NCBI GenBank assembly: GCA_002310415.1
Contig: DBYN01000001.1
Span: forward strand, 4,332-68,331
Reading direction: 5' to 3'
Source of the DNA: Alphaproteobacteria bacterium UBA1185
GTDB taxonomy: Bacteria; Pseudomonadota; Alphaproteobacteria; Rs-D84
DNA length: 64,000 nucleotides
Shown here: positions 1-64,000 of the stretch, one piece after another
Layout of the letters: the number at the start of each line of letters is the position of its first letter
How positions within the stretch are numbered: position 1 is the stretch's first letter
The notes under the pieces: model-generated
The model's database searches: none
What the model was told of the DNA's origin: nothing
The model's input: only the letters and a program-made list of their open reading frames with translations
Program-made: the position numbers and the translations under genes

Positions 1-209
1 GTACCATCTGGCAACGCAGAATGCTCAACATGTCCACGCGGTACAATGATGTAATCACTAGGACTTTCGCCAGATGCCCATTCAACACTACGCGCAACTA
101 TGTTTGCGCCATCTGCAGACTTTAATGTGATTCCTGTACAGGAATCTGCTTGGTGATGTATTCCAACAATCGCCAGAATCATCAAAAAAGTAAATGTTTT
201 CGTTTTCAT
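1..209 (-). CDS. Choloylglycine hydrolase / linear amide C-N hydrolase (Ntn-hydrolase) family protein, 5' part only (gene continues beyond window start)
   Basis: Hand translation of the minus strand from ATG at 207-209 gives MKTKTFTFLMILAIVGIHHQADSCTGITLKSADGANIVARSVEWASGESPSDYIIVPRGH... A signal peptide is followed by the Cys-Thr-Gly...DG...R..(E/D)W context typical of bile-salt hydrolase / penicillin V acylase N-terminal nucleophile enzymes. The frame is open to the window edge, so it is absent from the ORF track. Confidence 0.55.
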   Translation of the reverse strand, partial: MKTKTFTFLMILAIVGIHHQADSCTGITLKSADGANIVARSVEWASGESPSDYIIVPRGHVEHSALPDG

Positions 210-294
210 ACTTTACATTGTACGCATACGAAAAACAAATTCATCAGGAACGTATTCAAATCAAAAATCGCACAAATCTGCGTTTTTTTTAATA

Positions 295-3200
295 TTATAT
301 ACCCAAACGATGATGTATTTTAAACATTAAAATCGATTCGTTTCCGAATACATCCATATTATTCGGATTTATACGATATATCAAACCAACACCAGCATCT
401 GTAAATTCGCCCAATGCACGTTTATAAGAAGTTGAAAATCTTAACTCACGTTTTTGAACAGACAAATCAATGTATTCAGTATGTGCATTATTAACCGCAA
501 TTTCATACTTCCCACCATTTTCAACAACATCAAAATCTGCATAACCATAACCCAACTTGCCGTCTGTCACAGCCAAAGGCAAAGCAAATGTAAATTCAAA
601 GCCACCAAAATCCATTCCAAATGCAAAAGCATTTGATTTGATATCTGATATTTGCGAAATAAATTCACTTTGATTATCTGCACTGGTTAACGCGAACGTT
701 CCACGCAAAGATAACTTTACGTTATCAAATGGTTTATAAGTTGCCAGCGCATCAACATAGTTCGTTTTTGCATTATTCATCGCCAGCATTCCGTCAGTCA
801 ACATACCCAACACTGTATTATTTTCATACATGACACCGAACGACATATTCAACCCAAATTTATCATTAACATACTTTGCATCAAAAGAACCACCATTTGT
901 CAACCCTAAACGCATTGGTTCAAATTGAGATGACACAGTTGGATCTGTATCCAATAAATTTTCATCAGTCATCGCACCAACAAAACCACGACCACCAAAT
1001 GCAAAATGCCCTATTTTATACATTGTATTTGCAGAAAGCGTATCAGACATCAACCCCAATACAGCATTTGCACGACCATTAAATCTGGATTCCCCATCTG
1101 TCAAATAACGTTGATATTCTGTTGAAAAATCAAAACTGTCATTTGCCCAAGAAATACGCATATTATCCAAACCATTCAAATTATCATTATAAGCACGTGT
1201 TGACATAGCCATATCTATTCTTAAATTGCCAATTTGATTTGAATGTTTATTTGTCGAATCAATATTAAAATCACCCAGCACATCACCCATATACAAACCA
1301 TGTTTATTATCAACAAAACCCAATGTAAAAGTATTTTTCCAAACACGTGGCAAAGACAAAGTTCCATCCATGCTTTCCATAATATCATAGAATGAAATAT
1401 TTACATCACCACGTCCAGCCAATGACAAAGCGCCAGATGAACGATACGATGTCGTTGCAGAACGCCAATACGCCGTTTTACCTGAACTGGAAACAATCGT
1501 ATTTTTATCAGCATTATACACATACACATTTGTTCCAGGTCTTGTTGCACGTTCCAAATTTATCATACCATAGCCAAAAACTTGTTTAAAATTATCCAAA
1601 TAGTTTGCATTTGTTACATCAAATTCCCCCGGCAACGTATACATATTTTTAAGATATGTTATTAATTCATCAGTATCTGTCCAATTGTTACCAGTATCTG
1701 GATTAGTTCCCAAATATGGACCATCAGCAGTCAAAGCCAATAATAAAAATATCTGTTTTGGCGATGCATAACTAAACGCACTTTGAACCAGCGCAACCCC
1801 ACCAGCCATCGCAGCAGTTGCATCTATATTGGTAACCCCCGGTGCTGTAAAACACCACGGATTAACGGCACCGTCATTTCCAGTACCTGTTAATCCACAA
1901 ATGCGAGACCTGTAAGTTACACCATCTTCCACCCAATTTGATAATACTATTTTATTTTTATCGGTTGGCGCATACCCATCAATAGTAATATTATCTGTCC
2001 CTTTGTTTGGAAAAGCGGATACTACCGTTACAAATAAATTTTGTAATTTTGTAAAAATTGCAGGGGCAAAATTTTCAAATGTTGCAACCTGAGCAGCCAC
2101 ACTTGCATCCAAAGCCCCTGCATACTTGGACCATCCCGCAGGATTTATCAACATATATTGCTCATCATCTCGTTGATAATCACTTATATATTCAAAGACA
2201 TATTTTGCATCAGTTGCAGGCGCATTCAAATTATCATTTGTTTGTAAATCATAATATTTGTTTATCAAACTATAATACTGTTGAAGCGCCACAGTTTCAT
2301 TATGAGCATTTAATGCGAGATTATATGAAGCCTTTGCACTGCTTACTGTATCATATTCCAGATTATTTGAACTATCCGGCAAAGACAAATTAGCAATAAT
2401 ATTTGTAACATTTTTATTATCATCACCTTGCAGTTGTAATGCATCACGCATTGCGTAATAATTTCTGTAATCCGACGGAGTTGTTGACAATTCTTTAATC
2501 AAAGTCATCGCATTATCTGTCGTACTAAATTCATATATCTGATTTATATTACCATCCGCCAAAGAATCTATATACAATTTGTTGTTAATGATATAAGCAT
2601 TGTAAATCTTGGAATTATCATTTTGCGCGACCGCCGTTACCAACGATCCATCAACAGAATCTTCTGCTACATCTGTAATCCTTAATACCGTTCCATCCGC
2701 CAAAGTAAGGGTATCATCTTCACTTAACACCATACCAGCAAGAGTATAACTGCCTGTAACCGCAGAACCCTGTTCGGGTTCGACCCAATTACTGCCAGCG
2801 CCAGTTTTGTAAACAGTCAATTGTCCATTAGGAATAAAACCATAATAATCGCCGGATGCACGACCACCGTATTCCCAACCGGCGATTATTTTTGCCGACG
2901 TTGTATCTTGTTTATTTGCCACCCCAAACACTATTCCAGAACCTGATAAATCAAATTTCGTATCATCTTGACCAACAATACTATGGCTTACTTTGTAATC
3001 TTCATTATAATACTTATTTGACGTCTTCGTTGCGGCACTTAAAGCATTATAACAAAGCGCACTATTGTTTCCGTTTGCATTACACACAGATTGCACAGTT
3101 GGGATACTGGCTGCATCAACCCATGTAATTGTACCATTTGCAGAACTATCTGTGTTTTTAACGTTAACCCCACTGCCCGTTATCATGGCAACATTTACAG

Positions 3201-4005
3201 GTTTACCGCCATCCACAGGATTTTTGTTATTAACATTGGCTTCTACATATGGTAATAAACTTAAATTAAAAGGTGTTTTATCGTCCGCTATTCTAACAGT
3301 ACTCATTCCCAAATACCCACGCACAAAAGAATTATACGCATGCGACACCATCAAATAATTAAAACCATTGTCGGACATATAATCGAAATCTTGGTTATTT
3401 TTTTCCCACACCGAAAAATCAGTCGGACATGATGTAGCGCTATCACACGCTGGTCCATAAGGTAAATCCAAGGCAAACAATTTGCTTGCTTCGCCAGAAC
3501 CATTACCACCGCTACCACCACTACCACTGCCATGTGAACCACCAGACGAAGATGCATTATTATTATTCTCTGAATCAAAAGCATCGGTCAACAATGCCAC
3601 CCCACCAATAACCGCGGCCACCCCAACAGCAGACAACGCAACAACATGCGAAGAAGACAATCCACTGAAAAAGTCATATTCTTCACCCTTGGTTGCGACA
3701 TTCGTTTTGCGTTTATATTGCTTAATCTGTTTATCACAATCTGATGCATCTGCGCCATATCGCTGTAAAATCTGAATCGTGCGCTTATCATTATTCATAA
3801 CAGCGGTACAAACCAAAGATAACCCCGTAGAATCAACATAATTAACATCTGCCCCGGCGGTAATCAAAGCCTGAACCGTTTGCATATCACCACGTCGCGC
3901 AGCAGATAACAATTTCGTAGCATTTTGGAAATCAGAACCAGTCGCCCCAAATACATTGCAAGGAACCAACAAGCCCACAAACAGCCAAAACCTGATGTTT
4001 TTCAT
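295..4005 (-). CDS. Large secreted ankyrin-repeat protein with subtilase(S8)-like central region (catalytic residues apparently not conserved) and C-terminal beta-barrel, autotransporter-like
   Basis: 1236-aa ORF with signal peptide MKNIRFWLFVGLLVPCNVFGA. Two ANK repeats are present (LLSAARRGDMQTVQALITAGADVNYVDSTGLSLVCTAVMNNDKRTIQILQRYGAD), followed by an N/G/S-rich linker. GKPVNVAMITGSGVN resembles the S8 Asp-box, and DATAAMAGGVALVQSAFSYASPKQIFLLLALTAD resembles the S8 Ser-box region. The last ~280 aa show alternating G/F/Y/N-rich strands like an outer-membrane barrel. Confidence 0.6.
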   Translation of the reverse strand: MKNIRFWLFVGLLVPCNVFGATGSDFQNATKLLSAARRGDMQTVQALITAGADVNYVDSTGLSLVCTAVMNNDKRTIQILQRYGADASDCDKQIKQYKRKTNVATKGEEYDFFSGLSSSHVVALSAVGVAAVIGGVALLTDAFDSENNNNASSSGGSHGSGSGGSGGNGSGEASKLFALDLPYGPACDSATSCPTDFSVWEKNNQDFDYMSDNGFNYLMVSHAYNSFVRGYLGMSTVRIADDKTPFNLSLLPYVEANVNNKNPVDGGKPVNVAMITGSGVNVKNTDSSANGTITWVDAASIPTVQSVCNANGNNSALCYNALSAATKTSNKYYNEDYKVSHSIVGQDDTKFDLSGSGIVFGVANKQDTTSAKIIAGWEYGGRASGDYYGFIPNGQLTVYKTGAGSNWVEPEQGSAVTGSYTLAGMVLSEDDTLTLADGTVLRITDVAEDSVDGSLVTAVAQNDNSKIYNAYIINNKLYIDSLADGNINQIYEFSTTDNAMTLIKELSTTPSDYRNYYAMRDALQLQGDDNKNVTNIIANLSLPDSSNNLEYDTVSSAKASYNLALNAHNETVALQQYYSLINKYYDLQTNDNLNAPATDAKYVFEYISDYQRDDEQYMLINPAGWSKYAGALDASVAAQVATFENFAPAIFTKLQNLFVTVVSAFPNKGTDNITIDGYAPTDKNKIVLSNWVEDGVTYRSRICGLTGTGNDGAVNPWCFTAPGVTNIDATAAMAGGVALVQSAFSYASPKQIFLLLALTADGPYLGTNPDTGNNWTDTDELITYLKNMYTLPGEFDVTNANYLDNFKQVFGYGMINLERATRPGTNVYVYNADKNTIVSSSGKTAYWRSATTSYRSSGALSLAGRGDVNISFYDIMESMDGTLSLPRVWKNTFTLGFVDNKHGLYMGDVLGDFNIDSTNKHSNQIGNLRIDMAMSTRAYNDNLNGLDNMRISWANDSFDFSTEYQRYLTDGESRFNGRANAVLGLMSDTLSANTMYKIGHFAFGGRGFVGAMTDENLLDTDPTVSSQFEPMRLGLTNGGSFDAKYVNDKFGLNMSFGVMYENNTVLGMLTDGMLAMNNAKTNYVDALATYKPFDNVKLSLRGTFALTSADNQSEFISQISDIKSNAFAFGMDFGGFEFTFALPLAVTDGKLGYGYADFDVVENGGKYEIAVNNAHTEYIDLSVQKRELRFSTSYKRALGEFTDAGVGLIYRINPNNMDVFGNESILMFKIHHRLGI

Positions 4006-4094
4006 GAAACTACTCTCTCTATCAAGTAAACTTTAACATAAATTGACATATTGTGTCCAGCGTTTTTAATTGCACAAATAACATATTTTTTTCG

Positions 4095-4123
4095 TTGCGT
4101 TGATATGCAATTTTTGATATACT
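4095..4123 (+). promoter_or_regulatory. Sigma70-like promoter for the 4141-8748 operon
   Basis: TTGCGT (4095-4100), a 17-nt spacer, then TATACT (4118-4123), about 18 nt upstream of the ATG at 4141. A GAGAG Shine-Dalgarno-like element precedes the ATG. Confidence 0.45.
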
Positions 4124-4140
4124 GAAACGCAAGAGAGAAA

Positions 4141-5115
4141 ATGAAATATCGTAATTTGTTTTTAACAATGGGATTGTTGTTCGTACCGCACGTTGTGTTT
4201 GGTGCGTGTTCTACTGCAAATTTAACACGTTGTTTGGATTCTGTATGTGCAATAAACATTGGTGCAAATCCTGCCGCCCGGTGTCAATATTGTGGATCGG
4301 CTACTTTTGGTGAATCAAAAACCGAAGGTGTGATGAAAAACGTAACTGCGGGCAGTGCTGCTAAATACACGATTTCTGACAAAGAATTGAAAAAGGCCCC
4401 CAAAGACCAGGGTCAACGTTATATATGGGCGACAGAACAATGTTTAAAGAAAGTCAAAGACTGCACCCAAGAAAATGTTGATGAAATTTACGACCCATTG
4501 ATTGAACAATCTTGCAAATCTGCTGGAATTTCTTTTGATGTGAAAAATTTGGCACAAAAGGCAACACAAACAAAAACTAAATCTGCATGCTCAACTGAAA
4601 TAACGGCTTGTGTTATTGCAGAAAATCATTGTATGGCAAATTATGGCAATTGTGAACTGGATGCTGATTTTGATAAACATTTTTCGGAATGTGCCCTTGT
4701 TGCAAGTGGTTGTGATGAATTTTCCAAAGACATACGTTCAACATTGGCATCTGCACGCAATACCGCATTTAAAAACGCAGAAAGTGCACTGGAAGGTATT
4801 GTGTTGGCGCACCAGGAAGCCCGCGAAACAAAATTAAATCAGGTTCAAGCGGCATGCACAGATCAATATGCAAAACAAAAGTGTGTATCAGACGTATGCG
4901 AAAATTATATGCCGAATAAATGCAGCCCGATGACATTGGCTATAAATTTGGGTTCAGAAGACCAAGATAAATATAAAATCGAACGTGCCTTGGCGGAAGA
5001 GTTTTGTTTATATCACGATACAGCATGCAGTCGTTTACCACCAACATTCAAACTAATAAAACCTATACAACTAAATCCGAACATCGATTTAGTAAAACAA
5101 GCAAAACGGAAGTAA
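4141..5115 (+). CDS. Secreted cysteine-rich protein, unknown family (P1 of four-gene operon)
   Basis: Signal peptide MKYRNLFLTMGLLFVPHVVFGA. The Cys module repeats as CSTANLTRCLDSVCAINIGANPAARC, CSTEITACVIAENHCMANYGNC and CTDQYAKQKCVSDVCENYMPNKC. No enzymatic motif recognised. Confidence 0.8.
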   Translation: MKYRNLFLTMGLLFVPHVVFGACSTANLTRCLDSVCAINIGANPAARCQYCGSATFGESKTEGVMKNVTAGSAAKYTISDKELKKAPKDQGQRYIWATEQCLKKVKDCTQENVDEIYDPLIEQSCKSAGISFDVKNLAQKATQTKTKSACSTEITACVIAENHCMANYGNCELDADFDKHFSECALVASGCDEFSKDIRSTLASARNTAFKNAESALEGIVLAHQEARETKLNQVQAACTDQYAKQKCVSDVCENYMPNKCSPMTLAINLGSEDQDKYKIERALAEEFCLYHDTACSRLPPTFKLIKPIQLNPNIDLVKQAKRK

Positions 5116-5118
5116 CAG

Positions 5119-6582
5119 ATGAAATATGTTAACAAAAGATTTTCAATGTCGGCATTACTGATTGCATCCGCAATATGTTCTTTGTTTGTTATTTCTGAAA
5201 ATGTAAGCGCGGCCCCACGCGCTGCAATTCGTGGCAGCGGTGTGGCACGTCAATCGGCGCAAAAGGCCACAACTCAAAATGTTACAGAAGAAACCGATTC
5301 GGAATTGCTTGAACCAGAAGAAGAGATATCAGAAACAGTTGATGTGGAAATTGATACCCCCGAACCCACTGCAAATAAATCAAAAAAATTTGATGCGGTT
5401 GCAACATCTGCATCCACAACATCATCTAAATCTGCGTCTGGCAATAATATGGCGGAAATGATTCGCAAAGAACGCGCCGCACATGCTGCAAAAGATGCAA
5501 TGTATGCCGCAGATGAACAGGCACGAAAGGCATCAAGCGGTTTAAATCAATGCGATCTTGGATTACGCGAATGCATGAAAAAAACATGTGGTGATGGTTT
5601 TATAAAATGTGCATTGGACGGGGATACAGATTTTGGTGCAAAAATAAATAAATGTAAACGCGATTTGCCATGCTCTGGCAAAGAAGTTAATTTGTTTTCC
5701 ACTGAAATCAAGGCTGACCGCGATTTAAATGTCCAAATTGCATCATATAATGCGGTAATTGATTGTGCTAATCTTTACAACAAATGTATAATATCAGAAT
5801 GTGGTACAACATTTGATAAATGTCTGGGCAAAAGTGCCGAAAATGCCGCATTAAATAAATGTAAAGATATTGCAACAAAATGCAAAGAATACGATTCTGG
5901 TTTACCTGCACGTGCCGGCAAAGTTATTGCGGGCTTGCGTCAAAATGCAGAAATAAATATCAAAAAAGACGAACAACGTTTGTATGATTTGCGTGAATTA
6001 ATGCAAAATGCATGCAAAAAATTGGGGGCATCATTTGATGAACGCAGTTTTGATTGTGTATATACTGTGGAATTTTTTGCCGGCGAAGACAACCCAGATA
6101 TCCCAAAGGCATCACGTAAATTATATGCAGGTGATATGTTTACATGTACCCAGGAATATTTTGGAATCGATGTTACAACATATCGTGAAAATGCTTTACG
6201 TGAAACACGTGCACAAAAGGCTGCATCTTCTGCTATGTTGGGTGCTGGGGCTGGTGTGGCGGCTGGCGCAATTGCATCTGGCGCAATAGGTCGTGCAATT
6301 GAAACAGACAAAGCCAAGAAAGAAGTAAACGAAGCCGAAAAAGAAAAATCAAAAGTAGAATGTGAAAATGCCAGTAATTATTGGGTTAATAACAAGGAAT
6401 GTGTAAAAGATGGTGCCGAATGTTCAACTGGTGTGGCGGGCAGTAGTAAAGGCACAGGAACATGGAAAAAAGATGCATCAGGTCCATATTGTCATGTTAC
6501 AGAATGTAACACAAAATTGGGCTGGAAACCCGCCAAAGACGGAAAAAGTTGCGCTTTCTTGAAAAAGAACCAAGCACAATAA
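5119..6582 (+). CDS. Secreted cysteine-rich protein with glycine-zipper hydrophobic segment, unknown family (P2)
   Basis: Starts 3 nt after P1. Signal peptide MKYVNKRFSMSALLIASAICSLFVISENVSA, then an acidic/Ser-rich linker. Cys modules are CDLGLRECMKKTCGDGFIKC and CANLYNKCIISECGTTFDKC. A Gly/Ala-rich segment (AMLGAGAGVAAGAIASGAIG) is followed by a second Cys-rich tail. Confidence 0.8.
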   Translation: MKYVNKRFSMSALLIASAICSLFVISENVSAAPRAAIRGSGVARQSAQKATTQNVTEETDSELLEPEEEISETVDVEIDTPEPTANKSKKFDAVATSASTTSSKSASGNNMAEMIRKERAAHAAKDAMYAADEQARKASSGLNQCDLGLRECMKKTCGDGFIKCALDGDTDFGAKINKCKRDLPCSGKEVNLFSTEIKADRDLNVQIASYNAVIDCANLYNKCIISECGTTFDKCLGKSAENAALNKCKDIATKCKEYDSGLPARAGKVIAGLRQNAEINIKKDEQRLYDLRELMQNACKKLGASFDERSFDCVYTVEFFAGEDNPDIPKASRKLYAGDMFTCTQEYFGIDVTTYRENALRETRAQKAASSAMLGAGAGVAAGAIASGAIGRAIETDKAKKEVNEAEKEKSKVECENASNYWVNNKECVKDGAECSTGVAGSSKGTGTWKKDASGPYCHVTECNTKLGWKPAKDGKSCAFLKKNQAQ

Positions 6583-6607
6583 ACAAAAAATAATAAAATA
6601 AAGAAAA

Positions 6608-7954
6608 ATGAAAATAACAAATAAAATTTTAATCGCCATATTAATGTGTATGCCATTGGTTGCATGGGGTACTGTTACACAAGAAACGTTACAAGCAATT
6701 GAAAACGCAGAGTCTGTGGAGACGGCAAAGCAACGCGCAACCGAAGCACTAACAAAATCAAAGCAACAATATCCAAAAGCCAACAATACAAATATTATAG
6801 ACGAAGCACAAAATACGATAAAATCGGCAAGTGGTGGTAATGGCAACAAAGCTGACTCTGAAAAAAAATCTATTGAACAACCAAAGGAAGAAGATTCCCA
6901 AGAACCCGCACCCCAAAAGGATGACATAGACCAGGCCGCAGAATCTGTCGAAGTAGCACCTGAAGAAAACAACGGCGACAAACCTGAAAAAGACAAAGCC
7001 GCAGAGGATAAAGCTGCAAATCCAGACGCAGAGAAACAAGATAAACTGGATGAAGCCCAATCTAAAATTGATGCCGCCAAAGATAAATTAGCGGCTGCTG
7101 AAGATAACCAAAATTCATGGCAGAATCGTTTGTTAAATGGTTTAACAATAGCTGCAACTGGTATTGGTGGCATGCAATTGGCCCAGGGTATTGCCGAAAA
7201 GTCTGCTGACAGCGCCGCAGACAAAGATATGGAAGCATATATGAAAACTATGTATTGTAAATACGGTGGTATGCATACTGTGCCGTTTGGTATCGACCCT
7301 GTTGAATTGCCCGGTGGAAATGACAGCGAAGTAATGCAATACCGTAATGAATATCTTGCCAAGGCTGCATCTTTGAAGACCCGCAAAGAAGCATTGGGAT
7401 TAAAACCAGGTATTGAATCCGAAGAAATTTTGGACAGGGCAAGTATGGGATTATATGATGATGAAAATCGTGGTGTAACTGGCGGACATTACGCATCACG
7501 TTATCGTGCCGAAACGGGTAGCGAAGATGACAAGAAAGGTTTGGATTCTGCCAAGAAAGAAGCCAAAACACGTATGATTGCCGGTGGTGTTGTAGCGGGT
7601 GTCGGAATCGTTGGTGGTATTGTCGGCAACAGTATTATAAATGGCAGATTGGGCAAATTAATCAAAGAAAAGAATTCTGATTTTGACAAAGATGATAACG
7701 ACAAAGCAATACGCAAAATCAAAGCCGTAATGGAAGATGCAGGTATTAAAGGCACAGATAGATTAAATCTTACCAATTTGGACGTTCGTGATTTGGGCGA
7801 TGAAGCCGATAATCTTAAATTTAAAACATCCGTCAAGGGCAAATATGCAACCAGCCTGTTTAAAACCAGCAGCGCCAGTGCATTTACAGACAGTTTGTAT
7901 GAACACTTGACCTCGGACAGTAAAAAGGAAATAGATGGTGCTGGTGCAAAATAG
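6608..7954 (+). CDS. Secreted acidic/Lys-rich protein with glycine-zipper segments, unknown family (P3)
   Basis: Signal peptide MKITNKILIAILMCMPLVAWG. A long E/K/D/A-rich low-complexity region follows. Hydrophobic Gly-rich segments are LTIAATGIGGMQLAQGIA and MIAGGVVAGVGIVGGIVGNSIING. The 302-aa antisense ORF is judged a shadow. Confidence 0.75.
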   Translation: MKITNKILIAILMCMPLVAWGTVTQETLQAIENAESVETAKQRATEALTKSKQQYPKANNTNIIDEAQNTIKSASGGNGNKADSEKKSIEQPKEEDSQEPAPQKDDIDQAAESVEVAPEENNGDKPEKDKAAEDKAANPDAEKQDKLDEAQSKIDAAKDKLAAAEDNQNSWQNRLLNGLTIAATGIGGMQLAQGIAEKSADSAADKDMEAYMKTMYCKYGGMHTVPFGIDPVELPGGNDSEVMQYRNEYLAKAASLKTRKEALGLKPGIESEEILDRASMGLYDDENRGVTGGHYASRYRAETGSEDDKKGLDSAKKEAKTRMIAGGVVAGVGIVGGIVGNSIINGRLGKLIKEKNSDFDKDDNDKAIRKIKAVMEDAGIKGTDRLNLTNLDVRDLGDEADNLKFKTSVKGKYATSLFKTSSASAFTDSLYEHLTSDSKKEIDGAGAK

Positions 7955-7983
7955 AATAAGATAAACCAACAGGATTTAAAATT

Positions 7984-8748
7984 ATGAAATACAACAAACC
8001 CAGAATTTTTATAGCATTCCTTTGTCTGGCTATATTACCGGTTTCAAATGTTTTTGCTGCATCTTGTTTTGAAATGGTGACGGAAGATGTGAAGGCTATA
8101 TTAGAAGACCGTAATGCTAAACTAAAATATCTGGAACTAGATGACAACGACATAGAAAAAATACAAAAACTATATGACGAAGATAACCAATGTGAACAAG
8201 AACACAATTGTCCCCAGGTAATTGCTGCTGCTTTGGAATCAGATATATGTCCACAAGTGTTAATGGGCATTTGTGGTGAAATTTCGGGTACTATGACACA
8301 AGATAAACAATCTTGTGGTAAACGTGAAACACCTGCAAACAAATCATTATCCGACATAAAACAAGAAATTGAAGAAGCAGAACAACGGATAAAGTCAACT
8401 GATTTCTTTGAATCTTGTGAACAAAGCGCATCATCATCAAAATACTATACATTAATTTGCAGAAATAGCCCATATAAATTAGAAATATTATACGACCTTA
8501 GCAACGCAACTTGTCCAGATGGACAAGAAGTATATAAAGGCGAATGTCGCGAAAAAGAAAAGACCGAACAAAAACCAGATGAACTGGAAGAATCTAAACC
8601 TGCTGAACAGGAACAAGAAAAAACGGATGAAGCAGAACAAAACGACAAAGAACAATCGGCAGAATACGATAATGAAAAACTACAACAAGATGTTGATGCG
8701 ATTATGCGTGCATTCAATAACAATCCACACGTACAAACAAGCAAATAA
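7984..8748 (+). CDS. Secreted Cys-containing protein with acidic C-terminal tail, unknown family (P4)
   Basis: Signal peptide MKYNKPRIFIAFLCLAILPVSNVFA. Cysteines are scattered through the protein (CEQEHNCPQV..ICPQVLMGICGE..). The C-terminus is E/K/Q-rich. It is the last gene of the co-directional cluster. Confidence 0.7.
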   Translation: MKYNKPRIFIAFLCLAILPVSNVFAASCFEMVTEDVKAILEDRNAKLKYLELDDNDIEKIQKLYDEDNQCEQEHNCPQVIAAALESDICPQVLMGICGEISGTMTQDKQSCGKRETPANKSLSDIKQEIEEAEQRIKSTDFFESCEQSASSSKYYTLICRNSPYKLEILYDLSNATCPDGQEVYKGECREKEKTEQKPDELEESKPAEQEQEKTDEAEQNDKEQSAEYDNEKLQQDVDAIMRAFNNNPHVQTSK

Positions 8749-8767
8749 TGCGCCTGAAATAATCAAG

Positions 8768-9304
8768 TTATTTAGATACAACAACCATTGCTGGTCGCAA
8801 GACTGTATCACCAAACATATATCCGGTCTGCATTTCTTCAACAATTGTATTTGTTGCAGTTTCTGGATTTGGTTTATCAATCATTTGAATTGCATTATGA
8901 AACTGTGGATTCAAAATTTCACCAACAGAATCAATTTTCACAATACCAATTTGTGCAAACGCGCTTTCAATTGACTTTTGCAAAGATTTAATTCCTTCGT
9001 CATCTGGATTATGTTTTACCGCCGCAATAACAGCATCCATAACAGGTAAAAATTTTTCTGCAACCCCCATAGCCCTATTCCGCGAAACAGATTCTATATC
9101 CAAACTTGCACGACGACGTGTGTTTTCTAACTCGGCTGCGACCCGCAAATATTTATCATTTGTTTCTGCAATCTTGGCATTTAAATCCTCAATAATCTTT
9201 ACCGTTTTATCTGTTTCAGAAGATTTTGATTCTGTTTTTTTACCGTCAACAGAAACAGATTCAATTTCAACTTCTTTTTTTGTGTTTTCTTGTTTATCTT
9301 CCAT
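8768..9304 (-). CDS. grpE: Nucleotide exchange factor GrpE
   Basis: 178 aa. Acidic N-terminus, then a coiled-coil with LRVAAELENTRRRASLD and FLPVMDAV, then a C-terminal beta domain (IQMIDKPNPE..GYMFGDTVLRPAMVVVSK). These are typical GrpE motifs. Confidence 0.9.
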   Translation of the reverse strand: MEDKQENTKKEVEIESVSVDGKKTESKSSETDKTVKIIEDLNAKIAETNDKYLRVAAELENTRRRASLDIESVSRNRAMGVAEKFLPVMDAVIAAVKHNPDDEGIKSLQKSIESAFAQIGIVKIDSVGEILNPQFHNAIQMIDKPNPETATNTIVEEMQTGYMFGDTVLRPAMVVVSK

Positions 9305-9321
9305 GATTCAATCCTATTTTT

Positions 9322-10020
9322 TTAATTCATATTTTTTATTATAGGTACAAATGTTTCAGATTTCAAGGATGCCCGTCCAACCATAAACCCATCAACATGC
9401 GGTATATCTATAAAATCGGTTGTATTTCCCGCATTCACACTGCCACCGTATAAAACAGGCATCTTTTCACAATGTATCGTTTTCAGTGTTTCAAATATTA
9501 TTTTGTGAATTGATTCTATTTCTTTTGCCGTTGGGGTTACACCAGTACCAATCGCCCAACGGGGTTCATACGCAACGATAAATTTACCAACCTCAGGAAC
9601 AGATTCCAATAACATTCTCTTTATTACTGACCTTGTTTTGCCTTGTTTATGCTCGATTTCAGATTCGCCTATGCAAACAATGGGGATAATACCATTTTGA
9701 AGTGCTATATTTGCTTTGTTTTTTACAATTGCGTTTGTTTCATGATGGTAACGTCGCCGTTCACTGTGTCCAACAATAACATATTTTACCCCCAAATCTT
9801 TTAACATAGTACCAGAAATATCACCTGTAAAAGCCCCATTTGGATACAAACTGATATCCTGGGCGCCAAGTGCAATTTTAGTTTTTGTATCATTTAATAA
9901 CGTAAATGGCAGACATAAAATCACTTTTGTCTTGGGTTTCAAATGATTTAGCGAACCTAAAAGTCGCTTTTTTTCTTTGATATTTCCATTAGATTTCCAA
10001 TTTCCAACCAAAAATTTCAT
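9322..10020 (-). CDS. tpiA: Triosephosphate isomerase
   Basis: MKFLVGNWKSNG, VIVGHSERRRYHHE, AYEPRWAIGTG and YGGSVN are canonical TIM motifs. Confidence 0.9.
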   Translation of the reverse strand: MKFLVGNWKSNGNIKEKKRLLGSLNHLKPKTKVILCLPFTLLNDTKTKIALGAQDISLYPNGAFTGDISGTMLKDLGVKYVIVGHSERRRYHHETNAIVKNKANIALQNGIIPIVCIGESEIEHKQGKTRSVIKRMLLESVPEVGKFIVAYEPRWAIGTGVTPTAKEIESIHKIIFETLKTIHCEKMPVLYGGSVNAGNTTDFIDIPHVDGFMVGRASLKSETFVPIIKNMN

Positions 10021-10085
10021 AATATTTTCCTTTTTTATTGATTTTATCTATATTATTCTGCTATGTTATCGCAAAAGGTGGAAAA

Positions 10086-11498
10086 ATGCTAGAATATTTA
10101 CGTAATGCCGCAGAAAAAACTTGGGCAAAGATTTTAATGTTTGTTTTGATTTTCAGTTTTGTTGGCTGGGGGGCTGCTGAATGGATTTTCAGTGGCGCAT
10201 CACGCGATACTACTTTGGTTCGTGTTGGGGGTGCTGACATTTCGGTTCAACAGTTTAATAATGAACGCTCTCGTCAGTTGGCTACTATGTCCAAAGAAGA
10301 ACAGCGCACCACGTATACAGATTCTGCAAAATCTGCTGCACTAACACAAAAGGTTATTGGAACGCTAACTATGAATCAATTGGCATTAAATCGCGCAAAA
10401 GATTTGGGATATTTTGTTTCTGATAAACGAATCGCTGATGAAATTCGTTCTTACCCGCAATTCCAGAATAACGGTCATTTTGAACCTTGGATGTTTGATA
10501 TGGTCTTGCAAAATTCTGGTTTGACAGAACGTGATTTTGCGAACATATTGCGCAACGATGTTTTACGCCAAATGTCCCTTGGCGCGGTCAGCACACCAAT
10601 TGATGTCCCCGAATTTGCAGTTAACGCACTTTACAATGCACGTTATGCAAAGCGTGAAATAAAATATTTACCTGTGAAATTTTCTGATTTCACTGTCAAT
10701 GAACCAACAGTTGAACAATTAAAAACTTATTATGCACAAAATCCGAAGATTGTACCTGAACAACGTTCTGTGTCATATGTCTTTGTTTCTGCGGATATGA
10801 ATAAACCAGATGAATACGATGCTGGATTTAAAAAGGCTCAACAGGTTGAAGATATGATTATATCTGGCTCTTCTATGCAAGAAGCCGCGGATAAATTCAA
10901 AATTAAATACGTAACAATTCCTGCCTTTGCACGTAATGCCAACATTGATGACAAGGTTTTATCTGAAAATTTGGTGAACAAGGTATTTAGTATGAATGCA
11001 GGTATGGAAAGCGAATTAATGGAATTAAAAGACGGATTTGTTATCTTACGTGTTGATGATATTGTGGCTGAACATAACGCAGATTTTGAATCTGTTCAAA
11101 ACACCTTGATTGCAAATTGGAAAAAGGCAGAACAACGCAAAAACGCGTATATCAAAGCAAACGAAATATTAGTTGAATTGAACAAAGGTGGCGACTTTAA
11201 AAATGCTAAATCTGCAACAGTATCCAGAACAGAAGGCGCACCAATAGTTGTATTAAATTCCGCATTTGCGCAACGTAATGGCGAAAATATTATCACAGAA
11301 GATACTGATGCTTTCTATGTTTTGCATATTGATAAAAATGTAGCACCCAAAATGGATTCTACAAAACACGAAGCGATTCGCAAAGAATTGAAAAATATGA
11401 CCGCACGCTATGTTAGTGATGATTATGGACAATTTTTGAAACGCAAATATCCTGTAAAAATAAACCAAAGAACTTTTGACAGGTTTATTACAAAATAA
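10086..11498 (+). CDS. PpiD-like periplasmic chaperone (SurA N-terminal domain protein)
   Basis: Start moved to the ATG at 10086, preceded by AAAGGTGG. The N-terminus MLEYLRNAAEKTWAKILMFVLIFSFVGWG (membrane anchor) and overall layout resemble PpiD. No clear parvulin catalytic motif seen. Confidence 0.65.
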   Translation: MLEYLRNAAEKTWAKILMFVLIFSFVGWGAAEWIFSGASRDTTLVRVGGADISVQQFNNERSRQLATMSKEEQRTTYTDSAKSAALTQKVIGTLTMNQLALNRAKDLGYFVSDKRIADEIRSYPQFQNNGHFEPWMFDMVLQNSGLTERDFANILRNDVLRQMSLGAVSTPIDVPEFAVNALYNARYAKREIKYLPVKFSDFTVNEPTVEQLKTYYAQNPKIVPEQRSVSYVFVSADMNKPDEYDAGFKKAQQVEDMIISGSSMQEAADKFKIKYVTIPAFARNANIDDKVLSENLVNKVFSMNAGMESELMELKDGFVILRVDDIVAEHNADFESVQNTLIANWKKAEQRKNAYIKANEILVELNKGGDFKNAKSATVSRTEGAPIVVLNSAFAQRNGENIITEDTDAFYVLHIDKNVAPKMDSTKHEAIRKELKNMTARYVSDDYGQFLKRKYPVKINQRTFDRFITK

Positions 11499-11558
11499 AA
11501 GTTGCCCATTTGGGCGATTTTTATTTATAACATATTTAATATCTACTATAATTTACCT

Positions 11559-12206
11559 ATGCAAATTGAAAGTGTCGGAATTTTAATAAGCATGTATCCG
11601 TTTTCAGAACGCGATATGATTGCACATATTTTCACCAAAGATGCCGGTGTTTGGGTTGGTGTATTGCGTGGTGCTGTGATTGCAAAAAAAAATAAACCTT
11701 TGGTTGGTCAATTTGGCGCAGTATCTTGGAATGCACGTCTGGATTCACAACTTGGAACATTTCATTGGGAATCAGAAAAAAATTTATCTGCACCGTTAAT
11801 GCAAGATAATAATTTATTAAAATTAATGAATTCGGCATTTGCGTTGATTACTACTTTGATTCCAGAACGCGAATCATATGAACGATTATACATAGATACT
11901 TTGCAATTGTTAAAAGATTTGGCTATGTCCGATTCACCAAATGATATTTATTTGAAATGGGAAATTGATTTATTGACAGAATTGGGGTATGCATTAGATT
12001 TATCAAAATGTTCTGGATGTAAATGTCAAAATAATTTACGCTATGTTTCCCCAAAAACGGGGCGTGCAGTTTGCGCAGACTGCGGCAAACCGTATCACGA
12101 TAAACTTTATAAATTACCATTATCTTTGGACATAACCGGGCATTTTATATCTGATATTTGCCAAACTCAAGGGGTTGAAATTCCACTTGCACGAAAAATG
12201 TTATAA
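11559..12206 (+). CDS. recO: DNA repair protein RecO
   Basis: Start set at MQIESVGILISMYPFSERDMIAHIFT, which is the RecO OB-fold N-terminus. The C-terminal Cys4 zinc motif is CSGCKC..x..CADC. Confidence 0.8.
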   Translation: MQIESVGILISMYPFSERDMIAHIFTKDAGVWVGVLRGAVIAKKNKPLVGQFGAVSWNARLDSQLGTFHWESEKNLSAPLMQDNNLLKLMNSAFALITTLIPERESYERLYIDTLQLLKDLAMSDSPNDIYLKWEIDLLTELGYALDLSKCSGCKCQNNLRYVSPKTGRAVCADCGKPYHDKLYKLPLSLDITGHFISDICQTQGVEIPLARKML

Positions 12207-12222
12207 TTTTCAAATTTTTTTG

Positions 12223-12251
12223 TTGCATGGGAATATTTTTTTTTCTAATAT
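12223..12251 (+). promoter_or_regulatory. Sigma70-like promoter upstream of the DsbA-like gene
   Basis: TTGCAT (12223-12228), a 17-nt spacer containing a T9 run, then TAATAT (12246-12251). AAAGGAG Shine-Dalgarno before the ATG at 12279. Confidence 0.4.
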
Positions 12252-12278
12252 TTTCTTGTTCAAACAAAGGAGAAAATT

Positions 12279-13100
12279 ATGACTTGGACAATAATCATCC
12301 TGATTGCCGCGATTGCATTGTATATGTTTGGGCATATATTGCTAAAACGCGACAACAAGAAAACATCTTTAATGGATGTTGTTATGCACAAAGGCATCTC
12401 TGCAATCGCAATTATTTTGATTGCTGGTTGTATGGTTCGCCTGGTTGTACCTGTGTACTTGACCAAAACAAATCCTGCTATATTGCAAGAAATGGTTACG
12501 TCTATGCAGGCTCAGCAAGAACAAGAAAAGAACAAAGTTGTTCGCAAATACGTCAAAGATCATGCTAATGATATGATTGGTGATGCACCAATTGCTGGTA
12601 ACGTAGATGCAACCAAGACAATATTCTTGTGGTCTGACTATTCTTGCCCATATTGCCGTCGTGTACATGGTGATTTGATGCGTGTATTGGCGGAACGTAA
12701 CGACGTTCGTTTGGTGTTGAAAAACTTCTCTATTCATGGCGCATTGTCTGATGCACCAGCCAAAGCAGTTATCGCTGCTAAAATCCAAGATAATGCAAAA
12801 GCAGTTGCATTGGATAAATTGTTGATGGATAAAGAATATTATTCACACGAAGATATGAAAGACAAAGACAAATTGGCTAGCAAAATCGAAGCAAATGTTA
12901 TGAAATTAGCAAAAGAAGCTGGTTTGGATACAAAAAAATTGGCAGAAGATATGAAAGGCGATGTTGTTAAAAACGAATTGAAACAAGTTCGTGAATTGGC
13001 ACAACGTTTTGAAATCAGCGGTACACCATATTTGATTATCGGTGAACAAGCGTTCCCTGGTGCTATCCCATATGCCAAAATTATCGAAGCATTGAAATAA
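12279..13100 (+). CDS. Membrane-anchored DsbA-family thiol:disulfide oxidoreductase
   Basis: N-terminal TM helices (WTIIILIAAIALYMFGHILL; AIAIILIAGCMVRLVV) and a thioredoxin-fold CPYC active site in LWSDYSCPYCRRVH. The tail GTPYLIIGEQAFPGAIPY carries the cis-Pro loop context. Confidence 0.8.
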   Translation: MTWTIIILIAAIALYMFGHILLKRDNKKTSLMDVVMHKGISAIAIILIAGCMVRLVVPVYLTKTNPAILQEMVTSMQAQQEQEKNKVVRKYVKDHANDMIGDAPIAGNVDATKTIFLWSDYSCPYCRRVHGDLMRVLAERNDVRLVLKNFSIHGALSDAPAKAVIAAKIQDNAKAVALDKLLMDKEYYSHEDMKDKDKLASKIEANVMKLAKEAGLDTKKLAEDMKGDVVKNELKQVRELAQRFEISGTPYLIIGEQAFPGAIPYAKIIEALK

Positions 13101-13117
13101 TATTTGTGCAATTTAAT

Positions 13118-13144
13118 ACACCCGCGATTCGCGGGTGTTTTTTA
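13118..13144 (+). terminator. Rho-independent terminator after the DsbA-like gene
   Basis: ACACCCGCG-ATTC-GCGGGTGT stem-loop followed by a T run. Confidence 0.8.
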
Positions 13145-13216
13145 TGCTATATTAAAATTCTTGACTTTTTATTATTTTTGTCTATAATTATACAAACGTT
13201 AACCAAAGGAATACAA

Positions 13217-13507
13217 ATGTCAAAAAGTTATCATGAATTAGAAATAGAAAACCAAGAATTAAAAAAGCATATTTTACAACAACAACAAGAATTGCAAGAT
13301 TTGCAAACTGTTGTTCAACATCAAAAACAAGACATATTTGATAAACAACAAGGCATTACCGATCGCGATATGTTATTAGTCGCTTTTAAAAACAGATTAG
13401 TTTTTAAAAAACATTGGTGGCAACGCATTATACAAAATAAAAGTGATACAAACTATCTGTTAACACAGTTGACTAACTTGTGGACCAACCACAAACAAAA
13501 ACAGTAA
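13217..13507 (+). CDS. Small Gln-rich coiled-coil protein, unknown function
   Basis: Start set at the ATG at 13217 after AAGGAATAC. Sequence begins MSKSYHELEIENQELKKHILQQQQELQDLQTVVQHQKQ with heptad-like character. The upstream part of the tracked ORF overlaps the terminator. Confidence 0.45.
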   Translation: MSKSYHELEIENQELKKHILQQQQELQDLQTVVQHQKQDIFDKQQGITDRDMLLVAFKNRLVFKKHWWQRIIQNKSDTNYLLTQLTNLWTNHKQKQ

Positions 13508-13592
13508 GTATTCGTAATAACACGACAAGAATATTTTTTACCAACAAACACTGCAAAGCATCGTTATTTGCTTATTAAATAATATCCACGCT

Positions 13593-14816
13593 TTAATTAT
13601 CAAAACCCATACATCTTCTGTATGATTGCCTGTCGCGTTTTGTCCAACATTGTTTAAACAAAGAATCCTTTGCACCCTTGTCTTTAAGTGGTCCATAATA
13701 CAAATCCAAATAACCTATTGATGTAATTTTGCATTTACCGTCTACATTTTTCCCCTTATACATACACCGACACTCCGACAAATCTTCGTTAGGTTCTTGC
13801 AACAACGGACATTTTTTTACCTGTTTAAGCGGTGGAATATTAATAACATTTCCTTTGTTATCGGTTGTTGTAGCTGGTCCGCCAGGACAATACAAGCGCC
13901 CTTCTTGCGCAGTTTTTACCCACTCGGGATTAGAATCACATCTTACACACTTGCTATTCGCATGGACATAAACATTACCAGCTTCACATGATGGGGCAAA
14001 TTTAAAAGTCGGATTTACACTGCCATTTCCCCAATTATTATAATGTACTTCGTTTTTTGTTATTCCCTGAGGCACATCTTTAATTTCAGTCACGACGACA
14101 TCACCAGGACAATCGTAGTCCATTGTACAAGACTCACAACAGCTTATTGTATCTGTATTCTGTTTAATCCTATTTATAAACGTTGAACGATCTGGAACAT
14201 GATATCTAGTGGAACAAGCAAATTTACCAACTACTTCAAACGTTTCTGTATTAATATATACATCACCCCAACTAGTATTCCTTCCTCTCTCATTCGGATC
14301 ACATTTTACAATCTTGGTACATTTTGCAGAACACGAATTACAATCTGTCACATTATAAGTATACTCATGCTCAGAATATTTATTACATTTAAACGTCGTT
14401 ACAACACAAGCGGTTTTAGCATCATTGACATTCCATTCAACTTCAGCCATACTTGATACATCATAACCTGCTTTTGCCTTCTTAAGACATTGTTGTTTTT
14501 CGGTATCATTTGTATTTGTAGTGCTACAATTGCATTTGCCATGCTCTTCGTTAAATTCATCCACATCACCATCACAAACTTCAGCACCTTCAAACTCATA
14601 ACCCGTACACACCATCCCACTTGGACAATCTACACACTTAGACACCCCATTTTTTATCTGGAGATATTTTCCTGGCTTACATTTCTGCGGCTCTATATAA
14701 GTAGAGTCACACGAACCACCCCCATAACAATTTGGAACCAAAAACAAAAACATGGTAAAGAACACCAGGCAACGCTTTAATTTTGTATGTAGTTCTGCGG
14801 GTTCCAGCATACTCAT
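13593..14816 (-). CDS. Secreted cysteine-rich protein with furin-like / ephrin-receptor-like repeats
   Basis: Signal-like N-terminus (CLVFFTMFLFLVPNCYG). I count about 30 Cys in the mature part by hand. Repeats of the type CKPGKYLQIKNGVSKCVDCPSGMVCTG and NSKCVRCDSNPEW..GRLYCPGG are present. Confidence 0.7.
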   Translation of the reverse strand: MSMLEPAELHTKLKRCLVFFTMFLFLVPNCYGGGSCDSTYIEPQKCKPGKYLQIKNGVSKCVDCPSGMVCTGYEFEGAEVCDGDVDEFNEEHGKCNCSTTNTNDTEKQQCLKKAKAGYDVSSMAEVEWNVNDAKTACVVTTFKCNKYSEHEYTYNVTDCNSCSAKCTKIVKCDPNERGRNTSWGDVYINTETFEVVGKFACSTRYHVPDRSTFINRIKQNTDTISCCESCTMDYDCPGDVVVTEIKDVPQGITKNEVHYNNWGNGSVNPTFKFAPSCEAGNVYVHANSKCVRCDSNPEWVKTAQEGRLYCPGGPATTTDNKGNVINIPPLKQVKKCPLLQEPNEDLSECRCMYKGKNVDGKCKITSIGYLDLYYGPLKDKGAKDSLFKQCWTKRDRQSYRRCMGFDN

Positions 14817-14976
14817 GTACTTTTTTATTCCTTTACTTTCTTTATATTACTTTTTCGCATTATATCTTATTCTACTATTTCATGACAAGAACTTTTATCA
14901 TATTTTCATAAATAACACATCGGAAAAATTTCAAAACACAAACACTACGCACATAAATACCAAGTAATTTGCAACA

Positions 14977-15858
14977 TTACTTTGCATTACCCTGCCCTGA
15001 TTTCACAACGATTTCAACAGGCATCTGATGACGAGGAAATTGAAACAAATCATTTATATCTGGCATTTCTATTTTTGTTTCATATTTTGTTTTTGCCTGC
15101 ACGATGGCATCATCAAAAAATTTTTTCTTTTCAATTGCGTATCTTGGGTTTATATTTAGCAAAATTTTTATTGCATCCAAAGCATCTTCGCAAATACATT
15201 TTACTTTATACGCATATTTAGTTGCATAATCTTTATTCCCAGAAGGACGATTATTACGAAATTCCACAGGCAATTTTTCCATTTCAATAATTTTAGCGTA
15301 ACATTGTTCTACAATTTTTGTTGCTATTTTACTGTCCATATCATAACGCATTTTCAGCAAAGCATTTAAATCAGCAACTGTGGCATGCTTATTATTAGCC
15401 AACATAGTTAACGCACGCACTTTGTCTGATGTGCGCAAACATTCAGTATGATTTGCAAATGCATGCATAATGTAATACTGGGCTTTGGTACTTTGAAATA
15501 AATCTTTGACACCCAACAAACACTTAAAAGCCGAAACAGAATCCAGTGGTCGTTTTTTATTTGGAAACAAGAAATACACAGATTGCCATAATTCAATCAA
15601 AGATTTAGTGTGTGGTGAATTTGGATTATTCGCACAAAAAATTGCCGCCCTTGCCAAATAAGCATTAGCCGCATCCCTTTCTGAATATTCTTTGACCGAA
15701 ACAAGTTTTTCCAGATTTGTCAGAATCTTTTTGTCATTATCAGTCATCTCTCTGAACCCAGCAATACAATCAAACAAATCTTTCTTGAAATCCCAAGCCA
15801 TATCCAAGGCCCATGCAAAAGTGTTTTTATTAAACACGAAATTTGGTGTCTGTGTCAT
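14977..15858 (-). CDS. Hypothetical all-alpha protein
   Basis: Start set at the ATG at 15856-15858 (MTQTPNFVFNK) with AAGAGG upstream. No signal peptide and no motif recognised. Confidence 0.55.
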   Translation of the reverse strand: MTQTPNFVFNKNTFAWALDMAWDFKKDLFDCIAGFREMTDNDKKILTNLEKLVSVKEYSERDAANAYLARAAIFCANNPNSPHTKSLIELWQSVYFLFPNKKRPLDSVSAFKCLLGVKDLFQSTKAQYYIMHAFANHTECLRTSDKVRALTMLANNKHATVADLNALLKMRYDMDSKIATKIVEQCYAKIIEMEKLPVEFRNNRPSGNKDYATKYAYKVKCICEDALDAIKILLNINPRYAIEKKKFFDDAIVQAKTKYETKIEMPDINDLFQFPRHQMPVEIVVKSGQGNAK

Positions 15859-15974
15859 ATCAAACCTCTTGTTTTGTGTTTGTTTTGTTACCCACCCTGT
15901 TGTAATCATAATTAACCACCCGAATCGATTTGTCAAACAGTATTAGTCCAAAACATAAATTTTTGTATTTTCGG

Positions 15975-16002
15975 TTGCATTATTAAAAAAAATGTTTATA
16001 AT
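15975..16002 (+). promoter_or_regulatory. Sigma70-like promoter of tRNA-Pro(UGG)
   Basis: TTGCAT (15975-15980), a 16-nt spacer, then TATAAT (15997-16002), 12 nt before the tRNA 5' end. Confidence 0.55.
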
Positions 16003-16014
16003 AACTCTCGTTTT

Positions 16015-16091
16015 CGGAGCGTAGCTCAGTCTGGTAGAGTACTTGGTTTGGGACCAAGGTGTCGAAGGTTCGAATCCTTTCGCTCCGACCA
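16015..16091 (+). tRNA. tRNA-Pro (anticodon UGG)
   Basis: Manual cloverleaf. Acceptor CGGAGCG/CGCTCCG, D arm GCTC-AGTCTGGTA-GAGT, anticodon arm CTTGG-TTTGGGA-CCAAG (TGG at 34-36, G37), T arm GAAGG-TTCGAAT-CCTTT, encoded CCA. Confidence 0.9.
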
Positions 16092-16100
16092 CAAAATTTA

Positions 16101-16130
16101 AACCACCACTTTTATGGTGGTTTTAATTTT
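16101..16130 (+). terminator. Rho-independent terminator after tRNA-Pro(UGG)
   Basis: AACCACCA-CTTTTA-TGGTGGTT stem-loop followed by TTAATTTT. Confidence 0.65.
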
Positions 16131-16173
16131 GTGTTCTGGCGAAATTTGGATTTGACACATTACAACGAAGTTG

Positions 16174-16202
16174 TCAGGTTCGACAAGCAGTAGATTTTGC
16201 AA
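16174..16202 (+). repeat. Conserved 29-nt element, copy A (copy B at 20345-20373)
   Basis: TCAGGTTCGACAAGCAGTAGATTTTGCAA compared with TCAGGTTCGACAACAAGTAGATTTCACAA gives 25/29 identical by hand alignment. Both copies lie downstream of a tRNA-Pro terminator in the same orientation. Confidence 0.6.
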
Positions 16203-16253
16203 GCGCCAGCGCAGCGAAATCGTCACGATTGCCCCGCAGGGCTTTGCCCGAGG

Positions 16254-16307
16254 GAATCTTTCGCTCCGACCACGAAATTCAAAACCGCCATTAAAGGCGG
16301 TTTTTTG
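16254..16307 (+). repeat. Direct duplication of the tRNA-Pro(UGG) 3' end plus terminator (att-like scar)
   Basis: GAATCTTTCGCTCCGACCACGAAATTC (16254-16280) matches tRNA positions 16072-16099 (GAATCCTTTCGCTCCGACCACAAAATTT), with an exact 15-nt run TTTCGCTCCGACCAC. A second, similar terminator hairpin follows: ACCGCC-ATTAAA-GGCGGT plus a T run. Confidence 0.7.
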
Positions 16308-16416
16308 TTTGGTTTCAAATATCTTCGCTAAGTTCGAATGTCGTATTTTTTCAAACAGCAATTTTCAGTGCATTTTCGAACTTTTTATGATAAAATATGG
16401 AACAAAAAGGTGAATT

Positions 16417-17133
16417 ATGCCAGACCAAGAAATTATTGACAAAGTTAATAGTGTTTTAAAAGATATTGGTAATTTTTTCGACCAAGCGAATATTATCCCT
16501 GAATCTTATAAAAGAATGGCGGAACGAACTGGGACGACAGACGAATTTTTCTATCGAAATTTGTGGTTAAATGATAAAAATCATAAATACAAACCAAATC
16601 AAAATATGTTTTCATTTAATGCTAATGAAATTGAAAAATACAGGATACCTTCATATGTCGTTGGATGTTCTGGTCGGGCCAATTTATTTGCAAAATATGC
16701 CCAAGAAGGCAAAAACGCTATAAGTCCAACAGATATACGCATTATCCCATGCATACAAATATCCAGTATTGGAACAAAACCAATGCATGGTCATCAAATA
16801 ATAGCCATCAAAATGTCAAATGGTTGGCAACTTATAAATGAAAATAAACGCGACATAACCAACGCAAAAATAGACATAGGAAATACCAACATACAAGATA
16901 TTAATTCTATAATTGGACAAGACATAGACGCTTTAAATCATGGTAAACCAGAATTTAGAGTTGCCGCCGTATTAACACCGGAAGAACATTTGCAAATAAA
17001 TTCTTCTGAAAAATTACAGGATGTTTATGCTATGAAAGCATACAAATTCAAATCTGGTGCCAAAGCAATCCAAGATGAAGAAATTTCACAATTTCAAAAT
17101 ATGAATTTTATAAATCAACAGCAAAACAATTAA
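16417..17133 (+). CDS. Hypothetical protein, possible papain/transglutaminase-like Cys-His fold
   Basis: 238 aa with no signal peptide. YVVGCSGRANLFAKYA (Cys at a helix N-terminus), then PMHGHQIIAIKMSNGWQLINEN (His in a strand, downstream Asn/Glu). The C-terminus is Q/N-rich. The fold assignment is inference only. Confidence 0.35.
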   Translation: MPDQEIIDKVNSVLKDIGNFFDQANIIPESYKRMAERTGTTDEFFYRNLWLNDKNHKYKPNQNMFSFNANEIEKYRIPSYVVGCSGRANLFAKYAQEGKNAISPTDIRIIPCIQISSIGTKPMHGHQIIAIKMSNGWQLINENKRDITNAKIDIGNTNIQDINSIIGQDIDALNHGKPEFRVAAVLTPEEHLQINSSEKLQDVYAMKAYKFKSGAKAIQDEEISQFQNMNFINQQQNN

Positions 17134-17231
17134 TTCACATTTAATTTTTTCATCAGACAATCTCAAAATATACAGTTCAAAAATTACTATTTTTATACCA
17201 TTTTCGAACTTGCTGTGTTATAATATTCCAC

Positions 17232-17873
17232 ATGAAACGTGATATTTATATTTTCAGGCATGGTGAAACAGATTATAATGTAAACAAACGTATGCAGGGC
17301 TGGTTGGATATCCCCCTTAACGAAAACGGTATCGCTCAAGCACATTTATTATCTAAAAAAATGTCCAATATAAATTTGGATTGTGTTTATTCTTCTCCGC
17401 TGTCTCGTGCATTAGATACGGCAAAAATAGTCGCACCAAATACTAAAATCATAACCAACGACGGTTTAAAAGAATGGAACCTTGGTGTATTCAATGGCAA
17501 AATTATACACATAACCGCAGAGTCAGCAAACACACCAATTGATATGGATTCTGATATTGTAAATATTCCATTAAGCCTATGTTCTGATGATGACTGGTTA
17601 CCAAACGATGGTGAAAGTCGCAACATGTTAAAACAACGTGTATGCGATACAGTTATCGACATATTGCAAAATACAGATGCAAAGACAATCGGAATTTCCA
17701 CACATGGGGGTGTAATAAAAGTTTTAGTAAAACATTTCACAAATTTAAATTGGCCTCGCGATGGTATTCCAAATGCAGAATATTTAAAAATGCAATGGGA
17801 TGGGAAAAAACTTATTGTGTCAACTCCATATCCAAATTGGTTATTTCCAATCAATGATTTAGCGGCAAAATAA
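17232..17873 (+). CDS. Histidine phosphatase family protein (phosphoglycerate mutase-like)
   Basis: IYIFRHGETDYN is the catalytic RHG motif. LSRALDTA and ISTHGGVIK provide the second His. Confidence 0.8.
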   Translation: MKRDIYIFRHGETDYNVNKRMQGWLDIPLNENGIAQAHLLSKKMSNINLDCVYSSPLSRALDTAKIVAPNTKIITNDGLKEWNLGVFNGKIIHITAESANTPIDMDSDIVNIPLSLCSDDDWLPNDGESRNMLKQRVCDTVIDILQNTDAKTIGISTHGGVIKVLVKHFTNLNWPRDGIPNAEYLKMQWDGKKLIVSTPYPNWLFPINDLAAK

Positions 17874-17988
17874 CAGACAGATAAAAATTTTTTTACATCT
17901 GCAATCTTTTGCCCTATCCCAACAATCTCAGTTCAAGAATTTTTCACCCAGCACGACCAGATTAAATAAAAACCAAAGCCAAAATTAT

Positions 17989-18405
17989 CTAACTATCCAC
18001 TTTCTGTTTTAAAGAATGCAGATCAGGTTTATGATAATTTGGGCCTTTCATAATTTTTCCATCTTCACGATAAATAGGTTTCCCGTCCAAACCAAGTTTT
18101 GACATATTACTTTCATGTGTCAAATCAAAGGCTTGTTCAATAGGAAGTCCAAAAGAAACACTGAAACCCGATAAAACATATTGCACATCAGATATTTCTT
18201 TACAAATATTTTCAAATAATTCTTGAGAAACCTTCTCACCTTTTTGTGTTAATTCTATTGCAGAATCCAATTCAACGAACAATTCGTCAATTTCTTCTTG
18301 TAACAAACGTTTACGCAATGTCAACAAATCCGTGCTAAATGGCGCATTTACAGGCAAATTCATAGCTCTGCTGAATTGCTCAACTTTATCTTCGTATTTA
18401 CTCAT
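17989..18405 (-). CDS. MazG-like all-alpha nucleotide pyrophosphohydrolase domain protein
   Basis: Start set at the ATG at 18403-18405 (MSKYEDKVEQF). LLQEEIDELFVELD and KEISDVQYVL resemble the E-x2-E...E-x2-D metal-binding helices of MazG/HisE-type NTP-PPases. Confidence 0.55.
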   Translation of the reverse strand: MSKYEDKVEQFSRAMNLPVNAPFSTDLLTLRKRLLQEEIDELFVELDSAIELTQKGEKVSQELFENICKEISDVQYVLSGFSVSFGLPIEQAFDLTHESNMSKLGLDGKPIYREDGKIMKGPNYHKPDLHSLKQKVDS

Positions 18406-18615
18406 TTTTTCACCTTTGTATACCGTGACTATATTCCAATATGTTTTATTTTTCAATATTTAATAGTCATGCCATCTTCTCAGTCTCTCTTCCAACTTAT
18501 ATAATCTTGGCTCAAAAACCGCCAAACCAACGCAACGAAATCATTTCTGTAAATCTAAATTTGCTTTTCTGGACATAAAAAGGTAAAATACAATCTTGAA
18601 AGGAACATACAAAAG

Positions 18616-19275
18616 ATGGCAACTATACAAAAAAACGATTATTTGATTTATAAAAACGCATCAGGCAAACTTGAACGTATCCCTGTAATTATTGAAAATA
18701 TGGAAATAACACAAGGCAAAGAATGGGGGCTTAGTGTGGTAAACCCCGACACCAAAGAACTTTTAGGTACAGTAACGTGTTGGAAAATCAACAACAAACT
18801 AAAATTTGAAGGGCTTATATCTCATGTTGACGGCAAAGGGGTTGGTACAAAACTTATTTTGGAACTTATAAACATCAGTAAAAATCTTGGTGCAGACGGT
18901 ATTTTAATAGCAGGAGCAAGTCCTTCCCCTGGTTCACAAATTAAAAAACCACTAACAAATATCCCTTTTTATTACAAACTGGGATTTCAAGCAATGAATT
19001 CTGATAAACACAACGCAATCAAGAAACTTTTGGATGAAAAAAAAGATATTCCTTTGGGATTAAATGTATTTACTGATATTGAACTGTCCAAAGAAGCGGC
19101 CGCTAAATTAGAACAAAAAGCAACCGCACTGCAACAGGCTTTCGAAAAACAAAACACAACAAACGCTTCTCAAACCGAACAATTCAAAAAGGCAACTGAC
19201 GATTTGTCAGAAAAAATCGTTTTACAAACAGCAAAAACGAAACAACACAAACAGAACAAAGACAACAATCGTTAA
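18616..19275 (+). CDS. GNAT-like acetyltransferase-fold protein with Lys/Gln-rich C-terminal extension
   Basis: HVDGKGVGTKLILELI is a Q/R-x-x-G-x-G/A-like acetyl-CoA loop. FYYKLGFQA is the typical GNAT C-terminal strand. The call is inferred from motifs. Confidence 0.45.
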   Translation: MATIQKNDYLIYKNASGKLERIPVIIENMEITQGKEWGLSVVNPDTKELLGTVTCWKINNKLKFEGLISHVDGKGVGTKLILELINISKNLGADGILIAGASPSPGSQIKKPLTNIPFYYKLGFQAMNSDKHNAIKKLLDEKKDIPLGLNVFTDIELSKEAAAKLEQKATALQQAFEKQNTTNASQTEQFKKATDDLSEKIVLQTAKTKQHKQNKDNNR

Positions 19276-19295
19276 TTTTGTTGACTGTGACAACA

Positions 19296-20048
19296 TTAAA
19301 CTGTTTTGACCCGCTGTTTATCCTGTTTTTTCTTTTTCACTAATTTCTCATAAATCTTTGATTTTGGCAAATCACGAAAAGTTAAATACCAACTTTGCTT
19401 GTTTTTATTTTTAATATTTGTCGCAATACGTTTTTGCATTTCTTGATTTGTTTGTGGCAAAGATTCTGTAACTGGCATTCCAGGCATCCAATCTGCTGGC
19501 GTAGATACCCCAAACGCATTATTTGTTTGCAACGCAATTAAAATTCGTAAAATTTCTTGAATATTTCGCCCTGTGGTTTGTGGATAATATAATATAGTCC
19601 GTATGATTCCATGTGGATCAATAATAAATACTGCGCGCACAGTTTTTGTATCTGACGTATTTGGGTGAATCATGCCGTATAGTTTTGAAACGTGCAAATC
19701 CATATCCGCAATCACTGGAAAAGTTATTTTGACATTTTTCCAATCTTTGAAATTGATTTCTTCGTATACAGAACGAAACCATGCCAAATGCGATGGGATT
19801 GCCCCAACAGATAAACCAACAAGTTCCGTATTAAATTTCTTGAATTCATACAACATTGATTGAAAAGATAAAAATTCTGTTGTACAAACAGGTGTAAAAT
19901 CCATAGGATGAGAAAATAAAATCACCCAACGCCCAGCATAATCATTTGGAAATGTTATACGACCATTCGTTGTATTTGCAACAAATTGCGGTGCTTTGTC
20001 GCCAATTAGTGGGAAACTTGTTATACAATCTTGGATATCATAATGCAT
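19296..20048 (-). CDS. Peroxiredoxin (1-Cys / Prx6-like)
   Basis: GDKAPQFVANTTNG..WVILFSHPMDFTPVCTTEF is the peroxidatic Cys motif, and ..FIIDP.. is also present. A basic C-terminal tail follows. Confidence 0.85.
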   Translation of the reverse strand: MHYDIQDCITSFPLIGDKAPQFVANTTNGRITFPNDYAGRWVILFSHPMDFTPVCTTEFLSFQSMLYEFKKFNTELVGLSVGAIPSHLAWFRSVYEEINFKDWKNVKITFPVIADMDLHVSKLYGMIHPNTSDTKTVRAVFIIDPHGIIRTILYYPQTTGRNIQEILRILIALQTNNAFGVSTPADWMPGMPVTESLPQTNQEMQKRIATNIKNKNKQSWYLTFRDLPKSKIYEKLVKKKKQDKQRVKTV

Positions 20049-20147
20049 ATAAAATACCTTTGTAATACAACCAACAAAGTATCATGGTATTTACGTTTTT
20101 TATATAAGACTGTTTTCTTGTCCGAACAGAAAAACGTAAAATCTACC

Positions 20148-20176
20148 TTGCACTGACATTTTTGTTTTGTTATTAT
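20148..20176 (+). promoter_or_regulatory. Sigma70-like promoter of tRNA-Pro(GGG)
   Basis: TTGCAC (20148-20153), a 17-nt spacer, then TATTAT (20171-20176), 11 nt before the tRNA 5' end. Confidence 0.45.
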
Positions 20177-20187
20177 ACTGTCCATAT

Positions 20188-20264
20188 CGGGGTGTAGCGC
20201 AGCCTGGTAGCGCGTTTGTCTGGGGGGCAAAAGGTCGCGGGTTCGAACCCCGCCACTCCGACCA
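20188..20264 (+). tRNA. tRNA-Pro (anticodon GGG)
   Basis: Manual cloverleaf. Acceptor CGGGGTG/CACTCCG, D arm GCGC-AGCCTGGTA-GCGC, anticodon arm TTTGT-CTGGGGG-GCAAA (GGG at 34-36, G37), T arm GCGGG-TTCGAAC-CCCGC, encoded CCA. Confidence 0.85.
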
Positions 20265-20273
20265 AAATGAACA

Positions 20274-20299
20274 AAATATCACGTTGTGATATTTTTTTA
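20274..20299 (+). terminator. Rho-independent terminator after tRNA-Pro(GGG)
   Basis: AATATCAC-GTT-GTGATATT hairpin followed by a T run. Confidence 0.65.
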
Positions 20300-20344
20300 T
20301 TTTGTTGTGGTGTTAAGGTTTGAATCCGTTTTTGTGAAACAAAT

Positions 20345-20373
20345 TCAGGTTCGACAACAAGTAGATTTCACAA
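20345..20373 (+). repeat. Conserved 29-nt element, copy B (copy A at 16174-16202)
   Basis: See copy A. In copy B the core is enclosed by a 9-bp inverted repeat, TTTGTGAAA (20331-20339) / TTTCACAAA (20366-20374). Confidence 0.6.
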
Positions 20374-20410
20374 ATGCCCCCAATCAAACCAACCAGAAAA
20401 ATTAAGCATT

Positions 20411-22204
20411 TTATTTATAGTTTAAAAAACCACCGCTTTGCATTTGCCATAATTGGTAATATTTACCTTTTTTACGCAACAATTGCTGATGGGTTCCTTG
20501 TTCTACGATTTGTCCTTTGTCCAGAACAATAATCCTGTCCATATTGCGTAAGGTTGACAATCTGTGTGCTATTGCGATTGTCGTTCTACCTTTGGATAGT
20601 TTTTCAAAAGATTCTTGAATTGTTGCCTCGGTTTCGCTGTCCAGTGCAGATGTTGCTTCGTCCAGAACCAATATTGGCGCATCTTTAAGAAAAGCACGCG
20701 CGATTGCTATTCTTTGTTTTTGACCACCCGACAGTTTTATTCCGCGTTCCCCAACCAAAGAATTATATTTCTTTTCTGTTGCCATAATAAATTCATCAGC
20801 AGATGCATTTTTTGCTGCTTTGCGAATTTCCGTCGGTGTCGCGCCAAATTTACCATACCCAATATTTTCACCAATTGTTCGATTAAACATTGATGGGTCT
20901 TGGGGTATAAAGGCAATTTGTGAACGCAAAGAATCTTGTGTAACATCTGCAATATCTTGCCCGTCAATCAAAATATGACCGCGCTTTGGTTCATAAAAAC
21001 GCATTAGCAAATTTACTAATGTTGATTTACCCGCACCACTTGACCCAACAATACCCACGCGTTCCCCAGGTTTAATACGCAACATTAAATCGGTCAACAC
21101 AGGACGATTGCGATACCCAAACGCAACATGTCTAAATTCAATCAAACCCTTCTTTACGTGCAAATCCGGCGCATTTGGTTTATCAACAACAGAAATCGGC
21201 ATAACTAAATCTTTGTATGCCTTGCCAGCATCCGCAATTTTAGTAAGCAACGGAGAAATCATCTCGACAATCCAGTCGACATTAGTCATAACAGAATGAT
21301 ATACCCCCAAAGTATAAACTATTTCATCCAAACGCATTTTGCCATGCTGATAAAGCATTATACAAAATAATATTGTTACACCGAACAAAATATGTCCTAT
21401 CAACCCAGGTACAAACCAAAATAATCTTTCAACATTATGTTTTACGATATACGTTTTTATAACCCTATTTCTAGGTTCTGTTAATGCTTGCTCCTCCTTT
21501 GTGGCACCAGCAAAATATTTAACAATTGAATAATTCGCAAGGCTGTCTACTATCTTACCAGTTAAACTACTGCTTGCACCCGATGCCTCTTTACTTTTTT
21601 CCTTTATAGGCTTGCGTAATTTCAACACATATACAGCACGAAAAACAAAAGCAAAAATAAATAAATATGCAACGTATTTATTTAAATTTAACAATATCGC
21701 CCCATTGATTAACACCCCCAACGTACACCCCAAAATAACACCGCTTTCCCAGAAAACACCAATACAATCAGTAATTAAATTAATCTGATTATTCACAGAA
21801 CCAGACATTCTGCCAGACCAAAATTTCATTGATTGATTATGAACATAATTCATCAACACTTTTGACATATGTTGGGTAATTTTTGGTTTGGTGTTATCCC
21901 ACAAAGCAGTACGTGTAAAAAATAACATACTATCAAGACACAACAATACCGTTATCATTATAATTGTTGGTGTTGCATGTTGTAATAATGTCATACCCGC
22001 TGGAACAGAACTGTTAATAATCCCAATTATCCATTTATCAACATATGGCCAAAGAACATTTGCTACAACATTTGTCAATGGTATCAACACAGCCAAAACA
22101 GTCAACATGAATTTAAAATCTTTGAACATAAACTGTTTGTAAAATTGCCAAAGCGACAAAGGCAAATTTGAAGCATTAGTCGTATTTTTATTTTTAAATT
22201 GCAT
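20411..22204 (-). CDS. ABC transporter, fused permease/ATP-binding protein (type I exporter, MsbA-like)
   Basis: N-terminal six-TM-type domain. Walker A GSSGAGKST, signature LSGGQKQRIAIARAF, Walker B ILVLDEATSALD. Confidence 0.85.
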   Translation of the reverse strand: MQFKNKNTTNASNLPLSLWQFYKQFMFKDFKFMLTVLAVLIPLTNVVANVLWPYVDKWIIGIINSSVPAGMTLLQHATPTIIMITVLLCLDSMLFFTRTALWDNTKPKITQHMSKVLMNYVHNQSMKFWSGRMSGSVNNQINLITDCIGVFWESGVILGCTLGVLINGAILLNLNKYVAYLFIFAFVFRAVYVLKLRKPIKEKSKEASGASSSLTGKIVDSLANYSIVKYFAGATKEEQALTEPRNRVIKTYIVKHNVERLFWFVPGLIGHILFGVTILFCIMLYQHGKMRLDEIVYTLGVYHSVMTNVDWIVEMISPLLTKIADAGKAYKDLVMPISVVDKPNAPDLHVKKGLIEFRHVAFGYRNRPVLTDLMLRIKPGERVGIVGSSGAGKSTLVNLLMRFYEPKRGHILIDGQDIADVTQDSLRSQIAFIPQDPSMFNRTIGENIGYGKFGATPTEIRKAAKNASADEFIMATEKKYNSLVGERGIKLSGGQKQRIAIARAFLKDAPILVLDEATSALDSETEATIQESFEKLSKGRTTIAIAHRLSTLRNMDRIIVLDKGQIVEQGTHQQLLRKKGKYYQLWQMQSGGFLNYK

Positions 22205-22307
22205 GTTTTTAATCCTCTTGATATGCAGAATTTATTCCCACACTACCGCCAACCAAAAGTATACAGTATGGAATTTTTTTATCAAGAATAAAACTTGATA
22301 TTTTTAA

Positions 22308-24071
22308 TTACTTCACAATTTCATGAAATATTACGGCAGGTAATACCCCACCAGTTATTTTTGAAGACATCGGTGTAAAATCATCATTACCAACCCAAAC
22401 CCCAATTACATAATCTGATGTTGCCCCCACAAACCATGCATCACGATTATTGTTACTGGTTCCAGTTTTCCCACCAAATACATTTTTAGTATATGCGCGT
22501 TTACCTGTTCCATTTACAACAACATCATATAATAACTGTTTCATATATTCAATTGTGGTTTCAGACAAAATCTGAATCTCGTCAGACGGATTACGTTCAT
22601 AGATTGTATTTCCATTTGCATCTTGGATTTTTGTAATTGAATACGGATGCACAGATTGACCATCATTCCAAATTACTGAATAAATTGTTGTTAAATCCAA
22701 CAAACTCATCTCAGAAGCCCCCAAAACCGTCGAATATTCACGTTTTAATTTGTGTCCCACTCCCAAACGAGATGCCATATTTAAAACCGAATCTATACCA
22801 TATTGCTTTGTTAATTTTAGCGGAACAGAATTAACACTTTTGGCAAAAGCAGTTGCCAACGTTATATCGCCATAGTATTTATCGTTATAATTTTTTGGGT
22901 TATAATCCCCAATTGCAAATTGTGAATCATTAACTAAAGATTCTGGTGTCATACCATTTTCCAGCGCAACCAAATACACTACTGGCTTAAATGCAGAACC
23001 AGGTTGGCGCAAAGCCAAAACACGATTAAATTGACTTGCCTGATAATCATCACCACCAACCATCGCTTGGATTGCGCCATCACGCGCAACCGATACAATT
23101 GCCCCCTGATATTCGCCAACGTTTGCCGACAAAGCAGATGCAATACGCGATTGTAATTTTTTATTCATAGTTGTATAAACATACAAGTCTTTGTTTATAT
23201 TACCAATTCTGGATTCTATTTCATCCATAACAAAATCAGTCCAATACCGATATATGTTTTTATCTTGCTTTATATTTACAGCCTTTAATTCTTTGGCGGC
23301 ACGTTGAGCCGTTTCCAACGTTATATATCCTTGTTTTACCATTTCAACCAGCACAACACGCGCACGTTGAATATTTCGATCTGGATTTTTTAACGGACTG
23401 TATGTAGTGGGTGCCTTTAACATCGCTGCTATCTGAGCGGATTCTGCCACAGACATTTTATTAGCCCCATGACCAAACAACAACATAGATGCCGCATCTA
23501 TACCACGCAAGCCCCCCACCAAAGAAATTCGATTCATATATAAATCCAGAATTTGATTTTTATTAAACCTGTTTTCTAACCAATAAGACAATATTAATTC
23601 TTGAACTTTGCGTGAAACCTTTTTATCACGTGATAAAAATACATTTTTAGCGGTCTGTTGAGTTATAGTTGATCCACCCGCAGCAAATTTACCACGAAAT
23701 AAATTTACAATCAAAGCCCTGAAAGTTCCACGATATGAAAGCGCACCATGTTTATAAAAATTTTTGTCTTCTATTGCCAAAATTGCCTGATATACATGTG
23801 ATGGCAAATTCTGCACAGAAACGGGTGTACCCATTATACGACCACTGGACCGAATTTCTTCACCATCTTTATCTAAAAATATTATTGCTGGTTCGCGCGT
23901 TTCATGCAATATAGCATCTAAGGAGGGCATCTGTAAAAACACAAACAAAACATACAAACCGCAAATTGCAACAAAAATCAGTCCGATATTAAAGACAAAC
24001 GAAAACAGTCGCGCTTTAAATGATTTACGCTTTTCAGATTTTACATCTTTGCGCACATTACTATTTTGCAC
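22308..24071 (-). CDS. Class A penicillin-binding protein (glycosyltransferase + transpeptidase)
   Basis: N-terminal TM anchor. GT51 motifs AILAIEDKNFYKHG and GGSTITQQTAKN. Transpeptidase motifs are the SxxK in PGSAFKP and KTGTSNN. Confidence 0.85.
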   Translation of the reverse strand: MQNSNVRKDVKSEKRKSFKARLFSFVFNIGLIFVAICGLYVLFVFLQMPSLDAILHETREPAIIFLDKDGEEIRSSGRIMGTPVSVQNLPSHVYQAILAIEDKNFYKHGALSYRGTFRALIVNLFRGKFAAGGSTITQQTAKNVFLSRDKKVSRKVQELILSYWLENRFNKNQILDLYMNRISLVGGLRGIDAASMLLFGHGANKMSVAESAQIAAMLKAPTTYSPLKNPDRNIQRARVVLVEMVKQGYITLETAQRAAKELKAVNIKQDKNIYRYWTDFVMDEIESRIGNINKDLYVYTTMNKKLQSRIASALSANVGEYQGAIVSVARDGAIQAMVGGDDYQASQFNRVLALRQPGSAFKPVVYLVALENGMTPESLVNDSQFAIGDYNPKNYNDKYYGDITLATAFAKSVNSVPLKLTKQYGIDSVLNMASRLGVGHKLKREYSTVLGASEMSLLDLTTIYSVIWNDGQSVHPYSITKIQDANGNTIYERNPSDEIQILSETTIEYMKQLLYDVVVNGTGKRAYTKNVFGGKTGTSNNNRDAWFVGATSDYVIGVWVGNDDFTPMSSKITGGVLPAVIFHEIVK

Positions 24072-24085
24072 GACTGCCCCCTACA

Positions 24086-26152
<2,067 letters not shown>

Positions 26153-26214
26153 TCACCAGAAACTAGCGAATAAATAACCACTTTACACAACAATTATTGC
26201 ATACAATATTTAAT

Positions 26215-26427
26215 CTAATTTGCGCCCATATTTTTGGCAGACTGTAAAGATTGTATCAATGTTTCCTTGGCAATTTGACAGATTCTTTGTGCCAAAGGAC
26301 GCATATTCATTGCCTCGGCCAGTGCATCGCCAAAATGTTTTGAAATATAATCTATCTGCGTTGGGGCTATGTGAAAAATCTCACTGGAAATATTAGAAAT
26401 TTGTAATTCTTGAACATCTGTTTTCAT
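26215..26427 (-). CDS. Small hypothetical protein
   Basis: 70-73 aa. AGGTGG lies 5 nt upstream of the ATG at 26427 (MKTDVQELQ...). Helical composition, no motif recognised. Confidence 0.4.
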   Translation of the reverse strand: MKTDVQELQISNISSEIFHIAPTQIDYISKHFGDALAEAMNMRPLAQRICQIAKETLIQSLQSAKNMGAN

Positions 26428-26537
26428 ATCTGCCACCTACTTTTTTATTACCACCACAATAATATCACAAAAAAGACAAAACAAAAATGAAAATTTTTTG
26501 CTTGTTTATTCTTGTCAAAAAACTTAAAATAACAACT

Positions 26538-27518
26538 ATGAGGAAAGGATTTTTTATCGCTTTTTTGTTGTGTTTGTTTTCGTCGTCTGGATTTGCGGCG
26601 AATGGTTATGTTCCAAAACAATTTAGTAACACAAGCACTGGGGACGGTTTGTATCCATATTCTTTGAATAATCGACGTCAAGATATGATTGGCACACCAA
26701 AAAATAATATACCTGGTATTGGTGGGGCAAGCCCTATGCAGTCAACTGGTAAACGCGGTGTTATAAAACGACCAACCAAGGCGCGCGCTTCAACAACAAA
26801 TTCAATACCAATGCAATATAATAATGCAAATAATCGTCGGGTTGTTCCACGTTCTGGTTCTGCACGCAGCGCGATAAATACAAATAACTATAAAAATAAT
26901 TCTGGTAATCGCGGTGTTACTTCGCGCAGTGCAAAGCAACAAAATAATTATTATGTGCGCACATCTAATACAAGGCGCGAATCGGTTCCACAAACGACTT
27001 ATTCTGGCACCAAGGTGTCTTCTCAAAAATGCTTTGCAAATTACAAAGAATGTATGGAAACTTACTGTCGACGCGAAGATATGCCATATAATCGCTGTTA
27101 TTGCAGTGCAAGATTGGCACAGATAGATTCAAAATATCAAAATAAAATTGATGATTTGATCAAACAAATAATAGTCTTGCAAAACACCACAACAACAGAA
27201 TCCGACGAAGATTTACCACCTTTGCGCGACTTTTGGGAAGCAAACATTAGTAAATACACCGGATCCAATGCATGGGACGATTTGGAAGATGCTTTAAAGA
27301 TAGATTGGCCAGACCAAGAAACTCGTTTTCAGGGTCAAAATGCGTTTAACATCGGTCATCAATATTGTGTAAACTATTTGCGCGCTTGTTCGTATATGGC
27401 ATCAAATCTACGTGATGCGTACAAATCTGAGATTGCACGCGATTGCGCTACATACGAAGAAAGTTTACAAGGCATAAAAAACGTCGCAGAAAGCGTAATT
27501 GAAAATTATAAAAAATAA
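26538..27518 (+). CDS. Secreted protein carrying the same cysteine module as P1/P2 (paralog, P5)
   Basis: Start set at MRKGFFIAFLLCLFSSSGFA (signal peptide). An N/R/S/T-rich low-complexity region follows. Then comes CFANYKECMETYCRREDMPYNRCYC, which fits C-x6-C-x4-C-x9-C. Later cysteines occur in YCVNYLRACSY and ARDCATY. Confidence 0.75.
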   Translation: MRKGFFIAFLLCLFSSSGFAANGYVPKQFSNTSTGDGLYPYSLNNRRQDMIGTPKNNIPGIGGASPMQSTGKRGVIKRPTKARASTTNSIPMQYNNANNRRVVPRSGSARSAINTNNYKNNSGNRGVTSRSAKQQNNYYVRTSNTRRESVPQTTYSGTKVSSQKCFANYKECMETYCRREDMPYNRCYCSARLAQIDSKYQNKIDDLIKQIIVLQNTTTTESDEDLPPLRDFWEANISKYTGSNAWDDLEDALKIDWPDQETRFQGQNAFNIGHQYCVNYLRACSYMASNLRDAYKSEIARDCATYEESLQGIKNVAESVIENYKK

Positions 27519-27521
27519 TTG

Positions 27522-27719
27522 TCAATTATCCCTCTGTTGATTTTTACATTGTAAATTATGCTTATATATATTTCTGGCTAAATCATCACTTATGTTAACC
27601 CAATCTGATGTATGACCATATATTGGTTCGCAATAGCAAAAAACTTTATTCGCTGATTGTGTATTCAGATTGCAAGATACGACGAATATCAGCCACACCA
27701 GTTTTATACACTTTTTCAT
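27522..27719 (-). CDS. Small putative lipoprotein, o-spanin-like position
   Basis: MKKCIKLVWLIFVVSC has a lipobox-like VVSC. The mature part is ~49 aa with 3 further Cys. The start lies inside the 27646-27885 gene in another frame, and the ORF extends past its stop. Confidence 0.4.
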   Translation of the reverse strand: MKKCIKLVWLIFVVSCNLNTQSANKVFCYCEPIYGHTSDWVNISDDLARNIYKHNLQCKNQQRDN

Positions 27720-27885
27720 TTAAATTCCTGTTGTTTATCAAAGATTGTTCAGTTTGTTTTTTTAATTCCATAACAAATTGTGCGTGACACTTTGCATCTG
27801 CAATTTTGCCACCACAATAAAAAGCCCCGATTACACAACACCCCAACATACAAACAAAATAAAACTTGTACATAATATCCCCCAT
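27646..27885 (-). CDS. Small N-terminally anchored membrane protein, i-spanin-like position
   Basis: Hydrophobic N-terminus YKFYFVCMLGCCVIGAFYCGG, then a charged helical region (ELKKQTEQSLINNRNLNEKV..). It overlaps the downstream lipoprotein ORF by 74 nt. Confidence 0.4.
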   Translation of the reverse strand: MGDIMYKFYFVCMLGCCVIGAFYCGGKIADAKCHAQFVMELKKQTEQSLINNRNLNEKVYKTGVADIRRILQSEYTISE

Positions 27886-27919
27886 ACAAAAAATCTGCTG
27901 TTAATAAAAACAGCAGATA
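27886..27919 (-). terminator. Rho-independent terminator downstream of rho
   Basis: On the minus strand, ATCTGCTGTT-TTTATT-AACAGCAGAT is followed by TTTTTT. Confidence 0.7.
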
Positions 27920-27945
27920 AGCATTTATATATTACAATAAAAATT

Positions 27946-29214
27946 TTATTGGTTCATCGCGGAAAAGAAATCATCGTTTGTTTTCGTTAAACGCAATTTA
28001 TCTAATAAAAATTCCATTGCCTCCAATGTTCCCATTGGATTGATTATGCGACGCAAAACATACATTTTCGACAAAGTATCTTTGGAAACCAACAAATCTT
28101 CCTTTCTGGTACCAGATTTTGTAATATCAATAGCGGGATATACACGTTTATCAGACAATTTTCTGTCTAAAATAATTTCGCTGTTACCCGTCCCTTTAAA
28201 TTCTTCAAAAACAACTTCGTCCATCTTGGAACCCGTATCTATCAAAGCAGTTGCGATAATTGTCAATGAACCGCCACCTTCGATATTACGCGCTGCCCCA
28301 AAGAAACGCTTTGGACGTTGTAATGCATACGCATCAACACCACCGGTCAAAACTTTACCACTGGACGGGACGACCGTATTGTATGCACGCCCCAATCGTG
28401 TAATAGAATCCAATAAAATGACAACATCTTGACCCGCTTCAACCAAACGTTTTGCCTTTTCAATAACCATTTCTGCGACCTGGATATGACGTGTTGCAGG
28501 TTCATCAAATGTAGAAGATATCACTTCACCACGAACACTGCGTTGCATATCTGTAACTTCTTCTGGACGTTCATCAATCAATAAAACTATTAATTTAACA
28601 TCCGGATAATTGGTCGCAATAGAATGTGCAATATTCTGCAACATAACAGTTTTACCAGTTCTTGGTGGCGCAACAATTAACGAACGTTGCCCCTTACCTG
28701 TTGGGGAAATCAAATCGATAACACGCGCAGATAAATTACGTCCTTTGTCGGTATCATCAACAACTTCCATTTTTAATTGTTCATCTGGATAAAGAGGTGT
28801 CATATCATCAAACGAAATACGATGACGTAAATTTTCGGGATCGCCACCATTAACGCGCTCTATCGTCTCCAAAGCAAAATAACGTTCAGATTCATTTTGG
28901 GGTGCCTGAATTTGACCTTCGACATAATCACCAGTTTTTAAACCATATTTTTTAATTAAATTTGGCGAAACATACAAATCATCTGGCCCCGCCAAATAAT
29001 TACTTTCCGGAGCCCGTAAAAAACCAAAGCCGTCCTGCATACGTTCCAGAACGCCATCCCCGATTAAAGTAATAGATTTATCAGCAGCATAAACGCGCAT
29101 CACAGCAAAACGCAGTTGCTGAACATTCAATTGTGATGGATTTTCAATTCCCATATCTTCCGCCATCTTCAACAATTGTTGAGGTGACTTTGTCTTTAAT
29201 TCATTTACATGCAT
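27946..29214 (-). CDS. rho: Transcription termination factor Rho
   Basis: N-terminal [27 protein letters not shown]-binding [16 protein letters not shown], Walker A PPRTGKT, and ..LIDERPEEV.. Confidence 0.95.
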
Positions 29215-29354
29215 AAAAAAACCTTTTGGAAACGCAACCAGAGAATTCCGTTGCTTTATTGCTGTTAATTATAATTCAAATCAACACAAAAGTCAAGTCA
29301 TCAAAAAAGTGGCCACAAACGACCACTTAATCTTTACCTGCATTCAGCCAACAA

Positions 29355-29477
29355 TTACATTTTAGTAACATCAATTCCAAATTCTGCAAATTTTTTAACC
29401 AAATTGTATTTTGGCTTGTCCTCGTTAAGACGTGCAGCCTTAGCTTTTCCTTTATTAAAAGAGTCTTTCATGTCCAT
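29355..29477 (-). CDS. Possible 40-aa Lys-rich small protein
   Basis: Hand translation gives MDMKDSFNKGKAKAARLNEDKPKYNLVKKFAEFGIDVTKM. GAGGTG lies 6 nt upstream of the ATG. The ORF is below the track length cutoff and I see no homology evidence. Confidence 0.3.
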   Translation of the reverse strand: MDMKDSFNKGKAKAARLNEDKPKYNLVKKFAEFGIDVTKM

Positions 29478-29553
29478 TTTAGCACCTCTAAATAATATCG
29501 TTCGTTACTATAATACACCAAGTAATATTTTTGTCAATAACAAAATTACATTT

Positions 29554-30999
29554 CTACAAGTTTTCTTCACAATCTTCACAATCGTCAGTTTCAGAATATT
29601 CTTCAACCATAATCGGGGCCGCCTTGGCTGGTTCAGTATAATGTACCTCTTTCACAACACGAACCCGCCGATTCTCAGCATTTGGTGTATTGTTTGGTGT
29701 AGGTATTTTTAAATCCTCTTCGCCCGCTGACACAGCGATAATTTGCGAAGCAGGTATACCATATTCAATCAGCATTTTTTGAACAGCCTCTGCACGACGA
29801 CCACCAAGCGCATAATTATAAGAACTTGAACCAGCCGTATCGGTATGCCCAACCACAGAAACCTTGATATTTTTATTCGCTTGGGTTGTAGAAGCCAATT
29901 TTCTGATTAATTCTTCGTATTCAGGCTTTATTGTTGCCTTGTTAAAGTCGAATCTAATTTCAAAAACTTCTTCCATAACGTGTTGTTTTGGTTCTAATGG
30001 GATTTGTTGTACTTTGATAACCGTCTTATCGCCAGAATTACCCATTTCATCCAAACGTTTGTTTATATTTGCCAACTCGGCACGCATAGACATCATCATT
30101 TCAATAAATTCATCACGCGATACATACTCATCATCAGTATCTGCCCCGCCATTATTAGTAGCATTTTCTTCACCACCATAAATATTCTGGTTAAATACAA
30201 ACGGTTGCTGGGTTGGTTGCGGTACAGCGACAGGAACCGGCTGCTGTTGATTATGAACATTAACAGATACAGGAACCGGTTGCACCAAATTAGATGGGAT
30301 ATTAACATTATTCACAATTATCACACCATCACGTGTCCGCGTTTCTCCAGCCATAGCATTCAAACGACGGGTTTCCGGATAATATTTTTCAACTTCTGTG
30401 CTTTGCTCAACATTTTCAACGACTTGTTCAACTTCTTTGGTTGCAGCAACCATTTTACCATCTCTGCAATCTTTTATTGCCTGCAAAGTATCAATAAAAC
30501 GTTGTCTGCATTCGCGCGCAGTAGATTGTTGTCCACTGGCTGCGGCAGACAACCAACAATCAAATTTTGCCTGGGCCTCTGCCGACAATTTTGGTTGTGC
30601 ATCCACAGCATCATTTTTAAATTCGTTCAGCAAATCGTTATAAGCAGTATAAATTTCAAACCTTTCATTATCATCAGTTATATTCCAATTATCCAAAGTT
30701 TCAGGAAACGGTGTTTCACCAGAAAACGCGCTAACTGCTTTTTGAGCAAACAATTCACCAACCATCGGGTACCCACTGGTACGAGCATTATAAATCGCAT
30801 AAGACCGATAATTCATAGCCAACTGATTTAAAAAAGAATCCTGGTGTGGCGCATCATTAACATTTAAACTTTCAACATAATCAACAGTTGGTGTTTCATG
30901 TTCCACAACATCCCCCTGTTTATCAGTTGTATTAACACAACCAGCCAATACGAACACCGACAACAATGCCAACACTGACACAGAACTCTTGTTTTTCAT
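29554..30999 (-). CDS. OmpA-family peptidoglycan-binding lipoprotein
   Basis: Lipobox LSVFVLAGC. A Pro/Gln-rich linker (QQQPVPVAVPQPTQQP). C-terminal OmpA-like domain VSVVGHTDTAGSSSYNYALGGRRAEAV..NRRVRV. Confidence 0.85.
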   Translation of the reverse strand: MKNKSSVSVLALLSVFVLAGCVNTTDKQGDVVEHETPTVDYVESLNVNDAPHQDSFLNQLAMNYRSYAIYNARTSGYPMVGELFAQKAVSAFSGETPFPETLDNWNITDDNERFEIYTAYNDLLNEFKNDAVDAQPKLSAEAQAKFDCWLSAAASGQQSTARECRQRFIDTLQAIKDCRDGKMVAATKEVEQVVENVEQSTEVEKYYPETRRLNAMAGETRTRDGVIIVNNVNIPSNLVQPVPVSVNVHNQQQPVPVAVPQPTQQPFVFNQNIYGGEENATNNGGADTDDEYVSRDEFIEMMMSMRAELANINKRLDEMGNSGDKTVIKVQQIPLEPKQHVMEEVFEIRFDFNKATIKPEYEELIRKLASTTQANKNIKVSVVGHTDTAGSSSYNYALGGRRAEAVQKMLIEYGIPASQIIAVSAGEEDLKIPTPNNTPNAENRRVRVVKEVHYTEPAKAAPIMVEEYSETDDCEDCEENL

Positions 31000-31083
31000 A
31001 CCAGATTCCTTTCCTTATTAAATCTATGATGATTATATACTTTTTTCATCATTTAGTAAAGCAAAAAAACACAACCAACATAT

Positions 31084-31908
31084 TTATTTATTGAATGATT
31101 GTAAAGCCTGGCCACCAAACGAAGACAACACCGTTGAAATTCCACCAGCGCCACTGGTCGCACCCAGCGATTGAGCCATACCAACAACATCAGACACACC
31201 CGCAGCCCCGGTTGAACTGCCCACGCTACTGATTGTACCAACCAAGAAATTTCCCCACAATTCACGTTTCTTTTTACTGATAGTATCCGGCGCACATCTT
31301 TCTGCTTTTTCTAACAAACCACGCACTTTTGACAACTCTGATTCCGTATAATCTTCGGGACCAAACGGTATCTTGCCCAATACTATATATATATTTGAAA
31401 TATCTTTTTTATTATCCAGTTTTCCACTACTTGCCTTTGGATATCCAGCCCAGATATAATATTGATCCGGTCCTTTATTGTCTTTAAATTTCTCATAACA
31501 ACCGTCTTTGTCGGCATCAGCCATACAATTTTCATAACTACTATAATCACCATCTTCAACATTTTGACCACCAACGCTGTCGCGTGCACCAGCGGCACTG
31601 GTATCACCAATCTTTGCCCATTCTTTGACCAAATTATTAACTACTTCCTTATCACTAGATGATGGAGCACATCCAGCACTTAATTCATGTTGGTCTTTTT
31701 TTAATTTCTGAATACCTTGGACCAATCCCATAACACTGCCCAGTACACCAGTCGCACTTTGCAATCCGCCCGCCAAGCCACCAGACGATTCACTGGCAAC
31801 AGGTGCAGCCTTCTTAACAGCCGATTGTTTTTGAACAACAATCGCACCCAACGACACAGATGGTGCCAAAATACATAAACTAATAAAGACAGACAGTAAT
31901 CTTTTCAT
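31084..31908 (-). CDS. Secreted Gly/Ser-rich protein with glycine-zipper-like ends, unknown family (P6)
   Basis: Signal peptide MKRLLSVFISLCILAPSVSLGA. N-terminal GGLAGGLQSATGVLGSVMGLVQG and C-terminal GTISSVGSSTGAAGVSDVVGMAQSLGATSGAGG segments flank a central region with four Cys. Confidence 0.65.
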   Translation of the reverse strand: MKRLLSVFISLCILAPSVSLGAIVVQKQSAVKKAAPVASESSGGLAGGLQSATGVLGSVMGLVQGIQKLKKDQHELSAGCAPSSSDKEVVNNLVKEWAKIGDTSAAGARDSVGGQNVEDGDYSSYENCMADADKDGCYEKFKDNKGPDQYYIWAGYPKASSGKLDNKKDISNIYIVLGKIPFGPEDYTESELSKVRGLLEKAERCAPDTISKKKRELWGNFLVGTISSVGSSTGAAGVSDVVGMAQSLGATSGAGGISTVLSSFGGQALQSFNK

Positions 31909-31995
31909 TCTCTCTTGGATACCATTATATCACAAAAAAAATATTATAGAAATATAAAAATTGCATTTTTATTTACAAAATATTAAACTGAAAGC

Positions 31996-32471
31996 ATGAA
32001 ACAAAATCAGCGTAACCTTATAATAATATCAAAACACAAACGATTAACCAGATTGTGGCAGTTTTTCTTTACTGGTTGGGGATTGGTTATGCTGGCTGTT
32101 TTGGTTGCGGCATCTTTGTTTACCAAGCAGATTTTATGGACCCCTATAACTGCGATAAATATGAAAGATGTTGTTCATAATCAATTCAAGATGACAAACG
32201 CAACATTTGTTGGTACAGATAAAGACAATAATCCTTTTAAAATAAAAGCCGTATCTGGCAACCAAGAATATGATAAACCAGATATTGTTTTTTTAGAAAA
32301 GCCATCTGGAACAGTTGTTCGCAACACCCCAACTGGCAAAGTAACAGATAACATCTCTGCAATGCGCGGGCAGTTTAACCACAAAGAAAAAACACTGAAA
32401 TTAAACGGTAAAGTGCGTGTAAATTCAAGTAATGGTGATAAAATATTAACAGACGAAATGGTGATAAAATT

Positions 32472-32475
<4 letters not shown>
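31996..32475 (+). CDS. lptC: LPS export system protein LptC-like
   Basis: N-terminal TM anchor followed by a beta-jellyroll-like sequence (NPFKIKAVSGNQEY..VFLEKPSGTV..LKLNGKVRV). Its stop overlaps the lptB start (ATGA). Confidence 0.55.
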
Positions 32476-34509
<2,034 letters not shown>

Positions 34510-34515
34510 TGTATT

Positions 34516-34728
34516 GTGAAAATGATATACGGTATAAACATATTGGTGCTTGTTAAATATGCTGCGATTATATTTATTTTCGTATGCATTATATTTGCGC
34601 CCGTTTATATCGCATGTGCAAACAACCGTTCGGCTTATGATTTAATGCGAACAAGAATGGGTAGTTGGATGTTCGGCTGGTCAATCATCGGCTGGCTTTT
34701 TGCATTATTTGTATCGTCAAAAAAATAA
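34516..34728 (+). CDS. Small two-TM membrane protein, superinfection-immunity (Imm)-like motif
   Basis: 70 aa. FAPVYIACANNR...GWSIIGWLFALFVS resembles the F-x-P-x-x-I-A...GW-x-x-IGW-x-x-AL pattern of the Imm superinfection-exclusion family. Start (GTG 34516 or ATG 34522) uncertain. Confidence 0.45.
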   Translation: MKMIYGINILVLVKYAAIIFIFVCIIFAPVYIACANNRSAYDLMRTRMGSWMFGWSIIGWLFALFVSSKK

Positions 34729-34758
34729 AAAAATGTCCCGTCAAAAGGGACATTTTTA
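34727..34758. terminator. Bidirectional rho-independent terminator
   Basis: ATGTCCC-GTCAAAA-GGGACAT is flanked by an A run upstream and a T run downstream. It sits between convergent genes. Confidence 0.7.
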
Positions 34759-34768
34759 TAAGAAGTAT

Positions 34769-35122
34769 TTATTTTGTATATGGATACATATAATCCCTGA
34801 TTAATTTAGCATTCATTTGTACAGGATTTACAGGTTCATAAACCATCAAACTAGACAATTTACTGTTGTTTTGTTCATCCTTTATTTTTATATCAAAATC
34901 CATTTTACACAAAATCGCTTTAATACCAGAAACGTCTGAATTTATACATTCAACGGTTTTAACTTCACGAAAATCTACAACGCCATTTAATCCTGTAACA
35001 TTTTCTAAAACCAGCCACTTTACACCTTTGACACCAGTCATTTTAGATACATCAGCACCAGCAATTCTTGCCCAATCTATTCCTTTGTAATCTACCATTC
35101 CAACATAAGTTTTCTTTATCAT
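34769..35122 (-). CDS. Hypothetical protein
   Basis: 117-aa ORF downstream of the PcfJ-like gene on the same strand. No motif recognised. Confidence 0.5.
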   Translation of the reverse strand: MIKKTYVGMVDYKGIDWARIAGADVSKMTGVKGVKWLVLENVTGLNGVVDFREVKTVECINSDVSGIKAILCKMDFDIKIKDEQNNSKLSSLMVYEPVNPVQMNAKLIRDYMYPYTK

Positions 35123-35223
35123 TTATTACCCTTTATTGTTTTTTTATTTATGCACAACGACCGTCATTGTAGACATACATTCCCAGAAAATCAAGGCTAA
35201 AACATTTGAACACTATACTACAT

Positions 35224-36906
35224 TTACATCTTTTCATTATCAGAACGATTGTGTCCTTGCAATACATTATTTTTTAATTTTTCACTTGCTGTGCTTATTT
35301 TATCTTTTATTGCCAAAACCGCATTTTTAAACACATCTAATGTTGAAATTTCACCGAATATTTTTATTTTACTTGCATTTGTACCACCGTTTTTTCTATA
35401 TATGTAAGCATTATCATATTCCCAACCATATTCTGTTACTTTGGTCTGTGGTCCAATAATTATATTATCTTTGACCCATACGTTTTTTTCAAAAACAATA
35501 TCTTTTACATCACTAAAATCATAGTTACCCACCATCAATACGTTTTGCAAACCTATCTTTGTTGCATGCGGGTTAATTTTAAATTGTTTGCTATCAACCG
35601 TAAGTAAACCCCAATCATCTTCATATAAATATAACGCATCTACATTATTGAAATCGTATTCCGGGTCAGGAAATTTACATTTGTACAAAACAAGTTCTTT
35701 GACATCCATACCTTTGAAATCTATTGCTTGTACAGATTCATTTCGTGCCCACAATTCATGTATTGATTTTATTTTTTTTATATCTATTCCCCGGGTAAAC
35801 AGTAGATTATATGGAACACTTTTCAATTCTACATCTTGCGGTAAATCAAACATATCAACAACACCACCATGTACATCTTCAACAAAGCCTATGTTTTCTG
35901 TATCAACTATTAGACGTTTATTATCTGGATTTTCCTTTGGATAGCGATAAGCCTGTCTGAAAGTACCATCTTCGTTCCTTTCCACCAAGTCTTTATTAGT
36001 AATTCTTGCACGTTCTTCCGCTGTAAACTCATTTGGGAAAGCACAGTTTAAATAATTTTTTAAAAATTCACGAACTTGTTTGATATATTTACCATTTACC
36101 GGTCCATTGGCTTTACCTTTAATCTGATGCACAACATTTCTTCTGACCTCTATTGTGGCATGAGAACCATTACTGTTACGTACAGAGTATATTTGTGATG
36201 CACCTTTTTTGACACCTTCATCATATACACCATCTCCAATACACACCCCCATTGCATTACCCTCGTAATCCAATGCTTCTGGTGTTATTAATTGAAAAAC
36301 AGATAACCCATTGCCCAAATCCATTACAAATTTTGTACCAGTATCTGCTTTTTCTTTTTGTTCCAGGGTCATGGCATTTTTTGCATTATTTGACAATTCA
36401 TTGTGCCAATCACGAGCCTGTTGAACAACATTGTCAATAGTCTGGTATTTAGCATTTTTCTTTAAATAATCATATTCTATACGTAATTGTTTTTTACCAT
36501 TTGATAATTCGACATCTTTTAATTCTTTTTTAATATAATCCACCGCCACAGAATATAAATAATCACGAATTTCCAATAATTCATTACGAAATTCATTTGG
36601 AACTTTGCCAGCATCAAATTCATAAATATCTTCACCACGTGCAAAAGTAGTTTTGGTCCATTCTGGTAAACCAGAACGCGTTTTGTCCACTTTTACAAAA
36701 CATGGTAATTCTGTGCGCGAAATACTGTAATCACGCACTCTGCGTTTAACATATTGAAATAAGATATTACGAGCAATTGCATCTATATTTTCACGTGCTA
36801 TTTCAACGTTTTCAACCCGGATAATCGTTGGGGCGCCACCATCATAAACCAAATCTTGCAAATATCTGTTTAATGATTTTTCTTCCAAAAGATTTATTAC
36901 AGCCAT
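35224..36906 (-). CDS. PcfJ-like domain protein with repeat-containing C-terminal half
   Basis: 560 aa. EGNAMGVCIGDGVYDEGVKKGASQIYSVRNSNGSHATIEVRRNVVHQIKGKANG resembles the conserved core of PcfJ-like proteins of conjugative elements (E..M.hC.g..Y...g...iySlR...g.p..TiE.....i.Q.kG..N). Assigned from memory of the family, not from a search. Confidence 0.5.
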   Translation of the reverse strand: MAVINLLEEKSLNRYLQDLVYDGGAPTIIRVENVEIARENIDAIARNILFQYVKRRVRDYSISRTELPCFVKVDKTRSGLPEWTKTTFARGEDIYEFDAGKVPNEFRNELLEIRDYLYSVAVDYIKKELKDVELSNGKKQLRIEYDYLKKNAKYQTIDNVVQQARDWHNELSNNAKNAMTLEQKEKADTGTKFVMDLGNGLSVFQLITPEALDYEGNAMGVCIGDGVYDEGVKKGASQIYSVRNSNGSHATIEVRRNVVHQIKGKANGPVNGKYIKQVREFLKNYLNCAFPNEFTAEERARITNKDLVERNEDGTFRQAYRYPKENPDNKRLIVDTENIGFVEDVHGGVVDMFDLPQDVELKSVPYNLLFTRGIDIKKIKSIHELWARNESVQAIDFKGMDVKELVLYKCKFPDPEYDFNNVDALYLYEDDWGLLTVDSKQFKINPHATKIGLQNVLMVGNYDFSDVKDIVFEKNVWVKDNIIIGPQTKVTEYGWEYDNAYIYRKNGGTNASKIKIFGEISTLDVFKNAVLAIKDKISTASEKLKNNVLQGHNRSDNEKM

Positions 36907-36932
36907 GCAAGCCCCCTTTCCTTTGTACGATT

Positions 36933-38234
36933 TTACAATCGCATAATTTGGGTTGGATTTTCTTTTAAAGAATTTATAGTATTATCCAATTGCTGTTTAT
37001 ATTCCATAAATGTCTTTTTGTTTGCTGCATCCAAATTATTTATCGCCGGCAATTTAACAGTCATCGGATTTACATGCTGACCATTTTTAATAATTTCATA
37101 ATGCAAATGTGGTCCTGTTGATAATCCAGTTGAACCAGAATATCCGATTATTTGCCCCTGACGAACAACCGTACCAACATTGACACCTTTGGCAAAACGC
37201 GACATATGTGCATATAATGTTTCGAATGTTCCATTATGTCGTATTTTCACAAAATTACCATGTCCACGATTAAAACTGCGTGCAACTACGCGCCCTGCCC
37301 CAGCTGCTGGAATTGGAGTTCCCGTTGGTGCGCGGAAATCGACACCTTTGTGCGCGCGGGTAAAACCCAGCACTGGGTGTTTTCTGCGACCAGAAAAACT
37401 GGACGTAATTTTTGCATTATTTATCGGTGTACGTTTCAAAGATTTAATTGCGCCATTTCCGTGTTCATCATAATAACCAACTCCACCATCTGATTTTACA
37501 AAACGATACATTTGAACATTACCACGCAATGCTTCAAAAGAAACTGCTAAAACATGCCCTGTATCCACCATTTTTTCAGATGCATAATTTTCTTCATACA
37601 AAACATAGAAATGCTGACCCGCCCGAACATCACGTTCAAAGTCCATTTCAAAAGCCAATAAATCATAAACGTCTGCCAATATTCCCGCAGGTATTCCCGC
37701 ACGCATACCAGCCAAATAAAAACTGTCCCCGTCCAAAATTTCACCTGTTTTATAAGTGACACGAGTATCCCGCTGGATATCAATTTTTTGACATTCCCAA
37801 GTCCCCGTTTCACCACAACTTAATTCCATCTGACGCCACGGACCATTTTTAATCACAATTTTTGAAATCGGCTGATTTTCATCTTTCTGCACAAATTCAA
37901 ATTTATCGCGTCCTGGTCGCAAAGTTACAAAATCCGCATCTTTTTTTAATGTCTTGGAAATTGTATCTATATCCCGCATAGAAAAACCTTTGCCCCCCAA
38001 GATTTTAGACAAAGTATCACCAGATTTAACCTCTACCACCGTCTTGACCTCAGGAGGTATAAAAACAGCATCTCTGACAGGTTTATAAAACAATACCACA
38101 CCCAAAGCCACAAGAACCATCAAACCAGCGCACCATAAAATAATGCGAGATAGAACTTTTACATCACCAACTTTCTTACAAGATTTTGTCAAACCGACAG
38201 TCATCTTTCTTATAATATATTTTGCTTTTTTCAT
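36933..38234 (-). CDS. M23 family metallopeptidase (murein DD-endopeptidase-like)
   Basis: Start set at MKKAKYIIRK, with an N-terminal TM anchor. HKGVDFRAPTGTPI, GHGNFVKIRH and GSTGLSTGPHLHYEI are M23 zinc-site motifs. Confidence 0.85.
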   Translation of the reverse strand: MKKAKYIIRKMTVGLTKSCKKVGDVKVLSRIILWCAGLMVLVALGVVLFYKPVRDAVFIPPEVKTVVEVKSGDTLSKILGGKGFSMRDIDTISKTLKKDADFVTLRPGRDKFEFVQKDENQPISKIVIKNGPWRQMELSCGETGTWECQKIDIQRDTRVTYKTGEILDGDSFYLAGMRAGIPAGILADVYDLLAFEMDFERDVRAGQHFYVLYEENYASEKMVDTGHVLAVSFEALRGNVQMYRFVKSDGGVGYYDEHGNGAIKSLKRTPINNAKITSSFSGRRKHPVLGFTRAHKGVDFRAPTGTPIPAAGAGRVVARSFNRGHGNFVKIRHNGTFETLYAHMSRFAKGVNVGTVVRQGQIIGYSGSTGLSTGPHLHYEIIKNGQHVNPMTVKLPAINNLDAANKKTFMEYKQQLDNTINSLKENPTQIMRL

Positions 38235-38255
38235 AGGGGCTATTATAATAAAAAT

Positions 38256-39023
38256 ATGAATATAAATCAAGCATTCACAATTTTACAAAAATCTGGTGGG
38301 GTTCGCGCCGCACGTATAATTACTGAAAAGTATAAAAAAATGTCTTTTTTCAGAGTGATACATTATGCACATAAATTGCGTCGCGGTATGCCAGTTGCAA
38401 AAATTATTCATTCAAAATGGTTTTACGGACTGGAATTTTATACCAACAAACACACATTGGACCCACGACCAGATACAGAAACATTGGTATCCGCGGTTAT
38501 AAATGATTGTCGCGAAACCAAAGAACGTAAAATATTAGATATGGGAACTGGGACGGGTTGTATAATATGCGCACTTTGTAAAAATATTAATGGACTTTCT
38601 GGAATTGCGATTGATAAATCAAGACCTGCCCTGCACATCGCAAAAAGAAATATCAAACAATTATCTTTACGTGATAAAATAAAAGCCATACATGCTGATT
38701 TTGGCACATTTAAATCAACAGAAAAATTCGACATAATTGTTTCTAATCCACCATATATAAAATACGGTGATACACGAGTTAACAGGGGTGCACAACACGA
38801 TCCAAAAATTGCACTATATGCCAAAAATGATGGTTTATACGCTTATGAACAAATTGCAAAAAACGCACCAAATTTATTAAAACAAGATGGCAAAATATAT
38901 CTGGAAATTGGTATAGGTATGGCAAATCAGGTTATAAAAATATTCAATTATTTTGGCTGGAAGTTTGAGAGAACAGAAAAAGATTTAGCAGGCCTTAATC
39001 GTGTATTGGTTTTTATGCTTTGA
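38256..39023 (+). CDS. prmC: Peptide chain release factor N5-glutamine methyltransferase
   Basis: RPDTE, SAM motif ILDMGTGTGCI, and catalytic IVSNPPYI (NPPY). Confidence 0.8.
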   Translation: MNINQAFTILQKSGGVRAARIITEKYKKMSFFRVIHYAHKLRRGMPVAKIIHSKWFYGLEFYTNKHTLDPRPDTETLVSAVINDCRETKERKILDMGTGTGCIICALCKNINGLSGIAIDKSRPALHIAKRNIKQLSLRDKIKAIHADFGTFKSTEKFDIIVSNPPYIKYGDTRVNRGAQHDPKIALYAKNDGLYAYEQIAKNAPNLLKQDGKIYLEIGIGMANQVIKIFNYFGWKFERTEKDLAGLNRVLVFML

Positions 39024-39660
39024 AAAATTTATTGCGTTTCTTTAACCAATCAATTGATGTTTCCATACCATGTCCATGAATAACCCATGTTCCATTTGGC
39101 AAATCTTTTTTGTATAATTTGCCAATAGATTCAAATAATTGTTTTTCATCGCCACCCGGAAAAGCGGTATTACCATAACTTTCTTGGAATAAAGTATCAC
39201 CAACCAGTAAAATGTTATATTTTGGAAAATAAAACATTAAACCACCAGGTGTATGACCCGGGCTTTCCATTACTTCCATATCCATACCAGGCAAAATTTC
39301 AATTGTCCCAAATGGTATATTTTTTGGTTTTTTATAATCTGGTGCAATTTGTGGAATATTAAACATATCTAATAGTCCATTTCCCCAACCAATTAAAAAA
39401 TTATCTTTTTCATTTAAAAACCAATCAACATTAAATTCGCGTGACAATGCCGGAGCGGCGGCTATATGGTCAGGATGTCCATGTGTCGCATATATCGCAC
39501 GTAATTTTAACCCACGTTCCGATAAAACATTTTCCCAATCAAATGCCCGACCCCACGCATCAAAAATCACAGCATCATCACCAACAGATACCAACACAGA
39601 AACGGTATTTTCAGGTGGCATACGCAAAAGTTCAAATTTTACAGCATTATTTTTTGGCAT
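39013..39660 (-). CDS. MBL-fold metallo-hydrolase
   Basis: Start set at MPKNNAVKF (ATG at 39658-39660), which overlaps the ftsH stop by 14 nt. ATHGHPDHIAAAP is the HxHxDH motif, and a later ESPGHTPGG is present. Confidence 0.8.
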   Translation of the reverse strand: MPKNNAVKFELLRMPPENTVSVLVSVGDDAVIFDAWGRAFDWENVLSERGLKLRAIYATHGHPDHIAAAPALSREFNVDWFLNEKDNFLIGWGNGLLDMFNIPQIAPDYKKPKNIPFGTIEILPGMDMEVMESPGHTPGGLMFYFPKYNILLVGDTLFQESYGNTAFPGGDEKQLFESIGKLYKKDLPNGTWVIHGHGMETSIDWLKKRNKFFKA

Positions 39661-41593
39661 TTGTTTTTTTAGATGCGGATTTTGTAGCTGTCTTTTTGAC
39701 TGTTGCCTTTTTACCAAAAACAATTTCTTTGATTTCTTCACCAGACAAAGTTTCTTTGTCCAATAATGCCTGTGCCAATTTATCAACAACTGCTTTACCT
39801 TTGGTCAATATAGATTTGGCATCTTTGTGTGCATTATCTAACCAATCGCGAATTTCATTATCAACAATTTCTGCTGTCTTTTCAGAAGCATTTTCCAATG
39901 CAATTCTTTGACCAAAAGTATTTGCTTGATTGACAGCAACCAAACCAATTTTATTTGACAAACCAGCAGTTGTTATTGAATAACGAGCCAAACGCGTAGC
40001 CATCGCAATATCACTTTCCGCACCAGTTGTTATTTTATTTGCACCAAAGAATATTTCTTCTGATGCACGTCCCGCCAACGCCACAGCCAGATTTGCCTGT
40101 ACTTCATCCAAAGTCATAGATACTTTGTCATCAATCGGTAAATGTTGCACCATACCCAAAGCGCGACCACGCGGTATAATTGTCGCCTTGTGAATTGGAT
40201 CTGTTATATCTTTGTAATGCAGACTAACGAACGCATGCCCTGCTTCGTGATAAGCGGTCAATTTAATATCTTCTGGGCGCATCTTGCGGTTCTTTTTTGG
40301 TCCCATTAAAATTTTATCGCGCGCTTCTTCTACATCACTTTGCTCCACAACCTTGTGTTCGCTGCGTACCGCATGCAACGCCGCCTCGTTCAGCAGATTT
40401 TCCAAATCTGCACCAGAAAAGCCCGTTGTACCACGCGCAACATCCATCATATTTACAGATTCACCAATTTTAAATTTTTTCGCATGCAAATCTAAAATTT
40501 CACGACGACCTTCCAGATTAGGTAATTCTATGTTTATCTGTCTGTCAAAACGACCAGGACGCAACAATGCGGCATCCAACATATCAGGACGATTTGTTGC
40601 AGCAATAACAATTATACCTGTATCATTCGCAAAACCATCCATTTCAATCAACAATTGGTTCAAAGTTTGTTCGCGGTCATTATCGTTTAACGAATGTTTA
40701 CTTCTGCTTTGGCCAATCGCATCAATTTCATCAATAAATAAAATACAAGGCGCATTACGTTTTGCCAATTCAAAAATCTCTTTGATTTTTGCGACACCTA
40801 AACCAACAATTATCCCCGAAAAATCACTGCCTGATGTGGCAAAGAACGGAACATTTGCTTCACCAGCAACCGCACGTGCCAACAAAGTTTTACCCGTTCC
40901 TGGTTCACCAGACAACAATATACCACGTGGAACACGAGCCCCAAGTGCTTTGAATTTGGCTTGATTTTTCAAAAAATCAACAACTTCCATCAATTCTTGT
41001 TTTTCAGAATCTATACCTGCAACATCTTTGAAAGTCGTTTTCGTTTTTCCTGTGGTAATTTTTGTTGGGTTTTGACCAATCAAACTACGTGTAATGCCGC
41101 CACTACCACCAGCGGCCCCGCCACGCATTAAACGCAACAACCAGACAAAAAATAAAACCCCAACTACAATCGGTACCCATCTGGCAATTACATCAAATAA
41201 AGAATCTCGATTACTGATTGATACAGTTGCACCATTTTTAGAAATCTTTTCCAACAATTCAGGATTATAAGTAATCGTAGCCCTATATGGGGTACCATCT
41301 GATAATCTGCCTGTTGCAACATTATCACGATTAATTTCCATTGTTTTAATATCTGATGCTTTGCGTAATACATCTGAAAAAGATAATTCGATTGGTGCCT
41401 TGATGGTTTTGCCATCAATATCATTTGTTTTCATTTCCCCAACAAACAAAACCCGCGCAATCAACGCAATAAAAAGGGCAACAAATACCATCAAATAAAA
41501 CTTTGAACCATCTTTCTTATTTGTGTTAAAACTATTGCTTTTTCCGTTTTTCATATCTTTTCCTAAAAGTTGTTCTTTTTCCTTCGGGAACAA
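39647..41593 (-). CDS. ftsH: ATP-dependent zinc metalloprotease FtsH
   Basis: Two N-terminal TMs. AAA+ Walker A GEPGTGKT and Walker B ILFIDEIDA, the SRH region, and the zinc site HEAGHA. Start is ambiguous (41593 or ATG 41554). Confidence 0.95.
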   Translation of the reverse strand: MFPKEKEQLLGKDMKNGKSNSFNTNKKDGSKFYLMVFVALFIALIARVLFVGEMKTNDIDGKTIKAPIELSFSDVLRKASDIKTMEINRDNVATGRLSDGTPYRATITYNPELLEKISKNGATVSISNRDSLFDVIARWVPIVVGVLFFVWLLRLMRGGAAGGSGGITRSLIGQNPTKITTGKTKTTFKDVAGIDSEKQELMEVVDFLKNQAKFKALGARVPRGILLSGEPGTGKTLLARAVAGEANVPFFATSGSDFSGIIVGLGVAKIKEIFELAKRNAPCILFIDEIDAIGQSRSKHSLNDNDREQTLNQLLIEMDGFANDTGIIVIAATNRPDMLDAALLRPGRFDRQINIELPNLEGRREILDLHAKKFKIGESVNMMDVARGTTGFSGADLENLLNEAALHAVRSEHKVVEQSDVEEARDKILMGPKKNRKMRPEDIKLTAYHEAGHAFVSLHYKDITDPIHKATIIPRGRALGMVQHLPIDDKVSMTLDEVQANLAVALAGRASEEIFFGANKITTGAESDIAMATRLARYSITTAGLSNKIGLVAVNQANTFGQRIALENASEKTAEIVDNEIRDWLDNAHKDAKSILTKGKAVVDKLAQALLDKETLSGEEIKEIVFGKKATVKKTATKSASKKTNAKK

Positions 41594-42515
41594 TCAAAAT
41601 TCGATTGTTAAATCTGCGAATCGTACAATGCCCCAACGTGAATTGACAATCACTTTGTAATTTACATAGTGCTTGCTGTAAAGAATTCAAGCGCGGTAAA
41701 TAATCATCACCACCAATCTTTTGAATTGCCAATCCCAATAACTTTAATCTAATTTCGTCCGCTTCGTCAAACAAAAAAGATTCCGCGAACATCGTCCCCC
41801 ATGGTCGTAAAATAATTTCCAATCGGTTTGTGATGTATTTATCCATCCATTGACGTGTTCGCCCCAAATTTTGAATTGCTAACAGTATTCTGGAATCACT
41901 TATACCCAAATTATCATTTAACAACTGTCTGTTTTTACGAATTTTTACCCTGGTATAATGTTCATCACTGTTCATTGAATCAACAAAATATTTAATATGA
42001 TTATCATCACAATATTGTTGTATTTCTTCACGAGATACATCCAACAATGGGCGTAAGATTTTAATCCCATTGCGCAAAGATTCTTGCATCATACCAGATA
42101 AACCATATAAACCACTGCCCCTAGATAAATTCATTAAAAATGTCTCAATTTGATCATCACTTTGATGTGCAGTCAACAAATATTCTATTCCATTTTGTGC
42201 ACAAAAATCTGTCATCATTCTATAACGATTTTCACGTGCAGCCGCTTCCAGACCTGATTTTGGTTTATCCCCGTCCCATATAAAAACATGACAAGGAATA
42301 TTTAATTTTTTACAAATATCTTGAACATAACTTGTTTCCGTATCGGCTTCTGGTCGCAATTTATGGTTAACATGTAAACAAACAATATCCGCCCCAACTT
42401 CATGTAACCAATAAAGTAAACACACAGAATCAACGCCACCACTGACACCAACAGCCATTTTTTTGCCTTGATATTTACGCATAAAATCTTTAAATTTTGT
42501 ATTCATAGTAAACAT
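41532..42515 (-). CDS. tilS: tRNA(Ile)-lysidine synthase
   Basis: PP-loop VGVSGGVDSV. The tilS-ftsH gene order is typical. Confidence 0.85.
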   Translation of the reverse strand: MFTMNTKFKDFMRKYQGKKMAVGVSGGVDSVCLLYWLHEVGADIVCLHVNHKLRPEADTETSYVQDICKKLNIPCHVFIWDGDKPKSGLEAAARENRYRMMTDFCAQNGIEYLLTAHQSDDQIETFLMNLSRGSGLYGLSGMMQESLRNGIKILRPLLDVSREEIQQYCDDNHIKYFVDSMNSDEHYTRVKIRKNRQLLNDNLGISDSRILLAIQNLGRTRQWMDKYITNRLEIILRPWGTMFAESFLFDEADEIRLKLLGLAIQKIGGDDYLPRLNSLQQALCKLQSDCQFTLGHCTIRRFNNRILIVPEGKRTTFRKRYEKRKKQ

Positions 42516-42556
42516 ATTTTATGGTATAATTTCGAAAAATAAAGGAAAAAGACAAA

Positions 42557-43138
42557 ATGGCTCATAAAATCAAATCAGTAGCAGTCTATTGTGGACACGA
42601 AGACGGTAACAACCCAGAATATGCACGCGATGCACGCAAAATTGGCGAATTATTGGCACGAAATAAAATCACTTTTGTATTTGGTGGGGGAAACGTGGGT
42701 TTAATGGGCGCCGCCGCGGAATCCGCATTACAAAACGGCGGTGAAGTAATTGGTATATCAACACCACACGTAATGTCAAAACAAGAACCCGTTCTTGAAG
42801 GTATAGACACAAAAATAGTCGACGGAATAAGTGCCCGCAAAGAAGAAATGTTTGATTTATCCGATGCTTTTATCATTTTGCCGGGCGGAATCGGGACGTT
42901 GAATGAATTGACAGATATACTGACCAAACAACAAGTTGGCGAATCTTGTAAACCTATTATATTTATGAACACCGCAAAATATTGGGATTTTTTGGGACAA
43001 GTAATGACACATATGGATCACGAAGGTTTCATTGAAAGCATGGACGATTACAACATAATTGTTGCAAACACCCCCGAAGAATTGATACGGAAATTATTGG
43101 ATGACGACAATCTTGTTACGACTTGTCGCACCCTTTGA
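42557..43138 (+). CDS. LOG family protein (TIGR00730-type, cytokinin riboside 5'-monophosphate phosphoribohydrolase-like)
   Basis: VYCGHEDG, FGGGNVGLMG and PGGIGTLNEL motifs. Confidence 0.8.
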   Translation: MAHKIKSVAVYCGHEDGNNPEYARDARKIGELLARNKITFVFGGGNVGLMGAAAESALQNGGEVIGISTPHVMSKQEPVLEGIDTKIVDGISARKEEMFDLSDAFIILPGGIGTLNELTDILTKQQVGESCKPIIFMNTAKYWDFLGQVMTHMDHEGFIESMDDYNIIVANTPEELIRKLLDDDNLVTTCRTL

Positions 43139-43324
43139 AATCACAATTCGCGACTTTGCAATTGACAAATATTCAGATAATAAATCAATAACCGCCCTGT
43201 TGGCACGACCATTTTCAGGGGCGGTCGTAGTATACACACGTAAAACATCGCCATCTAAAACAACTTTGTTTTGCTTTGCATGGGGAATTACACGTATATT
43301 AAAAATCTTCTTGGAATCGTTCAT
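43094..43324 (-). CDS. DUF167 (YggU-like) family protein
   Basis: RVIPHAKQNKV..LRVYTTTAPENGRANRAVIDLLSEYL...KGATSRNKIV is the typical UPF0235 pattern. Confidence 0.7.
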   Translation of the reverse strand: MNDSKKIFNIRVIPHAKQNKVVLDGDVLRVYTTTAPENGRANRAVIDLLSEYLSIAKSRIVISKGATSRNKIVVIQ

Positions 43325-43646
43325 CGCTCATAATATGGATATGAAAATGCATAACAGATTGCCCTGACCCACGCCCAGTATTTGCAACAGTTCTGAAATT
43401 ATTATTCAAATTTAATTTTTCAACAGTATTACGAAAGCCTTTCCAGAATGCTGTTTGTTCTGTGACAGATGCATTTTTTGTAAAATCCATGATATCAGTA
43501 TATTCGCCACGCGGTATTACCAACACATGCACACGCGCACGTGGTGACACATCATAGAAAGCCAATACATTATCATCACTGTAAACAGTTTTATTTGGGA
43601 TTTCACCACGTAAAATTTTGGCAAAGACATTATTTTTATCATACAT
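43299..43646 (-). CDS. HIT family (histidine triad) protein
   Basis: Start set at MYDKNNVFAKILRGEIP. HVLVIPRG and the histidine triad QSVMHFHIHIM are present. Confidence 0.85.
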   Translation of the reverse strand: MYDKNNVFAKILRGEIPNKTVYSDDNVLAFYDVSPRARVHVLVIPRGEYTDIMDFTKNASVTEQTAFWKGFRNTVEKLNLNNNFRTVANTGRGSGQSVMHFHIHIMSDERFQEDF

Positions 43647-43723
43647 TATACACACCTTTGTTTTACAACTAAATAATACAATCAAAATAAAGAAAAAATC
43701 AAGTCATGAAATAATTTTTTAAT

Positions 43724-44323
43724 TTACCATTCCATACGTTTTATAAATCTGATAACCGTAGTATATTGAACATTCATGACCTTGGCAATTTTATATGCAG
43801 ACATACCAGAATCTAATAACCTGCGCACTTTTAAAGCATTATCGGTCATTTTTAATTTTTTTGATTGCGCAGACAACGGCCGCCCCAAATGCTTACCAGC
43901 AGCACGAATATTATCTAATGACGATTTTGTACGTTGACTGATAAGTTGCCTTTCAATTTCTGCCGATATACCAAATGCGAAAGCCATAACTTTTGATTGT
44001 ATATCATCGCCTAATTTGTAACTTTCTTTGATGGTCCAAACCTGACAATTTTTATTCAAACAATTTTCTAATATACGCATAACTTCCAACAAAGAACGTC
44101 CCAACCGAGATATTTCGGCCGATATTAAAATATCGTTTGCCTGTAATTCATTTAATAATTGCCCCAGTTGTCGTTTATGTAACGGCTGTCGCGAAGAAAT
44201 AGTTTCTTTGACCCACATATCTATTTTAATATTATTCCGTTTAGCAAATTGTTGTATTTCAAATCGCTGATGTTCAACAGTTTGTTTATTTGATGATACA
44301 CGAATATATCCAATAATCGACAT
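43724..44323 (-). CDS. Small serine recombinase (resolvase/invertase family)
   Basis: 199 aa. IGYIRVSSNKQ carries the catalytic Ser context. ISRLGRS and the Arg-rich E-helix region are present. The C-terminal HTH is GMSAYKIAKVMNVQYTTVIRFIKR. Confidence 0.85.
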   Translation of the reverse strand: MSIIGYIRVSSNKQTVEHQRFEIQQFAKRNNIKIDMWVKETISSRQPLHKRQLGQLLNELQANDILISAEISRLGRSLLEVMRILENCLNKNCQVWTIKESYKLGDDIQSKVMAFAFGISAEIERQLISQRTKSSLDNIRAAGKHLGRPLSAQSKKLKMTDNALKVRRLLDSGMSAYKIAKVMNVQYTTVIRFIKRMEW

Positions 44324-44587
44324 TTTATAACTCCTTGATATTAAAGATTTTTTTTGATATTTTTTCTTGTATTTTAATAGTACGTTTAAATCAACATATT
44401 TTTTAATTTTTTTTTCATTTTTTATTTTACATACAAAAAAACCAGAAAACCGGCTTTTTTTGAATCTTTATAAACTTCATGTCAACATATACTAGCGTTT
44501 GTTACACAAACGTACCTTTGTGCAACAATTATTTTTGTAACGATAATTCGTTTACTTTTTAATTAATTAAAAACAAAGGAAAACAAA

Positions 44588-46540
44588 ATGAAAAAAACTT
44601 TATGTTTAACATCCTTGCTTGCAATTATGGCAACCAATGCTGCAATTGCAAATACAGATGTAACTTTTGGTGGTAAATATTTATTGCCAGATGGGACAGA
44701 AGCAAACGTCAGCACAAATGTTGGCGACACCACATATACCTATACTAAAACTGATGGTTCCAATGCGACCGCAGCATATGATGAAGACCCAAATTTAACA
44801 TATTTTACATATACAAACAAAGATGGTATTACCGCTAATTTATCATCTGGAACTGGTTTGACACAATCTGATTTTAATGCAGACAGTGCCGCAACAGGTG
44901 ATGTAATAACAACACAAACAATAGCAGCAGGCGAAACCGCAGATAGAGCAAATTATACATACGTAAATGGTAAAGGTAATACTGTTGTATTGGGTGACGC
45001 TAAACAATCTTTCACAGAATCATACAATTTATTAACAGGTTTACCAATTTCTAACGATTATACTATCGCATTGGCTGATAATTATATCACCTCTGTTGAT
45101 GTCACAGATGGCACACCAGATAACACTTTGGATGGTACACACTATATTTTACATGCATCTAATAACAATGATTACAGACTGAACGAAGACGGAACTGAAA
45201 TCAGAAAAGTCAGCGACGGCAGTATTGTTAATATTGCAGATTTTCCAGATATAAGTTCAGAATTAACTGCTTTACAAAATGCATACACTTCAGATGTCTC
45301 TGCAATCAACAATTTGAGAACACAAACCGGTGACTGGGCCGCCGATGAAACAACAGCATGGGGGACCGCTGATACAATATTTAATACCGATTCAAATAAA
45401 ATTAACACATTGAATGGATATTATACAGAATACACCGATGCATTAAGCGCATTGGATGCAGCAAATTCAGCAAAAGCAGATGCTGTTGAAGCAAATACAG
45501 AAAATATTGCCTATCAAACCGCTGCACGCGATTTGTATAATTCATCAATTGAAACGACATTAGCAAGTGTAGAACAAAATGCCAAAGATTACGCGGACAA
45601 TTTGGCATCTAATTATGATGCAGCAGGTTCTGCAAATACTGCTGAACAAAACGCCAAAGATTACGCAGACAATTTAGCATCTAATTATGATGCAGCGGGT
45701 TCTGCAAATACTGCTGAACAAAATGCCAAAGATTACGCAGACAATTTGGCATCTAATTATGATGCTGCCGGAACATCTGCCACAGAAACCGCACGTGCAA
45801 CAGCAGAAGAAGCATCTATTCGTTCGGATTTTGCGACTGCGGATACTGCGACATTAACTGCTGCAAATGGTTATACAGATACGGCTGTATCGGTCGAAGC
45901 AGCACGTGTTGATGCAACAATGGGTACAATCCATGGATTGGTTGGAAACGCAAACGCACCTACAACATCTAATGGTAAAAAATACAATGGCAACTTGGCA
46001 GTTGGTACAACAGTTGAAGACCATTTATTAGCATTAGATGATTCAATCGGTGACAGAAGAACCTTGAACGGTAATCATGTGTCTAAATCTGTTTCCGTTG
46101 TTGAAAACCTGCAATCTTTGAATGACGATTTAGATGCAGAAATTGCACGTGCAACAGCAGAAGAAGCATCTATCCGTTCAGATTTTGCAGCTGCTGATGC
46201 TTTGACTTTAAACCAAGCAAAAGCATATGCAGATAACATTAATGCATTGAACTTGCAGGCGGCCAAATCTTATACAGATGAACGTATTCAAAAATTAGAC
46301 AAAGATTTGTCTGCTGGTATCGCCAGTTCTGTTGCTTTATCTTCTGTATCTGTATCAAATGTTCAAAAAGGCGAAGTATCCGTCGGTGCAGGTTACGGAT
46401 TATATAACGGTCAATCCGCAATGGCATTTGGTGCAGCAATGGGCTTGTCTAACAACTGGTCTGTAAATGCCGGTGCCGGAATTTCTAATTCGGATTTTTC
46501 GTTCCGCGCAGGTACAAATTATAAATTCAAATTATTTTAA
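44588..46540 (+). CDS. Trimeric autotransporter adhesin (YadA-like C-terminal anchor)
   Basis: Signal peptide MKKTLCLTSLLAIMATNAAIA. A Thr/Asn/Asp-rich passenger is followed by repeated stalk motifs (ARATAEEASIRSDFA.AD twice). The C-terminal anchor is AGIASSVALSSVS...SVGAGYGLYNGQSAMAFGAAMGLSNNWSVNAGAGIS..FRAGTNYKFKLF. Confidence 0.85.
   Translation: MKKTLCLTSLLAIMATNAAIANTDVTFGGKYLLPDGTEANVSTNVGDTTYTYTKTDGSNATAAYDEDPNLTYFTYTNKDGITANLSSGTGLTQSDFNADSAATGDVITTQTIAAGETADRANYTYVNGKGNTVVLGDAKQSFTESYNLLTGLPISNDYTIALADNYITSVDVTDGTPDNTLDGTHYILHASNNNDYRLNEDGTEIRKVSDGSIVNIADFPDISSELTALQNAYTSDVSAINNLRTQTGDWAADETTAWGTADTIFNTDSNKINTLNGYYTEYTDALSALDAANSAKADAVEANTENIAYQTAARDLYNSSIETTLASVEQNAKDYADNLASNYDAAGSANTAEQNAKDYADNLASNYDAAGSANTAEQNAKDYADNLASNYDAAGTSATETARATAEEASIRSDFATADTATLTAANGYTDTAVSVEAARVDATMGTIHGLVGNANAPTTSNGKKYNGNLAVGTTVEDHLLALDDSIGDRRTLNGNHVSKSVSVVENLQSLNDDLDAEIARATAEEASIRSDFAAADALTLNQAKAYADNINALNLQAAKSYTDERIQKLDKDLSAGIASSVALSSVSVSNVQKGEVSVGAGYGLYNGQSAMAFGAAMGLSNNWSVNAGAGISNSDFSFRAGTNYKFKLF
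45572..45770 (+). repeat. 72-nt in-frame tandem repeat (~2.75 copies) inside the adhesin gene
   Basis: Units start at 45572, 45644 and 45716 and encode EQNAKDYADNLASNYDAAGSANTA. Copies differ at only a few, mostly synonymous, positions. Confidence 0.9.
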
Positions 46541-46563
46541 TATAATTTTGATTTTATAAAGAC

Positions 46564-46597
46564 AAATCCGCTGAATTTTAATTCAGCGGATTTTTTT
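46564..46597. terminator. Bidirectional terminator between the adhesin gene and the methyltransferase remnant
   Basis: The 11-bp stem TCCGCTGAATT-TTA-AATTCAGCGGA is flanked by an A-rich run and a T run. Confidence 0.75.
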
Positions 46598-46850
46598 CAA
46601 AAACAAATATAGCAGCCTTTTGACCTGATAATAAAATATCATATTTTGCAATTAACCCAAAAGCGCTTGGAATATTTTGCATTTTTTCTTTCTGGGCGGT
46701 CAACAATACCAATCTACCTTTTGGTTTTATAACACGTAACAATTCCGCAAATATTAAATCATAAAAGTTATCATCTATATTTTGAAAATACCCCCAAGGT
46801 GGATCGGTAACAATTACATCAATAAAGTTATCTTGAAAAGAATTATGCAA
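46578..46850 (-). pseudogene. Truncated class I methyltransferase (C-terminal part only, DPPW motif IV)
   Basis: IDVIVTDPPWGYF is motif IV of N6-adenine/N2-guanine type methyltransferases. The frame has only ~16 codons upstream before an in-frame stop (46899-46901), no ATG and no SAM-binding GxGxG motif. The tracked start is TTG. Confidence 0.6.
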
Positions 46851-46906
46851 AAAATCTGCAAATATTTTTTTACCCCCAGAAACAAAAGTAGATAAATATC
46901 ACATTG

Positions 46907-47665
46907 TTATTTTTTTCTATGTAATTCTTTGAATTCATTTGCAGTTATTCCACTTTCTACATGAAACAAATTGAATTCGCTATCCATATCGCGTAATTGT
47001 TTAACCATTATATCTTCAATTTCTTGACGTTTTTTTTCCAGTGCTTCACCATGCAAAGATGCATCAACATAAATGGGTGCACCAATATTAACAGTTATTG
47101 TTCCAAATAATTTTGGAATTAATAACCTGTCCCAACGATTAAGAAGATGCGCACGCGATGCAGAAAAACAACACGGAACAATCGGTGCCCCAGTCATACG
47201 CGCAAAATACAAAGCACCATTTTGAACATGCAAAGCAGGTCCACTTGGCCCATCAACAGATATACAAACTGACCGTTTTTTTTCACGAATAACACGCACA
47301 CCTTCACGTAAAACAGAAACAGCACCTTCGGATGTACTGCCATAAATCGGGCGCAAACCGAAAAACTTCTGTAACTGCGCCATCATTCGACCATCTTTAT
47401 GCCGCGAAGTAACACAATATGCCGGTACACCCGCACATTTAATGGTCGGTGACAACATTACAGTTCGACCATGAAAAAACACAAAAATAACAGGCTTTTT
47501 ACGATACTGCTTTAAAGATTTAACATTTGTAAAACGATGCTTTGATGTAAAAAATATAAACCATATCATCAATGCAACCAACCCCATCAAAACCCATTGA
47601 ATAACCGGGCTACGTAAAATTGGTCGCCAAAATTTTTTCCAAATTCTTTTGAATATTTTTTTCAT
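46907..47665 (-). CDS. DUF374 / lysophospholipid acyltransferase-like family protein
   Basis: N-terminal TM. FFHGRTVML, SRHKDGRMMA, GSTSEGAVSVLRE and VDGPSGP are typical DUF374 motifs. Confidence 0.7.
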   Translation of the reverse strand: MKKIFKRIWKKFWRPILRSPVIQWVLMGLVALMIWFIFFTSKHRFTNVKSLKQYRKKPVIFVFFHGRTVMLSPTIKCAGVPAYCVTSRHKDGRMMAQLQKFFGLRPIYGSTSEGAVSVLREGVRVIREKKRSVCISVDGPSGPALHVQNGALYFARMTGAPIVPCCFSASRAHLLNRWDRLLIPKLFGTITVNIGAPIYVDASLHGEALEKKRQEIEDIMVKQLRDMDSEFNLFHVESGITANEFKELHRKK

Positions 47666-47763
47666 AACAATGACATATTATCAATAAAAACCTTAAAATG
47701 CAAGAACAGCAGATTATGCAAACACATAACATGCTGTTCTTTAATTTATCTACAAATATAACC

Positions 47764-49380
47764 TTACATCATTCCTGGCATACCACCACTCTGTGGTGAC
47801 ACAGGTTTTTCTTCTGGGATTTCATTCATAACTGCCCCCGTTGTCAATAACAACCCAGCGGTCGACGCAGCGGCCTGAATTGCGGTTTTTACAACCTTTG
47901 CCGGATCGATAATTCCAGATTTCATCATATCAACATATTCATCTGTTTGAGCGTTATATCCAAAGTTATATTCTTTGTTTTCCATGATTTTTCCAACAAC
48001 GATTTCACCAGATACACCTGCGTTTTCAGCAATCTGCATACATGGCGCAACAATTGCTTTGCGAACAATATCAATGCCGACATTTTGATCTGTGTTATCA
48101 CCTTTGATATCCGCAAGTGCACTAACAGCACGCACCAAAGCAACACCACCACCCGCAACAATGCCATCTTCCACCGCAGCACGAGTAGCAGCCAAAGCAT
48201 CGTCAACACGGTCTTTCTTTTCTTTAACTTCCACTTCCGTCATGCCCCCAACATGAATTACTGCGACACCACCAACCAATTTAGCCAAACGTTCAGCCAA
48301 TTTTTCTTTATCATATTCACTGGTTGCGTTAGATAATGTTTGGCGAATTTCATCTGCACGATTTGCAATTGCTTCTTTATCACCATTGCCATTAACTAAC
48401 AAAGTTTTATCTTTGGAAACAACAACACGTTTCGCACCACCCAACACAGCAGGTGTGATATTATCAAACGTCATTCCCATATCATCGGATATAACCGTTG
48501 CACCTGTAACAATTGCGATATCTTTCAACATTTCTTTACGTCTATCGCCAAAACCTGGTGCTTTGACAGCACATACTTTTAATCCGCCACGCAAACGGTT
48601 TAACACCAAAGTCGCCAACGCTTCACTTTCAACATCATCTGCAATTATCAACAAAGGACGACCAGATTGAGCAACTGGTTCCAATATTGGCAATAATGCT
48701 TGCAGACCCGTAATTTTCTTTTCAGAAACCAAAATTTGAGCATTTTCCAATTCTGCCAACATTTTCTCACTGTTTGTTACAAAATAAGGTGACATAAAAC
48801 CTTGGTCAAATTGCATACCTTCAACAATATCAATTTCTGTATTTAAACCTTTGGCTTCCTGAACAGTGATAACACCTTCTTTACCAACTTTGTCCATAGC
48901 ATCAGCAATCTTTTGTCCAATTTCTGAATCACTGTTTGCAGAAATTGTCGCAACTTGTGCTATTTCAGAAGAATCTTTAACAGGACGAGCGTGCTTTTCT
49001 ATATCCGCCACAACAGCATTAACCGCGATGTCAATACCACGTTTAATATCCATAGGATTCATACCCGCAGCAATAACACGTCTGCCTTCGCGGAAAATAT
49101 TTTGTGCCAACACGGTCGCGGTCGTTGTTCCGTCCCCTGCACTGTCGCCCGCACGTTTGGCTACTTCCTGAATCATTTTTGCGCCTATGTTTTCAGCGGG
49201 GTCTTTCAAAGACACTTCCTTGGCCACAGTTACACCATCTTTGGTAGCGATTGGCGCACCATATGGGCGTTCAATAACAACCGTACGTCCCTTGGGCCCC
49301 ATAGTAATTTTTACGGCATTTGCCAATTTATCAATACCAGATGCTAATTTATCTGTATTAAAAACAATATCTTTTGCCAT
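47764..49380 (-). CDS. groL: Chaperonin GroEL
   Basis: MAKDIVFN..., [13 protein letters not shown], and the C-terminal GGMPGMM tail. Confidence 0.97.
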
Positions 49381-49392
49381 AATATCATCCTT

Positions 49393-49677
49393 TTATAAAA
49401 TACCTAAAATATCAGATTCTTTAATTAGAACATAATCTGTTCCATCAATTTTAACTTCATTCGCAGATGCAGCCCATTTAGCAAACAAAACCATATCGCC
49501 AGGTTTGACCGACATTGGTATTTTTTGACCGTTTTCAAAAACCCCATCGCCAACCACAATAACGCGACCACGAACAGGTTTTTCTTTTGCTGTATCTGGA
49601 ATAATAATACCACCCGCTGTTTTATTTTCTTCTTCTATTCTTGTCAGCAGGACATAATTATGCAATGGTTTAAACAT
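49393..49677 (-). CDS. groS: Co-chaperonin GroES
   Basis: Start set at [28 protein letters not shown] (ATG at 49675-49677) after AAAGGAG. 94 aa. Confidence 0.95.
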
Positions 49678-49702
49678 AATAACAACTCCTTTGCTATGCA
49701 GG

Positions 49703-49732
49703 AAATATAATTCAAAAAAAACACATTTCAAG
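49703..49732 (-). promoter_or_regulatory. Possible RpoH (sigma32)-type promoter of groES-groEL
   Basis: The minus strand reads CTTGAAA (49732-49726), a 16-nt spacer, then TATATTT (49709-49703). CTTGAAA is the sigma32 -35 core. I see no CIRCE inverted repeat. Confidence 0.4.
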
Positions 49733-49751
49733 CCCCAATTGTTGACTTAAT

Positions 49752-49781
49752 AATAAAAAACACCGCAAAAAATGCGGTGTT
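49752..49781 (-). terminator. Rho-independent terminator downstream of rplI
   Basis: The minus strand reads ACACCGCA-TTTTT-TGCGGTGT followed by a T run. Confidence 0.8.
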
Positions 49782-49805
49782 GTGAAATTGTTCACTGTTA
49801 CTAAA

Positions 49806-50402
49806 TTATTCTGCAACAGTTTCTTGTTTTGATTCTGCTTCCACAGATTCAGTTTTTTCTGTTGCTTTTTCTTCAACAACCTCTTCCACTGGTCCTTCAA
49901 CTTTTTTGGTTCCAAAAGTCAATTTTTTACCCGCAACCAACGCATCAATTTCATCTTGAGATTGTGCAACATAAACCTTTACATCAACGATAACATCTGG
50001 ATGCAAAGCAATTTTTGTGTCGAACACACCCACAGATTTAATTGGAGAACCCAACATAACCTGAGCAGAACCGACATTAACACCCGCGATTTCTTTCAAC
50101 GCAACAGCGATATCACGAGAAGATACGGAACCGTACAATTGACCTGTGTCACCAGCTTGACGAATCATATGCAATTTTGCATTTTTAACAACATCAACCT
50201 TGCTTTGTGCATCTGCTTTGGCTTTTTCATGACGAGCAATCAATTCAGCCTTTTGCGCTTCGAACAAAGCAACATTTTCTTTTGTAAAACGCATAGCCTT
50301 GTTGTTTGGCAACAAATAATTACGGGCATAACCGGTTTTAACTTCGACTGTATCGCCGATGTTACCCAATTTTGTAATCTTTTCTGTCAAAATAACTTTC
50401 AT
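49806..50402 (-). CDS. rplI: 50S ribosomal protein L9 with acidic C-terminal extension
   Basis: MKVILTEKITKLGNIGDTVEVKTGYARNYLLPNNKA. An additional ~45-aa E/K/V-rich tail is present. Confidence 0.9.
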   Translation of the reverse strand: MKVILTEKITKLGNIGDTVEVKTGYARNYLLPNNKAMRFTKENVALFEAQKAELIARHEKAKADAQSKVDVVKNAKLHMIRQAGDTGQLYGSVSSRDIAVALKEIAGVNVGSAQVMLGSPIKSVGVFDTKIALHPDVIVDVKVYVAQSQDEIDALVAGKKLTFGTKKVEGPVEEVVEEKATEKTESVEAESKQETVAE

Positions 50403-50456
50403 TTTATCTGTCCTTTATTTTATTAAAGTTAGGGATATAAAAATCCGCCAATCGCA

Positions 50457-50684
50457 TTAACCCAGATTATTGCGAACGAACGGCATTAATCCCAAATGAC
50501 GTGCACGTTTGATGGCTTTTGCCAATGCACGTTGATCTTTCTGAGATACCCCAGAAATACGAGATGGAACGATTTTTCCACGTTCTGTAATATAGTGAGA
50601 CAATAATTTTACATCTTTGTAATCAATAACCTTGCCCTTTAACGGATTAGATTTTTTACGATAAATTGCTGCACGAACTGCCAT
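50457..50684 (-). CDS. rpsR: 30S ribosomal protein S18
   Basis: [50 protein letters not shown]. Confidence 0.95.
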
Positions 50685-51025
50685 TATGCCACCTCTTCTT
50701 CTGTATTTTTCTTCATCATAATGGACGGTGTTTTAGATAATTCTTCAACACGAACGTTCAAGAAACGAATAACATCTTCATCAATTCTGGAACGACGTTC
50801 CAATTCAGTAATTTGAGAACCAGGCAATTCAACATTCAACATCACATAATGTGCTTTGCGATTCTTGCGAATTACATAAGCCAGATTTTTCAATCCCCAA
50901 AATTCTGTGGATTTTACATCGCCACCCAATTCTTTGATAATTTCTGTAAACTTTGCCGCCTTGTCTTTTACTTGCGGTTCAGTCAAATCTTGGCGAAAAA
51001 CCAAGACACTTTCATAATAAGCCAT
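50684..51025 (-). CDS. rpsF: 30S ribosomal protein S6
   Basis: [14 protein letters not shown]...[23 protein letters not shown]. The stop overlaps the rpsR start. Confidence 0.9.
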
Positions 51026-51180
51026 TTTATTTCCTTTGGTTTATAACAGCCAATGACCCCATGCCATCAGCAGGAACAAACCACATTATGCAGATTTTTT
51101 ATAAAAATGCAAGTTTTTTTACAAATATGTATTAAATCTCTATTGACATAAACCTTTAAATTTTACTACCATTTCATTGA

Positions 51181-52344
51181 ATGAGGGATTTAATGATGAA
51201 GAAATTTCACAGAAATCTTAATATAATGTCCATTTTCACAGCATTATTGTTGGTTGGTATTTTGCTGTTTTGGCACACGTTTATGAATATCGCTATATCT
51301 AATATCTTGTTAAATGGCATTATTATCGGCACAACGATTTTCGGCATCGGGTTGTGTTTTGTAAACATTTTTAATTTATTACCCGAATATAAATGGTTAC
51401 ATGCATATTTTGACGGACGCGCAGATTCTGGTTTTATACCAAAATTATTGCGTCCTATTGCCTTGGCTTTACACAACAGACACGTGCATATTACTACAAC
51501 CAATTTAACAGAATTATTAGATTTGGTTTCTATACGAATTGAAGACGAACGTGATTCTGTAAGATATGTTACCAATACATTGATTTTTTTGGGATTGCTT
51601 GGCACATTTTGGGGATTGATTTTAACAGTTGGTGGATTTGCAGATTTGTTAATGCACTTGGATTTTGATGATTCTGCGGTTTTGAATAATATGCAAATGG
51701 GAATGGCGAAACCATTAGCTGGTATGGCAACCGCATTTACGAGTTCCTTACTTGGTCTTGCGGGCAGTTTGGTTGTTGGATTTTTGGGTCTGCAGTTACA
51801 ATTTGCACAAAATACTATTTTTCAAGATTTAACCGATTTAATGTCAAAGTATGTTTTAAAACGTCCAGATATGGGTGAAAAAGCAATGGAGTTATCAGAA
51901 AAAGCCCCCGTAACAGAAGGGATATACGAAAAAATATCCAACATATACGACATATTCACGAATAACGGGTATGAAATATGTGATTTAATACGAATTGATG
52001 GAAAACATCCCGCGGTCGTTGCATTGGGCAATAATGAAACCTTGTTCATCGGAACAACGGGTGTTGATAACGAAACATTGAAAAACACGTTAAAACGAAT
52101 CGAATTGTGTTTTGCAGATACACTGGAAGGAATCAAAATAAACACTAAAATATTATGCATATCAGGAAACAAAGAAACTGTCGATGACAATATTATGCAT
52201 TTTGTTTCCGCTGGAACAATGCGCAAATACATGGAACAACACAAAAACGTTCGCCCACAAACAAAACAAGATTGGGAAACATTTGATGCGTATGCTGAAT
52301 ACATTCGCATAGCAATTGAATACTTGTTTAAACCAAATAAATAA
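51181..52344 (+). CDS. MotA/TolQ/ExbB-family proton-channel protein with ~170-aa C-terminal soluble extension
   Basis: Four predicted TMs. Family-typical LIFLGLLGTFWGL and GMATAFTSSLLGLAGSLVVGF are present. A C-terminal domain of unknown family is unusual for TolQ/ExbB/MotA. Confidence 0.7.
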   Translation: MRDLMMKKFHRNLNIMSIFTALLLVGILLFWHTFMNIAISNILLNGIIIGTTIFGIGLCFVNIFNLLPEYKWLHAYFDGRADSGFIPKLLRPIALALHNRHVHITTTNLTELLDLVSIRIEDERDSVRYVTNTLIFLGLLGTFWGLILTVGGFADLLMHLDFDDSAVLNNMQMGMAKPLAGMATAFTSSLLGLAGSLVVGFLGLQLQFAQNTIFQDLTDLMSKYVLKRPDMGEKAMELSEKAPVTEGIYEKISNIYDIFTNNGYEICDLIRIDGKHPAVVALGNNETLFIGTTGVDNETLKNTLKRIELCFADTLEGIKINTKILCISGNKETVDDNIMHFVSAGTMRKYMEQHKNVRPQTKQDWETFDAYAEYIRIAIEYLFKPNK

Positions 52345-52364
52345 ATATTTAAAGGAGAGAGACA

Positions 52365-53522
52365 ATGATGAATATACGCTTTCGTGAAAAAACAAATGCA
52401 TGGCCGGGCTTTGTAGATTTGTTTTCAAATCTGGTTATTATTTTGATTTTCTTATTAATTGTGTTTGTATTTTTATGGACAACGACCAGTGTATTTAATA
52501 AGCATTCTGACGCCCAAAAAGTTGCCGCATTGGAACAAGCAACACAAGAACAAGCGGAACAAATTGTTCAAATGCAAGCGGATGACGAAACTGCCACACA
52601 ACTTTTATTACAGGCACGTGATGCATTGGAAAATCAAGAGGCAGAAAAAGCACAAATGGCTGACACTTTTGAAAAACAAAAGGAAGATATTGCCAATGCT
52701 TATGAACAACAACTTTCTGAATTAGAAGGTCAAAAGGTTGATATTGCAAAAGATTATGAAAATCAAATTGCAGAATTAACTGCGACACAACAAGCAATGT
52801 CTGATGAAATTGCAGAATTAAAGCAACAATTGGAACAAGCCACAATTTCCAAAAGCGAATTGGAGAAAATGGAGGCAGAACGCCATGATATGACCGATAA
52901 ATTGTTGGCTGAAAAGACCGAATTAAACAATCAAATTAACGAATTAACCGCTAAATTGGACAAGGCCGAACAATTAGCCAAACAGCAGGACGTAGAATAT
53001 GTCGAAATGTCGAATCGGTTAAACAAAGCATTAGCTGATAAAATCGCAGAATTAAACACAATGGCACAGTATCAATCTGCATTCTATAAACAGGTCAAAG
53101 ATGCACTGGGTGACAGAACAACAATCAAACAAGAAGGCGACAGATTTATCGTATCCAGCGATATTTTATTCCCCAGTGGTTCGTACAAAATATCAGCAGA
53201 TGGTAAAAAACAGTTGAAATTGTTGGCGAACATAATCAAAGAATTTGAAGAAAAAATTCCAACTGATATTGATTGGATAATTCGCGTTGACGGACATACT
53301 GATAACAAGGCTGTTGTTGCCGGCACACCGGGGTACAAAGATAACATGCAATTATCATTATTACGTGCAACTGCTGTTACAAACGAATTGGTTAAAAACG
53401 GTGTATCGAAAAGACGCTTGGTTCCATCTGGATTTGGTGAATTGCACCCGATTGCTTTGGGTGATGATCCCGCAGATTTACAGAAAAACCGTCGTATAGA
53501 ATTGCAATTAACAAACAAATAA
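52365..53522 (+). CDS. MotB/OmpA-like protein with long coiled-coil linker
   Basis: The N-terminal AWPGFVDLFSNLVIILIFLLIV is a MotB-type TM plug region. About 190 aa of Q/E/K/L-rich coiled coil follow. The C-terminal OmpA-like domain is IRVDGHTDN..LSLLRATAV..GFGELHP..NRRIELQL. Confidence 0.75.
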   Translation: MMNIRFREKTNAWPGFVDLFSNLVIILIFLLIVFVFLWTTTSVFNKHSDAQKVAALEQATQEQAEQIVQMQADDETATQLLLQARDALENQEAEKAQMADTFEKQKEDIANAYEQQLSELEGQKVDIAKDYENQIAELTATQQAMSDEIAELKQQLEQATISKSELEKMEAERHDMTDKLLAEKTELNNQINELTAKLDKAEQLAKQQDVEYVEMSNRLNKALADKIAELNTMAQYQSAFYKQVKDALGDRTTIKQEGDRFIVSSDILFPSGSYKISADGKKQLKLLANIIKEFEEKIPTDIDWIIRVDGHTDNKAVVAGTPGYKDNMQLSLLRATAVTNELVKNGVSKRRLVPSGFGELHPIALGDDPADLQKNRRIELQLTNK

Positions 53523-53523
53523 C

Positions 53524-53557
53524 AAAAAAACACCGCCAAATTGGCGGTGTTTTTTTG
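53524..53557. terminator. Bidirectional rho-independent terminator
   Basis: A run, then CACCGCC-AAATT-GGCGGTG, then a T run, between convergent genes. Confidence 0.8.
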
Positions 53558-53571
53558 GTATGTCGTTTATA

Positions 53572-54198
53572 TTAACGACTAAATTTACCTTTTTGTTGAT
53601 AATATCTTTTAACGTTAATTATCGATGGAACACTATTGCATACCGCGCGCACTGTTGCGGTATTGCCTTTACCAGCGATAATTTTGTCTATTTGGCAACT
53701 AGGAAACTTCCTTTCCAAGCCAGCACGACCGTATATCGGTTCTTTTTTGACTGAGAATTCGCATTTGCCATTTTTAAACTTAGCGCCTAAATCCAAACAA
53801 ATATCTTTCAAGTTTTTAAGCTTGTCGCATCTAACCATTCTGTTATCATCTTCTGGGTTATCGCACCAAATGCCACTTGCCTTCATTTCGCGTAATATAT
53901 CATACTTTTTATATGGATTGCATTTTTTACCCAATTGTTTCAGCGATTCTACTAAATACTGATTATTGCATGGATTGTCCGAACTAGCTAAAAATTTTTC
54001 TTCCTCTTCAAGCTCTTTTCTTTCCTCCATATCACGTTCCCATGCGTACATTCCTAAATCTTCGACCCAGGTATCACCACGCTCTACATCTGAATCATCA
54101 CAACGATCACAAATAACCACACAAATAATCAAAAGAAGGAACAATCCCATACCGGCACAACCAAGTCCAGCATTTTTCGATTTTTCTTGATTTTTCAT
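53572..54198 (-). CDS. N-terminally anchored cysteine-rich protein, unknown family
   Basis: TM segment GLGCAGMGLFLLLIICVVIC, an acidic stretch (EERKELEEEEK), then spaced cysteines (PCNNQY..KKCNPY..IWCDNP..VRCDKL..ICLDLG..GKCEF..PSCQ..AVCNS). Confidence 0.6.
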   Translation of the reverse strand: MKNQEKSKNAGLGCAGMGLFLLLIICVVICDRCDDSDVERGDTWVEDLGMYAWERDMEERKELEEEEKFLASSDNPCNNQYLVESLKQLGKKCNPYKKYDILREMKASGIWCDNPEDDNRMVRCDKLKNLKDICLDLGAKFKNGKCEFSVKKEPIYGRAGLERKFPSCQIDKIIAGKGNTATVRAVCNSVPSIINVKRYYQQKGKFSR

Positions 54199-54310
54199 TT
54201 TTTTACCTTTAGTTTATTTTGTTATTTTCAGGGCGTTACCCCTCTATCGACACAAACAATATAACACAAAAAAAATAAATGTCAATAGGTTCTACAAAAA
54301 AAATCTGTAC

Positions 54311-54346
54311 AAAAAACACCCAGACCTCGTCATACAAAGTCTGGGC
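54311..54346 (-). terminator. Rho-independent terminator downstream of ssb
   Basis: The minus strand reads CCCAGAC-(13-nt loop)-GTCTGGG followed by TGTTTTTT. Confidence 0.55.
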
Positions 54347-54371
54347 ATTTTGCTCTTAGTAATATTAAAAA

Positions 54372-54818
54372 CTAAAACGGAATATCGTCAGCAATATCTT
54401 CTATATGAACCTCTTCACGTGGTTGCGATGCAGTTGCGTTTGAATCTGTGCCACCATCCATCGCCTTTGCACCAGACAAAATAACCATTTGACCAGAATA
54501 AGGATTCAATACGACTTCTGTTGTAAAAGTATCAACCCCTTGCTGATTTTGCCATTTACGGGTACGCAAAGAACCTTCCAAATATAATTTAGTACCCTTT
54601 TGTAACATACGTTCCGCAACATCCACTAAACTTGGGTTAAAAATCACAACGCGATGCCATTCTGTCTGTTCCTTTTGTTCACCTGTCTGCCTGTCGCGCC
54701 ATCTGTCCGACGTAGCCAATGAAAAAGTTACAACTTTTTGACCACTTTGCATCGTACGCACCTGTGGTTCCTGACCAATATTTCCGACTAATATTACTTT
54801 GTTTATACTGCCTGCCAT
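54372..54818 (-). CDS. ssb: Single-stranded DNA-binding protein
   Basis: MAGSINKVILVGNIGQEPQVR is the OB fold, TEWHRVVIF is present, and the acidic tail ends DDIPF. Confidence 0.95.
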   Translation of the reverse strand: MAGSINKVILVGNIGQEPQVRTMQSGQKVVTFSLATSDRWRDRQTGEQKEQTEWHRVVIFNPSLVDVAERMLQKGTKLYLEGSLRTRKWQNQQGVDTFTTEVVLNPYSGQMVILSGAKAMDGGTDSNATASQPREEVHIEDIADDIPF

Positions 54819-54910
54819 TTTTTACTTCCTTTGTTAGACCATAATCAAATGATTGCGAAAAAAAGATATAAACACAAGAAAAAAACGCATCAAAAACGAT
54901 GCGTTAAAAA

Positions 54911-55477
54911 TTATTCTTCTTCGTCTTCTGTTTCTTCAACATCTTCATCTTCTTCAACCGCATTTAAATCAATTTCCTTTGGCACACCCAAAATATCTTC
55001 GATTTTTTCGGATGCCGCATCTAAATCCATTTTATGTAAAACCGCAAATTCTTGTGCCATACGTTCCAACGCACGCAAATATAACTGACGTGCAGAAAAC
55101 GTCATCGTATCAGTTGCTGTCCGCCTTTGCAGGTCACGCACAACCTCTGCCAATTTCATTGGGTCACCAGAATTAATATTTTCTTCATACTGTGCGGCAC
55201 GACGCGCCCAAATCATACGTTTGGCACCTGCTTTACCCTTTGCGGAAGCAATTGCTTCATCCATTTTTTTGACACTAGACAGCGGACGTAATCCAGATAA
55301 TTCAGCACGTTCCAACGGAACACGTAATGTCATATGATTTCTATCAAAATCAATGACCATCATTTTTATTTTCTGGCCACCAATTGTTTGTTCTTCTATA
55401 CGAAGCAATTTACCAACACCTTGGGTTGGATAAACAACATACTGACCAGATTTAAAATCCATTTTTTTTGTCGGCAT
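54911..55477 (-). CDS. carD: CarD-family transcriptional regulator with acidic C-terminal tail
   Basis: FKSGQYVVYPTQGVGKLLRIEEQTIGGQKIKMMVIDF is the CarD/TRCF RID-like N-terminal domain. The tail is poly-Glu/Asp. Confidence 0.85.
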   Translation of the reverse strand: MPTKKMDFKSGQYVVYPTQGVGKLLRIEEQTIGGQKIKMMVIDFDRNHMTLRVPLERAELSGLRPLSSVKKMDEAIASAKGKAGAKRMIWARRAAQYEENINSGDPMKLAEVVRDLQRRTATDTMTFSARQLYLRALERMAQEFAVLHKMDLDAASEKIEDILGVPKEIDLNAVEEDEDVEETEDEEE

Positions 55478-55561
55478 ATCTTACAACTCTTATCTGTTGC
55501 CATTCTCTCATGATACTGATTATAACACAAAAAATTGAAAAAACAAATATTTGACACAAAA

Positions 55562-55984
55562 TTATTGTCCAAGTCCCGCTGGCGAAAAACGTCCAATATT
55601 ATTAAACAATTCTTCCAAAGCATTTAACTCTATGGCCGCAGGTATATCAGTTTCGCCTTTTGCCATTTTAATATCTTTCAAATCATCATCATGTAAAACC
55701 TGAGTTTTTACAATTTGATTACCTTTTACCCACACCAACAGTGCAGTTTTATTGTCATATTTTACCGGCAAAGGCCCACGCATAGTTTCATCCGCCCCGT
55801 AATATACCCAAACTTCATCGCCATGAACAGTTTTGACTTGTGGGTCACCAATAGAATCTTGCAATTGAGTAGTTGTCTTTATAGCCACCAATTTATCATC
55901 TAAATCATCTGGGAAAACATACCCACGATGCTTCGTTTGACAGGCACACAAAACCAACAACACAAATAATAAAATTTTTTTCAT
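55562..55984 (-). CDS. bamE: Outer membrane protein assembly factor BamE (SmpA/OmlA family lipoprotein)
   Basis: Lipobox LLVLCAC. HRGYVFPDD..L..I..TTQLQDSIGDPQVKT..GDEVWVYY is the BamE pattern. Confidence 0.7.
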   Translation of the reverse strand: MKKILLFVLLVLCACQTKHRGYVFPDDLDDKLVAIKTTTQLQDSIGDPQVKTVHGDEVWVYYGADETMRGPLPVKYDNKTALLVWVKGNQIVKTQVLHDDDLKDIKMAKGETDIPAAIELNALEELFNNIGRFSPAGLGQ

Positions 55985-56874
55985 TTTTCTTTATCCTTTG
56001 CATTCATACATTTAAGAACATTTTCTGTTTCTATTTGTTTCAGTACATTACTTTGATATTCTGTTGAATTTAGTAACTTATCCGCATCCATACCAATTTC
56101 TTTCGCTAATTCTTTGACAAACCATTGTTTACCAAATTTAATATTACGGTATAATTCTAAAAATTTTTGTGTTGCAGAAACGCGTGATAAATTGGATGTT
56201 AACCGAATGTGTTCAACAACCGCCCTAACCCACAAATAAGATGACATATATGATGGCTGAAAAGAACACGTCATATGTGGAACACTATCAGAAAACTCAA
56301 TGCTGCTTAATAATTCATTTGCAGTATATATTTTATTCATTGAACGCATAGCACCAACATGAATCGGATTTTTTTTATCATATTCCATAACATACCATGG
56401 AACCAATTCCGCAAAACCTTCCCCAAACATTTGAGCATCTGAACCAAACAAGTGTTGTATTAAATGCGCATATTCATGTATGTTGTTTATGTGCTGTTCC
56501 ATACTAATTGGTCTATCCGAAATCAACAAATTTTGACTTGAACCATACGCGGTATTAAATCCGTCCATATCATAGCAATCCACAGGTCTGCCCCCACCTT
56601 TTCTATCTTTATATGGATACCGCAACAATTCTGCAAAATTTTCATCTGGAACAATATACAAATAAAATATAGGTTTTGCGTTTGCAGGATATCTTATTTG
56701 CATCTTGTTCAATTCGTTAATGCATTTTTTATGCTCTGCAATTTGTATATCATAGCGCCCCGCATCAAAATTCTTTGCGATATCAGATGACATACGCGCA
56801 CAAAACACCCCGTCAATAATCACACGATATTCAGATTCTTTTATATAGTCTCGCAAAGCATCATGTGTTTGCAT
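55981..56874 (-). CDS. Putative gluzincin-type metallopeptidase (HExxH ... EGFAE), unknown family
   Basis: HEYAHLIQHLFGSDAQMFGEGFAE gives an HExxH with a downstream E-G-F-A-E third-ligand context. No signal peptide. The stop overlaps the bamE start by 4 nt, and the gene begins 3 nt after the PFOR stop. Confidence 0.5.
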   Translation of the reverse strand: MQTHDALRDYIKESEYRVIIDGVFCARMSSDIAKNFDAGRYDIQIAEHKKCINELNKMQIRYPANAKPIFYLYIVPDENFAELLRYPYKDRKGGGRPVDCYDMDGFNTAYGSSQNLLISDRPISMEQHINNIHEYAHLIQHLFGSDAQMFGEGFAELVPWYVMEYDKKNPIHVGAMRSMNKIYTANELLSSIEFSDSVPHMTCSFQPSYMSSYLWVRAVVEHIRLTSNLSRVSATQKFLELYRNIKFGKQWFVKELAKEIGMDADKLLNSTEYQSNVLKQIETENVLKCMNAKDKEK

Positions 56875-56877
56875 AAA

Positions 56878-59800
56878 TCAACCCTCCCCATTATCTTTTT
56901 TTACTTTGACTGCAAAATTAGCAATATGTTGTTTTAATTCCACTTTGTATAAATTGTTAGATTTTGCTTGTTCCACCAACTTGTCAAAATTCGGGTTCAC
57001 AGACCGAGCAGCAGCAAATCGTGTTTCAGATTTCATAAATTCTTCCAATGGGAATGGTGTATCAACACACGAATCCATCGTCAAAGGATTTTTCCCATCA
57101 CTTATAACAGATGGATTAAATCTGAACAACGGCCATGCCCCCGTATTAACTAAATTTATTTGATGTTCAACTGCATTCTGCAATGCAAATCCATGTGCTA
57201 TACATGGCGCATACGCCAAAATAATAGATGGACCGTCAAACTCTTCCGCTTCTTTAAATGCACGTATTGCCTGTGCCTGGTTTGCCCCCAATGCAATTTG
57301 CGCCACATATGCCCCAGACATCATCGCAATCAACCCCAAATCTTTTTTAGCATGCGTTTTGCCACCAATCGCAAATTTCATAGATGCACCAAACGGCGTA
57401 GATTTAGATTGCTGACCACCAGTATTTGAATACCCTTCTGTATCCAATACCAAAATATTAACATTTTCACCACTGTGCAAAATATGATCCAAACCACCAT
57501 AACCAATATCGTATGCCCAACCATCACCCCCAACAATCCATACAGATTTATCAACAATTGCATCTAATAAACTTTCTGCATACCTGGCACGATTATCGGA
57601 TATTTGTGATAATTGTTTCTGTAAATCCCGCATAATCTGGCGTTGGTTACCGACATTCTTTTCTGCAAACAAAGATTCTACATTTGAAATATTCAATTCA
57701 AACAAAACACTTCTTAATGCAGAACGCTTTTGGTTCAAAGCGATTCGCATACCTAAACCATATTCTGCATTATCTTCGAACAAAGAATTAGACCATGCTG
57801 GTCCGCGCCCATTTTCATCACATGTCCATGGTGTAGTTGGCAAATTTCCACCATAAATAGATGAACAACCAGTCGCATTTGCAACAACCATTTTGTCACC
57901 AAACAATTGCGCCATCAAACGAATATACGGCGTTTCGCCACATCCCGAACACGCACCTGGAAATTCAAAATAATGTGGCAACAATTCAACATGCTTTGGA
58001 ATATTTAAATTTAATTTTTGTTTATCTATATCCGGAATTTTTAAAGCCAAATCAAAAGGCTTCTGATTTTTAATTCCATCTTTCATAGGTATCAAAGAAA
58101 TCGCCTCTACTGGACAATTCTTCATACATAAACCGCATCCAGTACAATCGGACGGCGATATGTTTAAAGTATAAAATAAATCAGCACCCAATTCAGGCGT
58201 TTTCATAGGAACAACCACAATACCATTTTTTTGTGCCTTTTCCATATCTGTTTTATTCATAACCTTGATACGAATTGCACCATGCGGGCAAAGCATAGAA
58301 CATTTTCCACACTGAATACATTTGCTTAAATCACAATTTGCGACACGTGTTGCCAGCGCACGTTTTTCATATTTAGCGGTTCCAACAGGATATTGTCCTG
58401 CCCCAAAATTTCCATCAATTTTAAACCTGGATACAGGTATATCATCGCCACGTCCAGCCGCCATTTCACCCAAAGTGCCAGCAATTTCAGTGGGTGTATC
58501 CAATGTCATAGCCGGTATAAAATCAGGTGCCAATTCAGAAACAGAAGATGGAAAATCATATTTTGTTAAATAAGTGTCTGCCCTGTCCACTGCATCCCAG
58601 TTTGCTTGAACAACATCCATACCTTTCTTTTTGTACGTTTTTTCTATTGCAGATTTTGCGGCATCTTTTGCAACATTCACATCTATGACATTTGTTAAAT
58701 TAAAGAAATTTAACATAATGAAAGTATTTATTCGATTACCCAACCCCAATTCATTTGCCGCCCGATTAGCATCCAGAAAATATAAATTTGCTCGCATACG
58801 AATCAGATGCTCTTGGGCAGATTTGGGCAAATTTATGAATGCCTCATCTGGATTCATAGACGTATTTATCATAACCGTTCCACCTGGACGCAAAGCACTA
58901 AACACATCAAATCTTTGTGCAATCATAAAATTAGAAACACAAATAAAATCGGCAGATTCCACTAAATACTCACTTTTTATTGGCTTGTGCGAAAATCTGA
59001 TATGAGACTGCGTTACCCCACCAGATTTCTTGGAATCGTACACCGCATAAGATTGCGGATATAAATCAGAATTTTCCCCGACAATTTTAACAATATTTTT
59101 AACCGCACCGACCGTCCCATCACTGCCAATTCCATATAAAATCGCTGTTTTGACATCTGGGTTTTCAATTGTAAAAGATTTGTCAGTATTCAAAGACAAA
59201 TGCGTTAAATCGTCATCTATACCCACAGTAAAATTATGATGTAATTCACCACGCATCATATATTCAACGATTGCTTTGACATCACGCGGTTTAAATTCTT
59301 TTGACCCCAAACCATAACGTCCACCAAATACAGCAATTTTTGAATCAACAATTGCCCGAACATTTTGATATAGCGGCTCACCTATTGAACCCGCCTCTTT
59401 TGTTCTGTCCAATACAGCAATTTGTTGTACTGAATGTGGCAAAGCCTTTAAAAACGCTTTGACAGGAAATGGATTGAATAAATGAATTCGCATTAACCCA
59501 ACCCCTGCTGGTAAAAAATTCAAAGTCTCTTCAATTGTTTCACAACTTGACCCCATTGCAACAATCACATACTTTGCGTTTTTATCACCTACATAATGCA
59601 CCAATCCATATTTACGACCTGTTAATTTGGCAAATTCATCCATGCAATTTTGAACAATATCTGGAACATTATCATATAGCGAATTAGCAGCCTCTCGACT
59701 TTGGAAATAAACATCTGGATTTTGAGCAGTTCCCCGAATTTTTGGTTTTTCAGGATTCATACCGCGCGCACGATTTTGTGCAACCAGGTCATCTGGAATC

Positions 59801-60375
59801 AATTTACGTAAAACATCATCTTCTATACGAACCAGCGCAGATTCTTCATGACTTGTTCTGAATCCATCAAAGAAATGCAAAAACGGAACACGTGTCCGCA
59901 ATGTAGCCATATGCGCAATTGCCGCCATATCATGTGCCTGTTGCACATTATGCGAAGATAACAAAGCAAAACCAGTTTGACGTACAGCCATAACATCACT
60001 GTGATCACCAAAAATAGATAATGCATGTGTAGCCAACGCACGCGCCGCAACATGTATGACACAAGGTGTCTGTTCACCTGCTATCTTGTACATATTTGGA
60101 ATCATCAACAACAAACCCTGGGATGCAGTAAAAGTTGTTGCAATGGAACCCATTTGTAAAACACCATGCAAAGCACCCGCTGCACCGGCTTCTGATTGCA
60201 TTTCGATTATATCAGGTATTACCCCCCAAATATTTTTTTTATGTTGAAAAGACCATTCGTCAGACAATTCACCCATTGTACTGCTGGGGGTTATTGGATA
60301 AATCGCAGCACAATCAACACATCTGTATGCAACATCAGCCGCCGCCCAGTTTCCATCAACTATCAATTTTGCCAT
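56878..60375 (-). CDS. nifJ: Pyruvate:ferredoxin (flavodoxin) oxidoreductase
   Basis: Start set at MAKLIVDGNWAAADVAYRC (ATG at 60373-60375). Two 4Fe-4S ferredoxin motifs are present (CIQCGKCSMLCPHGA; CTGCGLCMKNCPVEA). The TPP domain has GGDGWAYDIGYGGLDH. About 1165 aa, typical for single-chain PFOR. Confidence 0.93.
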   Translation of the reverse strand: MAKLIVDGNWAAADVAYRCVDCAAIYPITPSSTMGELSDEWSFQHKKNIWGVIPDIIEMQSEAGAAGALHGVLQMGSIATTFTASQGLLLMIPNMYKIAGEQTPCVIHVAARALATHALSIFGDHSDVMAVRQTGFALLSSHNVQQAHDMAAIAHMATLRTRVPFLHFFDGFRTSHEESALVRIEDDVLRKLIPDDLVAQNRARGMNPEKPKIRGTAQNPDVYFQSREAANSLYDNVPDIVQNCMDEFAKLTGRKYGLVHYVGDKNAKYVIVAMGSSCETIEETLNFLPAGVGLMRIHLFNPFPVKAFLKALPHSVQQIAVLDRTKEAGSIGEPLYQNVRAIVDSKIAVFGGRYGLGSKEFKPRDVKAIVEYMMRGELHHNFTVGIDDDLTHLSLNTDKSFTIENPDVKTAILYGIGSDGTVGAVKNIVKIVGENSDLYPQSYAVYDSKKSGGVTQSHIRFSHKPIKSEYLVESADFICVSNFMIAQRFDVFSALRPGGTVMINTSMNPDEAFINLPKSAQEHLIRMRANLYFLDANRAANELGLGNRINTFIMLNFFNLTNVIDVNVAKDAAKSAIEKTYKKKGMDVVQANWDAVDRADTYLTKYDFPSSVSELAPDFIPAMTLDTPTEIAGTLGEMAAGRGDDIPVSRFKIDGNFGAGQYPVGTAKYEKRALATRVANCDLSKCIQCGKCSMLCPHGAIRIKVMNKTDMEKAQKNGIVVVPMKTPELGADLFYTLNISPSDCTGCGLCMKNCPVEAISLIPMKDGIKNQKPFDLALKIPDIDKQKLNLNIPKHVELLPHYFEFPGACSGCGETPYIRLMAQLFGDKMVVANATGCSSIYGGNLPTTPWTCDENGRGPAWSNSLFEDNAEYGLGMRIALNQKRSALRSVLFELNISNVESLFAEKNVGNQRQIMRDLQKQLSQISDNRARYAESLLDAIVDKSVWIVGGDGWAYDIGYGGLDHILHSGENVNILVLDTEGYSNTGGQQSKSTPFGASMKFAIGGKTHAKKDLGLIAMMSGAYVAQIALGANQAQAIRAFKEAEEFDGPSIILAYAPCIAHGFALQNAVEHQINLVNTGAWPLFRFNPSVISDGKNPLTMDSCVDTPFPLEEFMKSETRFAAARSVNPNFDKLVEQAKSNNLYKVELKQHIANFAVKVKKDNGEG

Positions 60376-60451
60376 ATTAAAAAAACCTTTGCTTTCGAAC
60401 ACATATTTATCTGGCACAAATCTTACCGCTTTTGGCAAATGAAAGCAAGTT

Positions 60452-63400
60452 TTATTCTACTGATTCATCATGTGCATACCATGTTCCACCAGAATCAATA
60501 ATTACCAACTGATTATCTGATTCAGACGTTATTGTGTGTACAGTTTGTGACAATAACATGTGATATGTCTGACCGTCCTTGCGTGCAATCAAAGCCTTGG
60601 TATTGACACCCGGCAAACCATCAATCAAACACATCGTCGCGCCCATAACCGCCATTTCTGTACAATTGGATGCAGGTTCTGATTGAACAAGGCATCCACC
60701 AGTTTGTGCATCATATATGCAAATTATTTCATCACCTGTTTCGACATCAGTGTATACCAACCATAATGTTGGTTGATTTGGACAATTCGGTTCACCAGAA
60801 CAAGACTCACATTGCCCAGATATTTCTGGCTTTTGTCCGGCACCACACACAACAGAGGTATTAGCAGGAATACACGAAACCTTGCCAGACCAATCGGATT
60901 CAAAACCGGTTGTGTATTGAATCAACGGCGCAGTACACGATGTATCAAGATTGGTTCCTTCAAATATATATTCCATTGGGTCGTCGCCTGTATCAGGATA
61001 CGGATTTGGTGCCGTTAAATTTGCAAACAATGTTGGTGGCACATATCCGGACAAATTGGTCGCATCCATAAACATACCATAAAACATACCTTCTGCCGGT
61101 GTACCGGTAATATTCGGGAATAAACTGTTCGGCAGTTGTGTCAACGACGTACACCCATAAAAAGTAGCCCCAAACATACTCTGAACCCCTGTTACATCAC
61201 CCACCCCGGGGAACAGGTTTTCCGGTATTGATTGCAACGATGTACAATTAAAAAATGTATACGAATACATACCATCCGCCGCACCGGTTACGTGTTCAAA
61301 CAAAGTTGCAGGAATTGGGTTAGTTATTTTCGGATCTGCACCCAATTCCGTACATCCTTCGAATGTACCCCAAAACATGAAGTCTGCTGCATTTGTAATA
61401 CCATTGAATAAGCCCGCTGGGATAAATGTTATTTGGGTCTCTGCAAAAGTCATATAAAACATATATTCTGCCCCACCGGTTACATGTTCAAACAAAGTTT
61501 CAGGAATAGATGTTATCGGTGTATAAGCAAAAGTCATATAAAACATACCTTCTGCCCCACCGGTTACATGTTCAAACAAAGTTTCAGGAATAGATGTTAT
61601 CGGTGTATAAGCAAATGTCCCAGAAAACATACCTTCTGCCGCACCGGTTACACCGTCAAACAAATTTGCAGAAATTGATTTCAACGATGTACAACCATAA
61701 AATGTATTAAAAAATAAAGGTTGAGCAATTATTTGGTTATTTGAATTACGTATTGTTGGAAATACATGTCCCAAAGACCCACGCAATGCCGCAACAAACT
61801 CTCTTCCGTTTTCATAATATAATACACCTTCTACTTCGGAATAATCAGTGGCGGTTCCACCAATACTGATAGTATACGATTGCTGAGTCTCGTACGTATG
61901 TGTTATTGAAAGTCCAGAATCTTTTGATGTGGGTATAAACTCTACCGGACTGTTGTCACCCCAATCTATGAAAAATTTTCCAGCCGCAGATATATATAAA
62001 GTAAATTCACCAACTGTATCACTTGTTGTATCAATAAAGAATTCGTATTGTGGAATGGCTTCACATGAAACTTTGCCATTTAAATCATATTCTGGATTAT
62101 ATTGAAAGGTATTTGACGGACACGATTCCAACAACCCCGTATTACGAAATGTGTCATTATTGGCATAATTTTCGACTTCTTGGTCAAATGTCATGTTATC
62201 AAATATGCTGGCCGGTATATAATATGTACTGCTGCCATTAACCGCATTTTTACCAAGATTCGTATCGCCTGTAAACGTTTTTTCAAAAATTGAACCATCT
62301 ACTTCTGTACCACTTAAATTACCAAATAAATGATCTGGTATTGGCCCATACAAATTTTGGTTGTTATTAAATGTATATGCAAACATGTTGGGGGCAGGAT
62401 TGCCATAAATACCGGTAAACAAATTATCCGGTATTGTTCCAGTCAGATTTGGCAACCCATAAAATGTAAAAATAAATCGTGGCTGTACTTCTAATAAATC
62501 TGTACCAGTTAAATTTGCCGTATTATCCGACAAAGTTGGGAATATAGCCCCCAATGAACCATGTATACCGGTAACAATGTCTGAATCAAATCTGATTGCA
62601 GACGGTGGAATATCGTTTAATACAAACTCACTAGTTGGATACCCAGTTGCCAAACCGGTAATACTGATGGTGTGCTGTCCCGAATTCCAATAGTGACAAC
62701 AAACGCTACTTATATTTTCATCTGCATCCAATCTTGCGAAATAACCTTGGTAATAATCGGCCCATAAACCACCAACATCACCACAATCAAAAAAGAATTC
62801 CCCGGCGGCACCTACATCAAAACAAACTCTACCATACACCCCATCTTCATTTGGTTCGTCATTCGTGGTTACCGTTAATGTAAATGGAAAATTATTTGGT
62901 CGATCTACACATTCGGTGTACGCAGAATTAGCAACTTTACCATTTGGACATGCCGTACAAGCCTCTCTGCCTGAAAACCACTCTTCAAAACCTGTTTCGT
63001 ACGATATAGACGTTGGTGGACACATATCCACACCAGAATTTTCAAATACATCCGACATCTGATATTTTGCCGATTTTACGGGATCATTATTAATACCCGC
63101 AAATAAATCCGGTGGCACAGTTCCCGTTAAATTCCAACAATTATCAAACGTATATGCAAACATGTATTCTGCGGGGTCACCAGAAATGCCATAATACGTG
63201 CCATTAATTTTACGTCCAAACAAAGTACCAGGGATATTACCAGTTAAATTTTCACACGCTTCAAATGTCATCTCAAACATAGACGGTTGTGGGGTGCCTT
63301 TAATACCGTGATATGTACCATTAATAACCCGACCAAACAAGTTTCCCGGTATTGATCCTGATAAGCCCGAACAATTCGCAAAAGTCTTCGCAAACATACT

Positions 63401-64000
63401 TTCTTTTGCATCACCATTTATGCCAGCAAATAAATTTTCTGGAATAGATCCGGTCAATCCAGAACAATTCCAAAAAGTTCCATCAAACAGATTATTGGTT
63501 GGTGAGCCTTTGACACCATAATACGTTCCATTAACATAACGCCCAAACAAAGTTTCTGGAATTGAACCAGTTAAATTGTTATCACCACTAAAAGTTTCAC
63601 TAAACATAGAAAACGCCACACCATCAATACCAGAATACTCACCATTAACAACACGTCCGAACAAATCACCCGGGATAGTACCTCTTAACTCATTGCACCC
63701 TGCAAATGTGGAATCAAACATAAGGGCAGAAACACCGGTTATACCGGTAAACAAAGTTGGCGGAATTGCATAATATTTACCCGGATTATTTGGATCTGGT
63801 TCATCTGTATCAGCCATAAGTTCACATCCAAAAAATGTTTGATTGAATCTTGGGTTGGCAACTTCATTCGTACCAACGTTATTGCTTGTCGGGAATAAAG
63901 CCCCCAAAGATCCTTTGATCTTATATATATTTTGCGGTGTTCCTACACCATCGATATTTGCAAAAGTAATTGCAGGCAGATAACCAAGACCATTGTAACC
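60452..64000 (-). CDS. Giant surface protein with LRR-like (F-x-x-C-x-x-L-T-G-x-I-P-x-x-LF) repeats and Cys-rich inserts; 5' end lies beyond the window
   Basis: More than 1180 codons are open. The tracked start at 63907 is TTG, and hand translation upstream (..GYNGLGYLPAITFANIDGVGTPQNIYKIKGS-LGALFPT..) stays open to position 64000. There are dozens of repeats such as MFAKTFANCSGLSGSIPGNLFGRVINGTYHGIKG, reminiscent of BspA/LRR-type bacterial surface proteins. Cys-rich segments include ACTACPNGKVANSAYTEC and CGAGQKPEISGQCESCSGEPNCP. Confidence 0.75.
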   Translation of the reverse strand, partial: GYNGLGYLPAITFANIDGVGTPQNIYKIKGSLGALFPTSNNVGTNEVANPRFNQTFFGCELMADTDEPDPNNPGKYYAIPPTLFTGITGVSALMFDSTFAGCNELRGTIPGDLFGRVVNGEYSGIDGVAFSMFSETFSGDNNLTGSIPETLFGRYVNGTYYGVKGSPTNNLFDGTFWNCSGLTGSIPENLFAGINGDAKESMFAKTFANCSGLSGSIPGNLFGRVINGTYHGIKGTPQPSMFEMTFEACENLTGNIPGTLFGRKINGTYYGISGDPAEYMFAYTFDNCWNLTGTVPPDLFAGINNDPVKSAKYQMSDVFENSGVDMCPPTSISYETGFEEWFSGREACTACPNGKVANSAYTECVDRPNNFPFTLTVTTNDEPNEDGVYGRVCFDVGAAGEFFFDCGDVGGLWADYYQGYFARLDADENISSVCCHYWNSGQHTISITGLATGYPTSEFVLNDIPPSAIRFDSDIVTGIHGSLGAIFPTLSDNTANLTGTDLLEVQPRFIFTFYGLPNLTGTIPDNLFTGIYGNPAPNMFAYTFNNNQNLYGPIPDHLFGNLSGTEVDGSIFEKTFTGDTNLGKNAVNGSSTYYIPASIFDNMTFDQEVENYANNDTFRNTGLLESCPSNTFQYNPEYDLNGKVSCEAIPQYEFFIDTTSDTVGEFTLYISAAGKFFIDWGDNSPVEFIPTSKDSGLSITHTYETQQSYTISIGGTATDYSEVEGVLYYENGREFVAALRGSLGHVFPTIRNSNNQIIAQPLFFNTFYGCTSLKSISANLFDGVTGAAEGMFSGTFAYTPITSIPETLFEHVTGGAEGMFYMTFAYTPITSIPETLFEHVTGGAEYMFYMTFAETQITFIPAGLFNGITNAADFMFWGTFEGCTELGADPKITNPIPATLFEHVTGAADGMYSYTFFNCTSLQSIPENLFPGVGDVTGVQSMFGATFYGCTSLTQLPNSLFPNITGTPAEGMFYGMFMDATNLSGYVPPTLFANLTAPNPYPDTGDDPMEYIFEGTNLDTSCTAPLIQYTTGFESDWSGKVSCIPANTSVVCGAGQKPEISGQCESCSGEPNCPNQPTLWLVYTDVETGDEIICIYDAQTGGCLVQSEPASNCTEMAVMGATMCLIDGLPGVNTKALIARKDGQTYHMLLSQTVHTITSESDNQLVIIDSGGTWYAHDESVE
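61443..61694 (-). repeat. 84-nt in-frame tandem repeat (3 units, first two nearly identical) within the giant surface-protein gene
   Basis: Units start at 61443, 61527 and 61611 on the plus strand and encode ITSIPETLFEHVTGGAEGMFYMTFAYTP. Units 1 and 2 differ at only a few bases. Confidence 0.9.

What the first reader, a model, noticed from the sequence alone, without database searches (positions are those of the whole stretch)
51181..53522. Orphan MotA/MotB-like stator pair with non-canonical additions (soluble C-terminal domain on the channel subunit, ~190-aa coiled coil on the peptidoglycan-binding subunit)
The first protein has the MotA/TolQ/ExbB channel signature (GLLGTFWGL ... MATAFTSSLLGLAGSLVVGF). 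It also has an extra ~170-aa C-terminal cytoplasmic domain that I cannot assign (..YEICDLIRIDGKHPAVVALGNNETLFIGTTG..).

The second protein has a MotB-type N-terminal TM segment and a C-terminal OmpA-like peptidoglycan-binding domain. These are separated by a very long Q/E/K-rich coiled coil, far longer than the MotB/TolR/ExbD periplasmic linker.

No flagellar, Tol-Pal, TonB or gliding genes are adjacent. The pair lies between the rpsF operon and a convergent Cys-rich membrane protein gene. Proton-driven stator units are known to have been recruited to several non-flagellar systems: Tol-Pal, Ton, gliding motors, the SiiAB adhesin system and the Zorya antiphage system. This pair could power an unrecognised envelope process. 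The D-x4-D-G-K string in the extra domain is compatible with, but in no way proves, a PD-(D/E)xK-like fold.
Basis: partly seen in the sequence, partly recalled or inferred. Interest (0 to 1): 0.65.

Follow-up and report, generated by a model that had tools for sequence, protein, structure and literature searches.

The report
Uncharacterised ZorAB-like stator gene pair
Two co-transcribed genes encode an ion-channel subunit and a cell-wall-anchoring subunit related to the small motors behind flagella, Tol/Ton and Zorya phage defence; they belong to a widespread alphaproteobacterial family for which I found no published study, and here the channel subunit carries an unusual nuclease-shaped domain.

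Summary
ORF A (51181-52344, probably starting at 51193) and ORF B (52365-53522) form a two-gene operon in a gut alphaproteobacterium ('Candidatus Enterousia').

- **A** is a four-segment membrane protein with the stator channel motifs. Its fold matches ExbB, ZorA and TolQ. By sequence it matches only ZorA models, far below their cut-offs.
- **B** has a MotB-type transmembrane helix with a conserved Asp (WPGFVD), a ~190-residue periplasmic coiled coil and an OmpA-like domain. It is related to the NCBIfam PRK09039 'peptidoglycan-binding protein' family.

The A-B pair is not a local oddity. It recurs next to housekeeping genes in Sinorhizobium meliloti, Sneathiella, Roseomonas and Nitrococcus, and in 20 of 20 Enterousia loci. 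It was absent from phage records and found in no real plasmid.

The long coiled coil is a family trait. What is specific to this lineage is A's C-terminal domain. Most relatives carry a ~150-residue helical tail, and some Enterousia carry almost none. Here it is a confidently folded alpha/beta domain with weak restriction-endonuclease-like topology and no canonical catalytic motif.

No flagellar, Tol, Ton or Zorya effector partners lie nearby. I found no paper on the family, and its function is unknown.

The parts
51143..51172 (+). Promoter-like site (TTGACA-18-TACCAT) in the divergent rpsF/A intergenic region
   Evidence: Consensus scan, 10 of 12 matches. This is a pattern match only; the number of such sites in the region is no higher than in shuffles.
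51181..52344 (+). Gene A: stator channel subunit (MotA/ExbB/TolQ/ZorA superfamily), 387 aa as the ORF reads. The likely real start is Met5 at 51193 (383 aa).
   Evidence: ORF. PADLOC ZorA1 E = 3.9e-12; NCBIfam ZorA_4 E = 2.4e-6, far below its cut-off; Pfam MotA_ExbB 16.1 bits against a cut-off of 22.9. AF2 model plus Foldseek: ExbB 9ddo_B, ZorA 8vvn_D and TolQ 8odt_A at probability 1.00. P0001 is 383 aa and 100% identical.
51181..51855 (+). A residues 1-225: membrane domain with four hydrophobic segments (centres ~25, ~52, ~143, ~197), a short cytoplasmic loop (67-128), and LGLLGT142FWGL and GMATAFTSS189LLGL in the last two helices
   Evidence: Hydropathy and charge. Invariant columns across distant homologues. 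This is the only part conserved outside the Enterousia clade, at 38% mean identity.
51916..52329 (+). A residues 246-383: lineage-specific cytoplasmic globular domain with order alpha-beta-beta-beta-alpha-beta-beta-alpha-alpha and a weakly restriction-endonuclease-like fold
   Evidence: AF2 pLDDT 85.9, pTM 0.81. Foldseek hits are weak but consistently PD-(D/E)xK proteins. No Pfam, PHROG or PDB-sequence match. phmmer finds it only in the Enterousia clade. Conservation map: D268, R271, G274-K275, E286, K305-R306 and D313-T314 are invariant.
52352..52357 (+). AAGGAG ribosome-binding site for B, 7 nt upstream of its ATG. The A stop and B start are 20 nt apart.
   Evidence: Sequence read directly.
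52365..53522 (+). Gene B: peptidoglycan-anchoring stator subunit, 385 aa, related to the PRK09039 family
   Evidence: NCBIfam NF006543 (PRK09039.1-2): 232.8 bits over residues 7-384, against a cut-off of 305. PADLOC ZorB3 E = 2.9e-22. PDB sequence hits to the PomB/MotB/MotS peptidoglycan-binding domains.
52410..52478 (+). B residues 16-38: single TM helix, preceded by WPGFVD with Asp18, the candidate ion-binding residue
   Evidence: Hydropathy. The WPG(F/Y)VD motif is present in 116 of 120 Enterousia homologues and in all six other B orthologues compared (L019, L021-L024, S. meliloti).
52497..53084 (+). B residues 45-240: periplasmic coiled coil
   Evidence: 0 Pro, 1 Gly, 52% E/Q/K/A, heptad contrast z = 5.9. 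Weak matches to coiled-coil families such as cortexillin, and to the SMC-like JetC.
53166..53492 (+). B residues 268-376: OmpA-like peptidoglycan-binding domain
   Evidence: Pfam PF00691 E = 3.5e-17.
53523..53557 (.). Perfect 16-bp stem-loop flanked by A/T runs: a bidirectional intrinsic terminator closing the A-B operon and the convergent gene
   Evidence: Terminator scan.

Best explanation
Genes A and B encode one member of a large, vertically inherited family of stator-type ion-channel complexes. The family is mainly alphaproteobacterial, I found no published study of it, and it is a separate branch of the MotAB/ExbBD/TolQR/ZorAB superfamily.

**Shown**
- A has the channel-subunit fold and motifs, including the Thr of LGLLGTFWGL and the Ser-rich last helix.
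- B has a single TM helix with a conserved Asp, a long periplasmic coiled coil and an OmpA-like peptidoglycan-binding domain.
- The two genes are always adjacent and are under strong purifying selection.
- They sit among housekeeping genes rather than in mobile or defence contexts.

**Inferred by analogy with solved MotAB, ExbBD, TolQR and ZorAB complexes**
- Five A subunits surround a B dimer.
- Proton flow through the Asp/Thr/Ser pathway drives rotation of the A ring around B, which is held to the cell wall by its OmpA domains at the end of the coiled-coil stalk.
- The output is delivered in the cytoplasm by A's C-terminal module.

In most family members that module is a ~150-residue helical tail, a short version of the ZorA tail. 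In this Enterousia subclade it has been replaced by a compact alpha/beta domain. That domain has restriction-endonuclease-like topology but a non-canonical, probably non-catalytic, site. In sister species the module is almost absent.

The most likely role is a housekeeping envelope or wall-linked function. It is not flagellar rotation, Tol/Ton transduction or mobile phage defence. The cargo or process is unknown.
For: **Family and fold**
- PADLOC ZorA1 E = 3.9e-12 and 13 further ZorA models; ZorB3 E = 2.9e-22.
- The only NCBIfam hits for A are ZorA_4 and ZorA_2.
- Foldseek of the A model gives ExbB, ZorA, TolQ and PomA at probability 0.9-1.0.
- The full-length family profile (A1) hits only ZorA chains among solved stators: 8vvn_C at E = 0.01 and 8vvi_F at E = 0.079.

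**Key residues**
- G141, T142, G145, M182, F186 and G192 are invariant in all three family alignments, and S189 in two of them.
- WPGFVD Asp18 is conserved from Enterousia to S. meliloti and Roseomonas.
- These residues correspond in kind to ZorA Thr147/Ser184 and ZorB Asp26 (PMC11946911).

**Size and spread**
- 1629 representative clusters at E <= 1e-3 and 784 at E <= 1e-10.
- Named members include Nisaea, Dongiaceae, Roseomonas, Sneathiella, Rhodospira and Nitrococcus.

**Context**
- A is immediately followed by a coiled-coil OmpA protein in 8 of 8 distant loci; in L028 the contig ends inside the downstream gene, so its domains are unseen.
- The same holds in 20 of 20 Enterousia loci.
- Recurrent synteny is (efp)-suhB-[OmpA]-A-B...rpmE-DUF1465.
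- There are no phage hits and no true plasmid hits.

**Selection within Enterousia**
- The TM domain is 81% identical and the C-terminal domain 61% identical.

**Modular tail**
- Helical tail in distant homologues.
- A 257-aa form of A in L019.
- A globular domain here, with pLDDT 85.9.
Against: - No experiment or multimer model was available, so 5:2 stoichiometry, ion conduction and rotation are pure analogy.
- Sequence similarity to every solved stator is marginal. The profile of the N-terminal domain alone gives E = 1.6 to ZorA type II. Pfam MotA_ExbB is below its gathering score.
- A has four predicted TM segments like MotA, whereas ZorA, ExbB and TolQ have three, so the ZorA-like label applies only to the last two helices.
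- B's coil length varies, with B ranging from 342 to 941 aa. This is hard to reconcile with a simple fixed-length stalk from membrane to wall.
- The housekeeping inference rests on synteny and vertical inheritance only.
- My literature search was limited, and I may have missed a characterised orthologue.
Confidence: 0.55

Rival explanations
1. A chromosomally fixed, Zorya-like anti-phage (or foreign-DNA) system in which the nuclease effector is fused to the ZorA-like motor. Wall perturbation sensed by B would activate the motor and, with it, five membrane-tethered nuclease-fold domains.
For: - The best sequence-model matches of A and B are ZorA and ZorB.
- Zorya effectors are nucleases recruited by the ZorA tail: ZorD is Mrr-like and ZorE is an HNH nickase (PMC11890865; PMC11946911).
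- The C-terminal domain's best structural neighbours are restriction endonucleases and the Cap4 defence nuclease.
- Acidic and basic residues D268, E286, K275 and K305/R306 are invariant.
Against: - Scores are far below the ZorA cut-offs: 26.7 against 500, and 21.7 against 100.
- No ZorC, D, E, F or G genes are present.
- The pair occupies a fixed position next to the rpsF operon in 19 of 20 Enterousia loci, and sits in housekeeping synteny across Alphaproteobacteria. It is not in a defence island.
- It is absent from phages and real plasmids.
- The domain is missing in sister species.
- The canonical D...(D/E)xK motif is not met: D273 is Asn in 28% of relatives and position 288 is Leu.
- The Foldseek hits are weak, with E >= 5e-3 and TM 0.3-0.45.
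Confidence: 0.1
2. A divergent Tol- or Ton-type motor (TolQR/ExbBD) whose transducer (TolA/TonB) and outer-membrane partners are encoded elsewhere in the genome.
For: - The top Foldseek hits include ExbB and TolQ.
- In several Alphaproteobacteria a secreted Pro/Lys-rich protein with a C-terminal OmpA domain lies directly upstream. It is loosely reminiscent of a Pal- or TolA-like partner.
- The window holds a 481-aa OmpA-domain lipoprotein at 29554-30999.
Against: - B has an OmpA-like domain and a coiled coil, not the TolR/ExbD periplasmic fold. No ExbD Pfam hit appears.
- No TolQ or ExbB NCBIfam model matches A at E < 1.
- A has four rather than three predicted TM segments.
- No TolA, TolB, TonB or TonB-dependent receptor genes are adjacent in any of the 28 loci examined.
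- The upstream OmpA gene is absent in S. meliloti, Nitrococcus and Enterousia.
Confidence: 0.07
3. A spare or specialised flagellar stator (a MotAB/PomAB paralogue), as the automatic annotation 'flagellar motor protein MotA' or 'chemotaxis protein MotB' implies.
For: - PGAP and JGI names on homologues.
- B's OmpA domain is most similar to the PomB, MotB and MotS peptidoglycan-binding domains among solved structures.
- A has a four-TM topology like MotA.
Against: - No MotA or PomA NCBIfam model matches A.
- The cytoplasmic loop is only ~60 aa, compared with the long torque-generating loop of MotA.
- No flagellar genes are nearby in any locus.
- The 190-750-aa coiled coil has no counterpart in MotB.
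- MotB, MotD and MotS models score 40-62 bits against cut-offs of 250-300.
Confidence: 0.03
4. A static wall-membrane tether or periplasmic scaffold that has kept the stator architecture but no longer conducts ions or moves.
For: - The very variable coiled-coil length (B of 342-941 aa) suits a structural or scaffolding role better than a fixed stalk.
- No output partner is conserved.
Against: The residues needed for ion-coupled movement in all known 5:2 motors are conserved over the whole family: the Asp in B's TM helix, and the Thr and Ser in A's last two helices. This would not be expected for a passive tether.
Confidence: 0.1

Closest known systems
ZorAB core of the Zorya anti-phage system (types I-III)
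   Same: - These are the best sequence-model matches for both subunits, and the only solved stator hit by the family profile (8vvn_C, 8vvi_F).
- The B subunit has a TM helix with an Asp plus a peptidoglycan-binding domain.
- The A subunit continues into a cytoplasmic C-terminal module. In most family members this is a helical tail, with an overall length of ~380 aa like type II ZorA at 378 aa.
   Different: - Scores are far below the ZorA cut-offs.
- There are no ZorC, D, E, F or G genes.
- The pair is a core, syntenic, vertically inherited locus rather than part of a defence island.
- A has four predicted TM segments against three in ZorA.
- B carries a ~190-750-aa coiled coil that ZorB lacks.
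- In this window the tail is replaced by a globular domain.
Flagellar stators MotAB / PomAB
   Same: - Four-TM A subunit.
- B subunit with N-terminal TM Asp and a C-terminal OmpA-like peptidoglycan-binding domain.
- Presumed 5:2 architecture.
   Different: - No MotA or PomA model match.
- Short cytoplasmic loop.
- Extra C-terminal domain on A.
- A long coiled coil instead of the plug and linker.
- No flagellar gene context.
TolQR-Pal and ExbBD-TonB
   Same: Structural neighbours of A's membrane domain (Foldseek 9ddo_B, 8odt_A, 5sv0). Both are non-flagellar envelope functions powered by the proton gradient.
   Different: - B is not a TolR/ExbD-type protein.
- No TolA or TonB transducer is present.
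- A has an extra N-terminal TM segment.
- The peptidoglycan binding is built into the B subunit.
NCBIfam PRK09039 'peptidoglycan-binding protein' family (NF006542-NF006546)
   Same: B aligns end to end (residues 7-384 to model positions 11-349 of 350) with 232.8 bits. The S. meliloti orthologue next to the A homologue carries exactly this PGAP name.
   Different: The score is below the equivalog cut-off (305), so B is a divergent relative. The family name describes a domain, not a tested function.
PD-(D/E)xK (restriction-endonuclease-like) fold, e.g. EcoT38I, Cap4 nuclease domain, EndoMS/NucS
   Same: The alpha-beta-beta-beta-alpha-beta core order holds, and these are the recurring top structural neighbours. 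Asp273 and Glu286 are spaced 13 residues apart at the starts of strands 2 and 3, which is a typical spacing for this fold from general knowledge of it (positions).
   Different: - All hits are weak (E >= 5e-3).
- No sequence-level match exists.
- Asp273 is not conserved, and the Lys of (D/E)xK is absent.

Membership tests
MotA/ExbB/TolQ/ZorA channel-subunit superfamily | Sequence match to the family model (Pfam PF01618 MotA_ExbB) | tested here: inconclusive
   16.1 bits, E = 0.0095, against a gathering score of 22.9. Distant homologues score 16-20 bits. However, the PADLOC ZorA1 model gives E = 3.9e-12 over residues 124-250.
MotA/ExbB/TolQ/ZorA channel-subunit superfamily | Fold of the membrane domain matches solved A subunits | tested here: met
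   The AF2 model (pLDDT 70.8 overall, 80-88 across most of residues 110-220) matches ExbB 9ddo_B, ZorA 8vvn_D, TolQ 8odt_A and PomA 8zyv at Foldseek probability 0.9-1.0, TMt 0.4-0.57.
MotA/ExbB/TolQ/ZorA channel-subunit superfamily | Conserved polar Thr/Ser in the two helices that line the B-subunit Asp | tested here: met
   T142 in LGLLGTFWGL is invariant in all three family alignments. S189 in TAFTSSLLG is invariant in two of them. Their spatial position against B was not modelled.
5:2 stator B subunits (MotB/ExbD/TolR/ZorB) | Single N-terminal TM helix with a conserved Asp near its cytoplasmic end | tested here: met
   WPGFVD with Asp18. The motif is present in 116 of 120 Enterousia homologues and in all six other B orthologues compared (L019, L021-L024, S. 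meliloti).
5:2 stator complexes | A5B2 assembly and ion-driven rotation | not testable with these tools
   Only monomer prediction was available. No multimer modelling or experiment.
Flagellar MotAB/PomAB | Match to MotA/PomA and MotB models above their cut-offs, and flagellar gene context | tested here: not met
   A matches no MotA model at E < 1. B scores 40-62 bits on MotB, MotD and MotS models against cut-offs of 250-300. No flagellar genes appear in the window or in 28 related loci.
TolQR / ExbBD | B subunit with the ExbD/TolR periplasmic domain, plus an adjacent TolA/TonB | tested here: not met
   B has no ExbD/TolR hit and carries an OmpA domain instead. No TolA, TolB or TonB is adjacent.
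Zorya (ZorAB plus effectors) | ZorA/ZorB models above cut-off | tested here: not met
   NCBIfam ZorA_4 scores 26.7 bits against 500, and ZorA_2 scores 21.7 against 100.
Zorya (ZorAB plus effectors) | Adjacent ZorC/ZorD, ZorE or ZorF/ZorG effector genes | tested here: not met
   PADLOC finds nothing in the convergent downstream gene. The other flanking genes are rpsF-rpsR-rplI, ssb and carD by their translations. Downstream genes are not conserved among Enterousia loci.
Zorya (ZorAB plus effectors) | Long helical cytoplasmic ZorA tail | tested here: not met
   In the window protein the region after the last TM helix is a globular alpha/beta domain. Distant family members do have a ~150-aa helical tail.
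NCBIfam PRK09039 peptidoglycan-binding protein | Full-length match above the equivalog cut-off | tested here: not met
   NF006543 scores 232.8 bits over residues 7-384, against a cut-off of 305. B is a divergent relative of the family. The S. meliloti orthologue is named by this family.
OmpA-like peptidoglycan-binding domain | Pfam PF00691 above the gathering score | tested here: met
   63 bits against 27.2, residues 268-376.
PD-(D/E)xK nuclease superfamily (A's C-terminal domain) | alpha-beta-beta-beta-alpha-beta core fold | tested here: inconclusive
   The secondary-structure order fits. The top Foldseek neighbours are PD-(D/E)xK proteins, but at E = 5e-3 to 3e-2 and TM 0.3-0.45.
PD-(D/E)xK nuclease superfamily (A's C-terminal domain) | Catalytic Asp at the start of strand 2 and (D/E)xK in strand 3 | tested here: not met
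   D273 is D in 82, N in 34 and E in 3 of 121 sequences. E286 is invariant, but position 288 is Leu and position 287 is variable (K, T or Q).

The most novel reading that the evidence does not exclude
The pair represents a new class of proton-driven 5:2 motor that is part of the alphaproteobacterial core genome. It would be sister to, or the ancestral stock of, the Zorya ZorAB module. It would use a wall-anchored coiled-coil stalk to sense or act on the peptidoglycan, and would relay this to interchangeable cytoplasmic output modules. In this Enterousia lineage the output is a membrane-tethered nuclease-fold domain. That would make it a built-in, non-mobile Zorya-like DNA-targeting or DNA-handling device.
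Probability: 0.12. Interest if true: 0.85.

Novelty: new variant of a known kind. Interest (0 to 1): 0.6.

Why it matters
Small ion-driven 5:2 motors are being recognised as a general bacterial power unit. They drive flagella, Ton, Tol, gliding, type 9 secretion, SiiAB and Zorya, and each new branch has revealed a new cell-envelope process.

This family has hundreds of diverged clusters (784 representative clusters at E <= 1e-10). It is conserved in synteny from gut Enterousia to Sinorhizobium, and most of its members appear in databases as 'hypothetical protein' or under a misleading 'flagellar motor protein MotA' label.

Because it occurs in genetically tractable species such as S. meliloti, its function is directly testable. 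Its resemblance to ZorAB without effectors bears on where the Zorya defence motor came from.

The lineage-specific exchange of the cytoplasmic tail (helical, absent or globular) is a natural experiment on how such motors couple to their outputs.

Tried and rejected
- **Literature.** All ten full-text searches found no paper describing this family. They covered stator/ZorA/TolQ/ExbB terms, PRK09039, MotA-like/OmpA-like/Caulobacter, the Rgs proteins of S. meliloti, Zorya, ion-driven rotary motors, and several forms of the 'MotA TolQ ExbB' phrase. The S. meliloti Rgs/Tol-Pal paper mentions no OmpA or MotA components. The MotAB evolution paper excludes Zorya-type proteins from its phylogeny and names no such clade. 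The force-transducer paper does not cover it. Phrases containing slashes are poorly searchable, so absence is not proof.\n- **genome-contig scan.** I ran it with the single protein and it returned only Enterousia relatives. An alignment query would have been a better choice.\n- **Profile of the N-terminal domain alone against PDB sequences.** No significant hit; ZorA type II scored E = 1.6. The full-length profile was swamped by coiled-coil matches.\n- **C-terminal domain.** No Pfam, PHROG or PDB-sequence match. A weak THSD1_N hit (E = 1e-3, below cut-off) was dismissed. The viral contig scan was negative.\n- **Relocated third component.** I considered whether the 481-aa OmpA lipoprotein at 29554-30999 is the secreted OmpA partner seen upstream of A in other Alphaproteobacteria. 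The only similarity is tblastn E = 0.007 within the OmpA domain, which is not evidence of orthology.\n- **Convergent Cys-rich gene (53572-54198).** I considered it as a partner and rejected it. It has no family hits and is not found next to the pair in the other Enterousia loci.

Full report
**1. What is there**

The window holds two same-strand ORFs exactly where the finding says. A is 51181-52344 (387 aa) and B is 52365-53522 (385 aa).
- They are 20 nt apart, with an AAGGAG ribosome-binding site before B.
- A TTGACA-18-TACCAT promoter-like site lies upstream, in the intergenic region shared with the divergent rpsF-rpsR-rplI operon.
- A perfect 16-bp bidirectional terminator follows at 53523-53557.
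- The nearest database homologue of A is 383 aa and 100% identical. A GAGGGA lies inside the first codons. The real start is therefore probably Met5 at 51193.

Best hits identify the organism as a gut or rumen alphaproteobacterium of the 'Candidatus Enterousia' group.

**2. Subunit A**

A has four hydrophobic segments (centres ~25, ~52, ~143, ~197) and a positively charged N-terminus. This gives a MotA-like topology with the N-terminus inside, four TM segments and the C-terminus in the cytoplasm.

Sequence-model matches are all weak or sub-threshold:
- Pfam MotA_ExbB scores 16.1 bits against a cut-off of 22.9.
- No NCBIfam MotA, PomA, TolQ or ExbB model matches.
- The only NCBIfam hits are the anti-phage ZorA_4 and ZorA_2 models, far below their cut-offs.
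- PADLOC's ZorA1 model gives E = 3.9e-12 over residues 124-250, followed by 13 more ZorA models.

An AlphaFold2 model (pLDDT 70.8 overall, 80-88 over most of the last two TM helices) matches ExbB, ZorA, TolQ and PomA chains at Foldseek probability 0.9-1.0.

G141, T142, G145, M182, F186 and G192 are invariant in all three family alignments, and S189 in two of them. The Thr and Ser are the kind of residues that line the ion path against ZorB Asp26 in ZorA (Thr147, Ser184; PMC11946911).

**3. Subunit B**

B has:
- a short basic N-terminus;
- one TM helix preceded by WPGFVD (Asp18);
- a 196-residue stretch with no Pro, one Gly and strong heptad contrast (z = 5.9 against shuffles);
- an OmpA-like domain (Pfam E = 3.5e-17).

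It aligns end to end with NCBIfam PRK09039.1-2 'peptidoglycan-binding protein' at 232.8 bits, against a cut-off of 305. Its C-terminus matches ZorB models (E = 2.9e-22) and the PomB, MotB and MotS peptidoglycan-binding domains. The WPG(F/Y)VD motif is conserved in 116 of 120 Enterousia homologues and in all six other B orthologues compared.

**4. The pair is a widespread, vertically inherited unit**

A full scan of 1.84 billion representative proteins found 1629 clusters related to A at E <= 1e-3, and 784 at E <= 1e-10. Only residues ~10-225 are conserved outside the Enterousia clade, at 38% mean identity.

Named members come from Nisaea, Dongiaceae, Roseomonas, Sneathiella, Rhodospira, Siccirubricoccus and other Alphaproteobacteria, plus the gammaproteobacterium Nitrococcus. 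They are usually labelled 'flagellar motor protein MotA', 'MotA/TolQ/ExbB proton channel family protein' or 'hypothetical protein'.

In eight diverse loci A is immediately followed by a coiled-coil OmpA protein. Where that protein is complete it is 342-941 aa; in L028 the contig ends inside it. A recurrent housekeeping synteny appears: (efp)-suhB-[secreted Pro-rich OmpA protein]-A-B...rpmE-DUF1465.

A mislabelled S. meliloti chromosome in the plasmid collection shows the same block. Its order is suhB, then LZK74_31000 'MotA/TolQ/ExbB proton channel family protein', then LZK74_30995 'peptidoglycan -binding protein', then an ABC transporter, rpmE and DUF1465.

In 19 of 20 Enterousia loci the pair sits next to rpsF-rpsR-rplI, and downstream genes vary. 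There are no matches in phage genomes, viral contigs or genuine plasmids. No third gene is universally conserved. The upstream OmpA protein occurs in some orders only.

**5. What is special in this window**

Distant family members end in a ~150-residue helical tail with the consensus ...PAYxxALLEQTA...RNxD...E.RLlARTIA. This is reminiscent of a short ZorA tail; type II ZorA is 378 aa.

The closest non-Enterousia relatives, at 46-48% identity to the query, do not match the query beyond about residue 236; P0127 aligns there as a different, non-globular sequence. In some Enterousia species A is only 257 aa, with a ~35-residue remnant (L019).

In the window's subclade the tail is replaced by a domain that phmmer finds nowhere else. 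It is 61% identical within the clade, against 81% for the membrane domain.

Modelled alone, it is confidently folded (pLDDT 85.9, pTM 0.81). Its order is alpha(246-261), beta(265-272), beta(276-283), beta(287-293), alpha(297-314), beta(321-327), beta(338-341), alpha, alpha.

Foldseek hits are weak, at E = 5e-3 to 3e-2 and TM 0.3-0.45. They are nevertheless repeatedly PD-(D/E)xK proteins: EcoT38I, the Cap4 nuclease, EndoMS, Kpn2I, CidB/CinB, 'PD-(D/E)XK nuclease superfamily', DUF2726, RecE and RPB5.

The conserved residues do not form the canonical site:
- D268, R271, G274-K275, E286, K305-R306 and D313-T314 are invariant.
- Asp273, at the start of strand 2, is Asn in 34 of 121 sequences.
- The Lys position of (D/E)xK is Leu.

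I therefore read the domain as having a restriction-endonuclease-like fold with a probably non-canonical or non-catalytic site. This reading has low confidence.

**6. Mechanism**

*Shown:* the channel fold and motifs, the conserved Asp/Thr/Ser, the peptidoglycan-binding domain, obligatory gene pairing, strong purifying selection, and core-genome context.

*Inferred by analogy with solved 5:2 motors:* an A5B2 complex in which proton flow drives A around a wall-anchored B dimer, with output through A's cytoplasmic C-terminal module.

The housekeeping synteny and the absence of mobility or effectors make a constitutive envelope or wall-linked role more likely than defence. The absence of FliG-type loops, flagellar genes, TolR/ExbD domains and TolA/TonB argues against the classical systems.

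Two observations remain unexplained:
- B's coil length varies widely, with B ranging from 342 to 941 aa. This does not fit a simple membrane-to-wall ruler.
- The cytoplasmic module can be helical, globular or nearly absent.

**7. Comparison and novelty**

The closest known system is ZorAB, followed by MotAB/PomAB and TolQR/ExbBD. B is a divergent relative of the PRK09039 family, which is annotated but, as far as I could find, functionally unstudied.

The membership tests fail for Zorya, for flagellar stators and for Tol/Ton. They are met only at superfamily level.

I found no paper on this family in ten searches (see Tried and rejected). The search tool handles slash-containing names poorly, and I could not map the S. 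meliloti 1021 locus tags. I therefore leave perhaps a 25% chance that an orthologue has been described.

I rate the finding as a new variant (a distinct family) of a known kind of machine. The additional lineage-specific domain swap is of moderate interest.

Noticed in passing
L018, L019, L020 (e.g. L019 8001-8774): In other Enterousia species the A subunit is only ~257 aa: the membrane domain plus a ~35-residue tail. It lacks the globular C-terminal domain, while B is intact. The domain is therefore dispensable or was recently gained.
   Followed up: partly
L021 7012-7917; L022 6883-7998; L024 6876-7937; L023 7536-7991: In Sneathiella, Roseomonas and two metagenome-assembled Alphaproteobacteria, a secreted protein lies directly upstream of A. 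It has a signal peptide, a long Pro/Lys/Ala-rich low-complexity linker and a C-terminal OmpA-like domain. It may be a lineage-restricted third component. It is absent in S. meliloti, Nitrococcus and Enterousia.
   Followed up: partly
window 29554-30999 (-): A 481-aa predicted lipoprotein (signal peptide ending ...LAGC) with a C-terminal OmpA domain (Pfam E = 7.7e-20). Its only similarity to the upstream OmpA proteins of other loci is weak and confined to the OmpA domain, so any relation to the A-B pair is unknown.
   Followed up: partly
window 43724-46540: A serine recombinase (resolvase/invertase family, 43724-44323, -) lies next to a 650-aa YadA-anchor trimeric autotransporter adhesin (44588-46540, +). 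The adhesin contains 2.7 copies of a 72-bp repeat (45572-45765). An A/T-rich imperfect inverted repeat (44404-44426 / 44580-44602, 83% complementary) flanks the 153-nt region just upstream of the adhesin start. This may be an invertible switch, but the repeat is low-complexity.
   Followed up: partly
window 53572-54198 (-): The convergent Cys-rich 208-aa membrane or secreted protein has no Pfam, NCBIfam, PADLOC or PHROG match. It is not found next to the pair in the 20 other Enterousia loci, so it is unrelated to the pair. Other Cys-containing secreted ORFs lie at 26487-27518 and 31084-31908.
   Followed up: partly
window 60452-63907 (-), 55981-56874 (-) and 55562-55984 (-): Three ORFs (1151 aa, 297 aa and 140 aa) flank a pyruvate:ferredoxin oxidoreductase-like gene (56878-60438; identified from its translation only). 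All three lack any Pfam match at E <= 1e-3.
   Followed up: no
CP090106.1 (L025): A 3.72-Mb S. meliloti replicon is labelled 'plasmid pSymB' in the plasmid collection. It carries chromosomal housekeeping genes (purE, rpmE, suhB) and appears to be the mislabelled chromosome. NZ_CP104131.1 and NZ_CP069303.1 (3.5-4.6 Mb) look like the same kind of record.
   Followed up: no
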